Shown here: positions 1 to 64,000 of the stretch, in pieces
Numbering within the stretch: the stretch's first letter is position 1
Layout of the letters: the number at the start of each line of letters is the position of its first letter
Virus record (IMG/VR): IMGVR_UViG_3300028275_000007
Origin: a virus
Lineage: Duplodnaviria; Caudoviricetes
Reading direction: 5' to 3' (one strand)
Length of the DNA stretch: 64,000 nt
The notes under the pieces: model-generated
Database searches by the model: none
What the model saw: only the letters and a program-made list of their open reading frames with translations
Told to the model about the DNA's origin: nothing
Program-made: the position numbers and the translations under genes

Positions 1-523
1 AGTTCCATTCTTTAGGCAATTCGCCAATGTCATTGTCTTCTAACCAAGTAAATCTATGTAGCTGTGCACCTGTAGATTTTTCAATGAAGTTAGGTGTTAA
101 GATTCTATTTTTAGGATGGCTGCAATTCCATAAGATAACACTAGACCAATTTTTTCTAGGATAGTCTTCGTTCTTACTGCCTAGATATTTTTCTGTCATC
201 TTAGTTTTATAGTCGTGTTTGACTACCATTACTGCCTTTGACTCGTCTCTTAGATTCCATAATTTTAAAATATCATCTCTTAAAATCATATCGCCGTCGA
301 CAAATATAGCCCAGCCCATAAAGTCCGATAGGGCAGGTGTTAAGAATCTAGAGTAGATAAATTGATTACTACCATCGCTGTGTGTTTCTTTGTACTCATT
401 GAATGTATTCAACGCCAGGGGAGTAATACTAACAGGGCAACTAGCCTGTCTAATAATACTGTTCGAACACACGTGAAACGCCACGGCTTCACGAGGATCG
501 TACCCAATGAATATTCTAATCAT
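1..523 (-). CDS. GT8-like (GT-A) glycosyltransferase, C-terminus runs off the left edge
   Basis: Missing from the ORF track; translated by hand from ATG at 523, which overlaps the upstream TGA as ATGA: MIRIFIGYDPREAVAFHVCSNSII...YSRFLTP...AIFVDGDM...YPRKNWSSVILWNC...GELPKEWN. Has a DxD motif and is open to the window edge. Confidence 0.85.
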   Translation of the reverse strand, partial: MIRIFIGYDPREAVAFHVCSNSIIRQASCPVSITPLALNTFNEYKETHSDGSNQFIYSRFLTPALSDFMGWAIFVDGDMILRDDILKLWNLRDESKAVMVVKHDYKTKMTEKYLGSKNEDYPRKNWSSVILWNCSHPKNRILTPNFIEKSTGAQLHRFTWLEDNDIGELPKEWN

Positions 524-1281
524 TTTCTTTCTATGTCCTCTTCTTCGCAACGCTCACCGTATTGAATTTCTACAATTCTACAAGGCACATCGTAAGGGTT
601 TGTTAATTGGTGCCATTGTCCGACTGGAATATCTTCTTCGTCGTGCAATTCTAATCTAGCAGTCGGCAACGAGTAACCGCTGTCCATCATTTTGTTAACA
701 TCGGCTCTACCTTCACTCACTATCCAATATTCTGAACGATACTTATGTCTTTGCATTGATAATTTGCAACCTGGATTAACTGTTAGTTCCTTAACTTTCA
801 TTCCAGGAACTTCGTGCAGAACACGATAGTAACCCCATTGACGTTCAGTCTTAGGTGCTTTCCATTCCTGTAAAATCCAAGAACTAGAATTCTTTTTATC
901 TTCTCCGCCAACACCAAACACAAATTCTAGGTTGTCGTCTTTGATGTCCATTTCGGGAATATTTTCTTTGGTTCTATCTCCACCGTTGGCAAAAATAATA
1001 CGTTCTTGAGGATAACTTTGACGCACCATTTGTATGGCGTGTTTAGCACTACCGTCACTGTCATTAAAGTCTATAACAAAATCTACACCAACTATATTCC
1101 GTACAATTGATGCACGTTCCATATAAGGCATAAAAGGAGCACCTTTTTTGCGTGTTAGCCAAGCGTCAGAATTTACGCCTACAACTAAAATATCACCCAA
1201 TGCCTTTGCTGCTTTAAAATAAGCAATATGACCAGAATGTAGAGGATCAAAGCCTCCGGTAATTAAAACAATTTTTTTCAT
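520..1281 (-). CDS. Cytidylyltransferase-like (RfaE/TagD-type) nucleotidyltransferase fused to a ManC/PMI type II-like cupin
   Basis: N-terminal GGFDPLHSGH (HxGH) and ANGGDR; C-terminal ERQWGYYRVL..KVKELTVNPG.KLSMQRH..RSEYWIV. Start placed at the ATGA overlap at 1281. Confidence 0.85.
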   Translation of the reverse strand: MKKIVLITGGFDPLHSGHIAYFKAAKALGDILVVGVNSDAWLTRKKGAPFMPYMERASIVRNIVGVDFVIDFNDSDGSAKHAIQMVRQSYPQERIIFANGGDRTKENIPEMDIKDDNLEFVFGVGGEDKKNSSSWILQEWKAPKTERQWGYYRVLHEVPGMKVKELTVNPGCKLSMQRHKYRSEYWIVSEGRADVNKMMDSGYSLPTARLELHDEEDIPVGQWHQLTNPYDVPCRIVEIQYGERCEEEDIERK

Positions 1282-1856
1282 AACAAATTTGTTCTTTCTT
1301 TCCATTCATTAAACGAACAAGTTTTAAATTCTATGTTGTCTTTTAAAAACCATGTTTCGAATAAATTTTCTTCTTTTTTATAATATACATCGGTAACTGC
1401 TACTTTATACCCGTTGTTTAATAAAAACTCAGTAGCAATTAAATTATAGTCAACTGTTGAATTATATAAATCGTGTTCAAATGTAATTATATCAAAAGTA
1501 ATTCCTTGACCAACAATATTCTTAAGAGCATTAAATGTATTTTCTGGAGGTTCTATATCACAAGACAAATAATTTATGTGTGTTGGTAAAAGATTTTCTG
1601 TTAATGCATTGATGTAATTAAATGTCAATGCATCTTCCCAATAAATTTTATTTTTTCTTTCAGGAGATTTTTCCCAAAACTCTTTTAAAGAATCATTGAA
1701 TTCTATGCCAAATCCTTTCCAGCCGCACGTTACTTCTAAATTATAAGTGTTACTGTTTTTTATTGGTTTATGAGCACCAACTTCAATGTATGTTCCATTA
1801 TTACCGAATAAAGAATATACGAATAAATCTTGATATGCTTGGGCTGTTGATTTCAT
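1278..1856 (-). CDS. FkbM-like SAM-dependent methyltransferase
   Basis: YIEVGAH..NSNTY.LE...WKGFGIE, INYLSCDIEP and ITFEHD motifs. Confidence 0.75.
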   Translation of the reverse strand: MKSTAQAYQDLFVYSLFGNNGTYIEVGAHKPIKNSNTYNLEVTCGWKGFGIEFNDSLKEFWEKSPERKNKIYWEDALTFNYINALTENLLPTHINYLSCDIEPPENTFNALKNIVGQGITFDIITFEHDLYNSTVDYNLIATEFLLNNGYKVAVTDVYYKKEENLFETWFLKDNIEFKTCSFNEWKERTNLL

Positions 1857-2593
1857 TGTTCTTCCTGAGTTTTTTCTCTGCTGCCTTTAGAATAATTAGC
1901 CTTATTTTTTTGTGCTACCCAATGACGCATATATTGAGCTAATTCAGTATACATAAACGGCATCAAATGATCCTTAGATGTTTTTAAATGATTAGCTTTT
2001 GCACCTGAATTTTTTATAGCCGACCACCATACGGATGTTTCCATATATCTAGGTGTATCTAACATTTTTAGTGTTGTATGATATTCTCTATAGTAATCGA
2101 TAACAGATTTTGATTCTTTCATTTTTAGATTTAATCCAAAAAATCCTGTTTCTGCTTCTTTATCACGACCTTTTCCTCCTGCAGGAACATCAACAGCTAA
2201 TGTGTCTTCTGGAATTAAAGAATTCAAATATTCAATGGTAACATAATTATGAGTTATTACATCACTGTCTAACCATATAAACACATCGGAATCAAAAGTT
2301 TCAAGAGCTGTTAAAACTACGTGTCCTTTTAGCCAAAATGTTTTCTTAGATAATACTTTGTCATTTGTTGTTGACGAAAACATTAATTGTTTAAAGTTTT
2401 CAAATCTAGGATTTATTTTATTAAAATCTTTAATTATTAATCTAGGGTCTGTTATGTCGGGTTCAAAATTTTCTGCCCATAATTCGATTGAAACCTCTTT
2501 AGGCCAATATTTCAAAAAGGATTGAATACATTCCTTACCGATAAGGTCATAGTAAGGTTTATGTTGTGTAGTCACTACTCTAAAAGATCGCAT
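1853..2593 (-). CDS. GT-A fold nucleotide-diphospho-sugar transferase
   Basis: FIWLDSDV (DxD) after FWLKGHVV; late ETGFFG and HWV motifs; sits in the sugar cluster. Confidence 0.7.
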   Translation of the reverse strand: MRSFRVVTTQHKPYYDLIGKECIQSFLKYWPKEVSIELWAENFEPDITDPRLIIKDFNKINPRFENFKQLMFSSTTNDKVLSKKTFWLKGHVVLTALETFDSDVFIWLDSDVITHNYVTIEYLNSLIPEDTLAVDVPAGGKGRDKEAETGFFGLNLKMKESKSVIDYYREYHTTLKMLDTPRYMETSVWWSAIKNSGAKANHLKTSKDHLMPFMYTELAQYMRHWVAQKNKANYSKGSREKTQEEQ

Positions 2594-2619
2594 TGTAGTC
2601 CAATTCTATTAACTGCTCA

Positions 2620-2636
2620 TATTTAGTCGATAAATA
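2620..2636. promoter_or_regulatory. Back-to-back T4-type late promoters (CTAAATA on -, ATAAATA on +)
   Basis: tatttag-tcg-ataaata lies between divergent genes; the + copy is 5 nt upstream of ATG 2642. Confidence 0.65.
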
Positions 2637-2641
2637 TTTCT

Positions 2642-3499
2642 ATGAAAATATTACTTACAGGCCATAGAGGATTTATTGGTAGCCATTATTATAATTTAAT
2701 TAAAGATAAACACGAAACCGTAGTATTTGATAAAAGAGAAGGCCAAGACCTTTGTTTACCAGACATAACAAATTCTTCTCCAAATTGTGATGTCGTTGTT
2801 CATATGGCCGCGACCAATGGAACCAAACTGTTCTACGAAAAACCAACTGAAGTTGCATTTAATAATACTTTACCAACATTTAATTTAATTAATAGATATA
2901 AAGGTACAGATACTAAATTTGTTTTTACAAGCACTTGTGAAATTTTTAATGGTGCTATTGATAAAGGACTATATCCAGTTCCCACTGATGAATCAGTTCC
3001 TGTGATGTTTGAAGATGTGATCAATCCTCGCTGGAGCTATAGTTTACCAAAAGCACTAGGAGAAAACTTAGTTGCTAATTCTGGATTAGATTGGTTAATT
3101 ATTAGATACTTTAATATCTACGGTCCTGGTCAGGTAGATCATTTCATCAGCGAATTTGTTGAACGTGTTGCCAAAGGTGAGTATTATATCAAAGGCAATG
3201 ATACAAGAAGTTTTTGTTATATCGACGATGCTGTTGAAATAACTCATAGACTAGTGACAAATAATAAAAATTATATAGTTAACGTAGGCAGACAAGAAGA
3301 AAATGAAATTGCTGAAGTAGCAAGAATTATTTTAGACATAATGGGAGTAGATCCGGAGAAATTAGAAATACTTCCAGGTCCAAAAGGTAGTGCAAAAAGA
3401 CGTTGCCCCGATACTACCCTGATGAAAAAATTAACCGGATTTACAGAATATACATCATTGAAAGACGGATTAAAGAAAACTGTTGAGAGCTTAATATGA
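2642..3499 (+). CDS. Extended SDR NAD-dependent epimerase/decarboxylase (UDP-glucuronate decarboxylase/ArnA-like)
   Basis: TGHRGFIGS, FTSTCEIF, PRWSYSLPK (YxxxK), RYFNIYGP, RSFCYIDD, RRCPD. Confidence 0.85.
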   Translation: MKILLTGHRGFIGSHYYNLIKDKHETVVFDKREGQDLCLPDITNSSPNCDVVVHMAATNGTKLFYEKPTEVAFNNTLPTFNLINRYKGTDTKFVFTSTCEIFNGAIDKGLYPVPTDESVPVMFEDVINPRWSYSLPKALGENLVANSGLDWLIIRYFNIYGPGQVDHFISEFVERVAKGEYYIKGNDTRSFCYIDDAVEITHRLVTNNKNYIVNVGRQEENEIAEVARIILDIMGVDPEKLEILPGPKGSAKRRCPDTTLMKKLTGFTEYTSLKDGLKKTVESLI

Positions 3500-4290
3500 A
3501 AATAGGAATTATTGGTTGGGGAGCAGTAGGTAGTGCTGTTGGTGAAGGATTTAAGATGTTAGGACACGATGTAACTAAACACGATCCTAAATTTAATACA
3601 ACTATCGATAGTGTATTGGATACTGAAATTGTATTTGTTTGTGTGCCAACACCGTCGGGTGAAAATGGCGAATGCGATTTGTCAATTGTGCATCAAACAA
3701 TATCTAATTTAAAAAATTTAAAATATCAGGGTGTGATCGCTCTTAAATCAACATCGGTGCCAGGAACCACACAATCTATAATTGAAAAATATAATGATAA
3801 AGATATTTGCTTTGTTCCTGAATTTTTAAGAGAACGATCTGCCCTAGAAGATTTTGTAAGAAATCACGATGTACTAGCAGTAGGATGTTATACAGACAGG
3901 TCCTGGCACAAGGTCTGTGAAGCACATTCTTGGCTTCCTAAGAATACAGTTAGAATGACGCCCACTGAAGCAGAGATATTAAAGTATTATTCAAACACTT
4001 TTAATGCTTTGCGAGTAGTATTTGCAAACGTTATGTACGAAGTCTGTGATAAACTAAATTCAGACTACGACAAAGTATTAGAAACTTTTTTATTAAGAAA
4101 AACATCAAGTCCTGATTATCTTAGCTGCGGACCAGAAATGCGAGGGTATGGAGGAATGTGTTTGCCTAAAGACACAAAAGCAATGGCAGACCTATGCAAA
4201 CAATTAGATCTACCATTTGATTTATTTAAAACTATGGATCACGATAATAACCAGGTTAAGAAAACTGTATTTCCTGGTATGAGGTTTTAA
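3496..4290 (+). CDS. ugd: UDP-glucose/GDP-mannose 6-dehydrogenase family protein, short form
   Basis: GIIGWGAVG, VCVPTP, KSTSVPGT, PEFLRE, AEILKY.SN.FNALRV.FAN, GYGGMCLPKD with the catalytic Cys. Confidence 0.85.
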   Translation: MKIGIIGWGAVGSAVGEGFKMLGHDVTKHDPKFNTTIDSVLDTEIVFVCVPTPSGENGECDLSIVHQTISNLKNLKYQGVIALKSTSVPGTTQSIIEKYNDKDICFVPEFLRERSALEDFVRNHDVLAVGCYTDRSWHKVCEAHSWLPKNTVRMTPTEAEILKYYSNTFNALRVVFANVMYEVCDKLNSDYDKVLETFLLRKTSSPDYLSCGPEMRGYGGMCLPKDTKAMADLCKQLDLPFDLFKTMDHDNNQVKKTVFPGMRF

Positions 4291-4742
4291 AGAGTAGCGT
4301 CTTCTAAACCAGCTACACGTAGTTTAACAATGTTGCTTAGATGCCATTGTTTTTGATCTAATGCTTTGATAATACCCAACCACTTATTTCTAAGTAGGGC
4401 AAAGTCATTGATAATTTTTTCAAAGTCTACAACGTCGGCCTCGCCCTCTACAAATTTTTCACAATCTCTAGAGGAGAGGCTACGTTGATAGTTTTCAAGA
4501 TACTTACGAAAATGTTGACTACGAAGCCGACGAAGTTCAATGTTTAGGTATTCTAAAATTGCTTCAATTTCTTGAAGTTGATTAAATCGATTTTCAACAA
4601 TGCCGGGCATCTGCGCAGACGCTTTCTCGATGTTCCCCGCTATACGGGCATCTTGTTTTGCCTCAGTTAATTGGGCTTCATAATAAGCCACAGCATCTGG
4701 AATATTTGAAATATCCTTTGAAACTCGATCATACCAATTCAT
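4287..4742 (-). CDS. uvsY: UvsY-like recombination mediator
   Basis: YLENYQRSLSSRDCEKFVEGE and C-terminal IVKLRVAGLED; downstream of uvsX. Confidence 0.8.
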   Translation of the reverse strand: MNWYDRVSKDISNIPDAVAYYEAQLTEAKQDARIAGNIEKASAQMPGIVENRFNQLQEIEAILEYLNIELRRLRSQHFRKYLENYQRSLSSRDCEKFVEGEADVVDFEKIINDFALLRNKWLGIIKALDQKQWHLSNIVKLRVAGLEDATL

Positions 4743-4988
4743 TTATTCCTCGTCGTCATCGTAACCGTAATTTTCTTCCTCATCACTTTCAATCTCCTCA
4801 CCATCGATAACATATTCTATAGCATTATCTAGGTAAGGGTCAACCCCTAATAGACTATCTAAAGTTGATTCTTTAATACCATAGTCCATTAAAGTGTTGA
4901 CAAAGTCTGCTGCCACATTGGCACGTTGTTTTTCTGGAATTACCTCAACAACAACAGACCAAAGATCTGCAATTAAGTCTTCTTTCAT
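4743..4988 (-). CDS. Small acidic hypothetical protein
   Basis: 81-aa ORF tightly packed between uvsX and uvsY. Confidence 0.75.
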   Translation of the reverse strand: MKEDLIADLWSVVVEVIPEKQRANVAADFVNTLMDYGIKESTLDSLLGVDPYLDNAIEYVIDGEEIESDEEENYGYDDDEE

Positions 4989-6064
4989 TATACGCTCTCC
5001 GTTTCAGGTTCGACATTAGTAGTTATCTCAGAAACGGAATTTTCACCATGTTTTGAAATGTCAGACATAATAGCATCTAAGCCACCATTTTCATTTCTTT
5101 CCCAGGCTTTGCGGAACTGTTTGATGATTTCACCATCTTTAGTTGTGTAAACAAGACTGTTACCTTCTTTCTTTAGAAGACCTTTTTCTTCTGCCAGATC
5201 TACCAGTCCACTATATGGATTCATACCTGTTTCATAAGGAATCTTCACTTGTACACTTTCAAATGGTTTAGCATAACGAGTTTTCATAATCTTACAAGCG
5301 GCACGAATACCCTTAACTTCTGAAATCTTGTTACCATCTTCATCTTCTTTTAACTTTAACTTACGCATAGCAACTACAATAGAGCTAGCGTAGATAAAGC
5401 CCTGACCACCTGAAATCTTGTCATCTGGATCAAACATATCTTGTGAAGCGTATGTGTGATTAGTTGCAACCAGGCCAATGTTAAGTGATCCAAACATATT
5501 AACACAGTTACGAACAAGTGCTGTCAATGCCTTAGGCTTACGACCCATATCGCCTTTCAAATCACCTGCTTCAAACTGATTAACATCTGTTGGAGTAAGC
5601 AACATACCTAAAGAGTCAAGGATAAACAATACTTTAGGACGAGTATCCTCTGGCATTGTTTTATATTCAGCAACAAATTCTGTAATGGTCTTTGCTACAT
5701 CATCGATCATTGCCATATTAAGTTTTAGCAACTTATCTTCTGAAGTATCGACGCCTAATGCCTTGAGCCAATCTTCGTCAAGAGCATTTTCTGTATCGAT
5801 CAAGATAGGATAAATTCCCTGTGCCTGTGCTGCCTTGATAAGGTTACCGGAACAGATATATGATTTACCTGCACCTGATTCACCGGCAAATACAGTCACT
5901 TTTCCCAACGGAACCCCTTTATGGAAATCGCCGCTGATCAAATAGTTTAAGGCAAAATTGCCTGTGCTGACCCAATCAGTAGGGTCGTTAAAGCCAATAC
6001 TAAGACCGTCAATAGACTTAGTAATTGACTTTCTAAATTTAGAAATATCAAATGCTTTTGCCAT
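4988..6064 (-). CDS. uvsX: UvsX RecA-like recombinase
   Basis: Walker A AGESGAGKS, ILDSLGML, NHTY, ISGGQGFIYASS. Confidence 0.95.
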   Translation of the reverse strand: MAKAFDISKFRKSITKSIDGLSIGFNDPTDWVSTGNFALNYLISGDFHKGVPLGKVTVFAGESGAGKSYICSGNLIKAAQAQGIYPILIDTENALDEDWLKALGVDTSEDKLLKLNMAMIDDVAKTITEFVAEYKTMPEDTRPKVLFILDSLGMLLTPTDVNQFEAGDLKGDMGRKPKALTALVRNCVNMFGSLNIGLVATNHTYASQDMFDPDDKISGGQGFIYASSIVVAMRKLKLKEDEDGNKISEVKGIRAACKIMKTRYAKPFESVQVKIPYETGMNPYSGLVDLAEEKGLLKKEGNSLVYTTKDGEIIKQFRKAWERNENGGLDAIMSDISKHGENSVSEITTNVEPETESV

Positions 6065-6066
6065 AA

Positions 6067-6255
6067 TTATTGATCCAATGGTAGTTTATTCCACTCTTTA
6101 ATTAGAGTGATTACTTCTTCTTCTGTGTTGCAAAGGGTCTTGGTATTTGCCCAATCTTCTTTTTTATTTCTGCCGCCAATTTCAACCATCCAACCGTTGT
6201 CGTAACGATTGATAGTAATTGACTCATTTACTTTTGTTAGTTTGTCTAGTTTCAT
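6067..6255 (-). CDS. Hypothetical protein
   Basis: 62-aa ORF with SD AGGAG, in the operon between gp32 and uvsX. Confidence 0.7.
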   Translation of the reverse strand: MKLDKLTKVNESITINRYDNGWMVEIGGRNKKEDWANTKTLCNTEEEVITLIKEWNKLPLDQ

Positions 6256-6279
6256 TATTATCTCCTAAATAGTGAAGAG

Positions 6280-6316
6280 AGCCCGGGCGTATGACTAAGT
6301 CACAGTGGCCCGAGCC
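6280..6316 (-). other. GC-rich stem-loop downstream of gp32 (attenuator or mRNA-stability element)
   Basis: GGCUCGGGC...UGAC-UUA-GUCA...GCCCGGGCU; no clean U-tract. Confidence 0.55.
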
Positions 6317-6323
6317 GTGTTGA

Positions 6324-7334
6324 TTATTGCTTTTGACGATTACGAATCATTGCCAAGATGTCTTGAGCACGTGATGCGTTTTCACCGCCGGCTGCTGGAG
6401 CAGGTGCTGCCTTTGGAGCAGGTGCTTCTGCAGGAGCAGAATCTTCCCAAGGAAGATCTTCTTCACTAGATGTTTGAGGAGCAGGTGCGCTAACGCGAGC
6501 TGCCGGAGCGGCTGCTTTGTTAGGATCACCAGTTGCTTGACCCATACCTGCTGGTTTGAAGTATTGTCCCCAACGGTCCATATCATATGCTTCACCGTCA
6601 ACTGACGCTTCAAACATTTCTTTCATAACCTTGAGTTCAACGTCTGTCGGCTTCTTAGGTAGGAAGTCTGATAGATTAAACAAACCAAATTGTTCAATCG
6701 CTGCCTTATCTGCATCAGAAATTGAACGTTCACGACGGCTCCACTTTGAAGTAGAGTAGTCAGCAAATCCGCCTTTGCTGGTTTTAGCAATACGGAAATC
6801 TACACCACGGAGGTAGTCAGTTGGCAATTCTTCCAACTCAGGGTCCATAAGAGCAGATTTAATAGTTTGGAAAATCTGAGGACCGATAATGAATCTACGA
6901 ATCGGATTGTCTGGTGTATTATCTTCTTTGAGTGCATCTTCAACTACAAAGCCTTGGAAAATGTATGAACGCTTCTTCCAATATTTACGACCCATTTCTT
7001 CTAGTGATTTGTCTTTAAACCAACCACGCACTTCAGATAGAATAGGACAAACTGAACCATCGTTGTACATTTCAACACAGGGAACCTGTACTTGAACTGG
7101 ACGTGAATCTGTTTCACCTTTAATACCTGCAAATGGGAGTTTGATCATTGCACGCTCTACCCAAAAGAAAGTGTTGTTTGGGTTACCGTCTGGTAGAAAA
7201 CGTACTACGGCTTCTTTACCTTCCTGCATATTCCAGTGTGGGTAAATTGCGTTATCGCCGCCGCCTGTTGATTGTCCTGTGGACTTGCCTTGTGCTTCTT
7301 GAAGTTTTGCACGAATTTCTGCTAATGTTGCCAT
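6324..7334 (-). CDS. gp32: Single-stranded DNA-binding protein, T4 gp32 family
   Basis: AVVRFLPDGN, CPILSEVRGW, RKYWKKRSY, FRIAKTSKGGFADYSTSKW; Pro/Ala/acidic tail. Confidence 0.92.
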   Translation of the reverse strand: MATLAEIRAKLQEAQGKSTGQSTGGGDNAIYPHWNMQEGKEAVVRFLPDGNPNNTFFWVERAMIKLPFAGIKGETDSRPVQVQVPCVEMYNDGSVCPILSEVRGWFKDKSLEEMGRKYWKKRSYIFQGFVVEDALKEDNTPDNPIRRFIIGPQIFQTIKSALMDPELEELPTDYLRGVDFRIAKTSKGGFADYSTSKWSRRERSISDADKAAIEQFGLFNLSDFLPKKPTDVELKVMKEMFEASVDGEAYDMDRWGQYFKPAGMGQATGDPNKAAAPAARVSAPAPQTSSEEDLPWEDSAPAEAPAPKAAPAPAAGGENASRAQDILAMIRNRQKQ

Positions 7335-7391
7335 TTTATAGCCTCCTTATGCCTTTAATGTAAATGACTTTATGCCTATCGCATAACAACT

Positions 7392-7420
7392 ATTATGCGC
7401 TTTTTATTTAGCAAAGTCAA
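7392..7420 (-). promoter_or_regulatory. Sigma70-type promoter for gp32 with an embedded CTAAATA late-like element
   Basis: TTGACT-17 nt (TTGCTAAATAAAAAGCG)-CATAAT. Confidence 0.75.
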
Positions 7421-7445
7421 AGGGTTTTTAAGATTTTATTTCACC

Positions 7446-7473
7446 AAAAAAAATCCACTCTATGAGTGGATTT
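7446..7473 (-). terminator. Intrinsic terminator
   Basis: AAATCCACTC-ATA-GAGTGGATTT followed by a T-run, overlapping the stop of 7460..7858. Confidence 0.75.
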
Positions 7474-7858
7474 GGTGATAACGAATCATAGCCGCTGTTC
7501 TTGCTAAAAATAGTTTCCACCGTATTTCTTCAGTAATTAACCCGTCCGGATCATCTGGTGTTGGGTCTGTTTGAATTCTTTGAAGATCGCGTCGACGATA
7601 AGATGTAATAATATCGTCAACTTCTATAATATCATATTCTTTATCGTCTGCAAATAAAGTAATTTTATGAGGATTACCTGTAAAAATTTTATTCTTGGGT
7701 AATCTTAGGGATTTTACAAGGACTGGTCCTTTTTTGGTCGCAGTCTTCGCTGACGATTCTGTAATGGTATGATTCCCAAAGAGGTTTTTCTGAGCCATAC
7801 TTACTTGGCTTATCCCAATTGTAATCATCGCAGTAAGAATCACTGCTAACCTTTTCAT
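7460..7858 (-). CDS. Hypothetical protein with an N-terminal signal peptide
   Basis: MKRLAVILTAMITIGISQVSMA; SD GAGGA. Confidence 0.75.
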   Translation of the reverse strand: MKRLAVILTAMITIGISQVSMAQKNLFGNHTITESSAKTATKKGPVLVKSLRLPKNKIFTGNPHKITLFADDKEYDIIEVDDIITSYRRRDLQRIQTDPTPDDPDGLITEEIRWKLFLARTAAMIRYHQIHS

Positions 7859-7876
7859 TTCTAGTCCTCATTAACA

Positions 7877-8173
7877 TTATTGACAAGTCCTTGTAATTGT
7901 CACGCTACCGTCTGGATTGCGTATTTCAGTCCAAGGACCACATACTTGTTGTTGCGTATAAACGGGCGGTTGTTGAATAACCGTTGGCGGTTGTTGAACA
8001 ACTACAGGGCGAGTTGCGGCATATACTACAGCACCTCCAACAACAGCTGGAACTACCCAATTCCAACTACCCCTATGATGCATATGGTGTCCACCATGAT
8101 GTCCGTGGTATGGACCTGCTTGCGCACCAAAAGCAGATAAACCAATTAAACCTGCAATTAAGAGTTTTTTCAT
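7877..8173 (-). CDS. Small exported His/Pro-rich protein
   Basis: Start at ATG 8173 after SD AAGGAGG: MKKLLIAGLIGLSAFGAQA, then a His-rich patch, a hydrophobic stretch, QQPP repeats and a terminal Cys pair. Confidence 0.8.
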   Translation of the reverse strand: MKKLLIAGLIGLSAFGAQAGPYHGHHGGHHMHHRGSWNWVVPAVVGGAVVYAATRPVVVQQPPTVIQQPPVYTQQQVCGPWTEIRNPDGSVTITRTCQ

Positions 8174-8188
8174 AAAACCCTCCTTGAT

Positions 8189-8230
8189 ATTATAATAACG
8201 CCCCAGTGCCAACTTTCGTTGACAAGGGGC
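8189..8230 (-). promoter_or_regulatory. TTGTCAAC-N17-CGTTAWTATAAT motif, copy 1, overlapping a GAAA-loop hairpin
   Basis: GCCCC-TTGTCAAC-GAAA-GTTGGCA-CT-GGGGC then GTTATTATAAT. Confidence 0.55.
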
Positions 8231-8238
8231 AATTAAAA

Positions 8239-8412
8239 TTACTTCTTAGCTTCTTCTTTCTTAGCAGGAGCTTTTGGAGCTTCCTTAGCAGCAGGTGCTG
8301 GCGCAGATGCAGCTGGTTTGGCTTCTGCTTTCTTTTCTTCTTTCTTAGGTGCATCAGCAGCGAAAGCGGATACTGCAAATAATGATGCTACTAAAGTTGC
8401 TACTAGTTTCAT
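8239..8412 (-). CDS. 57-aa exported Ala/Lys/Pro-rich peptide (below the ORF-track cutoff)
   Basis: Hand translation MKLVATLVASLFAVSAFAADAPKKEEKKAEAKPAASAPAPAAKEAPKAPAKKEEAKK*; signal peptide ending AFA; SD AAGGA. Confidence 0.8.
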   Translation of the reverse strand: MKLVATLVASLFAVSAFAADAPKKEEKKAEAKPAASAPAPAAKEAPKAPAKKEEAKK

Positions 8413-8459
8413 AGTAATTTCCTTTTTTTAGGTTAAACACAGAAAAACCTTCCCTGTGT

Positions 8460-8496
8460 ATTATATTAACGTTCTAGCATACAAAAAAGTTGACAA
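8460..8496 (-). promoter_or_regulatory. TTGTCAAC-N17-CGTTAWTATAAT motif, copy 2
   Basis: TTGTCAAC-TTTTTTGTATGCTAGAA-CGTTAATATAAT upstream of ATG 8412. Confidence 0.55.
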
Positions 8497-8507
8497 ATAT
8501 TTTATCC

Positions 8508-8536
8508 AAAAAAAAAGGCTCCTAAGAGCCTTTTTT
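8508..8536 (-). terminator. Intrinsic terminator (potentially bidirectional)
   Basis: AAAAAAGGCTC-TTAG-GAGCC-T9. Confidence 0.85.
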
Positions 8537-8542
8537 GAATTA

Positions 8543-9958
8543 TTATTTTATCCAGGCATATAAGTGATATTGTCGGTTAGTACCGCCCCATGTACCTTCG
8601 TCAAGACCTGTAGAACCCCAACCTGTGTTTACGCTAGTTGGGCTTGAAGCATCGATTGGTCCCCATCCAGCGTAGTTCCAAATATCGCTAGAAGATGTCC
8701 ACTTAAATCCTCCGGTATTATAACTATTTCTAAATGTGTATCCGTCTACTTCGTCTGAGCCACCGTTATTGTGTCCGTACTGCATTTCGCCAATTAGTGT
8801 ACCGAATCTATAGTTTGGATAGTTTACATCATTTTGAGTACGTATATTGTTTACAAGGTTGAGATCAACTCCCCAATAATTACCTCGATCTTTGGTTGCT
8901 CTTAACCATGCTCGTAATTCAGAATTTAATCCAACTGCATATTTAAAATTAGCAAATGCTGGAGTTGTATAGCTAGCATCATTATCTGAATTTAAATATA
9001 GGTACGTTACGTTATTAACAATCGCAGCCGGTAATGCATACATAAACATAGCTGTTGTGCTGGTTAATGTATAGGTTGTACCAGAGTTGCCTGGATCTGA
9101 AATGGTTAAGCTACCACTCATAGGATCTCTGTAATGATACCAAAGCATATAGCCTGCACCGTTCATACTACAGTACATTCTTCTTGCCTGGCTAGTATCT
9201 GTGGTGTTGCCTTTAATCCAGTACCAATTAGATGCACCAGCACCTTGATAAGTAGCACTAAGATTATAAATTGTTTGTGCGTTGGTTGCTGCCAGCGCCT
9301 GTGATGAACCGTCTGCCCAACGTTTAACAATATTAAAAGTTTGAGGAGTTCCGTTGCTTCTAGAATCAGTTGCAGTTATCTGAACAGTACTATTTGTATC
9401 TGGTAATCCAAAAGAATATCCTGTGGCCGTTGGTGTGCCTGTGATTAATCCAGATGACGATAAACTAGTTCCTGTTGGCAAAGATCCAGAAGTCACTGCA
9501 TAAGTAACTGCTTCTCCTTCGCTGTCAGTAGCACTTAATTGAATAGACGTAGAAGAATCCGCTGCATAAAATGTAGGCAATGTAGGGTTCGTTACCCACA
9601 TAGGTGCAGTTCCGTAGTTTGTTGCTATCCCTGGGGGTGCAGTGGTTCTATTTGTAACTCCATAGATAACAGCATTTACATCACTAGATGACGATCTAAC
9701 GACCACGCTTTTGCCAGGTGATACCATTATACTTTGTTTTTCTAAAGTAGTTTTTGGATCTATTGGTTGGTCATAAACAATAAATTCACCGGCGGCTGGT
9801 GAGGTTGCACTTGTGCTAATAGCAACTCTTACGTTGGCTATGGTGCTTCCTCTATTACACAAATTGATAATAACGACACTAGGAGTATCGTAGGCATTTG
9901 TGTAAATTGCCTGATTAATATTTGGAAGTAAGGTCCAAGTTCCTAAAATACCGTTCAT
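8543..9958 (-). CDS. Putative virion adhesin: tail-adaptor-like domain + Ig-like domain + fibrinogen/lectin-like C-terminus
   Basis: Residues 1-102 resemble ORF 41724..42044; ATDSEGEAVTYAVTSGSLPTGTSLSSSGLITGTPT is a putative Ig repeat; WYWIK...MYCSMNGAGYML resembles a fibrinogen-like motif. Confidence 0.6.
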   Translation of the reverse strand: MNGILGTWTLLPNINQAIYTNAYDTPSVVIINLCNRGSTIANVRVAISTSATSPAAGEFIVYDQPIDPKTTLEKQSIMVSPGKSVVVRSSSSDVNAVIYGVTNRTTAPPGIATNYGTAPMWVTNPTLPTFYAADSSTSIQLSATDSEGEAVTYAVTSGSLPTGTSLSSSGLITGTPTATGYSFGLPDTNSTVQITATDSRSNGTPQTFNIVKRWADGSSQALAATNAQTIYNLSATYQGAGASNWYWIKGNTTDTSQARRMYCSMNGAGYMLWYHYRDPMSGSLTISDPGNSGTTYTLTSTTAMFMYALPAAIVNNVTYLYLNSDNDASYTTPAFANFKYAVGLNSELRAWLRATKDRGNYWGVDLNLVNNIRTQNDVNYPNYRFGTLIGEMQYGHNNGGSDEVDGYTFRNSYNTGGFKWTSSSDIWNYAGWGPIDASSPTSVNTGWGSTGLDEGTWGGTNRQYHLYAWIK

Positions 9959-9972
9959 TGATTATCCTTCTA

Positions 9973-11727
9973 TTACAGGCCTGCTAGTTCTCTGACTCTT
10001 GCTAGTTCAGCCAATTCAGGATTTTGTTCTGTAGTCTGCTCAGGAGCCATTCTTTCAACAAATTTGCGAGCAACCTGCTCTGCCTGCTCACCAAACTTCT
10101 TGCCTACCATTGTGCAAACACCTTCTGGGCCTTTGGGGAATGTACCTGATTCTTGGTCGTAAAATGAATGAATGAATTCAGCTAATTCTTTAACGCCCAT
10201 CTTGCCCTCGTGTCTTTCTTCTGGATCATCGCTGGCCATTTGTGGTTCTTCTGCAGGTGCTGCTGCTGGAACTTCTGCCGGTTCTTCTGCAGGAACTTCT
10301 GCTGCTGCTGGTTCTTCAGCTGCGGCTGCTCCCATATCGCCAAAGTCTAATGACTCTAGTGCCTCTGGTGCATTTAATTCTAACCAACCTTGGATTTGAG
10401 GGCGGACGTCTGCATTTGCATCTTCCGCCGCTGTTGCCTTAATTCGTTTGTATAATTCTGGATCTTCAATTAGGCCTTTTAAACTTTCAATTGCGTTTGT
10501 GCCATCTGTACCTGCAGGAAATTCTTGTCCAACTAATTCTTGTAATTTTTGTAAGGCTGATTGTTGTTCTTCTGGATCTTCAGAAGTTATAGCAGACTCT
10601 TCTCCAAGACCCATTACCCAGTTTTCAAACTTGGCAAATGGATCATCTTGTGTCTGCTCAACTTCGATGTCTTCTTGCATATCTTCTTGTGTTAAAGCGA
10701 CTATGTCGTCGTAGCCTATAGTGTTTCCTTCTTTCATTAGTCTATATAAGACCGGAAATACTGATGCAATGTCTTCTTTAAATGATCGTACTGTAAATTT
10801 TTCTTTGAAATCTTCAACTACATCCTGCGGTACTTCTTCGCTGTCATATGCCTGGAAATTTTCTCTATATGCTTCGTAGTGACTTTGTTTTGCTAGGGCC
10901 TTAATTTGCTCGCGTAGGCTATTTAGGTATTGTGTAGAACGTTCAACCACTGAATTTGTTTCTGAATTCATTAGATCGTTACGAACAACATAACCACCAA
11001 AGCTCTTTAATTGAGCAATTTCTTCACTCATTTGAATAATACTTTTACCAATGTCGTCATAGGGTACACCACCGTTGGCCACGTGGCGTTGCATAGCACG
11101 AGCACCAGCTAGGTGGATGAAAGGATATTTAAATCTTTCACCGTCTTGATTTTCTACAAAAAGTGCTGCAATGTGTCTTGTTCGTGCGCCAGGTTGTTGA
11201 TCATCCATTACTGCTTGACTATGTTTGATAATCAATTTAGTATCCATTAAATTCTGGTAACTCATTAATCTGCTACCGTACATTGAGCTTTCTGCCATAA
11301 TGCTTTCTCCGACTGGTTTCTGTATTGTGTTTGGTTGTGTTTGCTTAGGTTGCGCATTTGCAGCTAAAAATTCATAATCTCTACGATCTAAATTATCCTT
11401 AGCAATATCTCTTGTGTCAAATGCTAATAGTCTGCGTTTAGCAAATTCACGTAATTCTCGCAAAAACTTATACCAATTACCTTTCTGATGATCATCCATA
11501 CCTTCGGCAATTCCGTGACTGAAGTATACCTTCATAGAATTTGGTTCTGCTAGGCTAACACTAACGTGACCCATCGGTGTTTGACCTTCCATATAATCAA
11601 AATCAAAGAATCTAGCTTCTTCAGGATTGATGGTAATTTGGCCTGTTTCAGCACCTAATTTTAGGTTCTTAAAACGGCTTCTAATTTTATAGAATAAATC
11701 TGTAGCGATATTGTTTCTTGCGTCCAT
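9973..11727 (-). CDS. Hypothetical head-associated/internal protein (~584 aa)
   Basis: Start moved to ATG 11727, 5 nt after ATAAATA; acidic, with an AEEP low-complexity linker; ends ELARVRELAGL. Confidence 0.7.
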   Translation of the reverse strand: MDARNNIATDLFYKIRSRFKNLKLGAETGQITINPEEARFFDFDYMEGQTPMGHVSVSLAEPNSMKVYFSHGIAEGMDDHQKGNWYKFLRELREFAKRRLLAFDTRDIAKDNLDRRDYEFLAANAQPKQTQPNTIQKPVGESIMAESSMYGSRLMSYQNLMDTKLIIKHSQAVMDDQQPGARTRHIAALFVENQDGERFKYPFIHLAGARAMQRHVANGGVPYDDIGKSIIQMSEEIAQLKSFGGYVVRNDLMNSETNSVVERSTQYLNSLREQIKALAKQSHYEAYRENFQAYDSEEVPQDVVEDFKEKFTVRSFKEDIASVFPVLYRLMKEGNTIGYDDIVALTQEDMQEDIEVEQTQDDPFAKFENWVMGLGEESAITSEDPEEQQSALQKLQELVGQEFPAGTDGTNAIESLKGLIEDPELYKRIKATAAEDANADVRPQIQGWLELNAPEALESLDFGDMGAAAAEEPAAAEVPAEEPAEVPAAAPAEEPQMASDDPEERHEGKMGVKELAEFIHSFYDQESGTFPKGPEGVCTMVGKKFGEQAEQVARKFVERMAPEQTTEQNPELAELARVRELAGL

Positions 11728-11738
11728 AGTTATATTTA

Positions 11739-13325
11739 TCAAAACCCGCTGCTTACAAAGATAGGCAGCGGCATAGATTCCTCTGTAATTTTTTCAGTCA
11801 TTTTTTCGTAAACTGTAGGATCCCAATCTGCTAGTACGTCTGCCATACGTATGATCAGTAACGTAGAGCTCACTAGGTCGTCGTGTTCTCCTGTTTTGGC
11901 CTTAAAACCAAGTCCGCTGGCAACATACGTTTTTAACTCAGAAATCAGCGGTTTAGATGTAATTGTCATCTTATTAGTTTCTAGTAAATTTTTAAACTGA
12001 GAACAAGCAGTAACTTTACTGCGATGTGTAGTATTAAATCCTTTACGGAATTTACGAACGTGTCCTTTACGTATAGGCTCACTTAAGAATAAACCAGGAA
12101 AGTTTTCTTCTCCTATGTCGTTAATAACAATAAGAGCGGCTTCACCTAGAGAATTATTTTCAACAGAATAATAAATTTGCGGAACACCGCCTTTTTCTTC
12201 TCCGCGTGATTGAATGTATTTCAATATTTCACGCATATGTTTGACCTGTTGCTGTACTGGAGTAGTATTATGATGCCATTCCGCTACCTGAGTCATTGAG
12301 GGCATTTCAAAAACCTGTATAGCACCGTAGTCACCGCCTGTACCTAGACTAGGATCTAGAGCAACAAGATATGTGCATCTAGAATCTATATCTTTATACC
12401 AACGTGTTTGACCCATGGTCATAGTTGGATCAATTCCCTCTAATGCTGCAAGTTTAACTGAATTGATTAGTGTTTCGTCGAAGATCAAGAACTCACATTC
12501 AAACTCTCGGCGGAAACGTTCTTCACCAATTTTAGCACGTTCGACAGAGGCCCAGGCATCGTCGCGTAACGGGTTTTCACGCCAGTGAGCAAAGAATGGA
12601 AAGAATCCGTTAGGTCCTAATTTTGTCTCGTTGCCGTACTCGTCAAAACGTTTATTAGCTTCAGTCCAGATAAGAGCAAACTGATCTTCGTCCGAGTTTG
12701 GTGTTGATGTAATCAGTGCTTTACCACCTGTAGCCAATGTAGGAGATAGGGCAGTCCAAAACTCTTTGGCCTTTTCAGGTGGTTGAACAAATGCAAACTC
12801 GTCACAGTATATTAATGATAAAGACTTACCACGACCGGTGTTTTCTGTTGTTGTGGTAGCTTGAATACGTGCTCCGTTATCGTATTCGATTGTGTTTCTA
12901 TTGTATGAATAAACACCAGCACGAATAAAGTCAGGTAAGTTTTCGTAACCAAAACGGTAACGATCCATAATGTCTTTAGCACCTTCATATTTGTGTGCGG
13001 CAATAAGAACTTGGCAGTCTGGAACAAACATTGTGTACCACAGCAGGTAAGCAACTGCACAGGTTGTTTTACCCATCTGACGCGGTAACATTGCAATACA
13101 TTGCTTGTTTTCGTGATAGGCCTGTATTAGTCTAACCTGATATTCATAAGGTTCAAAAGGTATGCTACCTCTAACCGGGTGTTGAATTTTAATAAAGTTT
13201 CTAGCAAAGTACAACGGCCCGTTTACAGGATCCATACACTTTTCAAGATGTTCTACTTCCTCAAGTGTATACCTGGTTTGAGCGTGAGCTTTCTTAACTA
13301 AATTACCGTCTAATGATTTTGCCAT
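11739..13325 (-). CDS. gp17: Terminase large subunit
   Basis: MLPRQMGKTT (Walker A), LIYCDEFAF (Walker B), ITSTPN, nuclease ALDPSLG and HDDLV. Confidence 0.95.
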   Translation of the reverse strand: MAKSLDGNLVKKAHAQTRYTLEEVEHLEKCMDPVNGPLYFARNFIKIQHPVRGSIPFEPYEYQVRLIQAYHENKQCIAMLPRQMGKTTCAVAYLLWYTMFVPDCQVLIAAHKYEGAKDIMDRYRFGYENLPDFIRAGVYSYNRNTIEYDNGARIQATTTTENTGRGKSLSLIYCDEFAFVQPPEKAKEFWTALSPTLATGGKALITSTPNSDEDQFALIWTEANKRFDEYGNETKLGPNGFFPFFAHWRENPLRDDAWASVERAKIGEERFRREFECEFLIFDETLINSVKLAALEGIDPTMTMGQTRWYKDIDSRCTYLVALDPSLGTGGDYGAIQVFEMPSMTQVAEWHHNTTPVQQQVKHMREILKYIQSRGEEKGGVPQIYYSVENNSLGEAALIVINDIGEENFPGLFLSEPIRKGHVRKFRKGFNTTHRSKVTACSQFKNLLETNKMTITSKPLISELKTYVASGLGFKAKTGEHDDLVSSTLLIIRMADVLADWDPTVYEKMTEKITEESMPLPIFVSSGF

Positions 13326-13339
13326 ACTATTATTTAATG

Positions 13340-13367
13340 AAAAAAATAGGGCCCGGAGGCCCTATTT
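13340..13367 (-). terminator. Intrinsic terminator
   Basis: AAATAGGGCC-TCCG-GGCCCTATTTTTTT; the gp17 late promoter TTAAATA follows at 13331-13337. Confidence 0.85.
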
Positions 13368-13381
13368 GAGTGTTTATACAA

Positions 13382-13831
13382 TTAAGCGAATGTTAAACCA
13401 GTTAACGCTACGTCTGTAATTGTGATGTCGTTTTCGGCAACACCTAACGCTGCACCGATGACATCTTCTAGGTTTTCGTAAGAACCGTCTGCGCTTCCCG
13501 ATGCTGCATATCCATTTCCTGCATCTGTTTTGTTAATATTAACTAATGCAACAAATTGGTTAGCACCAGATGCTGTTGGTTTACCAACATAATAAATTTC
13601 AGATAAAGACTGTAGGGCAAAAACTGCTTTAGCTAAATTACTGTTAGCTGCTGCGGGAGTTGTTGTAAAGTCAATTGTTGCAGAAACAACTTTAATTGCT
13701 TGTAATTTTGGAGTACCAAAACTAGTATATGGTCCAACGCCTGATGCGCCGTCACCTAATAATTTTCTTGCATTACTGTCGACGTTACCTGTTAAACCGC
13801 CACCTAATGCGTCGCCGTATAAATCTGCCAT
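13382..13831 (-). CDS. Hypothetical virion protein
   Basis: 149-aa Ala/Gly/Thr-rich ORF with SD AAGGAG in the late operon. Confidence 0.6.
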   Translation of the reverse strand: MADLYGDALGGGLTGNVDSNARKLLGDGASGVGPYTSFGTPKLQAIKVVSATIDFTTTPAAANSNLAKAVFALQSLSEIYYVGKPTASGANQFVALVNINKTDAGNGYAASGSADGSYENLEDVIGAALGVAENDITITDVALTGLTFA

Positions 13832-14478
13832 TATTTCGCTCCTTTAGCTTCTTCTAATCTACGCAGTAATTCTGCTCTAATAGAAGCACGTAATTCTTCG
13901 CCTTCCATGGCCATTGGATTGTCGCCTTGACGATAGCTGTGTTTAACCATTTGTTTAGGTTTGTTTAAATCATTACCGTCCGGAATAGCTGCGCTAACAT
14001 CTTTAACTTCTGGCTCAGAACCTGGAACTGAATTTCCAAATGCTTCGTCTTCTTTATCTTCTTCGCCTTTTTCTTCAGGACCTTCTTCGCCGCCTACTTT
14101 TTCATCGTTGTCAGCATCCATATCAGGAAGCATTTTCAATGGGCCTTTGTCTAGATCGCCTAGACCGCCTAGCTTAGGCATACCGCCTTCTGGCTTGTCC
14201 ATTGGTTCAATTTCAATGTGTGGCATACCGCCCATTGGAGCAGCAGGCTTATCCATACCTGGGTTAACTGCCTTGATTAAAGATAATAGTTCTTCAATAT
14301 TATCTAAACCTTGTGCATTTAAGTTAACGCTCATACTTGGAGGAGGAGCATCTGGTTTACCCATATTGCCCATTGGGCTAGGAGGCATTTCTCCACACTC
14401 GTCTGTTACAACTGGAGCTGCCTCAACTGCTGGTTGATCAAGCTCTCTCATTCTTGCCATTAAATCATTAAAATTCAT
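13831..14478 (-). CDS. Acidic, Pro/Met/Gly-rich, probably disordered head-core protein
   Basis: Low-complexity centre with amphipathic helices at both ends. Confidence 0.55.
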   Translation of the reverse strand: MNFNDLMARMRELDQPAVEAAPVVTDECGEMPPSPMGNMGKPDAPPPSMSVNLNAQGLDNIEELLSLIKAVNPGMDKPAAPMGGMPHIEIEPMDKPEGGMPKLGGLGDLDKGPLKMLPDMDADNDEKVGGEEGPEEKGEEDKEDEAFGNSVPGSEPEVKDVSAAIPDGNDLNKPKQMVKHSYRQGDNPMAMEGEELRASIRAELLRRLEEAKGAK

Positions 14479-14479
14479 A

Positions 14480-15028
14480 TTAACTCCCTAAGGCGCTCTT
14501 AACGCCTGCTTTGTCTTGTTTGGCCTTAGGCAGCTTGTATTCTGTCTGCACACCGTCTTTTTTGCGTTCCTTGGCGGCCTTTGCTAAATCTTTCAAGAAA
14601 CTTTTATTAAAATCATCGCCGAAGTAGTCTTTGTGCTTTACCTTATCGTTGTAAGGCTCTGCTAATACTGATTCACCACTTGGTTCCATATCCGCTGTAT
14701 TGTGTTCTACTTCGCCTGCATCACCACCGTTTCTGACTCTAAAATTAGATTCTGGAACAAAGTATTTTACGTGTTCTGCAAGCTCAGGAGCAGTAATTGG
14801 ATATTCGCATACTACTTCAAATGTGTGAACTTCAACATTGCTTAGTTCCGGAAAATCTAGTGGAGTTGCTTGAATAGGTGTTTTAGATTTTTCAATGATT
14901 GCTGGATTTGCTTTTCCGATGCAATCTTTGAGTTCTTTAACAAAATTTTCAGGCAATTCGCCTGCTACCTTTAATCTAAAAGGGTAGCTCTTTTTGCTTT
15001 CGGCAAGATATTCTTTAAAAGTTTTCAT
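14480..15028 (-). CDS. Probable internal head protein with a capsid-targeting sequence
   Basis: N-terminus MKTFKEYLAE|S matches the T4 internal-protein CTS MKT[FY][QK]E[FY]. Confidence 0.7.
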   Translation of the reverse strand: MKTFKEYLAESKKSYPFRLKVAGELPENFVKELKDCIGKANPAIIEKSKTPIQATPLDFPELSNVEVHTFEVVCEYPITAPELAEHVKYFVPESNFRVRNGGDAGEVEHNTADMEPSGESVLAEPYNDKVKHKDYFGDDFNKSFLKDLAKAAKERKKDGVQTEYKLPKAKQDKAGVKSALGS

Positions 15029-15036
15029 AGTAGTAT

Positions 15037-15519
15037 TTATGCTTTTCCGCCTAATTTTTTCAGTAGCTCATTGCGGTCTGTGATCACATACCCTTGGCCG
15101 TTGATAACATCGTTTGGATCGTTACCCGCATCGTTATCAATTTTTAATTTTTTAAGTTGTAGGTCAACAGCTTTTAATTTCTTTTCAATTTTGTTAGTTT
15201 TAGCAGTAATAGCGTTGCCCATCATAGAACTAGCTACTTCAAAAATACGACTAGCATAACGTACTTCTACGTTCATACCTAAATCCATAAGATCGTCGTA
15301 GGCCTGCTCTGCTTTTTTAGCTAGGTTATCTAGCTCGTTTTCGTCTAGATTTTCTAATTCTTGTATCTGCGGCAACGTGCTGGTAATTTTAGCTACTTCA
15401 GCATAACTATCATCTAAACTTTTAACCTGCTCGTGGGTTGGAACAGGAGTAGTATCTTCAGCAGCCTTTACAGCCTCAGCTGAATCTAAGTTAAAGAGTT
15501 CTTCAAGTTTCTTGGTCAT
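15037..15519 (-). CDS. Possible terminase small subunit
   Basis: Helical protein with DLMDLGMNVE..ASRIFEVASSMM; lies near gp17 and gp4. Assignment tentative. Confidence 0.5.
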   Translation of the reverse strand: MTKKLEELFNLDSAEAVKAAEDTTPVPTHEQVKSLDDSYAEVAKITSTLPQIQELENLDENELDNLAKKAEQAYDDLMDLGMNVEVRYASRIFEVASSMMGNAITAKTNKIEKKLKAVDLQLKKLKIDNDAGNDPNDVINGQGYVITDRNELLKKLGGKA

Positions 15520-15526
15520 ACTTTAC

Positions 15527-15967
15527 TTATTTCCGTTTGCCGCCTTGGTGAAAAATATCATTTTCACTAACTACTCGAAATCTAACACCCTGTTGTTTGC
15601 ACCATTTATTTGCTGCTTCCCATTTGGCCATATTCTTAACATACTGTTCTTGGTTGTACAAGCTCTTGCCAACTTTTTCTAAAATAGTATGATTGCTAGG
15701 TTTAACTTCTACTACTTCGGCGTGTTTACTGCCATTCTTGTCAACATAGACAATAAAGAAGTCTGGGACATAGATTGTGCTTTTTCCTGTTAAGGGATCT
15801 CTATAAGGTATTTGTATACTTTCACTGGCCCAATTTTGTACGCCAGGATGTTCGTCAAGCATTCGCATAAAAACAAATTCCCAACTACTACGTGCCAAAG
15901 GAGTTTTTTTCCCAACATACTTGTCAGGATTTTTCATTTCAAATCTTCCCTGTGCAAATTTTGCCAT
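15527..15967 (-). CDS. gp4: Head completion nuclease, T4 gp4 (TnsA-like PD-(D/E)xK)
   Basis: SSWE..FM..LD....V..WASE.I.IPY, YVPDFF, VEVKP, N.AKWEAA..WC. Confidence 0.85.
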   Translation of the reverse strand: MAKFAQGRFEMKNPDKYVGKKTPLARSSWEFVFMRMLDEHPGVQNWASESIQIPYRDPLTGKSTIYVPDFFIVYVDKNGSKHAEVVEVKPSNHTILEKVGKSLYNQEQYVKNMAKWEAANKWCKQQGVRFRVVSENDIFHQGGKRK

Positions 15968-16332
15968 TATGCTGCTATGTTTCTTATCTGAATAGGTTTG
16001 ACGTCAGTTGTTCTAAATCCTAGTATAGAAGTTGGTACTCGATTGTTGTTTAAAACTTCACCTACTATTTGATTTAATTCTAAATAATTAAAATTTTTTA
16101 AAGTATCTAATAATTGACCCACAGGAATCGAATCTATTTTGGCCTGCCTTAACAAAGTCATTGCAACTACATCGGCAGCATCTTTTGAAAATCCCGCAGA
16201 TTGAAAAAATGAATGTGCTAGGTCAATTTCCATTGACGAAAATTCCATCGGAGCTTCGCCATATCTTTCAAAAAATAGTTTTGTTCCGGCAGCACTATCT
16301 TCTACAACTTGACTGGGTAAATTTGTTGCCAT
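15967..16332 (-). CDS. Hypothetical protein
   Basis: 121-aa ORF translationally coupled within the late operon. Confidence 0.65.
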   Translation of the reverse strand: MATNLPSQVVEDSAAGTKLFFERYGEAPMEFSSMEIDLAHSFFQSAGFSKDAADVVAMTLLRQAKIDSIPVGQLLDTLKNFNYLELNQIVGEVLNNNRVPTSILGFRTTDVKPIQIRNIAA

Positions 16333-16333
16333 A

Positions 16334-17410
16334 TTAATTTCCTGTTAGATTTCTTTGTGATGCAGTAGTTGTATTTTCTGTTGATGCACTCTTTGGAAAT
16401 ATTGCGCCAACAACACCTCCAACTGTGGATACTGCTGATGAAATATTTCCAGGATTACTTAGAATATTAATTGCTTCAGATTTTAATTGTGCTGTAGATA
16501 ATTGTTTAACATTTTTGTATGTGTTAACTGCTTTGATAGCAGTACTCATAAATCCACCCCAACTATCAAATGCTGTTCCGTCACCTACTGCACCGAACAC
16601 TGATTCTAGTCCGTCTAGTACACCGCCTTCACCTGTTAGTGTGGCCACGCCTCCGCCGGCAACTGAGATAGGACTTGGTGTTGTATCGTAATGAAGATTT
16701 GCAAAACCTTTAGGATTATTGTATGACACAGTTCCTGCTGAATATTTTACAGCTTCGTATTCTAATGTCATTTGACTTTCATTAAATTCTGATGCAGAAT
16801 AGTCCATAGCACCGTGTTGCCAAGATTTGATTCTTGGATTCACTAGTGTATATCCGATGAATCGTCGTCGACTCATTGTGTATATACTCACTGAATTAAA
16901 AAATGGATCGGATACATCGTTATCTAAACCGTATCGGAATAGATCTAAATTAGTGTTTGCAGGTCGAAGATGTGTAGCTGAATATGCTGCATTAGGATTC
17001 AATCTATCAGCAATATAATAGCCATAGTATATTGCCCATAACGCATTAACTACTCCGTCACTGTCGTCGTGTAAGGATATATTAATTGGCTCGTAGTTAA
17101 TGCCTTTGTATACAAGTTTTTTTCTATTATATTGATTTTTAACAATAGAATCAAAATTAAATTTTGGTAAATCGCAAGACTTTACCAACATCCCAACTTC
17201 TTGAGAATTTTCATTTGACCATCCAGGAGACCTAATTGTATGTTTGTTTAAATCAAATCTAACATAGTATAAAAATTTAGTCTTGGGTGATAATCTAAAA
17301 GAATTATCAATGAATAGTCGTGTGGCGTGTTGCCAATTGGCTTGTTGTCCTTTGGGATTTAATAATCCTTCAGATACACCGGTAAGGAATCTAGTAAAGT
17401 AGTTGGCCAT
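16334..17410 (-). CDS. Tail-tube-like baseplate protein (gp48/gp54 type)
   Basis: VKSCDLPKF..NQYNRK...YEPINISLHDD tube-fold motif; adjacent to gp19. Confidence 0.6.
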   Translation of the reverse strand: MANYFTRFLTGVSEGLLNPKGQQANWQHATRLFIDNSFRLSPKTKFLYYVRFDLNKHTIRSPGWSNENSQEVGMLVKSCDLPKFNFDSIVKNQYNRKKLVYKGINYEPINISLHDDSDGVVNALWAIYYGYYIADRLNPNAAYSATHLRPANTNLDLFRYGLDNDVSDPFFNSVSIYTMSRRRFIGYTLVNPRIKSWQHGAMDYSASEFNESQMTLEYEAVKYSAGTVSYNNPKGFANLHYDTTPSPISVAGGGVATLTGEGGVLDGLESVFGAVGDGTAFDSWGGFMSTAIKAVNTYKNVKQLSTAQLKSEAINILSNPGNISSAVSTVGGVVGAIFPKSASTENTTTASQRNLTGN

Positions 17411-17427
17411 ATTAATATTTATGCCAC

Positions 17428-17458
17428 AAAAAAAGCCCGGTTTAACCGAGCTCTTTTT
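17428..17458 (-). terminator. Intrinsic terminator after the tail tube gene
   Basis: AGCTCGG-TTAAA-CCGGGCT followed by a T-run. Confidence 0.8.
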
Positions 17459-17471
17459 GAACTAACGTTAA

Positions 17472-18119
17472 TTAAGCGCCGCCTGTTGCGCCTGTTACAG
17501 CGTTTCCAATTGTACGTCCTACTGCTGCACCAATACCACCGATTGGGCTTGTTGCTGCTGCACCTGCTGCAAACTGTACTAAGTTATCGTAGGCAATTGT
17601 TAAAGCAACTGTCATATGTTCGTTAGTAGAGTAGTTAGCATCGCCGTAGTCTACGTTTTGTAGGAAGCAACCATACATTTCAAAAGTTTCTAATGTTTCT
17701 GGAGTTAATGTACCATTACCACCATCTAACACTTCGATACGTGTTGTAAATTTATAGTCAATACCTGAACGAGCGGATGCCTGTTCCATAAAGTCATATT
17801 GTTTCTGGATTTGTTGACCAACTAATTTCTGAACTTGACCGCTAGCATCATCACGTAATGTTAATGTTACGTTTTCTAATGTATGCTTGCCTGCAAGTTT
17901 CACCTTTGAGTTATAGATGTCTAGTGTCATTTCTTCAAATGAAACTTTTGGTCTAGTAACGTCTTGAACTTGCTTTGTCAATTCAGTTGCTGCTGCAACA
18001 CCAAATCCTAGCAATGTAACACGGAATCGATATTTCAACTTAGGCATTAGAAGCACCTGAGTGCTTCCTGCCTGATTAGTTGTTGGAATACCAAAATTGT
18101 TTAGTGATGTAATTGACAT
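17472..18119 (-). CDS. gp19: Tail tube protein
   Basis: LLMPKLKYRFRV, LTLRDD; directly downstream of the sheath. Confidence 0.85.
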   Translation of the reverse strand: MSITSLNNFGIPTTNQAGSTQVLLMPKLKYRFRVTLLGFGVAAATELTKQVQDVTRPKVSFEEMTLDIYNSKVKLAGKHTLENVTLTLRDDASGQVQKLVGQQIQKQYDFMEQASARSGIDYKFTTRIEVLDGGNGTLTPETLETFEMYGCFLQNVDYGDANYSTNEHMTVALTIAYDNLVQFAAGAAATSPIGGIGAAVGRTIGNAVTGATGGA

Positions 18120-18121
18120 TT

Positions 18122-21100
18122 TTAAATCTCTCCTGTGTTCTTGACACGTAATGGGATGTAAATGAATTCAACAGCCTTAACTGGTTCAATTGCAATGTCA
18201 ACATATAGTTCATTACGATCGATTCTGCTAGGAGTGTTGTTGCTTTCATCACAAACAACTGCGAAGTCATAAATTGCTCTCAAACCTACCAACTCTAATA
18301 ACAAACTTTCTGCTGCCTGTTTGATCTCATCACGTGTGATCTTGTCATTTGGTTCAAAAATGTATGGACGAGCTAGTTTGTTCAACTGGCTGCGTAGGTA
18401 TACAACTAAACGTGCTACGTTGATTCTGTCTAATGCAGAAGCATTTCTTGCACGAGTCTTTTGACCATATGCAACTAAACCTACACCATTAAAGAATGGA
18501 ATTGGGTTAATCTTTAGATCATATAGTGTATCACGTTGACCTTCGTTTAGAGCTACGGTCTGGAATTCACCTGTCATTGCGTCAATATAACCAACTGCTG
18601 TTGCGTTAGTAATACCACCGCGTCTTGTACCTGCTGGAGCAAACCAAGGATAACTTACGTTGTCACTTAGTGCGATTGTTTTCAACATCATATGTGATGC
18701 TGGAACAACTGCGCCTGCACCGCTTAGGTCTGTTGTGTAACCGTTTGGATAGTAAGTTGCTAGATATTCGTCATATGTAACAATACCATCATCACCGTTG
18801 TCTGTTACTAGGTTAGCGTTAGTACCCCAAGTTGTTAGGCTTGTTGCATCTGCTGCTAAACGCAATGGTGTGTCACCAATTACAAAAGCTGTAATTCCAC
18901 GGTCAATGTTTAAGTTAACTAGGTTGCTCATTAGCTCAGGATATCCTGGGCAAGCAATCAAGTTAAAGTTGCGACGTTCTGTATCACGGATTTCGCTGCT
19001 TGTATCAACAACACTCTTAAGAGCTTGTGTAACAACCTTACGTTGTGCGTGACGACCAAATGTACCAGAACCGTCTTCGTTATTACCAGATGCTGTCACC
19101 CAACGATCTGTCCAATACGCTTCCATTGACAAACCAGAACCGCTTACAAATGCACTACCTGCTAGGGTAGCTGTACTTGTTCTTGGGTTATCGCTAGCTG
19201 TATCAATGTAACCGTTCATATATTTCTTAACGTTTCCGCCGCTTCTGCGTAGATTCCATAGCAACATACCTTTTGGATATAGTGCTGGATCTGGAGCGTC
19301 TGGATCTAAGAAGTTATTCTGCAATAGGTCTTCGATAGTAGACATTGCATTTGTTGTGCCTGTTGTGTTCCAACGTGCATCAGCAAACAAGATACCCTCT
19401 TCTGTTGTTTGATCAGTTTTATCAACTAATTCCCAACGTTGAGAAACATCCGCAATATCAGTTAGATTATTATTAAATCTGTAGATAGTTGGGAAGTTTT
19501 CCATATCGGCTGTGCTGATCCATAGGTCACCTGTTTGTGTGCTGCCTGCTTGATATGGATTGCTAGCTGAAACTAGTGGAGCATAACCAATTCTTGTTGA
19601 TGTCGCGCTTTCTGCGTACTGAGCAGAAGCGTGTCTATAACCAACCCAAGTTGCGCCATTGTGTACCATAACGTCAACTTCTGAGAAGTTAGGGTTGTAC
19701 CACATTTGTCCATCTTGTGGCTCATTTAATGGAGCATCACCGCTTGCTGCAAATCTTGGATTGCTTGCTGCCAATGGCATCCAACCAGAAGCTAGATAAT
19801 CATATCCTGCGGCTGATTGAGCTTCATATAAGTTTTCAGTTCCAGATAATGTGTTGATACTATAAGGTGTAAACAATCCACCAATTGGGCTACCTGTTCC
19901 GTCTGTTAGACTGAAATCTCCGCCTAGTTTGTGTGAAATAACCAACTTAGCTGAGGTTGAACTTACTGTTGTTACAGAAGCTACAATGTTGGTAAATCCT
20001 GCTGCGTTAATTGCTGTTGCAATTGCATCAGCATCTTCGCTGTTGCCAGCTGCTGAGAAATTAATTGTAACTGCTGTGTCTAAAGTTGCTTGTCCTTTTA
20101 ATGATTCTGCTAGATCAAAACTGTATGGGCCGGCAGCTAGTGTGCTGTCTTTAATAACTGCTGATGTAATGCTTGTTACAGCATTTGCAGAAACGTTTCT
20201 TTTCCATACTCTAAATTCAGCAGTTTCTGGAGTTGCATCAAATCCAGCAGCTTCTGTAGCATTTGATTGTACAAATAAAGAATCTTTGGAAATATTTGCA
20301 CCACCGCCACTACGATCTAGATAATAGTTTGCTGCACCAGTTGATGTGTGGATTGGAGCTTCGTATGATGCCCAAGAAAGTGTTCCTGCGCTCCAACGCT
20401 TAACTCTCCAACGAGCGCCGTTGTTTGGTTCAGTTGTTTTAATCCATACAGAACCAGTTGGGTTTCCGCCGACTGTGCCAACGTTGTCAGAAATCTTAAA
20501 TGCTGGAACAGAAGTATGTGGAGTTTGTTGTAATGCTGGGCTCAAATAAGTACCAGCTGTGATACCCAATGTGCTCCAGTTTGCTGTACCATTTTCTAAT
20601 TTAACTGCACCGTCAGCACCAGTTGAATCGCCTGCATCACCGTCAGCAGCTGATGTGCCGTTAGAATAAATGTACAATCTGTTGTTAATTGCTTGAGCAC
20701 TTACACCAGTAATTGCTGCTGCATTAATGTTTGAAGCAATAGTAGCTACTGTTCCGCCAGCAATTAAACTGTTGTTAACATATAAGTTACCACTTATCGA
20801 ACCTGAATATGCTGAACCAGATGCTACTGGCCAACTTGCTTTCCAGTCTGTAGAACCTACTAGTACCCACTGACCTGCATCAACAGCGTCAACTCCGCCA
20901 GTCGAAGCTGGAGCACCAGCTGATTTAAAGTAAACTCTTGCAAACTCTTCGTTTGCACCAAATGATCCATCACCTGTAACGGTTTGGAAAACTACAGCGT
21001 AGTCACCAATTGCACCAACTGATGTTTTTGGAGCATTGTTAGAAATTTTTGCTGTATCTGCGTCGGTTAATACTAATGGAACTTTGTTTGTAAATTTCTG

Positions 21101-21580
21101 CCCGCCAACTACTGTTGGTGCAGATCCATTCCATTCTTGAATACCCCAAGTTGTTGCTTGAGTGTCAATCCACCATTGACCGTTTGTTGGGTTCGCTCCC
21201 GGGGCGTCTACTTGAGCCTCTAGTTCGTCTAAGTTAATATCAGCACGAACGATAAATGCCGCGTTGCTAACACCCAATAAACTATATGCTGCTAATAATC
21301 CGTATTCGTTTCTTTCTGAACCGTGTACAGGAGTCGAACTCGCTGTCTGTTCAAAGAAAGGAACACCGAAGAAATCTGTTAGATCTCTCTGACTGGTTAA
21401 TTTAAATGCCTTACCAGCATTGGCTTTTGTTGTTGCGGACGCGGTACCTGTTCCCGATCCGTTTGCTTTATCTTGCGCTGTAGCTACTACGATAAGAGGA
21501 GTAGTACCAGGTTCTGCTGGTGTATAAAAACTCTCGTCGATAACTGTAACCGCTACGCCCGGTGATTGTAATGTTGCCAT
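18122..21580 (-). CDS. gp18: Tail sheath protein with a large internal insertion (1152 aa)
   Basis: SPGVAVTVIDES N-terminus; PWFAPAGTRRG, DRINVARL and PVKAVEFIYI C-terminal sheath motifs. Confidence 0.93.
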   Translation of the reverse strand: MATLQSPGVAVTVIDESFYTPAEPGTTPLIVVATAQDKANGSGTGTASATTKANAGKAFKLTSQRDLTDFFGVPFFEQTASSTPVHGSERNEYGLLAAYSLLGVSNAAFIVRADINLDELEAQVDAPGANPTNGQWWIDTQATTWGIQEWNGSAPTVVGGQKFTNKVPLVLTDADTAKISNNAPKTSVGAIGDYAVVFQTVTGDGSFGANEEFARVYFKSAGAPASTGGVDAVDAGQWVLVGSTDWKASWPVASGSAYSGSISGNLYVNNSLIAGGTVATIASNINAAAITGVSAQAINNRLYIYSNGTSAADGDAGDSTGADGAVKLENGTANWSTLGITAGTYLSPALQQTPHTSVPAFKISDNVGTVGGNPTGSVWIKTTEPNNGARWRVKRWSAGTLSWASYEAPIHTSTGAANYYLDRSGGGANISKDSLFVQSNATEAAGFDATPETAEFRVWKRNVSANAVTSITSAVIKDSTLAAGPYSFDLAESLKGQATLDTAVTINFSAAGNSEDADAIATAINAAGFTNIVASVTTVSSTSAKLVISHKLGGDFSLTDGTGSPIGGLFTPYSINTLSGTENLYEAQSAAGYDYLASGWMPLAASNPRFAASGDAPLNEPQDGQMWYNPNFSEVDVMVHNGATWVGYRHASAQYAESATSTRIGYAPLVSASNPYQAGSTQTGDLWISTADMENFPTIYRFNNNLTDIADVSQRWELVDKTDQTTEEGILFADARWNTTGTTNAMSTIEDLLQNNFLDPDAPDPALYPKGMLLWNLRRSGGNVKKYMNGYIDTASDNPRTSTATLAGSAFVSGSGLSMEAYWTDRWVTASGNNEDGSGTFGRHAQRKVVTQALKSVVDTSSEIRDTERRNFNLIACPGYPELMSNLVNLNIDRGITAFVIGDTPLRLAADATSLTTWGTNANLVTDNGDDGIVTYDEYLATYYPNGYTTDLSGAGAVVPASHMMLKTIALSDNVSYPWFAPAGTRRGGITNATAVGYIDAMTGEFQTVALNEGQRDTLYDLKINPIPFFNGVGLVAYGQKTRARNASALDRINVARLVVYLRSQLNKLARPYIFEPNDKITRDEIKQAAESLLLELVGLRAIYDFAVVCDESNNTPSRIDRNELYVDIAIEPVKAVEFIYIPLRVKNTGEI

Positions 21581-21685
21581 TCCCTATTTCTCCTGGTAAT
21601 AGTTGCTCATAATATTTAGCGTACTATTATAAAAATGGGTAGTTATACAACCTGAAAAAGGGGAAGAAAAGGTGTAAATATTGAT

Positions 21686-22024
21686 ATGAGACCACTTTGT
21701 AAGGCCTGTAATGAACGGCCTAGAGCATTAAATTATTATAAAGGTAAAAAACCTTATTATAGAACGCTCTGCGAAGCGTGTCTAGCTCACGGACCTAAGG
21801 CACATATACCACGTTGGAAACGTTCTGGTTATAAAATAAAGTCACAATGTGAAAAGTGCGGACATCGTAGCCCGCACATGGAGGTATTTAGGGTATTTCA
21901 CATAGACGGCAATTTAGACAACTGCCGCCCTAGTAACTTAAAAACAATCTGTGCCAATTGTGCTCAGGTGCTTCACAAGGAGGGCATCACTTGGCGTCAA
22001 GGGGACTTGGTCGCTGACTATTGA
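21686..22024 (+). CDS. Zn-ribbon/HNH nuclease-like protein
   Basis: Four CxxC pairs; HIDGNLDNC..NL..ICANC; late promoter GTAAATA 5 nt upstream. Confidence 0.75.
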   Translation: MRPLCKACNERPRALNYYKGKKPYYRTLCEACLAHGPKAHIPRWKRSGYKIKSQCEKCGHRSPHMEVFRVFHIDGNLDNCRPSNLKTICANCAQVLHKEGITWRQGDLVADY

Positions 22025-22624
22025 TCTTGCCTGTTGATACAGATTATCGATAGTGCTGTTATTATCTACGACGTGATCAAATTCAGTTCCTACCCAAGCA
22101 GTTTCACTAGCGTGAATTTTTCGCATCTTTAATTCTTGAACAGCCCAATTATGTCCTTGATTTGCGGCCACTGCTACATCGTACCAATCCGGTAACTCTC
22201 CTCGCTGTACCCATACAATCTGTCCACCAGCTTTACGGATGCTTTCAATTTCATTAGGAAACCGGCAATCTGAAATAACAACATTGTCTTTGGAATTACG
22301 AAGTTTATTTTCTAGGCTAGCAATCCAAATGTCATCGTGGAAGCCTTTGCGGCATACTTCTGTGCCCCAATACTGTAGAACCCAACGAGGTGTGAGCGTG
22401 GGCATATCTAAACGTTCTGCCCACCACGGATCGACTTGTTCGCGCCACTCCCGGGCTTCTTTAGTTCGCCCTTCTAGCATCGTCCTGTCCCAGCCAAACA
22501 CAGAACTTACTGCGTCTTTTAGTGTATTAGCAAAAGACTCTCTTCTAAACTCGTGAAAATTAACTAGATAGTCAGCAATTGTATCCTTGCCTGACCCGAT
22601 AAACCCACAAATACCTATAATCAT
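21938..22624 (-). CDS. gp1: Deoxynucleoside monophosphate kinase
   Basis: GICGFIGSGKDT P-loop, TPRWVLQYWGTEVCR, VISDCRFPNE, HASE; start at 22624 after GGAGG. Confidence 0.9.
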   Translation of the reverse strand: MIIGICGFIGSGKDTIADYLVNFHEFRRESFANTLKDAVSSVFGWDRTMLEGRTKEAREWREQVDPWWAERLDMPTLTPRWVLQYWGTEVCRKGFHDDIWIASLENKLRNSKDNVVISDCRFPNEIESIRKAGGQIVWVQRGELPDWYDVAVAANQGHNWAVQELKMRKIHASETAWVGTEFDHVVDNNSTIDNLYQQARSIVSDQVPLTPSDALLVKHLSTIGTDCF

Positions 22625-22644
22625 AATAGCCTCCAATTAAGACT

Positions 22645-22673
22645 ATTATACTATACTAAAATATTAAGGTCAA
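22645..22673 (-). promoter_or_regulatory. Sigma70 promoter for the dNMP kinase
   Basis: TTGACC-17 nt-TATAAT; the -35 overlaps the gp13 stop. Confidence 0.85.
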
Positions 22674-23428
22674 CCTATAATCCAACCATAGCCCATACCG
22701 CCTGGTACAAGTTTCATCAAATCATCAATGAGCTTGTCCATTTCGGCTTGAGCTTCAGTTTTAAGTGCTGCGCCGTTTAGGCTAGAACCGCCCTGTGGGC
22801 CTGCGATTTGAGCAAACTTCTCGCGGGCTTGACCTAGCATCATCTTGCAGTTTGCCAGTGCATAATCCTTAACCCATTGTCCTGAATAGATATCGTCGAT
22901 AATAGCAAAGTCAGGTTTACTGTTATAAACCATAAGCATTACACTTTCTTCGCCTCGTGGTCTTTGCTGAATAATGAGTTTGTGACTCTGTGGATGCCAA
23001 GTAAAGTTAATAAAACTACCAAACATTTTACCAACTAATTCTTGATACTGTGCAAATAATTCATATGTTAGCAATCCTCCCATATTTGTAGAGCTTAACA
23101 AATATGTGTTTGTGTATGCTAAATTGAATGGTTCAAAAACTGTTCCGCCCGTGCCGTTACCAGTCCTTGATCCAACACTTCGTCTAAAAATTTGACGGAC
23201 TTGTTGTATTTCTTTTGGTAAAATATATTCGTTTTGATCTTGTACCAGTGTTAAAAACACGTAAGATTCCTCTACAGCATTATCGCTTCTTTGCCTAAAA
23301 ACTGCAAGGGCTCTATTTAGAGCTGTTTCGTAGTGAGTTGGATCTAACTCAACATCAATCATACCGTCACCTAGCATAGTGCGGCAATAATTATAAACGC
23401 TTTGGCGGGATTCGTCGTTTGTACTCAT
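22670..23428 (-). CDS. gp13: Neck protein
   Basis: LGDGMIDVELD, WVKDYALA.CK.MLG.AREKF...GPQGG..LNG. Confidence 0.85.
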   Translation of the reverse strand: MSTNDESRQSVYNYCRTMLGDGMIDVELDPTHYETALNRALAVFRQRSDNAVEESYVFLTLVQDQNEYILPKEIQQVRQIFRRSVGSRTGNGTGGTVFEPFNLAYTNTYLLSSTNMGGLLTYELFAQYQELVGKMFGSFINFTWHPQSHKLIIQQRPRGEESVMLMVYNSKPDFAIIDDIYSGQWVKDYALANCKMMLGQAREKFAQIAGPQGGSSLNGAALKTEAQAEMDKLIDDLMKLVPGGMGYGWIIG

Positions 23429-23433
23429 AATAC

Positions 23434-23454
23434 TATTTATCGTAGCGGTAAATA
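23434..23454. promoter_or_regulatory. Back-to-back late promoters (ATAAATA on -, GTAAATA on +)
   Basis: tatttat-cgtagcg-gtaaata between divergent gp13 and gp14. Confidence 0.65.
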
Positions 23455-23461
23455 TATGACT

Positions 23462-24856
23462 ATGCCAAGACTTTCGTTATATCGCCCGCAAAAGGGCAAC
23501 GACTATAAATTCATCGATAAAACCGTATGGGAAATGTTCCAGGTTGGGGGTACAGATGTATGTGTACACAGGTACCTAGGACCAGATATTTCTGTCCAAG
23601 GAAACACTCCTAGCACTCCTGCTTACGACTCTGATAATCCTTTTCAAATACAGGATATGTTATTTTTAGAAAATCGCGATCGAAAATATGACCCAGATGT
23701 TTATGTATTGCGAGGTGTTTATAATATGCAAGACATTGACTTTAATCTAAGTCAATTCGGGCTCTTCTTGCAAAACGATACAATTTTTATTACATTTCAT
23801 ATCAACGATACAGTAGAAAAACTTGGCAGAAAAATTATTGCAGGAGATGTTATAGAGCTGCCTCATTTAAAAGATGAATATGCTCTTAATGATCTAAGTT
23901 TTGCATTGAAAAGATTTTATGTTGTTGAAGAAGTTAATCGCGCAGCAGAAGGATTTTCAGTAACTTGGTATCCCCATTTATATCGTGCAAAATGTAAACC
24001 ACTAGTTAATAGTCAAGAATATAAACAGATCCTTGACGGAATAGCCAACAGCGACGCTGATAAAGGTAATTACAATTCATCGATTACTTATTATCCTGGA
24101 GATATTATTACTGGCCCGGACGGTGTAAAGTATGAAGTAATAAAAGAAGTTACTGGTATTGATCCTCCTAATACTGAATATTATCAAATAGCAGGTACGT
24201 TAAGAGATTTAATGAGTACATACAATAAAGAAATGGAGATTACTCAAGCTATCCTTAATCAAGCTGAAGCCGATGCTCCAAAAAGTGGGTACGACACTTC
24301 TAAATTTTGGACTCTTCAAAGATCGGACGACGGTACTGCTTCTTTGATTACAGTAGACTCTGATCAAATTAATCAATATTCTGCCGACACTGATATTGTA
24401 ACGGATAAAAATGGAAATCCTATATTAGACGCTGAGGGCAATGAAGTATCTGCCGTTAACGCTGCTTCAACTTATCCGTCTGTAGATGGAAAAGGTTATG
24501 TAGGATATCTAACTAAAGATGGTATAGCACCTAATGGTGCTCCAGTCTCTGTAGGCTATTCTTTCCCGTACAATCCAGTTGAAGGTCAGTTTCATCTTAG
24601 AACAGATTATCTTCCTAACAGATTGTTTAGATTTAACGGAACACGCTGGATGAAATTTGAAGACAACGTTCGTATGACTATGGATAACCTAGGTGCTAGT
24701 GATGTTGTTACCAGTGCATTGTTTGAAGGTAAGGATGTTAGACAAACACAAAAAACATCGTTTATTAACAATACATCAGTTGCAAATATTGATGGACATA
24801 CAATCAAACAGAAACAAAGCCTATCTAAGGCTCTTAGACCACAGGCGGACGAATAA
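23462..24856 (+). CDS. gp14: Neck/head-completion protein, gp14-like, with insertions
   Basis: MPRLSLYRP, IQDMLFLENRDRKYD, DLSQFGLFL-type motif, GDVIELPHL. Start moved to 23462 (23456 also possible). Confidence 0.7.
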   Translation: MPRLSLYRPQKGNDYKFIDKTVWEMFQVGGTDVCVHRYLGPDISVQGNTPSTPAYDSDNPFQIQDMLFLENRDRKYDPDVYVLRGVYNMQDIDFNLSQFGLFLQNDTIFITFHINDTVEKLGRKIIAGDVIELPHLKDEYALNDLSFALKRFYVVEEVNRAAEGFSVTWYPHLYRAKCKPLVNSQEYKQILDGIANSDADKGNYNSSITYYPGDIITGPDGVKYEVIKEVTGIDPPNTEYYQIAGTLRDLMSTYNKEMEITQAILNQAEADAPKSGYDTSKFWTLQRSDDGTASLITVDSDQINQYSADTDIVTDKNGNPILDAEGNEVSAVNAASTYPSVDGKGYVGYLTKDGIAPNGAPVSVGYSFPYNPVEGQFHLRTDYLPNRLFRFNGTRWMKFEDNVRMTMDNLGASDVVTSALFEGKDVRQTQKTSFINNTSVANIDGHTIKQKQSLSKALRPQADE

Positions 24857-26355
24857 TGGATTACTTTTACGACGGGCAAATAAGACGCTATGTAACACAG
24901 TTTATGCGTGTGTTTATTGGATTTAAATGGCAAGCTGGCGATGGAACTCAACAAACTGTACCTGTAATGTACGGGGATATGAGTAGACAAGTAGCAAATA
25001 TAATTAAAGAAAATAGCGAAAACAAAATGCCTTCAGTTCCAAAGATTGCCTGTTATATTACAGGGTTAGAAATGGATACTACAAGGTTATCTGACCCTAC
25101 GTTTGTTAGTAAAGTTCATATTAGAGAACGAAGATTTACAGATGCAGGTGGGACTAGAGAATATCAAAATACACAAGGCGGTAATTATACAGTAGAACGT
25201 CTAATGCCTACACCATTTAAATTAACAATGAAAGCAGATATATGGACTTCGAGTACTGATCAAAAATTGCAATTGTTAGAACAAATACTGGTTTTGTTTA
25301 ATCCGTCCCTTGAATTACAAACCACCGACAACTATATTGATTGGACTAGTTTAAGTGCGTTATATCTTACAACTCCTACTTGGACTTCACGATCTATTCC
25401 AGCAGGAGCCGAAAGTGAAATTGATATTTCATCATTAGAATTTGAAATGCCTATATGGTTAACTCCTCCTGCTAAGGTTAAGAAACTAGGCATTGTGCAG
25501 AGTGTCATATCTAATGTGTTTATGGACAGTGGCGATATTATTAACTTAGATGATTTAATATACAATCAAAGAATTGGAGCATTTGGTACTACTACTAATA
25601 GATATAGAGTATTATTGTTTAAATCTAATACAGGTAACTTAAATGATCATCAGTACGACCTAACTCTAGTTAATCCTACACACGCTGTACTGGCATTAGG
25701 ATTGGATCAAAAAGAATATGCTAATGGTGCGCCTTTAGAGTGGGCTAAAATTTTAGAAGTTCAGGGCGGATACATTCCAGGCAGTGATATTTGGTTTAAA
25801 AAGCCTGATGGATCAGAAATTCTAGGCACATTTGTTATTAATCCTTTAGATCCTACAATCTTAACAGTAACACTAGATCAAGATACATATCCTAGCAATG
25901 ATGATATAGCAAGTTCAATTCCTGGAGGAGAAACCAGAGGAACTGTAGATGCTATTATTGATCCTTACAAATTTAATCCGTTAGAAGTTTTTGGATCTTT
26001 AGAAAATATTCCTCTTGGTATTAGATATTTGATGTTAGACGATATTAATAACAGTACCAATAGAGGAGACTTTAATAGATTGTACGAAGGGTCTGATAGT
26101 TCTAAAGACCCGTATGACGGCCCAGATGGATGGAAAGATGTTCACGGTTCTGATCCAGTAGTTAAGGCTAATTCTGTAATAGAATGGGATGGAGAAACTT
26201 GGACAACAATTTGGGATCCAGATCTAGCATCTGAAAATTTCTATATTCAAAATATTCGAACCGGCGTTAAGTATAAGTGGGACGGAGTACAATGGCTCAA
26301 AGCATTTGAAGGTGAATACGGGCCAGGAGACTGGAACTTCAAACTTATCTCTTGA
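24856..26355 (+). CDS. gp15: Tail sheath stabiliser/completion protein, gp15-like, with a C-terminal extension
   Basis: MDYFYDGQIRRY..QF, VPVMYGD, PTPF.L, QKLQLLEQIL.LFNP. Confidence 0.75.
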   Translation: MDYFYDGQIRRYVTQFMRVFIGFKWQAGDGTQQTVPVMYGDMSRQVANIIKENSENKMPSVPKIACYITGLEMDTTRLSDPTFVSKVHIRERRFTDAGGTREYQNTQGGNYTVERLMPTPFKLTMKADIWTSSTDQKLQLLEQILVLFNPSLELQTTDNYIDWTSLSALYLTTPTWTSRSIPAGAESEIDISSLEFEMPIWLTPPAKVKKLGIVQSVISNVFMDSGDIINLDDLIYNQRIGAFGTTTNRYRVLLFKSNTGNLNDHQYDLTLVNPTHAVLALGLDQKEYANGAPLEWAKILEVQGGYIPGSDIWFKKPDGSEILGTFVINPLDPTILTVTLDQDTYPSNDDIASSIPGGETRGTVDAIIDPYKFNPLEVFGSLENIPLGIRYLMLDDINNSTNRGDFNRLYEGSDSSKDPYDGPDGWKDVHGSDPVVKANSVIEWDGETWTTIWDPDLASENFYIQNIRTGVKYKWDGVQWLKAFEGEYGPGDWNFKLIS

Positions 26356-26366
26356 TAAGTAAAGGT

Positions 26367-26759
26367 ATGCAACAGCGTGCCGGATTACTTTTTCTATCAA
26401 AAATAACAGGTAGAATATTTCTATTATTGGAAGACTCAAAATGGACTGTTCCAACATTTTTGCGAACAGGTCCTCTTTTAGCTGATGCCAATCCATTATT
26501 AAACAGGTATAGCGAAGGTCGAGTACTTCCTATAGAACTTTATCTCAGCGAGGATAAAGGCTTCGAATACGGTACCTATGTCTGTGTTGTAGAAACAGAA
26601 TTTTTTGGATCCAATGAAGAAACAATATGCTGGTCCAACATAGATAATCTTCCAAAAAATTTACACACCGGTTTAAAAACTACATTAAATAATGGACTAA
26701 TACGAGCGAAAATTGAAACTATAATGGTGATAGAAAATGCTTCCAACATTACGAACTGA
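26367..26759 (+). CDS. Hypothetical protein, possibly a degenerate Nudix fold
   Basis: AGLLFLSK.TGR.FLLL...W..P N-terminus but no Nudix box; start 5 nt after ATAAGTA. Confidence 0.55.
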   Translation: MQQRAGLLFLSKITGRIFLLLEDSKWTVPTFLRTGPLLADANPLLNRYSEGRVLPIELYLSEDKGFEYGTYVCVVETEFFGSNEETICWSNIDNLPKNLHTGLKTTLNNGLIRAKIETIMVIENASNITN

Positions 26760-27042
26760 TAAAAGAATTTTAGAAGATTTTAAAAAATATCAAGACTCTA
26801 TTGATAGAATAACCAACGAACCGCTCAAAGAAGAATTGAGTAAGTTGCTTAAACGTCTTAAAGAGCAGGTAGGTCACATAGACCGAAATCACGAACAGCT
26901 GATAATTTCTGGAAGAATCCCAACAGAGATCAGCGAAATTAGATCTAACATAGCGTCAATTAAAAAATCATTGGATTTTAAAATTGACGCTTGGAATAGA
27001 TCTAATAACGTTATGCCTGCGCCTCTCCCCAACGTAAAATAA
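26737..27042 (+). CDS. Hypothetical helical protein
   Basis: 101-aa ORF; its 3' end overlaps the convergent 27011 ORF. Confidence 0.6.
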   Translation: MLPTLRTDKRILEDFKKYQDSIDRITNEPLKEELSKLLKRLKEQVGHIDRNHEQLIISGRIPTEISEIRSNIASIKKSLDFKIDAWNRSNNVMPAPLPNVK

Positions 27043-30000
27043 TACCGCCAGGTACTGCTGTACCTGTGGTCTTATAAATGTTAATGGCCAATACGTCGGG
27101 TCCATTTGGGAAAGCTCCTCTTCCACCAACCGCGGTTGTTGTCAGTTCTTTAAGTTCTGATAAGTCTAGTGCATTTAAACTACCAGGTTGACACAAGAAT
27201 GAAAATACCTGCTCTCCGGGAATAGCATACTGTGGATCACCAAACTGGAATGTAACCGTACCTGCTGCACTAATAGTTGCACTAGAAGTTTGAGTAAAAG
27301 TAACACGCTGTATAGTAGTTGAACCTAATCGTCTTGGGGACACAGCTGATACAGAAGTACCTGCTGGAAATTGTGTAAAACTAGTTGCTACACGAGTACC
27401 AACTGTTCCGCTCGATGCGTTCCAGGATGGACTTGTAAAGAACAAATAGTTGGTGCCTGCATACGAAGCTGCCGAACCAGCTGCGGTAATAGTTATTGTA
27501 ACGTTATTACCAGTTCCTGCTGGGCTAATAGAATTTCCGTTTGAACTCATAACAATTCTAGTATAAGACACTCCGCTAACTGTAGCGTATGATCTAGTAA
27601 TAGATGATATAGTTTGATTTACTGTAACGTAAGTACTTGCACTTAATATATCACTCGACTGCATATAAGATACATCGTAATCTGCGTTAGTTATTAAGAA
27701 ATCATTTCTTGTTGTTGAAACTGCACTGGCGTAGGCTGTAGAAATGCTGCTAGTAACTGTAACGTTTACATTAGTATTAAGTGTACTTGAATTATTAGCA
27801 GGGGCACTCATTATAATTCGAGTATATGCAGAACCTAAATATGCTCTTGTAATAGAAGTTATTGATTGTCCGCCAGTGATAAAATTAGGTGCTGCTGCTA
27901 ATGTATCACCAACCCTTAACGGTGTAGTTGTTAATAATGTATCATATTGTGTATTGGTAATATAAAAATCTGTTCTGCTGATGCTTAGAGCTATACCAGA
28001 AGTCTGCCCTGTTAGACCAGTTGGTTGAGCAATAGCAGCAATAGTGTTTTGTACAGTTGAAAAACTTCTAGCAGCGACTGTTGTAGTCAATGCTCCTTGA
28101 ACAGTAGCGGTAGTTGTATACGGTGCAACACCTCCCCAATTAATAGAACCACCAAGTGCAATTTGTGCAAAACTTGGTTGTCCGCCAGATGCACTTGATG
28201 ATAGTCCAGTCCAGGTAATCTTAGCAGGATCTGTAGGATAATTTTTAGGATTTAATACTCCTTCAACAACAATAGCTCCAGATCCTGAGTCGGCAGTAAT
28301 AGCAATCTGATTTAATAATAATTGTGCTCTATTTAGAAGGTCTCTTTCTCCAAGGTCTCCTACAATAGCATTTGATACCGATGGTGCTAGTCTAATAGCA
28401 AATGCAGTCTGTTTGGCTGTAGAAATACTCAGACCAGTTGCTGCATAGTTAAAGATATAGCCTCGATCACTGTCAAACATACCGTCGGTTAACAGAGCAG
28501 AACCCCAGTGACTAATAGTTGGTGTTGTTGTGCAACTAATTAACTGAACACCGGAATTGGCTGGGTGTGCCTGATTTGGCCCGCCACTCATTGTTCTGTT
28601 TACACCTGCAATAAATGTTAAGAACGAAGCAGCTCTGGTACAGCCAACCAATGAATTACCACTTTTACCAGAATATGAAATTACTTCATTGTCGATATAG
28701 ATTGTTCCAGAATTAGGAAATCTGCTGGCATCAGTTAGAGGTATTGTCTGAGCAGTTGATGTTATAGCGGCAGCTAATTTATTAACCGCTGATCTATTTT
28801 CAACTTCGTAACGCACAGGCAAGTTAGCAGTACGCATATATGCTTCTGTGTTTACGTTAGAGTTTCTCATTCTGTGTAAAAATATAAATTTACCATCTGA
28901 TCCTCTAAGCATAAATTCAGCAAAACCAGCAGCATACCAAGAGTATTGCATACCTAACATCTGCATACGCCAAGGTAAAATGTTATATCCGCTAGGACCT
29001 GTTCCGTCTAATCGATCTATATTCCATTCACTTTGAGGAATATATAAATCTTGCGTCACGCATAATTTTGCACCAGTTATAGTTGTGGCGCCTCGCCAAT
29101 CTGGTGATACAGTCATAGAAGTTTGGCTAGCGATAGATGTAACAATATGACTCATACCCCTCAATACAACTTTATCCCCAACTTTTAACTGATCCTGGAA
29201 TCTAGTACCGGTTCCAGTTATTAAGTTACTGTCTACACTAATCCCTACAGTTCCTGTTAATTGATTAGTACTTGATCTACGTACAACTGCCATTTCTCGA
29301 CCATCGTATTGATAAAATAGTCCATTCTGCTCATCAAATGCACCAATTCTAACAGTACTGCCGTGCCAGCGTTTCATAATAACCTTGGCTTCTGGGCCTA
29401 GTGATCCTGTTGTAGAACTTAGTACGGCACCTGCTCGAACACGGAATCTTCTTGCATCAATGATACTTTCTACAATATAATCGCCATTGTATTCAAAAGA
29501 TACCATTCCAATAATTTCAATTTCTGCGCCTGCTTGTAATCCATGATCTGTATCATCGCAGGTAAATGTAATTAAACTATTTTCTGTAGTACCGTCGGCA
29601 GTTGCACTTGATAAGTTATAACTTGGAGCAAATAGGCCGCCGGTGGTGTACATAATGCCTTTACCAGATTGGTAACGAATGTATTTTTTACTTTGACGAA
29701 TTGCCTGTGCACCGTGACTTGGATTACCAGTACCTAGCTGAACGCCGCCGTCAAATGGTCTATGAGTAAAATATGCATCAGGTCTTGCATATACAACACC
29801 TGCCAAAGGAACAGACGAAGTATCAATCGTTCCTGTAGTTCTTGCTGGTAGTCTTACAGAAGTTGGTGTTGGAACAGAAACAATAACGTGAGGTCCTGTG
29901 GCAATTTGATGGTTTGCTGAAGTTAACACAATACTCTGAGCCGTTGTTCCGTTGGCTGTTGAAACAAATATTCCTAAACCTTGGTAAGACAGATATGCCA

Positions 30001-33000
30001 TTCCTGCCCAGGTTGCTGAGGCCGATGCTGTTCTAGATGTCCACGATCCAGTTTCGCCTGTGAATGAAGTAAGAATCGTTGTAGATCCAGAAGCCTGGAG
30101 AACAAAGTTATCGTCACCGAAGACCATATTGGTCCAGGTTGCAGTAGCTGGTAATGTTACAGAAGTCCAAGAAGTACCATTAGTCGAGTATGCTGCTGCT
30201 GTGCCACCGCTTGCCACAGCAAGGAATCGATTGTAACCATAGGCTAAGGTATTCCAAGTACCAGAACTTGGCAATGCTCCTGTAGCCGTCCAGCTTATTC
30301 CATTGTCTGCAGAATATGCTGCTGCTGTTCCGCCAGTGGCAACAACAACAAAATATGTTGATGAACCAATGAGTCCAGCAGCAATCTTTGACCAAGTGGT
30401 AGACGATGGAAGTGCTCCACCGGCGACCCAAGTTTGTCCATCTAGAGAATAAGCTGTAGCAGTTCCTCCTGATACGTGTGCAACAAACACACCATTAGAG
30501 AATGTTATACTCTGCCAAGTTCCGGAACTTGGTAGTGTTGTAGATGTCCAAGTTCCGCCTCCGTTTGTTGAATATGCAGAAGTAGTTCCAGAGTTTCCAA
30601 TTGCAAGGAAATAATCAACCGATCCAATAGTTCCTGCAGCAATGCCAACCCAGGTAGTTGATGTAGGTAGGGTGCCTCCTGCCAACCAAGTTTGTCCATC
30701 AATAGAATATGCAGATGCTGTGCCGGCACCGCCTACAGCAACAAATCTACCATTGAGTCCTGCAACAGAATTCCATCCGGTAAGGCTTGTTGGCAACGAT
30801 CTTGCTGTGGCCGCAAATCCCGGAGCTGGTTGAGAAGAAATGCTAGTTAAAACTGTTGTTCCTGGTACTAGTCCGTGGTTACTTGTAAAATCAATTTGAA
30901 TAGTTGCAATAGCACCAACGTTTAAAGATGTTCCGTCAGTAATTTCGCCTGTGATAGGTTCACTAACGGTTAATGTTGGATATATTGAAATAGTATCGCC
31001 GGCAAACGGAGTTCCTGATGCTGTTACTGTTGTAATTGCACCGCTAGATATTCCTGTGACTAATAGTGTACAGTCGTTGTCTGGTGTGATTCCGTCTAGA
31101 TTATTTCCAGCAATTATTATTCTATTTCCAATTGCATAATCAGTTCCTTCGGATCCACTTACAATGGTTGCAGAATAGACTCCGTCGGTTCTTGTGACAT
31201 CAAATACTGCGCCTGATCCGATAACTGCAATGTTAGAAGAACTAATGCCTGTATAGGCAGCATCGCCCGAATCACCTACTGGAGATCCGCTGATTGTGTA
31301 ATCTACAATTGCTCCAGCAGTAACTCCGTCAACTTGAAGAGTAATATCATTTGCAGGTGATGCACCACCAAATGAAGTTCCGGCCCAAGTTACAGTATCG
31401 CCCGGGGCAAAACTTGCTCCACCATCGGCTAATGTTATGTTGTATGCTCCGGTACCGCCGGTTCTTACTACAGTAATTCTAGCACCTGTTCCAGCGCCTG
31501 TTGTAGTAGATTGAAGTACACTCGTATATGTTGCTCCACCGGAAATTGCTGTACCAGAAAAACTAAATGTAGCAATTGCATCACCAGTTAATGTGTCTAC
31601 AACAATAGTAATATCATTGGTTGAGTCTCCGCCTAAGCTGCTACCGCTAATTAATAATCTATCACCAATTGCATAACCAGACCCGGCATTGTTGACAGTA
31701 ACGATAAGGTATGTTCCAGCAGATCTAGACACATCAAATGTTGCACTAGTACCAACCTGGGCAACATTTGACCCGGTTTGATTTGTAATTACCGCATTAG
31801 CACCAACCAGTACTGCGCCAACTGTCCCGTTTAAATTTATTAAAGAACCATCTAAAGATGTTACAAATACAGAATCCCCAGCGTTGGAAATTGCCATCCC
31901 CTGTTGAATTCCTACAGGATTAGTTACTGTGAAATTTATGTCGTCAGCAGCAGTTGTATCTTTAATTGTTGCTACTATAGTTCCAGAACCAACAACACCT
32001 GCAACTGATGTTCCTTGACTAATATATGGAGATCCAGAAATTGGTGATCCAATAGTTGGACTAGTACCATCAAATGCTATCTGTGTCGATGAAGCCGGTG
32101 TATTAAATTTTGAAATTACGGTTAAATTGTTTCCGTTACTGTAAACAGAAAATGTTGGTTGCCCAATACTTGCTCCAGTATAAAAACCAGCTTGTCTTAT
32201 TTGAATAAAGGATGTATATAAACTTTCTCCGTTTACTGTTCCCACTTTAGCAGAAGAATAATATGTAAACGAAACTGAACTTGGAATACTATAAATTAAA
32301 AACGATCCTTCTGCTCTTCCAAACCCATTTACTGAAGGATTTGTACCTTTGACTGTAATCGGTTGTCCAACGGTAAATCCGTGTGTTCCTGAAGTTGTGA
32401 CAGTGATCAATGAAGATCCGAAATATCCTGTATTTGATGAAGCGTCAGTGGTGATAGCCACAACCGAAAGATCAGTTCCTGGAATTTCGTACACCGAAGG
32501 ATATCCTCGAATCAACCCCAGGGCCTGCCACTTAGTAGGTTGTAGTCCATATTCAAAGTCAGCGTCGAGCATGGCCTGCGGTGCAGCAACACGCATACGC
32601 TCAATAGCATCAGTACCAAATTCCCAAGGACGGATCTGTTGACTTGGTTCTTCAACAAATATCTGTAAACTTGCAGAACTGCTGGTTTGACTTGTATCTA
32701 CAGATAATTCAATGGTTGTAATAGTGTCAGTGATCATCCACCAAGTTTTAAAATCAACATCACTTAATAGTTGTCCGTCACCGCTTGATCTACCTTGTTT
32801 AAATGTACAAGTGATTGTATTTCCAGGATCTGCAAAGTTGTAAAGGATTTCTCCTGTATCAGTATTTGTGATTAATAATATTTCATTAGGTTCATATTTT
32901 CCTAATAATCTAATAGAACTTACACCGGGAAGTTTTGCAGGCATACTAGGTATGCCGTCACTGATAACTGTGCTGAACACCGACCACAAAGAAGTATTTC

Positions 33001-33466
33001 TTGCAGCCGCACCGGATTCTGCATTAGAGCCTACATATTTTGTTTGTGTTAGTCCGTTGCCGTATGAAGGAGTTACTGTTAAGTTAGTAAAAATAAAATT
33101 GTTAATAACATCTCTTAGGTACGCTTGTCCAGTAATCTCAGGACTAACATCTCCACGAATCTGTGGCTCACCGTCAATCCAAAAATAATCTGCTACTTGA
33201 CGACATTTAACGTTTCCACCGTATCTTAAATCGTGAATGATAGCATCTAAAAAATATCCAACATCTCGTGTACATTTTGCTGAAGCATATGTGTAATCTA
33301 CATACGGTGCAACATCGTTGGCTATCTGATCGTTAATAAACGCAACTACCTGTGCTTGTAAAAATGCTTTGTTAGCTGTCAATAATGCCACAGCATTTGG
33401 AAATAAGTTATCATCCTTACCTACACCTGGTTCAAATACATATTGTTTTATCTGTTTCTTTGCCAT
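27011..33466 (-). CDS. Giant tail/baseplate protein (2151 aa): phycobiliprotein-like N-terminal domain, beta-rich spacers, beta-propeller
   Basis: KCTRDVGYFLDAIIHDLRYGGN; about 6-7 W..xAyg.g.FvAv blades; Thr/Ser/Gly-rich. Confidence 0.75.
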   Translation of the reverse strand: MAKKQIKQYVFEPGVGKDDNLFPNAVALLTANKAFLQAQVVAFINDQIANDVAPYVDYTYASAKCTRDVGYFLDAIIHDLRYGGNVKCRQVADYFWIDGEPQIRGDVSPEITGQAYLRDVINNFIFTNLTVTPSYGNGLTQTKYVGSNAESGAAARNTSLWSVFSTVISDGIPSMPAKLPGVSSIRLLGKYEPNEILLITNTDTGEILYNFADPGNTITCTFKQGRSSGDGQLLSDVDFKTWWMITDTITTIELSVDTSQTSSSASLQIFVEEPSQQIRPWEFGTDAIERMRVAAPQAMLDADFEYGLQPTKWQALGLIRGYPSVYEIPGTDLSVVAITTDASSNTGYFGSSLITVTTSGTHGFTVGQPITVKGTNPSVNGFGRAEGSFLIYSIPSSVSFTYYSSAKVGTVNGESLYTSFIQIRQAGFYTGASIGQPTFSVYSNGNNLTVISKFNTPASSTQIAFDGTSPTIGSPISGSPYISQGTSVAGVVGSGTIVATIKDTTAADDINFTVTNPVGIQQGMAISNAGDSVFVTSLDGSLINLNGTVGAVLVGANAVITNQTGSNVAQVGTSATFDVSRSAGTYLIVTVNNAGSGYAIGDRLLISGSSLGGDSTNDITIVVDTLTGDAIATFSFSGTAISGGATYTSVLQSTTTGAGTGARITVVRTGGTGAYNITLADGGASFAPGDTVTWAGTSFGGASPANDITLQVDGVTAGAIVDYTISGSPVGDSGDAAYTGISSSNIAVIGSGAVFDVTRTDGVYSATIVSGSEGTDYAIGNRIIIAGNNLDGITPDNDCTLLVTGISSGAITTVTASGTPFAGDTISIYPTLTVSEPITGEITDGTSLNVGAIATIQIDFTSNHGLVPGTTVLTSISSQPAPGFAATARSLPTSLTGWNSVAGLNGRFVAVGGAGTASAYSIDGQTWLAGGTLPTSTTWVGIAAGTIGSVDYFLAIGNSGTTSAYSTNGGGTWTSTTLPSSGTWQSITFSNGVFVAHVSGGTATAYSLDGQTWVAGGALPSSTTWSKIAAGLIGSSTYFVVVATGGTAAAYSADNGISWTATGALPSSGTWNTLAYGYNRFLAVASGGTAAAYSTNGTSWTSVTLPATATWTNMVFGDDNFVLQASGSTTILTSFTGETGSWTSRTASASATWAGMAYLSYQGLGIFVSTANGTTAQSIVLTSANHQIATGPHVIVSVPTPTSVRLPARTTGTIDTSSVPLAGVVYARPDAYFTHRPFDGGVQLGTGNPSHGAQAIRQSKKYIRYQSGKGIMYTTGGLFAPSYNLSSATADGTTENSLITFTCDDTDHGLQAGAEIEIIGMVSFEYNGDYIVESIIDARRFRVRAGAVLSSTTGSLGPEAKVIMKRWHGSTVRIGAFDEQNGLFYQYDGREMAVVRRSSTNQLTGTVGISVDSNLITGTGTRFQDQLKVGDKVVLRGMSHIVTSIASQTSMTVSPDWRGATTITGAKLCVTQDLYIPQSEWNIDRLDGTGPSGYNILPWRMQMLGMQYSWYAAGFAEFMLRGSDGKFIFLHRMRNSNVNTEAYMRTANLPVRYEVENRSAVNKLAAAITSTAQTIPLTDASRFPNSGTIYIDNEVISYSGKSGNSLVGCTRAASFLTFIAGVNRTMSGGPNQAHPANSGVQLISCTTTPTISHWGSALLTDGMFDSDRGYIFNYAATGLSISTAKQTAFAIRLAPSVSNAIVGDLGERDLLNRAQLLLNQIAITADSGSGAIVVEGVLNPKNYPTDPAKITWTGLSSSASGGQPSFAQIALGGSINWGGVAPYTTTATVQGALTTTVAARSFSTVQNTIAAIAQPTGLTGQTSGIALSISRTDFYITNTQYDTLLTTTPLRVGDTLAAAPNFITGGQSITSITRAYLGSAYTRIIMSAPANNSSTLNTNVNVTVTSSISTAYASAVSTTRNDFLITNADYDVSYMQSSDILSASTYVTVNQTISSITRSYATVSGVSYTRIVMSSNGNSISPAGTGNNVTITITAAGSAASYAGTNYLFFTSPSWNASSGTVGTRVATSFTQFPAGTSVSAVSPRRLGSTTIQRVTFTQTSSATISAAGTVTFQFGDPQYAIPGEQVFSFLCQPGSLNALDLSELKELTTTAVGGRGAFPNGPDVLAINIYKTTGTAVPGGIILRWGEAQA

Positions 33467-33478
33467 TTATTTTTTTCC

Positions 33479-34075
33479 TTATGCGCCAAACGCAATAGCA
33501 AATGCTGAAATTCTTGAATCAACATAATCTTTTCTTGTAGCGTGGTTTGGTTGAGTAGGTATTTCACTTAAATTTACACTTCCTAACACGTCAATACTTC
33601 CAGTAACATCTACATTTTGTGTAACGCTAACATTTCCTTGAACTGATAATTCTCCAGAACTATCACCTGGACCAATGTTTACTGATTTAAAATTTGCGTC
33701 GCCTGGGTCTTTCAAACCTATATCAATATTATCAATGGTGCCAACTGCGGCCACTGAATTGATAGTAACAACTCCGTTTACAATTTGAATGTATGGAGAT
33801 GATCCTTGAGCAATGGTAAAATCGCCATCAATTTCTAAACCATCTAATACTCCTAACTGTGTTAGTGAGCTGTGTTTAATTTGATCGCCAAGGCTGACTA
33901 CAGAGTCAGTGTTATCAATAATTAATACACCATTAACTGTAAATGTTGGTGCGACATCTAACTGACTTGTGAATAAAACTGCGCCGTTTACACGCAGGTC
34001 GCCAACTTCGTTGACGTAGAAACCGGGGCTTTTAAAACCGCTTTTTGACTCAAAAGGAATATAAGATACTGTCAT
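33479..34075 (-). CDS. Short tail-fibre-like protein
   Basis: HATRKDYVD fibre motif and hydrophobic end ISAFAIAFGA; perfect TATAAATA at 34124-34131. Confidence 0.6.
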   Translation of the reverse strand: MTVSYIPFESKSGFKSPGFYVNEVGDLRVNGAVLFTSQLDVAPTFTVNGVLIIDNTDSVVSLGDQIKHSSLTQLGVLDGLEIDGDFTIAQGSSPYIQIVNGVVTINSVAAVGTIDNIDIGLKDPGDANFKSVNIGPGDSSGELSVQGNVSVTQNVDVTGSIDVLGSVNLSEIPTQPNHATRKDYVDSRISAFAIAFGA

Positions 34076-34143
34076 TTAGATCTCCGCTATCACTCCAACT
34101 TCACCTTCTACAAAGACTATGTGTATTTATACGGGCTGAAAAG

Positions 34144-34581
34144 TTAATAGCTAACAAGATCATTAATAGTGTGATAGTAAGTTACGCTGTGTATTACTTT
34201 GGCGCCTTCTAACAATGTAGAATTGTCATAGGTGCTATCTTCTGGGCTGTTTGCTGGATTTATTAACACCTGTACTTTTGCTTCGTTAACCGCAGTGGAT
34301 AATTCTATTAAGTTTTCACCTAAATTAGTTTTTCCATATACTGTAACGCTGGCTGTCTCTGGTCCTGCTACAACTAATGCTTTTACAATTTCTTTTCTAA
34401 AATTTCCCACATCTACAACTATCGTGTATTCTGCTGCCATAAAATCTCCCACATACCATTCGTCAAGAACAGTACCTGGAAAAACAGACATCCACGGGCC
34501 TTTATAGGCAAAATTCACGCCGTTTTGAATACGCAGGGTATTCTTAATTCCTTGGAAAAAGTATTTTGCAAAATTGATCAT
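34144..34581 (-). CDS. Hypothetical tail-associated protein
   Basis: 145-aa beta-rich ORF after ATAAATA. Confidence 0.6.
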   Translation of the reverse strand: MINFAKYFFQGIKNTLRIQNGVNFAYKGPWMSVFPGTVLDEWYVGDFMAAEYTIVVDVGNFRKEIVKALVVAGPETASVTVYGKTNLGENLIELSTAVNEAKVQVLINPANSPEDSTYDNSTLLEGAKVIHSVTYYHTINDLVSY

Positions 34582-34603
34582 AGTTTAGTATTTATCGGAA
34601 AAC

Positions 34604-34627
34604 AAAAAAGCCCTTTCGGGCTTTTTT
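34604..34627 (-). terminator. Intrinsic terminator
   Basis: AAAAAAGCCC-GAAA-GGGCTTTTTT. Confidence 0.9.
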
Positions 34628-36452
34628 AGTTATTCGGAATATGAACTAATTTTCCGTATTCTGGAAGAAATAGATATTCAATATCCGAATTTTGAAGTGT
34701 CCACACAGCATCGTCTAGGGTTTCAACTAACGGTTCTCCACCTAAATTAAAGCTGGTATTAAACAAGATAGGAACTCCTGTTTCTTCTTTAAATGCACTG
34801 ATCAAATTATAGTAGTGTTCGTTCTGTTCTTTAGTAACAGTTTGAATACGACAAGTATGATCTTCGTGGATAATTGACGGAATCTTTTCCTCAATTCCGG
34901 GTTGACAATTTACAGCGTACATCATAAATGGGCTATCTTCCATTCCTCGTAGATCAAACCACTCGTGTACATCGTCTTGCAAAATACTTCCGGCAAATGG
35001 ACGGAAATATTCACGATGCTTAACTGTATTCACAAAATCTTTACCGTCTTTGAACGTAGGGTCAAATAAAACCGAACGATTACCTAGAGCACGTGGACCG
35101 TTTTCTGAGCGGCCTTGGAACATTGTAACAATGTTTTTCTCTCTTAAGAGTTTAACAACATCTTTGTAAGTAGCATCAGTAACTGTTCCGCCTACAGAAG
35201 AAACTTTAGTTTCAATTTCTTCGTTGGTATAAGAATACGCAGGTCCAAGATACAGAGTGTCGTATTTTCTAACGGTAAAATCGTTATACATTCCGTGCCA
35301 GAACATTAATGCTGCACCAATGGCTGTACCTGCGTCATTTGAAATAGGTTCTACATAAAATTCAATACCTTCGTCTTTTAGATATTGCAGATAATAGTAG
35401 TTTGCAACACAGTTTAATCCGTAACCGCCTGACAATACAACCTGTTTCTTACCGCTTTTTTCAACAGCCAATCGAATTAATTTTAAAACTTGTTCCTGAC
35501 TTTGTGTTTGAATAGCATATGCTAGGTCTCTACGACTTTGCATTTCAGTAACATCTTGTCCTTCTTGCGGAAGGTCTTCTAATGAGCTGAACAAGTTCAT
35601 ATTAACAATACTGCTCATTGGATATTTGGGAACAATTAAATTCCTATTTGATAGTGGGAAACTTCCACTTTCATCAAACAATGGGGGGATTTGATCGTTG
35701 GGTTTACCGTAGGGGAACAATCCCATGGTCTTACCTGCTTCGATAGCAGAGAAACCGCAGTATTCAGTTACACCTTCATAGACCTTAACAATGCCTGCAC
35801 GATCAGTGAGTAATGCCTCGTGAGTTTGATTGTTTTCTCCTAGCGGTGCTGAATCAAAATCTGGAATATAAGAAGCAGGAATTGGTTCTCTAGTACCGTA
35901 GTGTTTTCTTAAAGTTTTAAATTCTGCAGGATATTCGCAGTCAACAATAGATTCAACTTCCCAAAACCATAGTTGTTGATTATCGTAGCTAAATGGAAAG
36001 AATGTTCCAGCACCGTCGACGATTAAGGATACAGCATCTTTAAATCCGCTTCTATAAAAAGCACAGGCAGCGTGAAGCTTATGATGCATATGGCTGAAAT
36101 CAATTACCTGAGGGTGGCGCAAGGGAGTACTGGTTTTTCTATCAATTAAACCTAACTTACGAGCCATACCTGTGTAAATGTCGTCACCGGAGTAATCAAT
36201 TTTACCAGCAGTTTCATACAAATTCTGTGTATGAGCAACAATAAGATAATCTAGTTTATCAGTATACTCTAGAATTTTTACCATCGAAGCAAGAGGGCCG
36301 CCGTCATACTTTTGGCGTGTTAGTCTTTCTTCTTCGACTGCAAATACAATCTCACCATCTTTTAGTAAACATATACCAGCATTATGTCCTCTGGTAATAC
36401 CGGCAATCCATACTGGTTTTTTATTTGATTTTTTTACAGATGTAACACTCAT
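34626..36452 (-). CDS. O-carbamoyltransferase, NodU/CmcH/TobZ family
   Basis: GHNAG..EEER, HHKLHAA, IVDGAG, GKTMGL.PYG, SGGYGLNCVAN, GPRALGNRS, KHREYFRPFA, NTSFNLGGEPLV. Confidence 0.92.
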   Translation of the reverse strand: MSVTSVKKSNKKPVWIAGITRGHNAGICLLKDGEIVFAVEEERLTRQKYDGGPLASMVKILEYTDKLDYLIVAHTQNLYETAGKIDYSGDDIYTGMARKLGLIDRKTSTPLRHPQVIDFSHMHHKLHAACAFYRSGFKDAVSLIVDGAGTFFPFSYDNQQLWFWEVESIVDCEYPAEFKTLRKHYGTREPIPASYIPDFDSAPLGENNQTHEALLTDRAGIVKVYEGVTEYCGFSAIEAGKTMGLFPYGKPNDQIPPLFDESGSFPLSNRNLIVPKYPMSSIVNMNLFSSLEDLPQEGQDVTEMQSRRDLAYAIQTQSQEQVLKLIRLAVEKSGKKQVVLSGGYGLNCVANYYYLQYLKDEGIEFYVEPISNDAGTAIGAALMFWHGMYNDFTVRKYDTLYLGPAYSYTNEEIETKVSSVGGTVTDATYKDVVKLLREKNIVTMFQGRSENGPRALGNRSVLFDPTFKDGKDFVNTVKHREYFRPFAGSILQDDVHEWFDLRGMEDSPFMMYAVNCQPGIEEKIPSIIHEDHTCRIQTVTKEQNEHYYNLISAFKEETGVPILFNTSFNLGGEPLVETLDDAVWTLQNSDIEYLFLPEYGKLVHIPNN

Positions 36453-37384
36453 TCTTTATTCCCCATTACGTGGTTAACTACTAGCGTAGTAATATCATCA
36501 GTCATAGTCATTAGTCTTTCATTTTTTCTATCAATTCTTTCGTCTAAGGTAATTCTAATAGGGCTGTATTCTCTTTCGACTTCTCCCATATCTAGAATAT
36601 CTATTCCTTCAACATTTGGATAACTAACATTTATTGGATAGGTAGCGCCAGTTACAACAACTGCCTGTGTTCCTACTGAATATGCTAAATGTTGTCCTAG
36701 ACTGTCGCAGCCTAAAAACGAATCTGCATACTTGATAATTGAAGCCCATACTCTAATATTAGTATTTTCCGGTGTTGCAACTTCATCTTTTAATTTTGCA
36801 TCAGAAAAATCAACTTTAAACTCACTCATCAAAATTACAGCATATCCATTAGTCTGTAATTTTTTAATAATCTGTTTAACATCTTTAAGTTCAAAACTAC
36901 GGCCAGTTTTATCAATTAATGTTTCGTCGACGTATTCAATACTGCGACCAAATGGCTGGAATACAACTAATTTTTCTTTTTTGAGTTTTTTCTTAACTTC
37001 ATTTACTACATACCTGCCCTGCAATAGTTCGTCTTTAGATAAATTTAACGTAGGCTTAGGAAGGTCTCTAACTCCCTTGCCGTTCAATTCAATATCAAAC
37101 GCCTGTGCAATAGAGCATTTTTGATTGTAGTATTCCCAAATTCTATAAGGTTCCGGAGTAGCAACATCCATATCTTTTAGTTTGTCTTGGAATAGGTTCT
37201 TGTGCCAAACATCGTATACTCGGTGATCTAATGTTGGATGGCCTTTAAACACATCTGTTCCACCTTCACATACAATAATGAAATCTTTGTCTCCGGATTC
37301 CTCTTCGTATTTTTCGAAAGCAGGAATAGAGCAAATCATACGGCCCGCGCCGCCGTTGATAAAAAATGCTTTTGATCTTGTCAA
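36449..37384 (-). CDS. GT-B glycosyltransferase, GT9/heptosyltransferase-like
   Basis: FFINGGAGR, VVFQPFG, FLGCDSLGQHLA; probable TTG start at 37384, 6 nt after GGAG. Confidence 0.7.
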   Translation of the reverse strand: MTRSKAFFINGGAGRMICSIPAFEKYEEESGDKDFIIVCEGGTDVFKGHPTLDHRVYDVWHKNLFQDKLKDMDVATPEPYRIWEYYNQKCSIAQAFDIELNGKGVRDLPKPTLNLSKDELLQGRYVVNEVKKKLKKEKLVVFQPFGRSIEYVDETLIDKTGRSFELKDVKQIIKKLQTNGYAVILMSEFKVDFSDAKLKDEVATPENTNIRVWASIIKYADSFLGCDSLGQHLAYSVGTQAVVVTGATYPINVSYPNVEGIDILDMGEVEREYSPIRITLDERIDRKNERLMTMTDDITTLVVNHVMGNKE

Positions 37385-37398
37385 TTTAAACTCCAATA

Positions 37399-37455
37399 AG
37401 AAAGGCCTTGTGTTGATTATATATCCTTACGGATACATTCACAAGGCCTTTTCTG
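37399..37455 (-). promoter_or_regulatory. Long inverted repeat enclosing a sigma70 promoter; also terminator-like
   Basis: AAAGGCCTTGTG...CACAAGGCCTTT (12-bp stem), inner TATCC-GTAA-GGATA; TTGTGA-17-TATAAT lies inside it. Confidence 0.7.
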
Positions 37456-37468
37456 GCTTTAAATTAAT

Positions 37469-38125
37469 TTAGATTTGAATATTACCTAAATCTGGATGCT
37501 TTGGAAACGCAATTTTCCAGTGATCAACTCCCTTGTATTTTGTTGGAAGATCACGCAAAAATGTTTGATATTCTCGAGCTTCGGCAATGGTCTCGTCTGA
37601 TAATCTAGAAAGATCACCGCTTAGTACACGATCATAGTATTCAACCTGCAATGAAATACCGTTCCAGAAATCTGCAGAATTAATTGGATGACCTATAAAC
37701 TTTGGCTGAGTAAACACCTTAAGATTTTTGTCATATTTTAATTCGTTCAAAGCGTGGCAATGTTCAACGATTCCGTCTCCGTTTTTGTATTCATAGACCC
37801 ACTTCTCACCCGTAGGCAACATTTCTTCATAATTGTCAACATCGCCGTGTGTGTAAAATCCTGTGAAATATGCAGCTTCCCAAGGATGGTCTTTTGCTGA
37901 AAATACAAAGAAATCGTAAGTTGGACCGTCGTCAACAATCGATGCTTCCAATTCTTCTTTATTATTGCTCATCCTTTCAACATTTAGACAAACACCAGTT
38001 TGTTCCCATTGTCTTACCAATAGAAATTCTGGTCCGTTATATACGCATTCAACTGTTTTCTTTTTAGCAGTTGTTTGCTTATATGGCTCATCTGGTAGTT
38101 GATGAGTAAATTTTACATTGATCAT
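37469..38125 (-). CDS. Tail-fibre assembly chaperone-like protein
   Basis: C-terminal EAREYQTFLRDLPTKY...AFPKHP resembles the Phage_tail_APC motif Y.Q.LRDLP...FP..P. Confidence 0.65.
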   Translation of the reverse strand: MINVKFTHQLPDEPYKQTTAKKKTVECVYNGPEFLLVRQWEQTGVCLNVERMSNNKEELEASIVDDGPTYDFFVFSAKDHPWEAAYFTGFYTHGDVDNYEEMLPTGEKWVYEYKNGDGIVEHCHALNELKYDKNLKVFTQPKFIGHPINSADFWNGISLQVEYYDRVLSGDLSRLSDETIAEAREYQTFLRDLPTKYKGVDHWKIAFPKHPDLGNIQI

Positions 38126-38131
38126 ATTTTA

Positions 38132-39136
38132 TTACCTCGGAATATAGTTAATTCTTACTAGACCGTAACCGCCTCTCCATCCAAAGTTACAGTGGTCGCC
38201 GCAAGGTGTTGGCATTGTACCGCCTGTACCTGTAGGCATCATTACTTGACAAGCCTGGAACTGATAGCAGCCGCAGCTTTTATCTGATGACCAGCAAGAT
38301 GTTCTTGGAATACCTCTATGTGGTGTTCTAGAAAGAGCATTTACCATAAATTGGAATTGGTGGAAACCTGACCCGTTCCATTGAGAGAAATCAGAGTCTG
38401 TTTCAAAACCGTGTGTTACCACAGCACCGTCACAGGCAAACAAACCTGGCGGAATAGCCACGTGAGCCTGTGTTGAACAAGGGCAATTACTGTAGCAGGT
38501 CCAGAAAGTAGCACAACTAAATCCACCAAATTTATTAATGTCGCCGCCCCAGGCCTGAGCACATCCAGCAGCGCCTGTTGCTGTACCATAGTTACATACA
38601 ATACCGCAGGTTCCGTTTGAATAGTTTGTAAAGCAGAATCCGCCACTCTGGAAACAGCACAATACCGCTGCCGATCCAGGAGCACAATACGCTGTGCCTC
38701 CTCGGCCACCTTGAGCACATATACATCCGTTTGTTGATGCTCCGGTATATTGGTTAATACCTGTCCAACAAACCTGTGTTGGATCAGAACATCCTTTAAA
38801 ACAGAATGTTTCTGGGTTACCACAGCTAATTCCAGCAATACCGCAGATTGTACATCCAGCTACTACGCAGATGCATTTACGAGCCCAAGCTCCCGGGTTT
38901 CCAGGAAGACCAACTCCGCAGCATCTAATACCTGCTGAAGAGCCGCCAGCTCCCCAAACATCAATAATTACACGGCCTGTACCAGGTGCAACCCAACAAA
39001 AGTAGTTGCTAGGGGTAAATTGCATTCCATTATTGCTTGTATTGGAATAGGTAAAAACTTGTCCTTTTTCTAGGCCAATTTCGTCGGTGTCGATTTGATT
39101 TATTTTATTTTCGACTAAAGTTCTTAAAGTTGCCAT
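38132..39136 (-). CDS. Cys-rich tail-associated protein 3 (~31 Cys)
   Basis: DVWGAGG..CC..PGNPGAW..K, GCICAQGG, GGDIN, CW....CGCY; start moved to MATLRT. Confidence 0.8.
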   Translation of the reverse strand: MATLRTLVENKINQIDTDEIGLEKGQVFTYSNTSNNGMQFTPSNYFCWVAPGTGRVIIDVWGAGGSSAGIRCCGVGLPGNPGAWARKCICVVAGCTICGIAGISCGNPETFCFKGCSDPTQVCWTGINQYTGASTNGCICAQGGRGGTAYCAPGSAAVLCCFQSGGFCFTNYSNGTCGIVCNYGTATGAAGCAQAWGGDINKFGGFSCATFWTCYSNCPCSTQAHVAIPPGLFACDGAVVTHGFETDSDFSQWNGSGFHQFQFMVNALSRTPHRGIPRTSCWSSDKSCGCYQFQACQVMMPTGTGGTMPTPCGDHCNFGWRGGYGLVRINYIPR

Positions 39137-39137
39137 A

Positions 39138-40337
39138 TTAGTACGTATTGCCTCCATCTGTTGGGATGTAACGAATTCTTACGGCACCCATACCACCACG
39201 TCCACCGTGGTCTCGAACGTCACCGCACACGTTTGTAGGATAGCCCCCTTGTCCCATAGGCGCCATTGGAATACAACCGAATGCTTCATAGCATCCGCAG
39301 GCCACTGATCCGTCCCAGCAATGCGCTACTGCATTATGGCTTGGATGACGACTTAATGTTTGTACGCCTGCAATCTGTGCCATTAAACCGTTTCCTGAAA
39401 CTCTTCCGCTTGGGGAATCTGTATCCATTGGGAATGTATATACTCCGCCTTCTGTGGAGTACTGCATAGCTGGAGTGTTATAATGATACAATAGTCTACA
39501 GTTGTTATTGTTTGCTGCGCAGTCAAAGTTTGATGTACAAGAAATTGTGCCGCAACAGTTTATGTCGCCACCAAAAGCACATACTGGGCCACCTGTGTTA
39601 TAAGGCTGATAGAAATCGCTGCAATAGTTACATACTCTAGCACAGATCCACCAACCGCAAATTTCTTTGCCGCCGATTGTTTTTTGACAAAATCTTGTTC
39701 TAGCAAAACATTGCATAACACTCATACCACCGTCAATACACCAGAACACTCCAGACTTACCGCCTTGAGCGCACATACAACCTCTAGTTGAACCAGCAGG
39801 GCAACAAATGTTATGTGTACAGTCACTAGATCTTGGAGCCCAGTTGGATGCCTTAGAATCATTTTGACAAATATTTCCCCAGTTTTCTCCGTTGCCCCAG
39901 CCCCAAGGATTGTTACCTTTCCAAGATGCTGAAGACATTGTTGGATTCATTCCACCGTTGTATATAGGTGTTGGAGAACATCCAAACCAGCAAATACATA
40001 CAGCTTCTGAATAACCTCTACAGTAAGCAGGTGTATCACCGCAGGCTCTTCCAATAAATCCACAGACATAATTTGATGGGCATACGCAGATACATTTTTT
40101 TGCATATGCACCAGGGTTTGGTGGTACTGACATACCGCAGCAACAGCCACGTCCCATACTACCACCAGCACCCCAAATTTCAATAACTGCCAGTCCGCAG
40201 CCCGGTGGCTTCCAACAGAAACCGTTACACAGACCTGTGTATTCGTTTCCGTCTCCGTATACCCAAATACGGCCCTTTTCTAGCTGATCTTCCCAGGCTA
40301 GTTCTCTGTTGCCTAATAATTGACTCAATAGGGCCAT
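39138..40337 (-). CDS. Cys-rich tail-associated protein 2 (~39 Cys)
   Basis: EIWGAGG..CCC..PPNPGAY..K, GCMCAQGG, GGDINCC, CW....CGCY. Confidence 0.8.
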   Translation of the reverse strand: MALLSQLLGNRELAWEDQLEKGRIWVYGDGNEYTGLCNGFCWKPPGCGLAVIEIWGAGGSMGRGCCCGMSVPPNPGAYAKKCICVCPSNYVCGFIGRACGDTPAYCRGYSEAVCICWFGCSPTPIYNGGMNPTMSSASWKGNNPWGWGNGENWGNICQNDSKASNWAPRSSDCTHNICCPAGSTRGCMCAQGGKSGVFWCIDGGMSVMQCFARTRFCQKTIGGKEICGWWICARVCNYCSDFYQPYNTGGPVCAFGGDINCCGTISCTSNFDCAANNNNCRLLYHYNTPAMQYSTEGGVYTFPMDTDSPSGRVSGNGLMAQIAGVQTLSRHPSHNAVAHCWDGSVACGCYEAFGCIPMAPMGQGGYPTNVCGDVRDHGGRGGMGAVRIRYIPTDGGNTY

Positions 40338-41365
40338 TAAAATTCTCCCAATTTTACGTGAATTTGATCTTCGTTAACGTTAGTGCCTCTATATGTGATA
40401 CGAATTGCACCGTGACCGCCTCGACGACCAGAATCTCTAACATCTGGACAAGGAGTAGCAGCAGTACCTGGCATACCATATGGCATATAATTCATACAAG
40501 CGTGGTGCTCATAGCAGGTACAGAACGCTGTTGATCTCCAGCAGGTTGTCCAAGGTTGGCCTCCTGTTGGTGATTTAGATGTATAGTTAATCATCATACC
40601 TGCACCAGCCATACCTGATCCTGCCCAACGATCTGGGCCCATATCATTAGGCCAACTAAAACTCATATATCCGCCGTCTTCTGACCAAGTTCCGGCAGGA
40701 TATGGTAATCTTTGAATAAAGTTACAAATACAGAACATTTGTCCGCCACGGAATTCCATAATACCAATACAGCCACAGCAGTTTTTATCTCCGCCGTAGG
40801 CACAGGCAATAAACAAACCTGGACAATAGTTACAGATAATTCCACAGCTATTGCAGATTAATGTTCCGCAGTATCCTGTAGCATAGTAACAGCAGAATGG
40901 GCTCCAAGCACCGGTCCAACAGCAGGTTTTGCCGCCAGCGCCACCTTGTGCGCACATACATCCGTTAGTGTTACCACACAGATCTCTTGCTTTTTCCCAG
41001 ACTACGCAAGTACCTTCTGAGCAGCCAGAGAATGAAAATCCTGAACCAGGGCCGTTACAAGCAACACCTGGTCTACCAAAAATAAACGAACAGCGATCTA
41101 CTGCAATCGTTTTCTTAGAATATGCTCCGGCGTTTCCTGGAAGGCCTACTGAACAACAACAGTTACAAGAACCGGTACCGCCTGCACCCCATATTTCAAT
41201 GGTAGCAGTACCACATCCTGGTGAATTCCAACACCACTGATGTTCAGTTCTGATACAGGCATACATTCCAGACCCACCAGAAACAGAATAAATCTTTCCT
41301 TTAGGCAGATTTTCCTGAAAGGCTGTAATCTGTCTAGTAGAAAGTAAATCGGAAAGTTTTCCCAT
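40337..41365 (-). CDS. Cys-rich tail-associated protein 1 (~34 Cys)
   Basis: EIWGAGG..CNCCC..PGNAGAY..K, GCMCAQGG, GGDKNCC, CW....CTCY. Confidence 0.8.
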   Translation of the reverse strand: MGKLSDLLSTRQITAFQENLPKGKIYSVSGGSGMYACIRTEHQWCWNSPGCGTATIEIWGAGGTGSCNCCCSVGLPGNAGAYSKKTIAVDRCSFIFGRPGVACNGPGSGFSFSGCSEGTCVVWEKARDLCGNTNGCMCAQGGAGGKTCCWTGAWSPFCCYYATGYCGTLICNSCGIICNYCPGLFIACAYGGDKNCCGCIGIMEFRGGQMFCICNFIQRLPYPAGTWSEDGGYMSFSWPNDMGPDRWAGSGMAGAGMMINYTSKSPTGGQPWTTCWRSTAFCTCYEHHACMNYMPYGMPGTAATPCPDVRDSGRRGGHGAIRITYRGTNVNEDQIHVKLGEF

Positions 41366-41380
41366 ATCTTTTATTTCCTA

Positions 41381-41707
41381 TTATGGTCCAATGAATACCC
41401 AACCGTATGAACCGCCGCTGTAAATCATTGTAATTGCAGCATTATTCAAATTCAAAACTAAATCTTCTGCTAAGTTTTGAATTTTGCTACCGTTTCTACC
41501 AATGGTTACATTGTTTGTAGCAAAAATTCCAGCCACATCAATAATTTGAAGTGTGTCACCAACGCTAGGTGATGCTGGTAATGTAATTGTAAATGCAGCT
41601 GAAGTTGCATCTGCAAAAATTCTCGTTCCTGCGGTAACAGTTGCTGAGCTAGTTAGCGTTTGATTAACTACTGAATCTGTCCCGAACGATGATACTTGTC
41701 TTCCCAT
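41381..41707 (-). CDS. Stand-alone T4 gp9/gp10-like baseplate domain
   Basis: ADATSAAFTITLPASPSVGD...D..G.FATNNVTIGRNGSKI...GW. Confidence 0.65.
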   Translation of the reverse strand: MGRQVSSFGTDSVVNQTLTSSATVTAGTRIFADATSAAFTITLPASPSVGDTLQIIDVAGIFATNNVTIGRNGSKIQNLAEDLVLNLNNAAITMIYSGGSYGWVFIGP

Positions 41708-41723
41708 GTTTATCTACTCCCTT

Positions 41724-42044
41724 TTATACTGTAGAGGTTTCTATGCCAAATGCACTTACACTTACGCTAGCATTGCTGGCATAGACAACTAAAAGTTTAC
41801 CTGTGTTCATCATAATTCCAGTTCTTTCTAGAACGCCATTTGGCCCAAGCTGTGCATCATATTCAATATATTCTGCGTTCGTAGGTGTTGATGAACTTGC
41901 TAGTGCAACTCTTACTGAAGCTGTGGTAGTTCCTCTGTTTACTATAAAAACTGATAATACAGTAAACGTAGTTGCTGGAACTGTATAAATGGTCGTATTT
42001 GTTGTAGCTGCTAAAGCTGCTTGACCTAAAATTCCTGTTGCCAT
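41724..42044 (-). CDS. Small beta-sandwich tail adaptor-like protein
   Basis: TTIYTVPA...NRG...VRVA...EYD..L.PNGVLERTG; paralogues at 56246, 60400 and the N-terminus of 8543..9958. Confidence 0.6.
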   Translation of the reverse strand: MATGILGQAALAATTNTTIYTVPATTFTVLSVFIVNRGTTTASVRVALASSSTPTNAEYIEYDAQLGPNGVLERTGIMMNTGKLLVVYASNASVSVSAFGIETSTV

Positions 42045-42059
42045 TTATTAATTTCCCCG

Positions 42060-45000
42060 TTAATTGTTTAGTAAAAAGTAATTTAACACTAGCGCATCGC
42101 CTACAATACCGCCTTTGAAATTTACTTTTGTATTTATGTTAATCGCAACATTTGTAGTTGTTGCAATGGTTTGCCCTGCTATGTATATAACGCCCGCTGT
42201 TAGGGTGTTAACGTTCAAGCTGGAACCGCCGCCACCAATTTGGCTAGTAATATACGCTTTAATAGCACGTTGCGTTGGTACTACAGAGTCAGAATCTGCT
42301 GTAAAGAACGGATCTGTTGAGAATTCTGTAATTGTTGCACCTGATCCACCAAGTGCTACAGAACCCAAGCTCAATTCGTTCAATCCTGCAATGTTAAACG
42401 CATCAGCATTCAATGTAGCAATACCAGTTGCCTGTTCAACGTTGAACAATCCACCAACTCTAAAATTACCGTCTTGGTCAGTTGAAGTATAGAATACACG
42501 ACCACCTTCTGATAATCTGTATTCTTGCGCTGGAACTGGATCAACTAATGGTAAACCAGGATAGTTAGAACTAATAATATTACCTGTACCGATATCTAAC
42601 AAATCGTGACCTGTTAAACGAACCTGTGAATATCTACGTCTAATTGTGACCGCTGCTTCGTGCTCAGGTGCTTCCGCAGCACCTAGTGCTGGACTCAATT
42701 GTAGAGTAGCATTATAAGTTCCGTCACCATTTGGAATTAAACCAGTAACGTTAACTAATCTATACCATACATCGTCGATGCCTGCAATCTGTACGTTTGC
42801 ACCTGCTTTTGGAACGCCGTCTAAATTTTTAAACGACACATATGTACTTACCTGATAGTTGTCAGCATAACCATTACCAGATATGTCTGCAGATGCTGCG
42901 GTATATCCAGTTCCTCTGTTTGTGAACATTGGTTGTGCAATAGCACCGTTGCCAACTCTAACAGTTGAAGTTGCATCTGAGCCTGTGTTATTAGGATCAG
43001 TGATAGTCATTGTTGGAGGTGTAACATAACCCGAACCTGGCTCAGTGATCCAAATTTCAGTAATTTGATTATCTGGAGAAACGTATGCTCTAGCTCTTGT
43101 TGTTGCACCTTGGCGAATATTTTGTACGCCAGCAGTACCTGTTGCAAGAACAACCCATCTTGGATCTGCATTATAATTACCGAGTGCAGATGCTACAAAG
43201 TCTCTGCTTGCTAAGAATGCCGATGTACCAGATCCTGTTGTTAGTACAACATTAGAACCTCCTTGTGTTGTTGACACAGTGAATTCAGTGCTGCTAGGAA
43301 CGCTGGTAATATAATAGTAGCTTCCAGATATCAAACCGCCAAGTGTTGTTCCTGTAAACTTAACTTTATCTCCTGCACGTAAGTTTGTGGTAGAAGATGT
43401 TGTTACATAGTTTGTATTCAATACAAATGTAGCTTTAGATGCATATGTAGTACCAGTAGCAGCAGAAACTAATGTAGTTCCGCCGTAGGCTGCTGGTCCC
43501 CAGTTTCTGCTAGTTGCCTGTGCTGGTCCTTCGACCCAGGTAATACCATCTTCTGAGTATGCAGTTCTACTGCTACCGTAGGCAAATGCCACATATCCTG
43601 TACTTGCATACACAACCTTGTTCCAGTTTGCGGCGGCACCTGGCATTGTAGCTGCGGTCCAAGTTGTGCCGTTAGTACTGTATGCTGCCTTGGTAGTTGG
43701 TGTGCCGCTGCTACCTGCAACTGCAACAAACTTGCCATTACCAAATGTCACTGAAGACCAGTATGATGAACTTGGCAATGTGTTGCCTGAAGTCCAAGAT
43801 ACACCACCGTTGGTAGAATATGACGATGTTTGAGAACCAGTTGAATAACCAGATACTGTTACAATATAATTTGTTCCACCGATATTACCATAGGCAACAC
43901 TGGACATTTCTGACGAACCGCTGGTTACAGCAGAGTTAGTCCAGGTAGTACCATCTGTTGAATAGTTAACCGCTGCTCCGTCACCTCTTAGAGCAATATA
44001 TCTATCGCCTGCCCAAATTACCTGTTTCCAGTATGCGTTACCACTTAATGCATTAAGCTGTCCGGTCCAAGAAGTACCGTTCGATGAGTAAGCAATATTT
44101 CTTGTACCGCCGTTACCACCAATAATAGCAACATATTGATTCGTACCATTGTATGCAATACTTGTATATTCATATGTTGAGTTAACTGTTGGTAATGTGC
44201 TGTTTGTCCAAGATGTACCGTTTGTACTATACGCATATAAACCTGCTGAACCGCTGTAACCTACGGCATAGAAAGAAGAACCTGTATAAATTACATCAGT
44301 CCAAGTTCCAGAAGTCAATGCTGTTGATTCTGTAAATGCAGTAGAAATTTTATTTTTAGCAGTTGAAGTTGCATTTAATGAAGCAGTCGAGCCGTCTCTT
44401 AGTGTCCAGGTTACACCGTCTGGAGAAGTTGCTGAATATTCTCCTTTAGATGTTACGTAGAATACACCTTGACCGTAGTTGATGCTGCTCCACTCGTACA
44501 ATCCTGGTAGGTTACTCTTGTACCAAGTTGCTCCGTTAAAGCTGTACGCTGCCATTGCAGAGCTATCTGAAATAGCAACAAAACGCCCGTTACCGTAGGC
44601 AATGTCAACCCAATTAGATTCGGTAGAATCGTCGTTGCTTGGTAATGTAGTTACTGTCCAAGCGGCACCTGATGCTGAATATGCAACAGAATTTGAGAAA
44701 TTACCTTCAATTTCAACAAATCGTGATCCGCCATAGGCAATTGCAACAGCACCGTTAGCTATGGTGTTAATGCTCCATGAGGTTGCATTAGTAGATAATG
44801 CACGGAATGCGGATGATGAATCGCTTGCGGCAATTGCAACAAACGAACCATTTCCGTAGGCAACATCGCACCAATCAGCAACTTCGCTTAGGCTTGATGC
44901 TGTCCAGTTAATACCGTCTCTAGAATATGCACCGGTAGCAGATGCTTTTGCAACAGCTACGTAAAAACTAACACCGTTGATCGCTCCATAGGCAATTGAC

Positions 45001-48000
45001 GACCATTGATTATTTGGTTCACCGCCGCCGCCGCTGGCCGCAGTTGGCATTGTTACAGATGTCCAAGTTACGCCGTCTAAGGAGTAAGCAGCAACACCAG
45101 TACCAACTGCAACATATTTGTCGCTAATTGCAGTACCGCTGGATGTGATATACGAAATAGAGCCGCTTGGGCTGTTTACTGTTTCAACAGTGATTGTAAC
45201 ATCGTTTGCTGGAGAAGTTCCGCCGAGTAGGGCTCCGGAAATTGTTAAAGTATCTCCGGCAGTATACAATGCTCCTGGTACTACCAATTCTACTGTATAA
45301 ACACCTCTTCTTCTTGAAACATCAAATGTTGCTAAACTTCCAGTTCCGCCAGTTGCAGATAAACCAGTATATGCGCCATATCCGTCACCGTAGACAACAT
45401 CTGCCCAGGCTGCGCTTGTAGTAATGTCTGCTACAGTTTTTGTAAATGGAGGAGCAGTAAATGTCAATCTTGGAGTAATAACATAAGAACTTGTAACGTC
45501 TAATGCTGCTTCAATTGGAGTTCCGGCAACAATATGCTCCCAACCAGCTGTTCCTGTAGATGGTTTATAGATTGTTGCTATTTTAGAACCTGCACTATAT
45601 GTATTAATATAACCGTATTGTCCAGCACCTGTACCAGCAATAATATCAATTCTCATTCCTACATATGCTGCACTCGATGAAGTATCAGCAGCAGCTAGTG
45701 TAATTTGAGTTGTGTTTCCGTCTTGTGCTAGGTTTGCGGCAGTTACATAACCCACGCCACCAATGCCCGAACTATCGCCCGGATCGGTTAAACGAACATT
45801 GAATACTGCGCCATCTCTAAATTCATTTGCTACAGTAGTAACACCGTAACCAGCACCAGATGTTGTAAATGTTGCTTCAGTATAGTCTGTACCAGCATTG
45901 CCAAACTCATATGCTAATATTTGTTGTCCGTCAGTTAATACACTTCTAACGTTGGCTTCAGATGCACGGTTGTTAATTTGTCCTAATACTGGAACTTCTG
46001 TAACGTCAACACCTTCTGCCACAGAACCAAAGTCTCCGTAGGAGTTGTTACCGTTTGTAGCACGGATCTTACCACCGTTTTCTGCTAGATATCCAACGTG
46101 TGAGTAGTATGTGAACACAGAAACAAGTTCTGCACGTCCTAGGTTAGTTACCCACGCACCAATACCTCCAGAGATAACCTGTGTAAAGTCGTTGGAAACG
46201 ATAGAATCAACTCCGCCAGCGTGTAGTGATCCGTCAATCTTTTGACCTGTTGCTCCTGTACCAAAAGTTGTTACGTTTTGTACATATGTAGATCTTGTGG
46301 TTACCCATACACGATCGTCATTTGGACCCCAACCTGGATCTAGAGAAACATAAGCACCAGCTACTGGTCTGCGAGTACCAAATTCGTTGGCTTCGTATAG
46401 ACCGTCTGGATAACTTCCTGCACCGGAAATATTACCGTCCGAACTACCGTCTAAACCAAATAATGTTTGATTACGGATTCCGCAACCGTTTCTTACATAG
46501 AACATCCATTCTAATCTAGAACCTGTTAATGCACTTCTGTAGTAACGTGCTGCTCTTGTAGAGTTGTAGTTACCTGTGTACATCAAATCTTGAGAAATTG
46601 CTGTGATGTAGTTTCTTACATCATTCTCACAAGATGCCTGATTGTATGAATACTTAACAGTCATTGTGCCAGTTGCTGTTGATAAGTCAACTGGAGTAGT
46701 ACTGTCTAATGAAGTAGATACTTTAAATGTTGTAGCTGTTAATCCGCTAGCTAATACATAGTAAGTTGTCGAAGTTGTAACTCCACCAAATGTTGTACCT
46801 GTGAATACTACAGCATCACCTGCAACCATCCAAGTTTGAGAACTGCACGTAAATGTATCAGTTCCTCCGGTAGATGCTGTTACAGTTGCCTTGAATGTAT
46901 TAGCAATGTATGCGGTAGCTTCTGCAACCATGAATTCTTTGTTAAGTTCGAGAATTTTTCCGCCGTTGATAACATTAACATCAGTGTTTGGAAGATTTGT
47001 TCCAATAATAATTGGTGATGTTCCAGTATTAGCATAATTGATAATATCTGTCCACAATAGATCGGCTTGAACCACAGCTCCGCTGGCTGCTGCAAATGAT
47101 GCTTTCTTAGAAATAAAATCAATAATTGCTAGAGTTTCTGTTTTCTGAGATGTTAGAACAATACCTGTGCTTTCTAGACCTCTATAGTAGGCCATGCCGT
47201 TCTGAATAGATAAGAAGTTCGAACCAAACATCAAATCATAGCCAAGAGCATCAATCATATAACCAACGTCACGAGAACAAGTTGTTGTGTTAAAGTTTAG
47301 AGTTGGATATTCTCTCTTGATATATTGAACTGCATCTGCTTGAATGCTTGACTTTGCGGCATCTAAGACTGTTTTTGCAGTTACTAATGCTGTTGCTACC
47401 CAGGCGGTGCTTGGAGCGATTGTTGTAGGCTCAGTACCAGTATTGATAGTGTCGTACATTTCTTGGATGCGAGCCTGTGCAAATTGTGCAGCAGCTAAAG
47501 ATCCTGGTGTACCGCTAACATCTTGTGTTAAACCAGTAGTCTTTGTCCATCCTGCGGTATTACCTTGTGCAATATTGTCAATAATATCTTTGATGCGTAG
47601 TTGAACAGCTAGGGCTTGAGATTTCTCTCCAGTTTCAACAAACACGCCATTACTGTAGTAAGAACGTGCTGCAATTTGAGTTGCAAGGTTTCCGCCGTAG
47701 GTTAAGTCGTAGACCAATGCATCAACAATATAACCAACGTCACGCTCGCATTTTGTTTGTCCAGTTCCGCCATATACGAATCCAACAAACGGGCTAATGT
47801 TTCCAGAAATTTGTGCGTTAATCCATGCACTAACTTCAGATACTAAGAATGCCTTGTTTGCAAGAATTAATCTTCTTGCATTAAAGTAGCCTGTGTCATA
47901 ACCTGTTGGATCTGGATATACATAGGCATTGGCAGATCCTAATCCGTTAGCAACAATGTCTTTAATTTCAGCAGCGTTTGCAATTACTGAACTAACTGCT

Positions 48001-50354
48001 GTAGTGCTACCTGTGCTACCTGCAAGTTGTGCGGTAGTAATTTGAGTTTCAGTATTTCCAGTTGTTGGAGTAACAGAAACGTTAGTAATAATTTCGTCTG
48101 TAATAGCTTGTAGACGTGTTAATGTTGCAATTGTTTTTGCTTTGTCGTTTGTAGGAATAATCTTTCCACGAGGACTAATTCTTGCAGAACGTAGTTCGTC
48201 ACCAACAATGGCTGTATTTGCCGGTACGTGCATTGGAAGAACTTCATAGTACTCACCAGTTTTTACGTTAACTGTATAATTTGGAAGGTCCTCTAACGGC
48301 ATTCCGGCAGTTGTACCTGCGGTAACTGCATCTGTAATAATTGCTGCTAGGCTTACACAAACATCTTCTGCATCAGTTTCTGCTGTGTAGCTAGTATCGA
48401 TGATCTGTTTTGTCTTAGAAGAAACACCGTTTAATGTTTGGTAGTTTGCCGCTGGTGCTGTATTTGCTAAAACGCTTTGTAATACAGTAACACCGTAGTT
48501 GATTGCAGCAACTAATTGATCGTCTTCGTCTTGAATTGCAGTGATCAATGCTGTTCCTGCTGCGTTGAAGTAAGATTCAGTTGCTTCGCGAGTTTTTACG
48601 TTACCAGTATGTGTTAGGTCATAGATAATTGCGTCTACAATTAATCCCATATCACGTTCACATAGTGCATCGTTATCGTTGGTAAATCCAACCCAAATAC
48701 CTGTTGGATGTGCAATCTGATATTTCACCCATTCAGCAATTTCACGTTGAATGAATGTTCTATTCATTTTTAATAGATATGCTGCGTTAGGATACTCTGT
48801 TCCTGCTTCTACTTGTTCAAGAGCATAGCGAACGCTAGCCCAAGGTTTATCTAAAGTTGTTCCGTATGTTGGCGCAGGAGAATTTGTACCGCCTGGTGCA
48901 ACATAGAATACATTTTTAACTTGGCCAAAATATTTCCAAGTTGGAAGTCCTGAATTAACTGTTAATACTTGTCCTTCATCACCGACTGGCAAACGTGTTG
49001 GTCCAGCGCCGGAGTAGTAAACTAAATCACCGATTGATGTTAAAACACTTTCTTCATTACCAGCTGTTAATAGATTCCAATATGTGCCGGTGATATCATT
49101 ATCTGGTCGATCAGATCCTGTAGTAGCGGTGTGCGCTTGAACGCAAATATAGCTGTTTGGTCCGTACTTAACAGCGTCACCAAGTACGTATACAGAGCCA
49201 TTTAGCCAGTTTCCAGACCAATTAATACCTTCATTTAATTTTGACCAATATGATCCGTTTGGTGGTTTATGATTTGTACCATCTGCTGTAGCAACATAGG
49301 TGTAGCCGCCTAGTCTAACAATTTGTCCTACGCGATATGCAGTACCAGCATCCCAGTCACCAATTAACGTAAATCCGGTTGTGAATAAATCGTAATTTGT
49401 TGAATCATTAGATGGTGTGTCTGATGCTACTAAAGAATTCTTAACAATGTAAGTGTTTCCACCGTATTTTACTATGTCGCCTGGTTGATACTCAGTTGTC
49501 GATGCCCATTCACCTTTGAAGGAAACACCTTCGACAAATTGATTCCAGTTTGAGTTATCTGTTACAAAGTTTGCTGATGTGTGGTCTGTAACACAGATCC
49601 ATAATCCGCCGCTAGATTTAACTACATCGTTGACTTTGTATCGAACAGCAGATAACCAATCACCTTTATATTCGATGCCTCTGTTAAAATAGTCCCACTT
49701 GCCTTGATCGTTTTCTAGTCCTAATGAAACTGTAGCAGCTGATGTGTGGCCTTCATTACAAACGTATGTTGTTCCGCCATATTTGACAATGTCACCAATT
49801 TTATATTTTTCGTTGGTGCTCCAATCGCCCTTCCAGTCGTTGCCTTTGGTAAAGACATCCCATTTTCCTAAGTCAACTTCTAACCCGTCAGTGGTTGTTG
49901 AAGCCGATGTATGTGCTGTATTACATAGGTAAACATATCCGCCGTATTTTACTAGGTCATTAACTTTATAAACAGTATTTGTATCCCAAGATCCTGTCCA
50001 ATCAAAACTTTCCGCAAATAAATCCCAATCACTTTGGTTAGTTTCTAATACAGAGCTTGAAGTATGGCCGTTGTTACAAATATAAACATATCCGCCGTAT
50101 TTTACAATATCGTTTTGTTTATAAAGTGTAGTTGCTGTCCAATCACCTTTCCAAGATTGTCCATCGCTAAATTGGTTCCAACGTGCTGGAATATTTTCTA
50201 AATCTGTATAAAAATCTGCATCTGCGGTGTGACCAATAACGCACACGTAGGTCTTACCACCGTAAGCCACGATATCATCTTTGTAGTACGAAGTACCGGT
50301 TGCCCAGTTGTCTTTCCATACAAATTTAATTCTACCTAGTTTAAATTCAGCCAT
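42060..50354 (-). CDS. Giant tail fibre/spike A (2764 aa)
   Basis: 8 CBM5/12-like repeats, beta-helix-like segments, 4 phycobiliprotein-like repeats, two beta-propeller blocks; C-terminus shared with 50402..55870. Confidence 0.8.
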   Translation of the reverse strand: MAEFKLGRIKFVWKDNWATGTSYYKDDIVAYGGKTYVCVIGHTADADFYTDLENIPARWNQFSDGQSWKGDWTATTLYKQNDIVKYGGYVYICNNGHTSSSVLETNQSDWDLFAESFDWTGSWDTNTVYKVNDLVKYGGYVYLCNTAHTSASTTTDGLEVDLGKWDVFTKGNDWKGDWSTNEKYKIGDIVKYGGTTYVCNEGHTSAATVSLGLENDQGKWDYFNRGIEYKGDWLSAVRYKVNDVVKSSGGLWICVTDHTSANFVTDNSNWNQFVEGVSFKGEWASTTEYQPGDIVKYGGNTYIVKNSLVASDTPSNDSTNYDLFTTGFTLIGDWDAGTAYRVGQIVRLGGYTYVATADGTNHKPPNGSYWSKLNEGINWSGNWLNGSVYVLGDAVKYGPNSYICVQAHTATTGSDRPDNDITGTYWNLLTAGNEESVLTSIGDLVYYSGAGPTRLPVGDEGQVLTVNSGLPTWKYFGQVKNVFYVAPGGTNSPAPTYGTTLDKPWASVRYALEQVEAGTEYPNAAYLLKMNRTFIQREIAEWVKYQIAHPTGIWVGFTNDNDALCERDMGLIVDAIIYDLTHTGNVKTREATESYFNAAGTALITAIQDEDDQLVAAINYGVTVLQSVLANTAPAANYQTLNGVSSKTKQIIDTSYTAETDAEDVCVSLAAIITDAVTAGTTAGMPLEDLPNYTVNVKTGEYYEVLPMHVPANTAIVGDELRSARISPRGKIIPTNDKAKTIATLTRLQAITDEIITNVSVTPTTGNTETQITTAQLAGSTGSTTAVSSVIANAAEIKDIVANGLGSANAYVYPDPTGYDTGYFNARRLILANKAFLVSEVSAWINAQISGNISPFVGFVYGGTGQTKCERDVGYIVDALVYDLTYGGNLATQIAARSYYSNGVFVETGEKSQALAVQLRIKDIIDNIAQGNTAGWTKTTGLTQDVSGTPGSLAAAQFAQARIQEMYDTINTGTEPTTIAPSTAWVATALVTAKTVLDAAKSSIQADAVQYIKREYPTLNFNTTTCSRDVGYMIDALGYDLMFGSNFLSIQNGMAYYRGLESTGIVLTSQKTETLAIIDFISKKASFAAASGAVVQADLLWTDIINYANTGTSPIIIGTNLPNTDVNVINGGKILELNKEFMVAEATAYIANTFKATVTASTGGTDTFTCSSQTWMVAGDAVVFTGTTFGGVTTSTTYYVLASGLTATTFKVSTSLDSTTPVDLSTATGTMTVKYSYNQASCENDVRNYITAISQDLMYTGNYNSTRAARYYRSALTGSRLEWMFYVRNGCGIRNQTLFGLDGSSDGNISGAGSYPDGLYEANEFGTRRPVAGAYVSLDPGWGPNDDRVWVTTRSTYVQNVTTFGTGATGQKIDGSLHAGGVDSIVSNDFTQVISGGIGAWVTNLGRAELVSVFTYYSHVGYLAENGGKIRATNGNNSYGDFGSVAEGVDVTEVPVLGQINNRASEANVRSVLTDGQQILAYEFGNAGTDYTEATFTTSGAGYGVTTVANEFRDGAVFNVRLTDPGDSSGIGGVGYVTAANLAQDGNTTQITLAAADTSSSAAYVGMRIDIIAGTGAGQYGYINTYSAGSKIATIYKPSTGTAGWEHIVAGTPIEAALDVTSSYVITPRLTFTAPPFTKTVADITTSAAWADVVYGDGYGAYTGLSATGGTGSLATFDVSRRRGVYTVELVVPGALYTAGDTLTISGALLGGTSPANDVTITVETVNSPSGSISYITSSGTAISDKYVAVGTGVAAYSLDGVTWTSVTMPTAASGGGGEPNNQWSSIAYGAINGVSFYVAVAKASATGAYSRDGINWTASSLSEVADWCDVAYGNGSFVAIAASDSSSAFRALSTNATSWSINTIANGAVAIAYGGSRFVEIEGNFSNSVAYSASGAAWTVTTLPSNDDSTESNWVDIAYGNGRFVAISDSSAMAAYSFNGATWYKSNLPGLYEWSSINYGQGVFYVTSKGEYSATSPDGVTWTLRDGSTASLNATSTAKNKISTAFTESTALTSGTWTDVIYTGSSFYAVGYSGSAGLYAYSTNGTSWTNSTLPTVNSTYEYTSIAYNGTNQYVAIIGGNGGTRNIAYSSNGTSWTGQLNALSGNAYWKQVIWAGDRYIALRGDGAAVNYSTDGTTWTNSAVTSGSSEMSSVAYGNIGGTNYIVTVSGYSTGSQTSSYSTNGGVSWTSGNTLPSSSYWSSVTFGNGKFVAVAGSSGTPTTKAAYSTNGTTWTAATMPGAAANWNKVVYASTGYVAFAYGSSRTAYSEDGITWVEGPAQATSRNWGPAAYGGTTLVSAATGTTYASKATFVLNTNYVTTSSTTNLRAGDKVKFTGTTLGGLISGSYYYITSVPSSTEFTVSTTQGGSNVVLTTGSGTSAFLASRDFVASALGNYNADPRWVVLATGTAGVQNIRQGATTRARAYVSPDNQITEIWITEPGSGYVTPPTMTITDPNNTGSDATSTVRVGNGAIAQPMFTNRGTGYTAASADISGNGYADNYQVSTYVSFKNLDGVPKAGANVQIAGIDDVWYRLVNVTGLIPNGDGTYNATLQLSPALGAAEAPEHEAAVTIRRRYSQVRLTGHDLLDIGTGNIISSNYPGLPLVDPVPAQEYRLSEGGRVFYTSTDQDGNFRVGGLFNVEQATGIATLNADAFNIAGLNELSLGSVALGGSGATITEFSTDPFFTADSDSVVPTQRAIKAYITSQIGGGGSSLNVNTLTAGVIYIAGQTIATTTNVAININTKVNFKGGIVGDALVLNYFLLNN
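46530..48795 (-). repeat. Four phycobiliprotein-like helical protein repeats
   Basis: LCERDMGLIVDAIIYDL, KCERDVGYIVDALVYDL, TCSRDVGYMIDALGYDL, SCENDVRNYITAISQDL. Confidence 0.65.
49080..50330 (-). repeat. Eight CBM5/12-like (chitin-binding type 3) repeats in fibre A
   Basis: W.G.W...T.Y...D+V.YGG..Y.C...HTS eight times. Confidence 0.75.
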
Positions 50355-50401
50355 TTATAGCTCCATATTATTCTTAATCATATTTATCTAAAAAAATTAT
50401 C

Positions 50402-53400
50402 TCACGATTTTGTAAAATAATTCAATGCAAGTAACGTACCGTCTACTCCTCCGGTAAAGTTTACCTGGCTACCAAATATTAACTCATCTCCGCTGGTTGT
50501 AGATATTAGGTCTGGACCAATAGTTACAACACCTGCAGTCAACGATCCAGTGGTAGCATCTGAACCACCTCCTGAAACTCTTGCAGTCAAGTATGCTTTA
50601 ATTGCTCTCTGTGTAGGAACAATGTTATTACTGTCAGCGATAAAAGTTCTGTCTGTTGAGAATTCTCTAATAACTGTTCCAGAACCGCCTACAGAAACTC
50701 CACCTATTCTAATTTCTTCTAGACCTTCTAACTGGAAGAATTGTGCGTTTAATGTTACAGTACCTGTAGATTGTTCAACAGCAAATAATTCTCCGCAACG
50801 GAAATTACCTTCTTCGTCAGTTGATGTATAGAATACACGACCTCCGTTGGCTTCATATACCTGGTTTTCAGGAGATATTACTGACCCGTTTGGATTTAGT
50901 GTATCTGGATAATTTGTTTGATAGTAGTTTCCTAGACCAATTTCTAAGAAATCGTGACCTGTTATGCGGCATTGTGAATACAATTGTCTAATTGTTACAC
51001 CGGTACCGTGTTCAGGACTTTCTTCTCTACCTAAATCTTTAGCAATTTCTAATTGTGCTGTATAATTTCCGGTAGATCCTCCTAACACAACAGCTCTCAA
51101 CAGTTTATATGTGTAGTCGTTAATACCTGAAATATTAACGTTATCGCCCGGGCTTGGAATTCTATCTAATCCCTGTACAACTAGATATCCGCCTATTTGA
51201 TATTCATCTTTGTATCCGTCGCCAGAGACTGATACTCGTGTACTGGTTGTTTCGTATCCTTCACCTGCATTTAGAATGGTTGGGTTTCCTAAAACTCCGT
51301 TGCCTGTTCTTACCTGTACAAATACATCTGTGTCTGCATTTGGATCAACAATAGTCATAACCGGAGCAGAAGTATAACCACTACCTGGTTCCCAAATTGT
51401 TAATGCAGTCATTCTTCCGGCTACCACATATGCTCGTGCTCTAGCTGTGGCTCCTGTCTGTACAGATCTAACAATTGTAGAGTTTGCTGTAAGTCCTGCT
51501 AATACTAACCACTTTCCTGGTTTTGTATTTGCGCTATAGGTTACAGAACACCACGGAGATGAAGTTCCTAATGATTGGTAATTCCACAATACACCGTCTC
51601 TAGACGTTGCACATACTGTAGTTCCGTTAGCGACTGCAAAGAATATGCCCTGAGCATATGTAATTTCTCTCCAATCTTGTGCTTGAATAGTTTTTTCTGT
51701 CCAGGTAATACCATCCCAACTTATAGAAACTTCAGTTGCACCGGCATATCCTCCAGACAATGCAACAAATCTTCCGTTACCGTAGGCTAAAGAATAACTT
51801 CCCTGAGTGATTGAACCTAAGGTCCAGGTAATTGCATCAGAACTGTATGCTACTGCTGCTGAAGTAGAATCACTTAATGCTGTAGTCACATACTTGCCCT
51901 TACCATAGGCTACAGAATTCCAGTCAGCGCCTTCAGGAAGAGTAGATGCTATCCAAACCGATCCGTTTGTACTATAAGCAGCCTTAGTGCCACCGCTTGC
52001 TACAGCTACCCATTTTCCGTTACCGTAGGTAACATCACGCCATTCAGCAGTCGAAGGCATAGTCATTGATGACCAATTAATTCCATCAGTTGACGAAGCT
52101 GCGCTGCCGTTTGAAGCAAATGCCATAAAAATACCATTTACATAACGAACTCGAGTCCACAATGCTGAGGAAGGTAATGTTGTAGTATCCCAGGTCACAC
52201 CATTATCTGTGGTATATGCTACAGAATTTGTATCCAACGCTACAGTCACAGCAATTTCATCGCTGGCTGCAATGCTAGACCATTGTCTATTGGCTGGTAA
52301 AGTTTTAGCAGAACTACTAAAACCAGGACTACTCAAAGTTACTCTTGGTTCTATAAAATAATTTGTTGACTTATCTAGTGTAGGTTCGATGGCTCGACCT
52401 TCATCTAAATGTTCCCATCCTAATTGATGTAAGGTCATTGTGCCTACACCATTTACTAAATTAAATGTTGCTCCCGGACCTGCTGTGTCACTTATTGTAA
52501 TCGATGTACTGCTAACAATAGTTTTTACATAATAAACAGTCAATGATTCAATATTTCCGTATGTAGTTCCAGTAAACATTATAGGATCATTAACAGATAA
52601 TGCTGAAGTAGATCCTACAGTAACTCTCATTCCAGAGGATGATGTTCCAGTTACTGCAATAGAACTTGTTGATTCTTTAGCAATGTAAGCATATTTTCCA
52701 GTTTCGTCAAAGTCAGCAATATATCCATACTGTCCTGTGCCTGTTCCTCTTCCGATAACTAATCTTAGTCCTCTGTAGGCTTCAGCAGTTTCAATGTCTG
52801 AACCAGCTAACTGTATTGACACAGTATTTCCGCCTTGTGAAGAATTAGTAATAAATTTATATCCAAGGCCGCCTTCAGCAGACGAGTCTCCTGGATTAGC
52901 GATTCGAATTTCTTGTACACCGCCGTTTCTAAATTCATCAACTTCTACAGAAGCATTAATACCTGATCCAGTAATTGTAAATGTTCCGGCCGTGTATTCT
53001 ACACCTGCATTACTAAAGAACATTTTTTGAAGACCACCTTCGTCGTTGATTAATGTTTGATAAACGTCTGCATCATAGTATCTATTGTTAACTGTTGCTG
53101 TAATAGGTGTTTCAGCAATATTATATCCTTCTGAAACTGCACCTAATACTCCGTATGAACAGTTGCCGTTAGCAGCTCGAATTTTTCCACCGTTGGTTGC
53201 TAGGTAACCAATATAATTATAATATGTAAACACTGAAATACATTCAGTTCTTCCTGTGCCGTTGGCCCATACACCGATACCATCGCTGATAACCTGTGTA
53301 AAGTCGTTGGAAACCATAGTTTGATTTCCGCCAGAGTGTAGGTTTCCGTCAATCTTAAATCCAATACAGCCAGTACCAAAGGTTGTGCAGTTTTGAATAT

Positions 53401-55870
53401 ACGGAGATCTTGTTCCTACCCAGGCCGATTCGTCTGAAGGACCGTATCCAGGATCTAAACTAACAAATGCACCAGCAGTTGGTCTGCTGGTTCCGTATAC
53501 GTTAGGAGCACTTAGAGTTCCCTCTAATCCTCTCATGGTCATATTTCTAATACCGGCAGCGTCTCTGCAATAGAACATATTGCTGGCTTTATTGGCTGTA
53601 AAATCTGAACCGTTAATAAAGAATGTTGAAGCTTCTACTGTTTTATAATTTCCAACATACAAAATGTCGTATGCAAGAGCATCAATAATTCTTTCAATGT
53701 CAAAATCCCATCTATCAGGCAATGGCATTAATAGTGGATTAGTTTCTTGAACATATCCTGCAACCTGGGCTTTTATAAATTCATAATTGTTTTCAATCTG
53801 CGCATTTGCGTTTATATTTCCTGCCGCAGCAGATGGTGTATTTGTACTGCTTATCGATACATTATACTGCGTTTCAATTCTATTTTTCAACATTTCAATC
53901 AATGTTGTTAAAGAAACAATCTGTAAATTTTCTGCTGCTGATGCTGTAAAATCTTGAAATATATCTGTATTGTATAAAAGAACATCGGGTTGATCAACAA
54001 TAGTTTCACCTACTGCTACACCTAATACAATTCTAGAAATTAAAGGTTGTAGATAATCTAATGCTGACAAGATTAAACTAATATAATCTGAACTAAACGG
54101 TGTGTCTGCTGGAAATACTGTCACAGATCTAATGTCATCACCAACTAGTGCTACATAAGGCTGTACTCTAATTGGTAATATTTCTGGATAGTCGCCTGTT
54201 CTAATAAAAATTGTAGAATGAATAGGAACATTTTCTGTAGCGTATCTGATGGATCTCCATGCGCTTTGAGGACTTGTTCCTCTGTTAGGGCCGTCTATCC
54301 CTTCTGGTGAAACAAAGAATACATTCTCTGAATTTAATAGATATTTCCAAGCTACTTCGCTGTTATATGCTGTAAGTGCTTGACCTTCTTGGTCTACTGG
54401 TAATGCTTTATAACCAATTGTACTTCCATCACCAGTGTCGCCAAATGTTCGAACATCGCCTACATTTTTTAATCTATTAATTCTATTACCGTCGGTAACT
54501 TTTTTCCAATATCTTCCTAGCAAAGAACTATCAACTAAGCCATCATCATCGGGTCTATTCCCATTATCAGAAATGTGTTTATCTAAACAGGTATATGTAC
54601 TGGATACCCATACAACAGTATCTCCAGCAATATAAGTGGTATCAGGAGCCCATACTCCTCTCCACTTTATTCCTGTGGTTAATAAATCCCAGTATACAGA
54701 ATTAGTTGTGCTGTTGTCGTCTAAAAAGTCTGGGTCTTGATTTGTATTATCTAACAAACAAGAATAAACATTTCCTCCACGTCTAACAACATCTCCTAAT
54801 AGATATTGAGTTGCCTGGTTCCAATCGCCTCTCATTTTTAAACCAGTATATAATAATTCCCAGTTAAATGGTGAGAACGGAGGTTCTTGATTGGTGTGAA
54901 TTCTTAGAGATTTATATAAATGACCACCATAACTTACAATATCACCTATTTGATATAATGTAGTTTCATCCCACTGAAGGTCATACTCGTTACCTGGACA
55001 GTATATGTCAAACTGTTCTGACCCAAACACAGATTCCGATGTGTGGAATGTGTTTGCAATATAAAGATATGCACCGTATTTTACAACATCATTAACTTTA
55101 TAAATTGTAGAAGATTGCCAATCACCTTTGTACTCTGTTGACTGATGTAATAAAGTCCACTTTCCTTGATCTTTAGGTAATCCTAATGTGTCAGTTTCTG
55201 CAGAAACGTGAGGAATTTGACAAATGTAAACATTTCCGCCGTACTTTAAAATATCCCCAAATCTATATCTGGTATTTGTTGACCAACTATCTCTCCATGA
55301 CTGAGAAATAACTACCTCTTCCCAAGATGATTGACTTGCTTCTAATCCTTCAACTATTGTTCCTGCTGAAGTATGAGACAGTACACATCTATAAACTTTT
55401 GCCCCATATATTACAATATCATTTATTCTATAATATGTACCAATAGACCAATTAGTTCTCCAGTTCGTAGACGAAATGTATGTTGTCCATTTTCCAGAAT
55501 CAATTTCAAAACCAGATTCTAAATTTGCAGTTTCAAGTTCTGGAAATTTTGAGGTATGGGCTTCTGTACAAACGTAGGTTACGCCGCCAACGGAAACAAT
55601 ATCACCAACTTTATAATATACATCATTAGTCCACGCTCCTAGCCAACTTGTGCCGTCTGCTACTAATTCCCACTTTGGAGATAAAACAGGAGGTATATCG
55701 CTGTTATAATAATTTAAATCGTAATAAAAATCTGCGTTTGATGCATGAGATTCAATACAGTTATAAACTTTGCCGCCAAAACTTACAACATCATCTGGGT
55801 TATATTTGCTGTGAGCACTCCATACACCTCTCCAGGTATATTTAAATCTGCTTATTTTAAAATCTGCCAT
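50402..55870 (-). CDS. Giant tail fibre/spike B (1822 aa), paralogue of fibre A
   Basis: MADFKISRFKY.W versus MAEFKLGRIKF.W; 8 CBM-like repeats; propeller; shared GGRVFYTSTD...VPTQRAIKAY C-terminus. Confidence 0.8.
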   Translation of the reverse strand: MADFKISRFKYTWRGVWSAHSKYNPDDVVSFGGKVYNCIESHASNADFYYDLNYYNSDIPPVLSPKWELVADGTSWLGAWTNDVYYKVGDIVSVGGVTYVCTEAHTSKFPELETANLESGFEIDSGKWTTYISSTNWRTNWSIGTYYRINDIVIYGAKVYRCVLSHTSAGTIVEGLEASQSSWEEVVISQSWRDSWSTNTRYRFGDILKYGGNVYICQIPHVSAETDTLGLPKDQGKWTLLHQSTEYKGDWQSSTIYKVNDVVKYGAYLYIANTFHTSESVFGSEQFDIYCPGNEYDLQWDETTLYQIGDIVSYGGHLYKSLRIHTNQEPPFSPFNWELLYTGLKMRGDWNQATQYLLGDVVRRGGNVYSCLLDNTNQDPDFLDDNSTTNSVYWDLLTTGIKWRGVWAPDTTYIAGDTVVWVSSTYTCLDKHISDNGNRPDDDGLVDSSLLGRYWKKVTDGNRINRLKNVGDVRTFGDTGDGSTIGYKALPVDQEGQALTAYNSEVAWKYLLNSENVFFVSPEGIDGPNRGTSPQSAWRSIRYATENVPIHSTIFIRTGDYPEILPIRVQPYVALVGDDIRSVTVFPADTPFSSDYISLILSALDYLQPLISRIVLGVAVGETIVDQPDVLLYNTDIFQDFTASAAENLQIVSLTTLIEMLKNRIETQYNVSISSTNTPSAAAGNINANAQIENNYEFIKAQVAGYVQETNPLLMPLPDRWDFDIERIIDALAYDILYVGNYKTVEASTFFINGSDFTANKASNMFYCRDAAGIRNMTMRGLEGTLSAPNVYGTSRPTAGAFVSLDPGYGPSDESAWVGTRSPYIQNCTTFGTGCIGFKIDGNLHSGGNQTMVSNDFTQVISDGIGVWANGTGRTECISVFTYYNYIGYLATNGGKIRAANGNCSYGVLGAVSEGYNIAETPITATVNNRYYDADVYQTLINDEGGLQKMFFSNAGVEYTAGTFTITGSGINASVEVDEFRNGGVQEIRIANPGDSSAEGGLGYKFITNSSQGGNTVSIQLAGSDIETAEAYRGLRLVIGRGTGTGQYGYIADFDETGKYAYIAKESTSSIAVTGTSSSGMRVTVGSTSALSVNDPIMFTGTTYGNIESLTVYYVKTIVSSTSITISDTAGPGATFNLVNGVGTMTLHQLGWEHLDEGRAIEPTLDKSTNYFIEPRVTLSSPGFSSSAKTLPANRQWSSIAASDEIAVTVALDTNSVAYTTDNGVTWDTTTLPSSALWTRVRYVNGIFMAFASNGSAASSTDGINWSSMTMPSTAEWRDVTYGNGKWVAVASGGTKAAYSTNGSVWIASTLPEGADWNSVAYGKGKYVTTALSDSTSAAVAYSSDAITWTLGSITQGSYSLAYGNGRFVALSGGYAGATEVSISWDGITWTEKTIQAQDWREITYAQGIFFAVANGTTVCATSRDGVLWNYQSLGTSSPWCSVTYSANTKPGKWLVLAGLTANSTIVRSVQTGATARARAYVVAGRMTALTIWEPGSGYTSAPVMTIVDPNADTDVFVQVRTGNGVLGNPTILNAGEGYETTSTRVSVSGDGYKDEYQIGGYLVVQGLDRIPSPGDNVNISGINDYTYKLLRAVVLGGSTGNYTAQLEIAKDLGREESPEHGTGVTIRQLYSQCRITGHDFLEIGLGNYYQTNYPDTLNPNGSVISPENQVYEANGGRVFYTSTDEEGNFRCGELFAVEQSTGTVTLNAQFFQLEGLEEIRIGGVSVGGSGTVIREFSTDRTFIADSNNIVPTQRAIKAYLTARVSGGGSDATTGSLTAGVVTIGPDLISTTSGDELIFGSQVNFTGGVDGTLLALNYFTKS
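54500..55845 (-). repeat. Eight CBM5/12-like repeats in fibre B
   Basis: Same consensus as in fibre A, eight copies. Confidence 0.75.
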
Positions 55871-55874
55871 TTAA

Positions 55875-56246
55875 TTATTCCTCTGATGAACCTTCGTCAT
55901 ATGTATAACCATTGTTTATTCTAGCAACTAATTGCCCCTCATCATCAATATAATAAAATATTGCTCTATCGTCCCAACGATATTGTTGATATTTTAAATT
56001 TTGATACTCAACATTGTGGTTTACATCAATGCCTTCGTAAAAGTCCACTCCAATTTCAAAACCATTAAAATTTTCTGTTTCGTCGCCGACTCTGTTAATT
56101 TCAATTGAATCGTTAGATCTCATTTGATCATTTCGTTGTAAAAATAAACTACCGTTTTCGTTTTTTCTAATACCGTAAAAAAATCTAGGAGTATCGCCTA
56201 ATCTTGTTAACGGGTCTGTACCTAAATAATAATTTGAATTAGACAT
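55875..56246 (-). CDS. Hypothetical tail-associated protein
   Basis: 123-aa ORF coupled to the adaptor gene. Confidence 0.65.
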   Translation of the reverse strand: MSNSNYYLGTDPLTRLGDTPRFFYGIRKNENGSLFLQRNDQMRSNDSIEINRVGDETENFNGFEIGVDFYEGIDVNHNVEYQNLKYQQYRWDDRAIFYYIDDEGQLVARINNGYTYDEGSSEE

Positions 56247-56578
56247 TATGATATCTCCACGTAACTTACAACCACTGAAATACTATCAGCCTGACTGCTG
56301 GTAATTCGTAATCCGCAAAATTCCGGCAATATTAATTTTTCACCGTTGGTTATTATTTTTGCAGAAGTATTTGGCGGTATAGTTAAACCTTTTATGTAAT
56401 AAGCTGGTACGCTGTCTGAACCTGTTACAAACACATCAACATTAACTGTATCATAATCAGTAATATTTGCAATATTGCAGCCGATTACAGTTGCTCGAAT
56501 ACCTGCGTCAATAGTTAAAACATCGTTTGGTTCGGTCCCTAACGAATTGTGTGTAACATTTTTAAATAGTGTTGGCAT
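56246..56578 (-). CDS. Small beta-sandwich tail adaptor-like protein
   Basis: MPTLFKN...ATVIGCNIAN...VDVFV...YYIKGLTIPPNTS...GEKLIL. Confidence 0.6.
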   Translation of the reverse strand: MPTLFKNVTHNSLGTEPNDVLTIDAGIRATVIGCNIANITDYDTVNVDVFVTGSDSVPAYYIKGLTIPPNTSAKIITNGEKLILPEFCGLRITSSQADSISVVVSYVEIS

Positions 56579-56581
56579 TTT

Positions 56582-57634
56582 TTATCCTAGAGTTAATGCA
56601 AATGCAACAGAAATATCATTAGCCTGTGTTTCTGACACAGCTCCAGATGCACCTGCAGGACTAGCCCAAGAAACTCCGTCCCAAATTTCCAAAGCCTTTG
56701 AATTAGTATTATATCGTGTCATTCCGACAACCGCATAAGATGTTGGACGCTGCGCATCATTTCCTCTTGGCGGAACAAACCCATTGGTACCAACAATTTT
56801 AAGATAACCATTACCTGTATGGGTAATTGTTGTAACAGCACCGGATACTACGTTAGTAATAGAACTATCAATAATTTTAATATTACCAGTTCGTATACCT
56901 CCCGCAGCATTTCCTTCTAATCGCAAATCTGTACCAGTTGTGGTAGTAATTATGTTATCTTGAAAAATAACACTTCCTACTTCAAAATAAGGAAGGTTCA
57001 TTGAAGTAGTATATAAATCTTTAGTGTAAACAGCTCTCCATCTTACTGAACTAGAACCAATATCATATGTAGCATCAGTTTGAGGAATAATATCACTAGT
57101 AACGCTGGCATTAAAAACAATGTTATCGGTTAGTGCGTCACCAATTTGAATGTTGCCGCCGATCACTACATTTCCAGAAGTATTAATATTTCCAGAAACA
57201 TCAAGATTTCCTGTAATATTTGTACTTGCTGAAATATTAACTGTGCCGGTACCGTTTGGTGCTAGATCAATTGAACTGTTAGAAACAGTAGTAGAAATAG
57301 TATTTCCTTGTAATTGAAGATCATCAATTTGAAGTCTGCTGTGATAAACAGTTGCTTCGCCGGCAGCGGCTTGAAATACTATTGTGCTGGTATCGCTGGT
57401 AATTGTATTGCCAGTAAAGTGTAAATTACCGACATTAATTTGTGTGTCAACAGTATGATTTATACCGTGTATATTACCGTTGACATCTAGGTCTGTAGTG
57501 GGGGCTGCTGTACGTATCCCGATACGAGAGTTAACAACATCCAAATAGAGAAGATCAGTCTCAAAAGCTAAATCCACACCATCTCTGATGAGATTTGACT
57601 TTAAGAGCTGACCGGAAATACGACCAATAGCCAT
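56582..57634 (-). CDS. Tail fibre/shaft protein
   Basis: MAIGRISGQLLKSNL..DLAFETDLLYLDV; NGFVPPRG..QRP..GMTRYNT; ends VAFALTLG. Confidence 0.65.
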   Translation of the reverse strand: MAIGRISGQLLKSNLIRDGVDLAFETDLLYLDVVNSRIGIRTAAPTTDLDVNGNIHGINHTVDTQINVGNLHFTGNTITSDTSTIVFQAAAGEATVYHSRLQIDDLQLQGNTISTTVSNSSIDLAPNGTGTVNISASTNITGNLDVSGNINTSGNVVIGGNIQIGDALTDNIVFNASVTSDIIPQTDATYDIGSSSVRWRAVYTKDLYTTSMNLPYFEVGSVIFQDNIITTTTGTDLRLEGNAAGGIRTGNIKIIDSSITNVVSGAVTTITHTGNGYLKIVGTNGFVPPRGNDAQRPTSYAVVGMTRYNTNSKALEIWDGVSWASPAGASGAVSETQANDISVAFALTLG

Positions 57635-57773
57635 TAGCTCTCCTTAACAGACCCCGTGTTTCACGGTTAACCTAATTTGGACTAACGTCCGCAGCCTTAT
57701 GGCTCTTTGCTGGTTTACCACAGTCGGATCTTGCAAAAGTTTTGGTCTACCTTTGCAATTAGTAGTATTTATA
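57635..57773 (-). ncRNA. Candidate structured 5' leader RNA (~125 nt) after a perfect TATAAATA promoter
   Basis: Five hairpins plus a loop-to-RBS-proximal pairing (UAGACC/GGUCUG). Confidence 0.5.
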
Positions 57774-57785
57774 CCAAATGGAGAA

Positions 57786-58919
57786 TTAGCCGAGGACTAG
57801 GGTCCAAATGTTTCCAATATCGTACATAAGTTCTTGTGTAACTTCGATACCACCACCTGTTGCCACTGACCATACAGTACCATCAAAACATTCCAGGTAC
57901 CCTCTTTCTGTGTTGTATCTAGTTTCACCTACTTCTGGACTTAAAGGACGTTCGCTATCGGATCCGTTAGGAACAACCATACCGTTTGTACCGGTAAACT
58001 GAATGTATCCTATTCCTGTAGACTGTAATAATAAAGGATTGTTTTCTGGATTTATTATAGCATTTTCGTTAAATGCAATTTTTTCTAAGTATGTGTCTGC
58101 TGAATCGGCGGTTATTATTAAATCTTCATTGGACTGTGTTGTTGTAATTGTAGTTGTAACACCGTTAATTTCTACTTGATCACTGATATAAGCATAAGAC
58201 GTATGGATACCTAATCCTGAATTTCCTATCGAAGTCCAATCAGATTGATAAACTTTATCCCAACGCTTTGTAGGTTTCCCTAGATCATAAACTTCATTGT
58301 TACCTAAGACAATTGTTTGAGTAAAATCGGTATTAATACTAGCAGTATCAGTAGTTTGGTCACCGATAGTTAGAGTACCAATTCCTGTTAAATCTCCCTG
58401 TAACGTTATGTTCCCTGTTACAGTTAAATTTCCTGTAATGTTTGTGTCTGCAATAAAATTAACTTTGCCTGTTCCGTTAGGATCAAATACAATATTTGAA
58501 TTGCTAATACTGCTAATTTGATTATCGTTGAATATTAAACTGCTGGTAGTTAATCTATCGTGAAAAATATCACTTCCGGCTATCATAACCTGTATGCCGC
58601 CAACTGAAGTTGTAAATGTATTTCCGTTATTAATTTTAAGATTTCCAGCAATTAACTGTGTATCAACAGTTAAATTATGGCTATGAATATCTCCGTCTAC
58701 ATCTAAGTCGTAGGCAGGCGGAGATTTTTTTATACTAACTCGTTTATTTGTAACGTCAAGGTATAATAAATCAGTTTCAACAGCGATGTCAATGCCGTTT
58801 CTTTGTAGGTTAGCGGTTAATAATTTTCCACTAATTCGGCCAAGCTGAGACGAATAATTAGGTTCACTACCGTAGGTGTTTGAACCTAATAGACCGTCAT
58901 CATCGCCCAATATACCCAT
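57786..58919 (-). CDS. Tail fibre/shaft protein, paralogue of 56582..57634
   Basis: LGRISGKLLTANL..DIAVETDLLYLDV; NGMVVPNG..ERP..GETRYNT; ends WTLVLG. Confidence 0.65.
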   Translation of the reverse strand: MGILGDDDGLLGSNTYGSEPNYSSQLGRISGKLLTANLQRNGIDIAVETDLLYLDVTNKRVSIKKSPPAYDLDVDGDIHSHNLTVDTQLIAGNLKINNGNTFTTSVGGIQVMIAGSDIFHDRLTTSSLIFNDNQISSISNSNIVFDPNGTGKVNFIADTNITGNLTVTGNITLQGDLTGIGTLTIGDQTTDTASINTDFTQTIVLGNNEVYDLGKPTKRWDKVYQSDWTSIGNSGLGIHTSYAYISDQVEINGVTTTITTTQSNEDLIITADSADTYLEKIAFNENAIINPENNPLLLQSTGIGYIQFTGTNGMVVPNGSDSERPLSPEVGETRYNTERGYLECFDGTVWSVATGGGIEVTQELMYDIGNIWTLVLG

Positions 58920-58929
58920 AATTTAGTCC

Positions 58930-59844
58930 TTAATCGTTACTAGCCATTTCAATAGCGTGTACACTTGTTACTACGCTATTAGTTAAACTTGTTGGTCGAC
59001 AAGTAATTTCTATTCTGTTTGTTGTAGAATTCCACTGTCCGTCAAAAGTAGCAAGAGGAGTGGCACTTGAATATGTAACACCGTATGCAGTAACGTAAAC
59101 AACGTCATTTACATATCCTCTTATAGCAATGATATCGCAGGCCTGTGTTTGCCAACTAAGTCCACCATCTTCATAGCCTTCTACCATAACAAATAATTTA
59201 ATAGCGTGTTGATATTGACCTGTTGAAGTGTAGATAACTGTATCAACACCTGCTAGACAAGATGTTGAATCCTGGTGACTCTGTTTAACATCTCCAGGAT
59301 AATTTACATTACCTAATGTATCAATACTAACTTCATATCCATCTTGAGAAATTGCAGCAGGAATTGCACCCGAAGCTGCAAAAGTAATAGTATCCGTTGA
59401 TGAATCAGTTGTAATTGTTATTCCAGGACCTTCTACTAATGTCAGCGTATCACTCGAGCTATCTGCAATAACGTTTGATTGTCCTGCAACAACAATAGTT
59501 TTAAATGAATCTGATACTGCTCCAGAAACTATATTGTTTAATAGGTTAGAAGGAATAGTACAAAATACTGTTTTGCCGCCTTCTAGAAAATTAACTGGGA
59601 AATTGCCGTTTGAAGAACTGTATATAACGTCTCTTGATAAAGATTCTGTTCCGCTAGAATTAGTATATGTGCCTCTTCCTACTTCCCAATTGCCGGCAGC
59701 ATCTTCAATTCCGTAATAACATTCATTTCCAGAACCAACTGCCGAAAACGATTGAAAACCGGGAATTACAGTTTCTAATGTTATTGTACCTGTGCCGGTA
59801 CTATATGTTCTAACTTTAACCTTATCAGCAACAACCAGGGCCAT
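58930..59844 (-). CDS. Mosaic tail protein
   Basis: MALVVADKVK..STGTGTITL..GFQSF..WEVGRGTY domain + FKTIVVAGQSNVIADSSSDTLTLV repeat + C-terminal beta domain. Confidence 0.6.
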   Translation of the reverse strand: MALVVADKVKVRTYSTGTGTITLETVIPGFQSFSAVGSGNECYYGIEDAAGNWEVGRGTYTNSSGTESLSRDVIYSSSNGNFPVNFLEGGKTVFCTIPSNLLNNIVSGAVSDSFKTIVVAGQSNVIADSSSDTLTLVEGPGITITTDSSTDTITFAASGAIPAAISQDGYEVSIDTLGNVNYPGDVKQSHQDSTSCLAGVDTVIYTSTGQYQHAIKLFVMVEGYEDGGLSWQTQACDIIAIRGYVNDVVYVTAYGVTYSSATPLATFDGQWNSTTNRIEITCRPTSLTNSVVTSVHAIEMASND

Positions 59845-59875
59845 TACATATCTCCAAATCGATATGTATATTTAC
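59845..59875 (-). promoter_or_regulatory. Late promoter overlapping an RBS-sequestering hairpin
   Basis: GTAAATA-TACATATC-GATTTGGA-GATATGTA-ATG. Confidence 0.65.
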
Positions 59876-59887
59876 CCGTTTTTGGTT

Positions 59888-60403
59888 TTAGTTAGCGAAT
59901 CCAAAGTATACTGTTACGTATTTTCCTGTAGGAACTGGGCTTGTAAAAATAAGATATGCGTTTCCGCTACCACCGTAGTTTGAATTTAATGTAAAGTTAG
60001 TTGTAGAAATTTGAAATACATTTTCTACCAATACAATAATATTATCTGCTGAACTAGGAACAGCATATAATGGGCCAAAGTCTGTCTGTATATCGTCACC
60101 TGGGCCTAAAGTTTGTTTATAAATTGAAGATGCGCCCGGAGCTCTAATAACTTCCCAGGCATTGCCTACGTAGCCTTCTATTGAATTTGTTGTTGTGTTA
60201 TATCTAATTGTACCGTTAGCATCTGTAGGCTGACGAACTCCTGTTAGCTGAGGACGCTGAGATTGTGTGCCCTTAGGTAACATTAGGCCACCGTGGCTAT
60301 TCATTACTACGCGGCCGCCAGGACCGTTAGCATCTGGATAGGCTATTAATGTTCTATCGTTGATACTAAACTTAGAAATGTTTTTAGTCTTTAAGAATTT
60401 CAT
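59888..60403 (-). CDS. Tail-associated protein
   Basis: LPKGTQSQRP..GTIRYNT..EGY.G..W motif shared with the fibre paralogues. Confidence 0.6.
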   Translation of the reverse strand: MKFLKTKNISKFSINDRTLIAYPDANGPGGRVVMNSHGGLMLPKGTQSQRPQLTGVRQPTDANGTIRYNTTTNSIEGYVGNAWEVIRAPGASSIYKQTLGPGDDIQTDFGPLYAVPSSADNIIVLVENVFQISTTNFTLNSNYGGSGNAYLIFTSPVPTGKYVTVYFGFAN

Positions 60404-60804
60404 ACTTCTAATGCGCTCACTGTTACAGACAATTTGCTTGCAGAACTAGTACCTACCCAAATTTCGTCGCCACTTTCTAATACAACTCTTTCTTCACTAA
60501 AAAATACAGTTTCGCCTGCTGGAACGGTTAGGTTGTTTACAATTAAATTTCCGTTAGTTGCAGATTTACCATTTCGAACCAAATAAACATTTACATTAAC
60601 TGCATTTGTAGTTTCGTCGGCTGCGCTAGGTGCTGCTGTGTTACAAAATGCAATAGTAGTAATTGCATTAATTCTTCCAGTAGCTCCGCCGACACCAATT
60701 GCTGCACCAGTTGTTGAACTAGTAAAGACTTTTACGGGAGAAGTTACACTAATAGAATCAATTAATGCTATTGTGCCTTCCGGAGTTTCGTAATTTCTAA
60801 TCAT
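60400..60804 (-). CDS. Small beta-sandwich tail adaptor-like protein
   Basis: AITTIAFCN..VNVYLV..LTVPAGETV..ERVVLESGDEI. Confidence 0.6.
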   Translation of the reverse strand: MIRNYETPEGTIALIDSISVTSPVKVFTSSTTGAAIGVGGATGRINAITTIAFCNTAAPSAADETTNAVNVNVYLVRNGKSATNGNLIVNNLTVPAGETVFFSEERVVLESGDEIWVGTSSASKLSVTVSALEV

Positions 60805-60813
60805 ATTTTTCTC

Positions 60814-61875
60814 TTAAAATAACATACTGAACACAAGTGCTTTATTTTTACTTATTAACTCGCCATTTCTTTTCGAAGTTTGTGTACTGTCGTTGACAAA
60901 CCAAATTCCAGAAGAACCTACGCCCGGACTAGCAGCGTAAATTAAATTGCTGTCTGAAACATACGCAGGTGTTACAGCAATTTTATCTAATTGAACAGCG
61001 TAGTTAGTTTGTAATTTACCAGTTCCTTGTGTTCTAACATATATATTCTCGTTGGTAATACCTGCTTTGGAAGTAATTTCTGTTCGAGAAGGGCCACTAC
61101 CTAATTCTAAATTTCCTAATTCAACTCGATTAGTAAAAAACTGGCTTACTAGATAAGAATCTACAACAATAGAAACTGCACTTTCTCCAAACGTCGAATA
61201 TCCAGTAGTGTTTGTAAAATATTCTAACGAACCTGCCTGAGTTGATATATTAGGTGTAATGTCTTTGTCAGAAATAATAACACTGGTATCTTGACTTTGA
61301 GGAGCAACAATCTGGAAGGTTGGGTTATTTAAAATTGCATTATCAACATATAACTTATTTGGAATATCATCGTCGTGTATAACGTGTTCCTCATATGTAT
61401 CTGTTCCAAAAACGGATATTACTCCAGTTCCAGAACCAATCAATGTTAAGTCTCCGTATCGACCTTGACCTGAAAAATTTAAATTTTCAGTTTCATTATC
61501 TGTTAAAATTGTATTAACTTTAATACCAACTTCACTGTAGTTGAATGGGCCTGGAGAATCATTGGCTGCAAACAACCAAGTCTTTGATGATTCCTCAAAT
61601 AACAACATTGCAGGAGTTAAATCACCCCTATCAATTTTTACTCCCGAATAACCTAAAGTTACTCCTGATCCTGTTTCTCCAGCATTTAGTGTTATAATAT
61701 TGTCATTGATATCTAAATTTGTAGCAGCAACAGAAACTGTTTGACCTTCTACAACTAAGTCCCCTGTAACTATTACACTACCACCAGCAGAGGCTGGACC
61801 GGTGTCAAACTTTATTTTGGCACCGTCGGCAGTTTTAATGTTATAATCACCGTTTACACGGAGAAACTGTCCCAT
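60814..61875 (-). CDS. Tail fibre/shaft-like virion protein
   Basis: VTGDLVVEG.T.SV..TNL.I.DNIITLN.GETG.GV motif; ends ALVFSMLF. Confidence 0.6.
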   Translation of the reverse strand: MGQFLRVNGDYNIKTADGAKIKFDTGPASAGGSVIVTGDLVVEGQTVSVAATNLDINDNIITLNAGETGSGVTLGYSGVKIDRGDLTPAMLLFEESSKTWLFAANDSPGPFNYSEVGIKVNTILTDNETENLNFSGQGRYGDLTLIGSGTGVISVFGTDTYEEHVIHDDDIPNKLYVDNAILNNPTFQIVAPQSQDTSVIISDKDITPNISTQAGSLEYFTNTTGYSTFGESAVSIVVDSYLVSQFFTNRVELGNLELGSGPSRTEITSKAGITNENIYVRTQGTGKLQTNYAVQLDKIAVTPAYVSDSNLIYAASPGVGSSGIWFVNDSTQTSKRNGELISKNKALVFSMLF

Positions 61876-61889
61876 TGTTAATTCCTAAA

Positions 61890-62273
61890 TTAAGTTGGTG
61901 TTAAGAAAATTTGATCGCCTGTAGAGTCTGCATAGTTGCCTAATCTCCAAGTATATCTTACACCGTTAAAGTCAATAGCTGTACGCTTTTGTAGTTTAGC
62001 AATTCTAACAGCACTTGCATCAGCGCCTGTTTCTAAATAACCTGTTAGGCGCATTTCTCCAGCAGCACTAGGTGTTCCGCTGACTAATTTGCAAATTGCT
62101 TGTGTGCTAGATGAAGTATCTTGAACTAGGTATCTCTTAGAACCTTTTTGCTTAACAATAAACACATCAGTTTGATTAGAACCAATGTATGCTTCGCAGC
62201 GAATACCTGCATCGCCTGTGTAGGTGCCAAATACCTTAACACCATTCTTATCTGATTTTACTGGACGTCCCAT
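61890..62273 (-). CDS. Hypothetical virion protein downstream of gp23
   Basis: MGRPVK..FIVKQKGSKRYLV; SD AAGGAG. Confidence 0.65.
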   Translation of the reverse strand: MGRPVKSDKNGVKVFGTYTGDAGIRCEAYIGSNQTDVFIVKQKGSKRYLVQDTSSSTQAICKLVSGTPSAAGEMRLTGYLETGADASAVRIAKLQKRTAIDFNGVRYTWRLGNYADSTGDQIFLTPT

Positions 62274-62347
62274 TTGTTTTCTCCTTGTGTTGACGTTCTA
62301 GGCCTACGCGGTGGGTGCCGCATAAATCACTTAGATACTTTATTTAT
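62274..62347 (-). promoter_or_regulatory. Late promoter ATAAATA plus a structured leader
   Basis: UCUAAGU-GAU-UUAUGCGG-CACCCA-CCGCGUAG-GCCUAGA irregular hairpin upstream of the SD. Confidence 0.5.
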
Positions 62348-62357
62348 CCAGCCAAAC

Positions 62358-62381
62358 AAAAAGCCCCTTTCGGGGCTTTTT
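62358..62381 (-). terminator. Intrinsic terminator after gp23
   Basis: AAAAAGCCCC-GAAA-GGGGCTTTTT. Confidence 0.9.
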
Positions 62382-62408
62382 GAATACGTTGTATAATCTT
62401 TTTAAAGA

Positions 62409-63584
62409 TTAAGCAAAACGTAGGTTTGCAGATGTAACATCAACAAGAGCCAAGTAGTCAGCAGCATTACCTAGAGATGATGCTGTGTTTGTTAACTCAA
62501 CATAACCGTATCTGGTCATGAAAGAAACTACTGGTTCAAATGTAGATGGATCTAATACAACACCGCTGCTCATCAATGGAATGTATGGGCAGTAGAATGC
62601 TGCTGCGTCAGACTCGGAAGTACCTTTGTAACCAATCAATACTTTGTCGTCTTCTGCGTATGTGTTTACATACACTTTCATTGCGCTGTTCAATGTACCA
62701 ACGAACTTGGTGTTTGTTGGAGCTTCGAAAGTGCCTTCTGTAGTGCGAGCAAAAGCAGAAGTTGTAGCAGACTGTAATAGTGTTAATACAGTTGGTGATA
62801 CAACAGCCCAGTTACCTGCGCCACGACGTGTACGTTGTGCGATCAAGTTAGAAGCACGGTTGATTTGAACAGCTAGAGCAGCGTGTTCGTCACCAACGAA
62901 TGTAGCTGTACCAGAAACTGCTGCTTGGTCGTATGTTAATACGGCTGTACCAGCTAGTGTCTTCAAGCTACGTAGAACTTCTTGATCAATCTCAGCTGTG
63001 ATCTCTTGTGCAAGAGCAGCCATGATTTCTGCTTCGATGTCAATACCTTGTTGGGCTTGTGCATCTTGAGCAGCTTCAAATGTCCAGCGAGCAGACAACT
63101 TACGTGTCTTAGCTTCGACTGTTTGTTTCAAGATTTGAATGCTTAGTCTGTTACCTGCTACGCCTTCTAAAGCTGCTGTAGAAGCTGCCTTATCAGAACC
63201 AGATACACCAGAATAGCCTTCAGCAATCTTGAATGGGCTTAGTGCCTCATCGCCAGCTGTAGTGTTACCACCAGCAGAACCACTGAATGTGTCGCTGTAG
63301 CGAACACGTAGAGTATGGATCTGACCAACTGGGCCTGTCATTGGTTGTACACCAACTAGTTCATTAGCAATGACTGTTGGCATTACACGTCTGATCACAG
63401 GTAGGATCACACGATTTAGGGTTGCAACGTTACCGGCGGAAGTAGCACCAGCTGTAGCACTCTCTGCCAAATACTTGCGGGTATTCTCTAGAGTAGTTGC
63501 CATAACTGTACGCTTGTTACCTTGTAGGCCTTCTAATAGAGCCTCTTTAGTTTCCGACCAGCGTGACTCGAGTAGTTGTGACAT
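62409..63584 (-). CDS. gp23: Major capsid protein
   Basis: IRRVMPTVIANELVGVQPMTGPVGQI, AKTRKLSARWT.E.AQD, EITAEIDQE, FYCPYIPL, FMTRYG. Confidence 0.95.
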   Translation of the reverse strand: MSQLLESRWSETKEALLEGLQGNKRTVMATTLENTRKYLAESATAGATSAGNVATLNRVILPVIRRVMPTVIANELVGVQPMTGPVGQIHTLRVRYSDTFSGSAGGNTTAGDEALSPFKIAEGYSGVSGSDKAASTAALEGVAGNRLSIQILKQTVEAKTRKLSARWTFEAAQDAQAQQGIDIEAEIMAALAQEITAEIDQEVLRSLKTLAGTAVLTYDQAAVSGTATFVGDEHAALAVQINRASNLIAQRTRRGAGNWAVVSPTVLTLLQSATTSAFARTTEGTFEAPTNTKFVGTLNSAMKVYVNTYAEDDKVLIGYKGTSESDAAAFYCPYIPLMSSGVVLDPSTFEPVVSFMTRYGYVELTNTASSLGNAADYLALVDVTSANLRFA

Positions 63585-63595
63585 ATTTGTTCTCC

Positions 63596-64000
63596 TTAAA
63601 CTTTAAGTCCCGCAAGCCTGCGGATGTCAAAAATTTCTGCGGTTTTTTCTTCTTTACCGCTAGATTGTGGTGCCTGTTTATCGCCTGTAATTTCTTTAGC
63701 CTCTGAGAGTACTTTCTTCGCCGGTGTACCGCCATTCATTACTGCTGGCATATACTTGTCGAAAGCTGTACGTAGCTTTTCAGTTTGAACTGATTCTAAT
63801 AGACTGCTCATTACTTCACGCTTATCTCCAGTCAACGGGCCTAGCAATTCGCTCATAACTTCCTTGCGTTGGTTGTTTTCTTTGATAATACGTAGTTCAC
63901 GTTCTTTGCTTTCTACTAGTGATTGTGCTTCTGCAACAACTTTTGCTGCTTCTTCTAGCTCTGCTTCTTTGGTAGCAACTACCTTTAGAAGTTTTGCTGT
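63596..64000 (-). CDS. gp22: Prohead core scaffold protein, N-terminus off the right edge
   Basis: Open frame from the edge (TAKLLKVVATKEAELEE...) through a coiled coil to EIFDIRRLAGLKV*; immediately upstream of gp23. Confidence 0.8.
   Translation of the reverse strand, partial: TAKLLKVVATKEAELEEAAKVVAEAQSLVESKERELRIIKENNQRKEVMSELLGPLTGDKREVMSSLLESVQTEKLRTAFDKYMPAVMNGGTPAKKVLSEAKEITGDKQAPQSSGKEEKTAEIFDIRRLAGLKV

What the first reader, a model, noticed from the sequence alone, without database searches (positions are those of the whole stretch)
46530..48795. Tandem phycobiliprotein-like domains with the bilin-attachment Cys inside a phage tail fibre
Seen: fibre A has four ~120-150-aa helical repeats. 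Their cores are ALCERDMGLIVDAIIYDL (Cys codon 48660-48662), GGTGQTKCERDVGYIVDALVYDLTYGGN (47748-47750), TTCSRDVGYMIDALGYDL (47277-47279) and ASCENDVRNYI (46629-46631, Arg lost). Established knowledge, recalled family consensus: the alpha-84/beta-82 chromophore site of phycocyanin reads TGKxKCxRDIGYYLR..TY.L..GGT (alpha) and AACLRDMEIIL..VTY (beta). There the Cys is thioether-linked to the bilin and the Arg/Asp hold its pyrroles. The likeness extends past the motif: LVTAKTVLDAAKSSIQADAVQYIKREYP parallels alpha AAAKALTEKASSLASGAANAVYSKFP, and VVQADLLWTDIINYA parallels AVEANSYIDYAINAL. The X/Y dimerisation helices are absent. Inference: the virion displays covalently attached bilins, for light sensing, photoprotection or host binding. 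This would supply a missing apoprotein target for phage-encoded haem oxygenase, bilin reductase (pcyA/pebS/pcyX) and CpcT/CpeT-type lyase genes known from T4-like phages. No such enzyme is in this window.
Basis: partly seen in the sequence, partly recalled or inferred. Interest (0 to 1): 0.92.

Follow-up and report, generated by a model that had tools for sequence, protein, structure and literature searches.

The report
Phycobiliprotein-like domains in phage fibre
A giant tail-fibre protein of an uncultured river jumbo phage contains several domains that are true relatives of the light-harvesting phycobiliproteins and keep their pigment-attachment site, so the virus particle may carry a bilin pigment; this has not been shown.

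Summary
The gene at window 42060-50354 (-) encodes a 2764-aa fibre protein. It has three full copies, one split copy and one half copy of a ~160-aa six-helix domain.

The domain is a real phycobiliprotein (PBP)-type globin:
- Homologues pass Pfam PF00502's threshold.
- A profile of 122 copies finds almost only phycocyanins in the PDB.
- An AlphaFold model (pLDDT 93) matches PBPs first (Z 14.2).
- The X/Y helices are absent.

The Cys-x-Arg-Asp bilin triad is intact in 90% of 2468 copies, and its Cys is the only conserved Cys. It is almost invariant in 53 orthologues.

Bilin attachment is plausible but unproven. No bilin gene lies in this 31%-complete record. The one complete relative (382 kb) carries adjacent haem oxygenase and PcyX-like reductase genes.

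In T4-like cyanophages the domain, cpeT and light-dependent adsorption go together. On a capsid tree this is a single clade, so it carries no statistical weight.

I found no paper describing the domain. This scan has already noted it in at least seven other genomes.

The parts
42060..50354 (-). Fibre gene, 2764 aa (P0001): N-terminal CBM5/12 repeats, then PBP-like globin domains, then a beta-rich C-terminal part
   Evidence: Single ORF. PHROG tail-fibre families phrog_9851 (E 8e-173), 4527 and 5342. Contigs of 2 DNA-labelled runs and 2 metatranscriptome libraries, all of the likely source samples, match 46530-48795 with 0 differences.
49005..50309 (-). Eight CBM_5_12 carbohydrate-binding repeats (aa ~16-450)
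   Evidence: Pfam PF02839, E 9e-42, 8 stretches.
48255..48809 (-). R1: full PBP-like globin domain (aa 516-700), triad C565-E-R-D; Cys codon 48660-48662
   Evidence: Family HMM E 1e-44, positions 2-173. Six helices in the 786-aa model. Cys kept in 51/53 orthologues, Arg and Asp in 53/53.
48171..48278 (-). Small five-strand beta insert after R1 (aa ~693-728)
   Evidence: DSSP strands 179-214 of model m27d842bae74f.
47907..48164 (-). Half copy (aa 731-816): two long helices matching the C-terminal half of the domain, no CxRD
   Evidence: HMM positions 80-161, E 3.5e-9. Helices 221-242 and 270-289 of the model.
47382..47906 (-). R2: full PBP-like globin domain (aa 817-991), triad C869-E-R-D; Cys codon 47748-47750; the copy most like phycocyanin alpha
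   Evidence: HMM E 3e-56. AF2 pLDDT 93, pTM 0.88. Foldseek top 50 all PBPs. VIA-align Z 14.2 to phycoerythrin beta. Phycocyanin 6jpr_A aligned on the motif.
46950..47396 (-). R3: PBP-like globin domain (aa 987-1135), triad C1026-S-R-D; Cys codon 47277-47279
   Evidence: HMM E 1e-37. Helices 474-596 of the model. Triad 53/53 in orthologues.
46521..46988 (-). R4: split, truncated copy (aa 1123-1278). Helices A/B, then an ~80-aa beta insert, then helix E with C1242-E-N-D (Arg replaced by Asn); Cys codon 46629-46631
   Evidence: HMM hits at positions 2-44 and 35-76. Model helices 612-639, strands 641-721, helices 725-763. Cys 53/53, Asn 51/53, Asp 53/53 in orthologues.
32945..33403 (-). One full PBP-like domain at the N-terminus (aa 22-174) of a second giant virion protein (window 27011-33466, 2151 aa), triad C65-T-R-D; Cys codon 33272-33274
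   Evidence: HMM E 2e-31; motif context.
53600..53830 (-). Degenerate partial copy (aa 681-757) in a third giant protein (window 50402-55870, 1822 aa): W-D-F-D replaces C-x-R-D
   Evidence: HMM E 1e-17, positions 3-79, alignment printed.

Best explanation
Shown: the fibre protein carries a chain of phycobiliprotein-type globin domains. These are helices A-H without the X/Y dimerisation helices. They belong to a large phage-only family of about 860 clusters at 50% identity, with up to ~35 copies per protein. The family has kept the Cys-x-Arg-Asp chromophore triad of PBPs and BBAG-1/3 globins.

Inferred, about even odds: while the fibre folds in the infected cell, a bilin is bound in the helix B/E cleft and becomes thioether-linked to the lone conserved Cys. 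The bilin would come from the host or from a phage haem oxygenase plus ferredoxin-dependent bilin reductase. Attachment would be either self-catalysed, as in BBAGs and ApcE, or helped by a lyase (phage CpeT in cyanomyoviruses, or a host lyase). The released virion would then display several bilins per fibre chain.

More speculative: the pigment makes the fibre light-responsive, for example by gating adsorption.
For: Homology:
- Homologues P0026 and P0081 score 29.3 and 30.4 bits on PF00502 (threshold 22.2). In P0081 the match spans profile positions 33-138 of 155.
- 25 of 122 single copies hit PF00502; no other family is hit by more than 2.
- With the family profile, 30 of 31 PDB hits are phycocyanin alpha or phycoerythrocyanin beta; best E 0.0016.
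- The template-free AF2 model built from phage sequences only (pLDDT 93) matches PBPs in all 50 top Foldseek rows.
- PBPs also fill the first 8 VIA-align rows (Z 14.2-11.8). They are followed by bilin-binding photocobilins (Z 11) and other globins.

Site conservation:
- C 94%, R 94% and D 99% of 2468 copies. These are three of the five most conserved columns, and the full triad is present in 2224 copies.
- No other column exceeds 6% Cys, and 76% of full copies have exactly one Cys, so a disulfide is unlikely.
- In 53 orthologues at 58-85% identity the four Cys are kept in 51, 52, 53 and 53, while only 13% of columns are invariant.
- A copy that lost C and R (W-D-F-D) still scores as the domain by sequence. 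This suggests, without an individual fold, that the triad is not needed for the fold.

Precedent: CXRD globins BBAG-1/3 attach bilins without lyases (PMC10151467).

Context:
- Among isolates the domain was found only in cyanophages: 53 records, and 17 of 21 cyanomyoviruses tested.
- The complete jumbo relative G001 has 9 copies plus adjacent HO and PcyX-like FDBR.
- 5 of 14 contigs chosen only for that FDBR also carry the domain.
- cpeT is found only in domain-bearing genomes, 14 of 14. It lies 1.4 kb upstream of a domain-bearing fibre gene in S-PM2 and is similarly placed in Syn1 and S-RSM4.
Against: - No chromophore has been observed. No model coordinates were available, so the pocket and the exposure of the Cys were not examined.
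- This record (31% complete) has no HO, FDBR, CpeT or PF00502 hit.
- Relative G002 (71% complete, 20 copies) has neither FDBR nor CpeT.
- All domain-bearing cyanomyoviruses form one clade on the capsid tree. The domain needs 1 change and cpeT needs 4, and there is only one independent pair, so co-occurrence may be ancestry alone.
- Three domain-bearing phages (S-ShM2, P-SSM7, S-SSM4) show no CpeT at E<=0.001.
- HO+FDBR occur without the domain in P-SSM2, S-SSM7 and Mosig.
- T-type lyases serve beta-Cys153 in PBPs, not the Cys-82/84 site (PMC10452541).
- The family's most invariant residues, Asp at +14 and Tyr at +30 from the Cys, are not PBP features and could mark a different site.
- The host of this phage is unknown. 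Its capsid protein is closest to jumbo phages of Proteobacteria.
- I know of no report of coloured cyanophage virions (own knowledge).
Confidence: 0.5

Rival explanations
1. The domain is a PBP-derived globin reused purely as a building block of fibres, as a rigid spacer or a receptor-binding unit. It carries no chromophore. The CxRD residues and the other invariant Asp/Tyr/Asn are kept for packing, for inter-domain contacts or for binding a host-surface ligand.
For: - The domain forms long arrays, up to ~35 copies in proteins of up to 6382 aa, as shaft modules do.
- The 786-aa multi-domain model has pTM 0.84, which suggests fixed inter-domain packing.
- Degenerate copies persist: W-D-F-D in the 1822-aa protein, C-x-N-D in R4, and 10% of copies without the full triad.
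- Co-occurrence with bilin genes reduces to shared ancestry and has exceptions both ways.
- The two most invariant columns are not PBP-like.
Against: - Globins with the same fold (RsbR, globin sensors) carry no such motif.
- A lone Cys kept in 94% of ~2500 copies of an extracellular protein, at about 24% mean column identity, is hard to explain by packing.
- The three residues kept are exactly those that contact the bilin in PBPs and BBAG-1/3.
- A copy that lost C and R is still recognised as the domain by sequence.
Confidence: 0.3
2. The domain binds or reacts with something other than a covalently attached bilin at the conserved site. Candidates are a non-covalent tetrapyrrole or haem, a metal ion held by Cys/Asp, or a redox-sensitive thiol.
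For: - The wider globin clade includes biliverdin-specific BBAG-2/photoglobins without CXRD, and haem sensors. Both appear among the structural matches at Z ~11.
- Extra invariant acidic residues sit near the motif: Asp +9 (80%) and Asp +14 (99.6%).
Against: PBPs, not haem globins, are the closest by both sequence and structure. No conserved His for haem ligation appears among the 14 most conserved columns.
Confidence: 0.15
3. The likeness to phycobiliproteins is a chance or convergent short motif on an unrelated helical repeat.
For: The window's own protein gives no PF00502 hit at E<=10. The single-sequence PDB hit is E 0.36.
Against: - Whole-domain Pfam matches above threshold in homologues.
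- 25 of 122 copies hit PF00502.
- The structural match covers 146 residues at rmsd 2.6 A with PBPs ranked first.
- The aligned region extends beyond the motif.
Confidence: 0.03

Closest known systems
Phycobiliprotein alpha/beta subunits (Pfam PF00502; C-phycocyanin alpha by sequence, phycoerythrin beta and allophycocyanin by structure)
   Same: Globin fold with helices A-H. CxRD on helix E aligned to Cys84/Arg86/Asp87, with the G-G that follows. The helix B segment also aligns.
   Different: No X/Y helices, so no alpha-beta monomer or (alpha-beta)3 ring is expected. The domains are fused in tandem inside a virion fibre rather than being free 17-20 kDa subunits. Different invariant residues (Asp +14, Tyr +30, Asn of G-G-N). 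Sequence identity only 12-20%. Chromophore not shown.
ApcE (core-membrane linker) bilin-binding PBP domain
   Same: A PBP-like domain embedded in a large multidomain protein. Structural match Z 12.3 (4xxi, also 7eyd, 7sc7, 9wg7). From my own knowledge, ApcE attaches its bilin autocatalytically and has a loop insert; R4 here has an insert between helices B and E.
   Different: ApcE has a single PBP domain and sits in the phycobilisome core, in a cellular rather than viral context. Whether its bilin Cys and its loop insert correspond to the positions seen here was not checked.
BBAG-1/BBAG-3 bilin biosynthesis-associated globins (Rockwell, Martin and Lagarias 2023, PMC10151467)
   Same: Non-light-harvesting relatives of PBPs with the CXRD motif, found outside cyanobacteria and linked to HO and FDBR genes. 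They self-attach bilins without lyases. This is a direct precedent for lyase-free attachment in the jumbo phages, which lack CpeT.
   Different: BBAGs are single-domain cellular proteins in conserved gene clusters. No phage or virion member is described in that paper. The relationship of the phage family to BBAGs versus PBPs was not resolved here; no tree was made.
Photoglobins/photocobilins (B12-globin fusion photoreceptors)
   Same: Bilin-binding globin domain used for light sensing inside a larger protein. Structural match Z 11.0 (8j2w, 8j2y).
   Different: They have a CXQD motif, are biliverdin-specific and are fused to a B12 domain. They are less similar than PBPs.

Membership tests
Phycobiliproteins (PF00502) | Sequence match to the family model above the curated threshold | tested here: inconclusive
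   The window's protein and its single repeats give no hit at E<=10, and there is none in the whole record. Homologues of the same fibre family pass (29.3 and 30.4 bits vs 22.2). 25 of 122 copies hit at E<=1, best 2.8e-5.
Phycobiliproteins (PF00502) | Globin-type fold of helices A, B, E, F', F, G, H | tested here: met
   AF2 pLDDT 93 with six helices. Phycoerythrin beta 5aqd_M Z 14.2, rmsd 2.6 A over 146 residues. PBPs take the first 8 VIA-align rows and the top 50 Foldseek rows.
Phycobiliproteins (PF00502) | CxRD chromophore site on helix E (Cys-82/84, Arg, Asp) | tested here: met
   Aligned residue for residue to phycocyanin. Present in R1, R2, R3 and the 2151-aa protein; R4 has CxND. Triad present in 90% of 2468 copies.
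Phycobiliproteins (PF00502) | N-terminal X/Y helices that form the alpha-beta monomer and hence trimers/hexamers | tested here: not met
   Structural alignments start at PBP residue ~29-31. The Pfam match starts at profile position 29-33. The domains follow each other directly in one chain.
Phycobiliproteins (PF00502) | Covalently bound bilin | not testable with these tools
   Needs expression or virion biochemistry.
BBAG-type bilin-binding globins | Genomic association with haem oxygenase and an FDBR | tested here: inconclusive
   Same genome in G001 (HO 33729-34154, FDBR 32951-33508; domains from 164.9 kb on) and on 5 of 14 FDBR-selected contigs. They are not adjacent, and both are absent from this 31%-complete record.
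BBAG-type bilin-binding globins | Lyase-independent bilin attachment through CXRD | not testable with these tools
   The motif is present. No CpeT in the 12 jumbo relatives is compatible with self-attachment, but nothing more.
Phage tail fibre / virion structural protein | Match to phage fibre families and position in the late structural module | tested here: met
   PHROG tail-fibre families. Neighbours include the tail sheath, tail tube, major head protein and terminase. S-PM2 homologues are annotated as tail fibre proteins next to virion structural proteins. Presence in virions was not tested for this phage.

The most novel reading that the evidence does not exclude
The fibres are virion-borne biliprotein photoreceptors. 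Bilins attached to the CxRD cysteines would make the fibre change state in light. This would be the long-sought light sensor behind light-dependent adsorption of cyanomyoviruses, and the real substrate of phage CpeT, HO and PebS/PcyX genes. The domain is present in S-PM2, P-HM1 and P-HM2, which need light to adsorb. It is absent from P-SSM2 and P-SSP7, which adsorb in the dark.
Probability: 0.2. Interest if true: 0.95.

Novelty: new variant of a known kind. Interest (0 to 1): 0.8.

Why it matters
Three open questions become testable with one protein domain.

1. Why do phages carry haem oxygenase, bilin reductase and CpeT genes at all? This includes phages of Prochlorococcus and of non-photosynthetic hosts, which lack standard phycobilisomes. 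Reviews state that the benefit is unclear (PMC2984593; PMC11480375).

2. What senses light in the light-dependent adsorption of cyanomyoviruses? [quoted passage not shown]

3. Where did phycobiliproteins come from? Their origin 'remains unclear' (PMC10151467). A large phage family of CXRD globins is a new branch to place on that tree.

A pigmented virus particle would also be a new kind of virion modification.

Tried and rejected
- PF00502 searched directly in the record and in FDBR-bearing contigs finds nothing, because the Pfam model is too distant. One search was a wasted search; the family profile A1 had to be used instead.
- The search for related loci with alignment A1 failed, because no stretch was conserved enough.
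- A BLAST self-comparison of the whole segment reported only the identity hit. Piecewise comparison worked.
- AlphaFold DB cluster search gave only weak rows, with PBPs, globin sensors and RsbR mixed, best E 0.09. It adds nothing beyond the PDB searches.
- The cpeT-domain association looked strong (14/3/0/4; Fisher one-sided 0.006). I rejected it as statistical evidence after the capsid tree showed a single origin. The match with adsorption phenotypes has the same weakness.
- The idea that HO+FDBR predicts the domain is rejected. Mosig, P-SSM2 and S-SSM7 have the enzymes but no domain.
- A classical T4-like cyanophage origin for this window is rejected. The capsid protein is 67-72% identical to those of jumbo phages of Proteobacteria, and no psbA occurs in five relatives.
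- Not done: a profile-profile comparison or tree with PBP/BBAG sequences, because no tool-supplied PBP sequences were at hand.
- Not done: inspection of the pocket, because model coordinates are not returned.
- The Gasper et al. 2017 PhiCpeT paper is not held.
Full report
**What is there.**
The finding lies in one ORF, window 42060-50354 on the minus strand, 2764 aa. The protein begins with eight CBM_5_12 repeats (Pfam E 9e-42). It matches PHROG tail-fibre families (phrog_9851 E 8e-173, phrog_4527, phrog_5342). It sits among tail sheath, tail tube, major head and terminase genes.

**Repeats.**
Piecewise BLAST shows real internal repeats: R1/R2 E 4e-19, R2/R3 2e-11, and R4 against the others about 1e-5. 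An HMM iterated over the 266 fetched relatives gives a 172-position domain. It places copies at these residues:
- aa 516-700, full copy (R1)
- aa 731-816, C-terminal half only
- aa 817-991, full copy (R2)
- aa 987-1092 (R3)
- aa 1235-1278 (R4 core)

A 786-aa AlphaFold model of aa 515-1300 (pLDDT 87.9, pTM 0.84) adds the following:
- R1, R2 and R3 are six-helix units.
- A five-strand beta insert and two extra helices lie between R1 and R2.
- R4 is split. Helices A/B are followed by about 80 residues of beta structure, then by the Cys-bearing helix and one more helix. The chain then turns beta-rich.

**It is a phycobiliprotein-type globin.**
The window's own protein misses Pfam PF00502. The family evidence is nevertheless consistent:
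- Several full-length homologues carry precomputed PF00502 hits.
- When rescanned, P0026 and P0081 score 29.3 and 30.4 bits against a threshold of 22.2. In P0081 the match spans profile positions 33-138 of 155.
- Of 122 diverse single copies (alignment A1), 25 hit PF00502 at E<=1. No other family is hit by more than two.
- The A1 profile finds 31 PDB sequences at E<=10. Thirty are phycocyanin alpha or phycoerythrocyanin beta. The best, 6jpr_A, has E 0.0016 and aligns profile positions 6-61 to residues 38-104, that is helix B, the loop and helix E.
- A template-free AF2 model of aa 817-991, built only from phage sequences, has pLDDT 93 and pTM 0.88.
- Foldseek ranks PBPs in all 50 top PDB rows (probability 1.00, TM 0.44-0.65).
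- The Foldseek-independent VIA-align search puts phycoerythrin beta first (Z 14.2, rmsd 2.6 A, 146 residues). Allophycocyanin and ApcE follow (Z 13.7-11.8), then bilin-binding photocobilins (Z 11) and haem or non-haem globin sensors.

**The bilin triad.**
Across 2468 copies the motif columns are C 94%, R 94% and D 99%. These are three of the five most conserved columns, and 2224 copies have all three. No other column has more than about 5% Cys, and 76% of full copies contain exactly one Cys. The Cys is therefore not half of a conserved disulfide.

I aligned 53 orthologous fibres at 58-85% identity. Only 13% of columns in the region are invariant. Conservation at the four copies is:

| Copy | Cys | Arg | Asp |
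|---|---|---|---|
| R1 | 51/53 | 53/53 | 53/53 |
| R2 | 52/53 | 53/53 | 52/53 |
| R3 | 53/53 | 53/53 | 53/53 |
| R4 | 53/53 | Asn in 51/53 | 53/53 |

A partial copy in the neighbouring 1822-aa protein has W-D-F-D in place of C-x-R-D, yet it is still recognised as the domain by the family HMM. This suggests, on sequence evidence only, that the triad is not needed for the fold. The 2151-aa protein at window 27011-33466 starts with a full copy carrying C-T-R-D.

Rockwell et al. describe CXRD as the covalent bilin site of PBPs. They show that the CXRD globins BBAG-1/3 attach bilins without lyases (PMC10151467).

**Which phage, which host.**
- The record is an IMG/VR fragment of 110 kb, 31% complete by CheckV.
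- It comes from riverine metagenomes, and the stretch is also present in metatranscriptome libraries.
- The capsid protein is 67-72% identical to those of 290-470 kb jumbo myophages of Sinorhizobium, Vibrio, Pseudomonas and enterobacteria.
- No psbA occurs in five related records.
- However, its carbamoyltransferase is 62% identical to that of Synechococcus phage S-SSM7, and 117 of 142 matching phage records are cyanophages.
- Among 50,697 isolate genomes, the fibre segment hits only cyanophages, 53 records.

The host remains open.

**Bilin genes.**
This record has no PF00502, FDBR, haem oxygenase or CpeT. That says little for a fragment. All twelve related IMG/VR records carry 7-20 copies of the domain, and none has CpeT.

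The only complete relative, G001 (381,886 bp), has adjacent haem oxygenase and FDBR genes. Its FDBR is 47% identical to the PcyX-type enzyme of pelagiphage Mosig. Of 14 contigs of at least 53 kb chosen only for such an FDBR, five also carry the domain. Mosig itself has no copy. G002 (71% complete, 20 copies) has no FDBR.

**Cyanomyoviruses.**
I searched 27 isolate genomes with profile A1 and with the Pfam models.
- The domain is in 17 of 21 cyanomyoviruses. It is absent from P-SSM2, S-SSM7, S-SM2 and S-CRM01.
- It is also absent from T4, HTVC008M, Ma-LMM01, P-SS2, Syn5 and P-SSP7.
- CpeT is found in 14 genomes, and all 14 carry the domain.
- S-ShM2, P-SSM7 and S-SSM4 carry the domain without a CpeT match at E<=0.001.
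- In S-PM2, cpeT lies 1.4 kb upstream of a domain-bearing fibre gene. The coordinates in Syn1 and S-RSM4 show the same neighbourhood.

The naive Fisher test gives 0.006. A capsid tree then shows that all 17 bearers form one clade (SH-aLRT 94). The domain needs one change and cpeT needs four, which leaves a single independent contrast. I therefore treat the association as compatible with the hypothesis, not as evidence for it.

The same caveat applies to phenotype. P-HM1, P-HM2 and S-PM2 need light to adsorb and carry the domain. P-SSM2 and P-SSP7 adsorb in the dark and lack it (PMC6628666).

**Verdict.**
- The structural claim is solid.
- The biochemical claim, a covalently attached bilin, is the best single explanation at about even odds. 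It rests on homology, on site-specific conservation of a lone Cys with its Arg and Asp, and on the BBAG precedent.
- The main rival is a captured globin used only as fibre architecture.
- Light sensing is a speculative but directly testable extension.
- Full-text searches found no paper describing the domain in phages, and the BBAG paper does not mention phage globins.
- Earlier notes of this scan report the same domain in at least seven other genomes, with similar conclusions.

Noticed in passing
window 48734 (codon 541 of the fibre gene): This is the only base in 64 kb that differs between the window and the genome record G000. The window has GAA (Glu, the family consensus) and the record has TAA (stop). 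Contigs of four public runs agree with the window, so the open frame is the supported form.
   Followed up: yes
window 27011-33466 (-) and 50402-55870 (-): Two further giant virion proteins (2151 and 1822 aa) carry the same domain. One has a full N-terminal copy with C-T-R-D. The other has a degenerate partial copy with W-D-F-D.
   Followed up: partly
window 62409-63584 (-): The major head protein is 67-72% identical to those of 290-470 kb jumbo myophages of Proteobacteria (Phosso, Vibrio 2.275.O, PA5oct, GAP32, CBB). The phage is therefore a jumbo myovirus of about 350 kb, not a classical T4-like cyanophage. Its host is unknown.
   Followed up: partly
window 34626-36452 (-): A Nol-like carbamoyltransferase inside the structural module is 62% identical to that of Synechococcus phage S-SSM7, and most matching phage records are cyanophages. 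This hints at gene exchange with cyanophages.
   Followed up: partly
window 18122-21580 (-): The tail sheath protein is unusually long at 1152 aa (phrog_10581, E 7e-219).
   Followed up: no
L117 / G001:32951-34154: The complete 382-kb relative carries a hemO-pcyX-type two-gene cassette like that of pelagiphage Mosig. It has no psbA and no cpeT.
   Followed up: partly
L244 (S-PM2 NC_006820 165928-177267): The RefSeq record annotates about 16 tRNA genes inside the coordinates of the 'short tail fiber protein' CDS (locus_tag S-PM2t009), although a 3792-aa open frame spans the region. This looks like an annotation oddity.
   Followed up: no
fibre aa 1155-1235 (window ~46650-46892): The beta-rich insert in R4 lies between helices B and E of the globin. 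From memory, not checked here, the ApcE PBP domain also carries a loop insert.
   Followed up: no

Follow-up and report, generated by a model that had tools for sequence, protein, structure and literature searches.

The DNA analyzed here, referred to as the window, is 64,000 nucleotides long and belongs to an uncultured phage whose IMG/VR record has 110 kb; the same stretch is present in riverine metagenomes. The major capsid protein shares 67-72% identity with its counterparts in the jumbo myoviruses Sinorhizobium Phosso, Vibrio 2.275.O and Pseudomonas PA5oct. ARAGORN detected no tRNA or tmRNA genes in the window. The leader that is the subject of this work is surrounded by minus-strand genes and occupies a gap of 151 nt between the stop codon of ORF 57786-58919 (377 aa) and the AUG at 57634 of ORF 56582-57634 (350 aa). 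The proteins encoded by these two ORFs are paralogous: they share a GRISG...ETDLLYLDV module and both end in a C-terminal LG, and the 377-aa protein has an N-terminal extension of 23 residues ahead of the module. Pfam and PDB sequence searches returned no relative for either protein, PHROGs matches were to families of unknown function only, and the AF2 monomer model of the 350-aa protein was poor (pLDDT 53). The 350-aa gene is followed on its 3′ side by two small genes and then by the genes of two large fibres of 1822 and 2764 aa. The 2764-aa gene may be independent of the leader, because another late-promoter-like site is located immediately 5′ of it.

An original prediction, made from the sequence of the window, described the gap as the longest GC-enriched intergenic stretch of its surroundings and as the seat of a densely structured leader. 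With respect to length, this description is accurate within the structural block that extends from 50 to 64 kb, but it does not apply to the window as a whole, where longer gaps exist. The GC content over the gap is 0.41-0.45 in 150-nt windows, compared to about 0.29-0.42 in most neighbouring windows, with a few coding stretches reaching 0.46-0.48. All complementary segments quoted in the original prediction were found on the minus strand between 57635 and 57773. The features of the locus, including those added by the comparisons described below, are the following.

57786-58919, minus strand: gene of the 377-aa fibre-like paralogue, the 5′ neighbour of the leader, with the GRISG motif at residue 27 (from the translation).
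57766-57773, minus strand: T4-type late promoter box TATAAATA; all 37 aligned relatives have TAAATA, and the family form is (A/C)TAAATA.
57731-57758, minus strand: P1, a hairpin of 9 bp, almost flush with the 5′ end, strands UUGCAAAGG and CUUUUGCAA with loop UAGACCAAAA (covariation).
57742-57747, minus strand: core of the P1 loop, GACCAA, the proposed 5′ arm of a pairing with the ORF (complementary to codons 3-5).
57717-57724, minus strand: invariant junction ACUGUGGU; in a 37-sequence alignment only one of its eight positions varies, and that one is more than 90% conserved (ACUGCGGU in one sequence).
57710-57716, minus strand: 5′ strand of P2, AAACCAG, pairing with 57669-57675.
57705-57709, minus strand: internal-loop segment CAAAG, with CAA-G invariant in the alignment; a short class has CAAUG.
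57679-57704, minus strand: peripheral hairpins P2a (AGCC-AUAA-GGCU, 57693-57704) and P2b (GGAC-GUUA-GUCC, 57679-57690), from the alignment.
57669-57675, minus strand: 3′ strand of P2, UUAGGUU, with one bulged base, pairing with 57710-57716.
57654-57666, minus strand: hairpin P3, CCGUG-AAA-CACGG; one pair swaps between CG (54) and GC (46) with zero mismatch.
57648-57653, minus strand: GGUCUG, the pseudoknot partner named in the original prediction, able to pair with the P1 loop of the window but not conserved in relatives.
57640-57643, minus strand: Shine-Dalgarno sequence GGAG, near-invariant in the alignments.
57636-57642, minus strand: Shine-Dalgarno flank GAGAGCU, which may be the 5′ strand of P4, a hairpin of the start region (paired in the minimum free energy fold of the window sequence).
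57632-57634, minus strand: start codon of ORF 56582-57634, whose 350-aa fibre-like product begins MAIGRISG.
57622-57627, minus strand: UUGGUC, within codons 3-5 (I-G-R); conserved pairing partner of the P1 loop (88.5% paired, with compensatory variants).
57603-57609, minus strand: AGCUCUU in codons 9-11, candidate 3′ strand of P4 and 3′ limit of the constraint (from codon usage).

The locus has the appearance of a T4-type late transcription unit, with a TATAAATA-like box near the predicted start and no -35 element, and a scan of the region for sigma-70 promoters gave chance-level matches only. Assuming the spacing found in T4, and considering the genes in which TAAATA-N5-ATG is found, the transcript is predicted to start at about 57760, approximately 6 nt after the box. 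P1 would then begin 2-3 nt from the 5′ end. The TAAATA box recurs 5′ of many minus-strand genes of the window; it lies exactly 11 nt before the ATG at the starts 23428, 17410, 15028 and 13325, and 13 nt before the ATG at 34581. With T4-like spacing, transcription of those genes would begin at the A of the AUG or adjoining it, and their late mRNAs are probably leaderless. The structured leader of 125 nt is exceptional because many other late genes of the window probably lack one. A further segment, UAAUUCUCCAUUUGG (57774-57785, minus strand), separates the stop codon of the upstream gene from the promoter. Its UCUCCAA is complementary to UUGGAGA at the Shine-Dalgarno sequence, and the two are paired in the minimum free energy fold; the close clade of the window retains this pairing (-7 to -10.5 kcal/mol), but the wider family does not. 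Since UCUCCAA is located 5′ of the late promoter, transcripts reading through from upstream could mask their own Shine-Dalgarno sequence and those initiated at the promoter could not. In T4, read-through transcripts of genes e and soc mask the Shine-Dalgarno sequence in this manner, and promoter-initiated ones do not.

The locus is represented in metatranscriptome contigs from river samples. Two RNA-library contigs end within the P1 loop, at 57743/57744, and another one bridges the site; some runs leave parts of the upstream gene uncovered, but such contigs cannot reveal RNA ends, strand or level. One 5.5-kb river metatranscriptome contig (run X19, record 4) matches the window only at P3 (57651-57672) and then continues into the core of the short class of the motif (the reverse complement of ACUGUGGUAAACCCGCAAUGUAAGGU), and therefore the same river data contain a second phage with the short form.

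Folding of the single sequence was better than expected by chance, with a minimum free energy of -45.9 kcal/mol (z = -2.9) and one of 200 shuffled sequences folding as well. Homologous leaders were collected through relatives of the 350-aa protein in IMG/VR (72 loci), where the leader was found by blastn 5′ of the orthologue even at 33-50% protein identity, and through a 14-base core pattern, ACTGTGGTNNNCCNNCAANG, which identified at least 119 further viral loci in IMG/VR. A covariance model, R1, was built from 37 relatives. It found exactly one copy in the window (118 bits, E 3e-28) and confirmed the full motif in 87 of 100 IMG/VR loci that had been chosen by the core pattern only. The record from which the window derives and five large contigs, including a 100%-complete genome of 357 kb, carry a single copy each, and the 377-aa paralogue gene has no structured leader of its own, as R1 found no second copy in the window. 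At least 126 distinct leader sequences were parsed in total, and each parsed motif lies directly 5′ of a gene for a MA(I/V)GRI(S/T)GPLLK protein of 350 to about 4000 aa.

The core pattern had at least 120 matches in 596 Gb of prokaryote genomes, and none of the 100 tested carries the motif, all being chance matches. Comparison of the region with 50,697 phage records by blastn gave no match, and tblastn of the N-terminal 80 aa against cultured phages gave weak matches only, in S-CAM22. When the covariance model was applied to Phosso, Vibrio 2.275.O, PA5oct, fHe-Yen9-03 and S-CAM22, no real match was obtained (best score, 21.7 bits).

A covariation check on leaders 5′ of MAIGRISG-type genes had been suggested along with the original prediction, and the signal proved to be strong for P1, P2 and P3. 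Over 100 distinct sequences, 83.9% of the cells of the three helices are paired, compared to 35-48% when the 3′ partners are slid; there are 393 cells with double-sided changes versus 122 in column shuffles, and the covariation score is 0.521 versus 0.16 or less in controls. The common occurrence of G-U pairs places the fold on the mRNA strand. These results show that the leader is a genuine conserved structured RNA, strand-specific and located in cis to one family of fibre-type genes.

The anatomy of the RNA was read from alignments A1, A3 and A5. All eight modelled pairs of P1 change on both sides, each of them showing several pair types, and 88-93% of their cells are paired in the 100 sequences. 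The consensus of the P1 loop is (N)GACCA(A), and GACC is found in the loop of 91 of 126 distinct relatives when these are parsed with RNAfold. A linker of 5-8 nt separates P1 from the junction ACUGUGGU, for which no pairing partner was found in the family alignments. The consensus of P2 is (A)ACC-N-N opposite N-N-(bulge)-GGU(U), and its covarying pairs are AU/UA/CG, AU/GC/CG and CG/AU/GU/GC, the last one being CG in 53 sequences, AU in 29, GU in 10 and GC in 8 with zero mismatch. Of the five hairpins that had been proposed, one, CUGUGG-UAAA-CCAG, has only invariant columns or columns that vary on one side, and it is replaced by the covarying long-range helix P2; both use the same CC, and they are mutually exclusive. 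The internal loop of P2, CAA(A/U)G...(G)AAA(A), holds zero, one or two peripheral hairpins, mostly of the type AGC-GNRA-GCU. About half of the relatives have P2a, whose stem is variable and whose cap is mostly GNRA. In the short class the peripheral region is reduced to the loop CAAUG(U/C)AAG, and P2a and P2b are dispensable since this class lacks both. P3 exists in two versions, CCGUG-AAA-CACGG with strand swaps or GGGA-CAGGA-UCCC with GCGA/UCGC variants, and is followed by (G)GU, a short spacer, GGAG and AUG. The family comparison revealed no conserved partner inside the leader that would sequester the Shine-Dalgarno sequence, and a scan for terminators found none in the leader. A leader peptide was also considered; an AUG is limited to the short class (as AUG-UAA or a 4-codon frame), and a peptide is therefore not conserved.

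The original prediction noted that UAGACC in the P1 loop is complementary to GGUCUG, immediately 5′ of the Shine-Dalgarno sequence, and suggested a possible pseudoknot reaching the ribosome binding site. The loop does appear to reach the translation start region, but the conserved partner is in codons 3-5 and not in GGUCUG. In the window the two pairings are equivalent (-8.4 kcal/mol with GGUCUG and -8.5 kcal/mol with the ORF). The difference emerges among 123 relatives: pairing of the P1 loop with the first 21 nt of the ORF averages -7.9 kcal/mol, with 83% of the relatives reaching -6, versus a mean of -3.4 kcal/mol and 6% for the 14 nt before the Shine-Dalgarno sequence, the region where GGUCUG lies. 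Furthermore, variants of the loop follow variants of the ORF and not those of the spacer. Pairing with GGUCUG is thus extremely improbable. UGGU of the junction was another candidate partner (mean of -4.4 kcal/mol, with 16% reaching -6 in the same 123 relatives); it is weaker than the ORF and is contradicted by the loop of one relative (L182) and by other loop variants.

In the consensus, (U/C)GACCA(A) lies opposite (U)UGGUC(G), and the individual positions of this duplex are paired in 68% to 100% of the sequences. The loops and ORFs of the relatives, in their own combinations, pair better than all 10,000 loop/ORF permutations. In a model-based alignment of 101 sequences that includes the ORF, 88.5% of the cells of the helix are paired versus 7-46% when slid. 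Double-sided changes amount to only 5 cells versus 0.5 in shuffles, and the signal consists mostly of conserved complementarity among related sequences. Several compensatory variants are nonetheless found. The ORF of L182 has UUGGAC and its loop has GUCCAA; L112 and others combine UAGGUC with GACCUA, and L128 and L190 combine CGGUC with GACCG. In L050 and L109 the Gly-Arg codons are GGA AGA, with loss of both GGUCG and GACC, and the loops UUGGUC or GUUGGU fit GGCCAA in codons 2-3; the energies with their own loops are -8.9 and -8.8 kcal/mol versus only -3.5 with consensus loops. A subclass of about 6-10 sequences (L105, L122, L133, L142, L152 and L171) has a different P1 and no GACC loop. Taken together, the comparisons strongly indicate base pairing between GACCAA of the P1 loop and UUGGUC in codons 3-5, which would enclose the Shine-Dalgarno sequence and the AUG in a large pseudoknot.

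Codon usage was compared with a background consisting of codons 60-330 of the same genes. At position 4, glycine is encoded by GGU in 95% of the sequences (background, 43%), and Arg5 is CGN in 98% (background, 45%, with AGA at 53%). The skew is also evident further downstream, with CCG at Pro9 (93% versus 10%), CUC at Leu10 (85% versus 2%) and AAG at Lys12 (80% versus 19%). In the part of the ORF that adjoins the leader, strong synonymous skew is limited to codons 4-12, and from codon 13 the entropy ratio is about 1. Selection at the nucleotide level through codon 12 is strongly indicated by this pattern and, since the constraint extends that far, the RNA element reaches about 36 nt into the gene. 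A second reversal of synonymous preference, outside the leader element, was observed at codons 25 and 27 of ORF 56582-57634 (region 57558-57563), where Glu25 is GAG in 90% versus a background of 10% and Asp27 is GAC in 74% versus 33%.

The sequence GCUCUU within codons 9-11 is complementary to the Shine-Dalgarno flank, which reads GAGAGC or AAGAG depending on the class. The resulting helix, P4, has a family mean of -8.0 kcal/mol, compared to -6.0 with shuffled flanks, and it beats permutations. Compensation was not found, however; variant ORFs pair with their own flanks at -5.0 kcal/mol and with consensus flanks at -5.4, and RNAalifold does not call P4 on the alignment of the start region. For these two reasons it is only a possibility that GAGAGC pairs with codons 9-11 to form a start-region hairpin whose loop would kiss the P1 loop.

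The leader does not correspond to a catalogued RNA in Rfam 15. No match to it was obtained when the whole window was searched at gathering thresholds, and a search of 57400-58000 at E values up to 10 returned two chance-level matches only, both outside the leader core. These results agree with the earlier statement that no riboswitch or ribozyme consensus could be recognized. One sub-threshold match, to Bacillus-plasmid RNA at 57434-57487 on the minus strand (17.5 bits versus a threshold of 31 bits, E 0.45), corresponds to a GUCAAC...GUUGAC hairpin in the ORF and is probably due to chance. The motif was also without a match in 14 related loci. Other Rfam families occur in related contigs: freshwater-2 RNAs lie 4-5 kb from the motif in three of them (L085:3374-3455, L077:4605-4692 and L133:5652-5727), and the most divergent contig, L050 (50-97 and 241-445), carries a glutamine riboswitch and a manA RNA. 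None of these three families was detected in the window at gathering thresholds. The view that the leader is an uncatalogued cis-regulatory RNA is thus supported as far as its absence from Rfam, the strong selection on its structure and its invariable location in cis before the same fibre-type gene are concerned. Control of translation or of stoichiometry in the whole downstream fibre operon, both giant fibres included, as put forward in the original prediction, would go beyond these observations.

On balance, the comparative data lead us to think that this new RNA family probably functions as a cis-acting translational operator, closing the initiation region of a late fibre mRNA. The late mRNA would start about 6 nt after TATAAATA, with P1 flush at its 5′ end, and the clamp between the P1 loop and codons 3-5 would enclose the Shine-Dalgarno sequence and the AUG in a long-range pseudoknot. 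The closed fold would make it harder for the 30S subunit to accommodate the mRNA, which would limit translation of the fibre-like gene and perhaps, by coupling, that of the genes behind it. The invariant junction between P2 and P3 could be the recognition surface for an effector that stabilizes or opens the fold. Such an effector would most likely be a protein of the phage, and the product of the regulated gene might itself fill this role through its conserved N-terminal domain. An additional function of P1, which lies at the very 5′ end, may be to protect the mRNA. A more specific proposal, which is tentative, is that the P2-P3 junction acts as a sensor, either as a small-molecule aptamer or as a site for a phage or host factor, that switches the clamp between the P1 loop and the ORF and makes translation of this fibre, and perhaps of the downstream giant fibres, conditional.

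If the sensor were of the riboswitch kind, the junction would be an aptamer for a small molecule or an ion, and the ligand would shift the pairing between the P1 loop and the ORF, tuning fibre synthesis to the state of the host or of the infection. The leader has what is structurally expected of a riboswitch, namely covarying stems together with invariant junction nucleotides in a 5′ UTR. The design is typical of aptamers, since the stems are of variable length and the GNRA-capped hairpins are dispensable, the element adjoins the ribosome binding site, and riboswitches and related RNAs are present in related contigs, as described above. The Rfam searches, however, gave no riboswitch match even at the most permissive E value, and no conserved alternative pairing (anti-Shine-Dalgarno or terminator) overlapping the junction was found. 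In addition, a metabolite logic is not obvious for a late structural gene, and two quite different versions of P3 coexist. We consider a riboswitch distinctly unlikely. The leader could also act constitutively, without any effector, the 5′-flush hairpin stabilizing the mRNA and the closed start region fixing a low rate of translation for a low-copy fibre. The distance of 2-3 nt between P1 and the predicted 5′ end would suit a stabilizer, the pairings of the loop with the ORF and of the Shine-Dalgarno flank would damp initiation unaided, and the gene is a structural one whose neighbours are leaderless or short-leadered. A plain attenuator or stabilizer, however, needs no invariant 8-nt junction, conserved internal loop or conserved P3 loop, and these features are kept across proteins that are only 33-50% identical. 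Constitutive action is therefore unlikely.

The dense structure and the invariant junction nucleotides might instead belong to a self-standing RNA, such as a trans-acting sRNA, a processing site or a self-cleaving ribozyme, that is located before the fibre gene by chance. The two metatranscriptome contigs that stop in the P1 loop could in principle mark a cleavage, but the end of a contig does not reveal an RNA end, and the site is bridged by another contig. The spacing of the motif to the Shine-Dalgarno sequence and the AUG is fixed, the constraint continues into the ORF, no terminator follows P3, and Rfam has no matching ribozyme, all of which make a self-standing RNA highly improbable. The translational operator is the reading that we favour.

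Structured leaders that control translation are known from the genes of bacterial ribosomal proteins and from a few early or middle genes of T4. To our knowledge, none has been described for late structural genes of phages. The element described here is, as a new regulatory RNA, well suited to study: it occurs once per genome and is very widespread (at least 120 distinct variants), its covariation is unusually clean, it leaves a selective footprint of 12 codons, and natural compensatory variants already point to informative mutants. Should the leader respond to an effector, jumbo phages would tune the production of receptor-binding fibres post-transcriptionally. If the junction does act as a sensor, the leader would represent a new class of regulatory RNA governing the host-recognition hardware of a freshwater jumbo phage clade. 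The covariance model can serve as an annotation marker for the start of the fibre module in this uncultured phage clade.

Like the glutamine riboswitch, manA and freshwater-2 families of Rfam, and like the csRNAs of Fremin et al. (2023), the leader is a structured RNA from uncultured phages recognized by comparative analysis. Fremin et al. reported 8,495 csRNAs from intergenic regions of IMG/VR, including regions directly upstream of genes, and their text makes no mention of tail or fibre genes (PMC10690425). The RNA family described here is new to Rfam, and an unnamed csRNA entry may overlap with it.

The leader is not homologous to those of T4 gene 32, rpsO or the alpha operon. According to a review, the pseudoknot of T4 gene 32 is possibly the only viral one used in translational autoregulation; it forms a compact H-type knot, 67 nt upstream, from which binding of gp32, an ssDNA-binding protein, is nucleated over an unstructured, A+U-rich ribosome binding site (PMC3014915). 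Both are structured elements at the 5′ end of the leader of a T4-type phage mRNA, with control known for gene 32 and proposed here. The gene 32 type of operator is not what was found in our case, in which the predicted knot is long-range and extends into the ORF, the leader is structured throughout, and the product is a fibre-like protein without a Pfam family. The closer parallel is with the E. coli operators of rpsO (S15) and the alpha operon (S4), where a loop of the leader pairs at or after the start, the knot embraces the Shine-Dalgarno sequence and the initiator codon, and the repressor stabilizes the pseudoknot, with the result that ribosomes are either blocked or trapped (PMC10931766). 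The leader is unrelated to these operators in sequence and in Rfam; they belong to ribosomal protein genes and not to a phage fibre gene, and the leader described here has an extra invariant two-hairpin junction between the arms. The likeness lies in the predicted topology: the pairing of GACCAA (57742-57747) in the P1 loop with UUGGUC (57622-57627) in codons 3-5 would give the same arrangement, with the initiation region enclosed between the arms of the knot.
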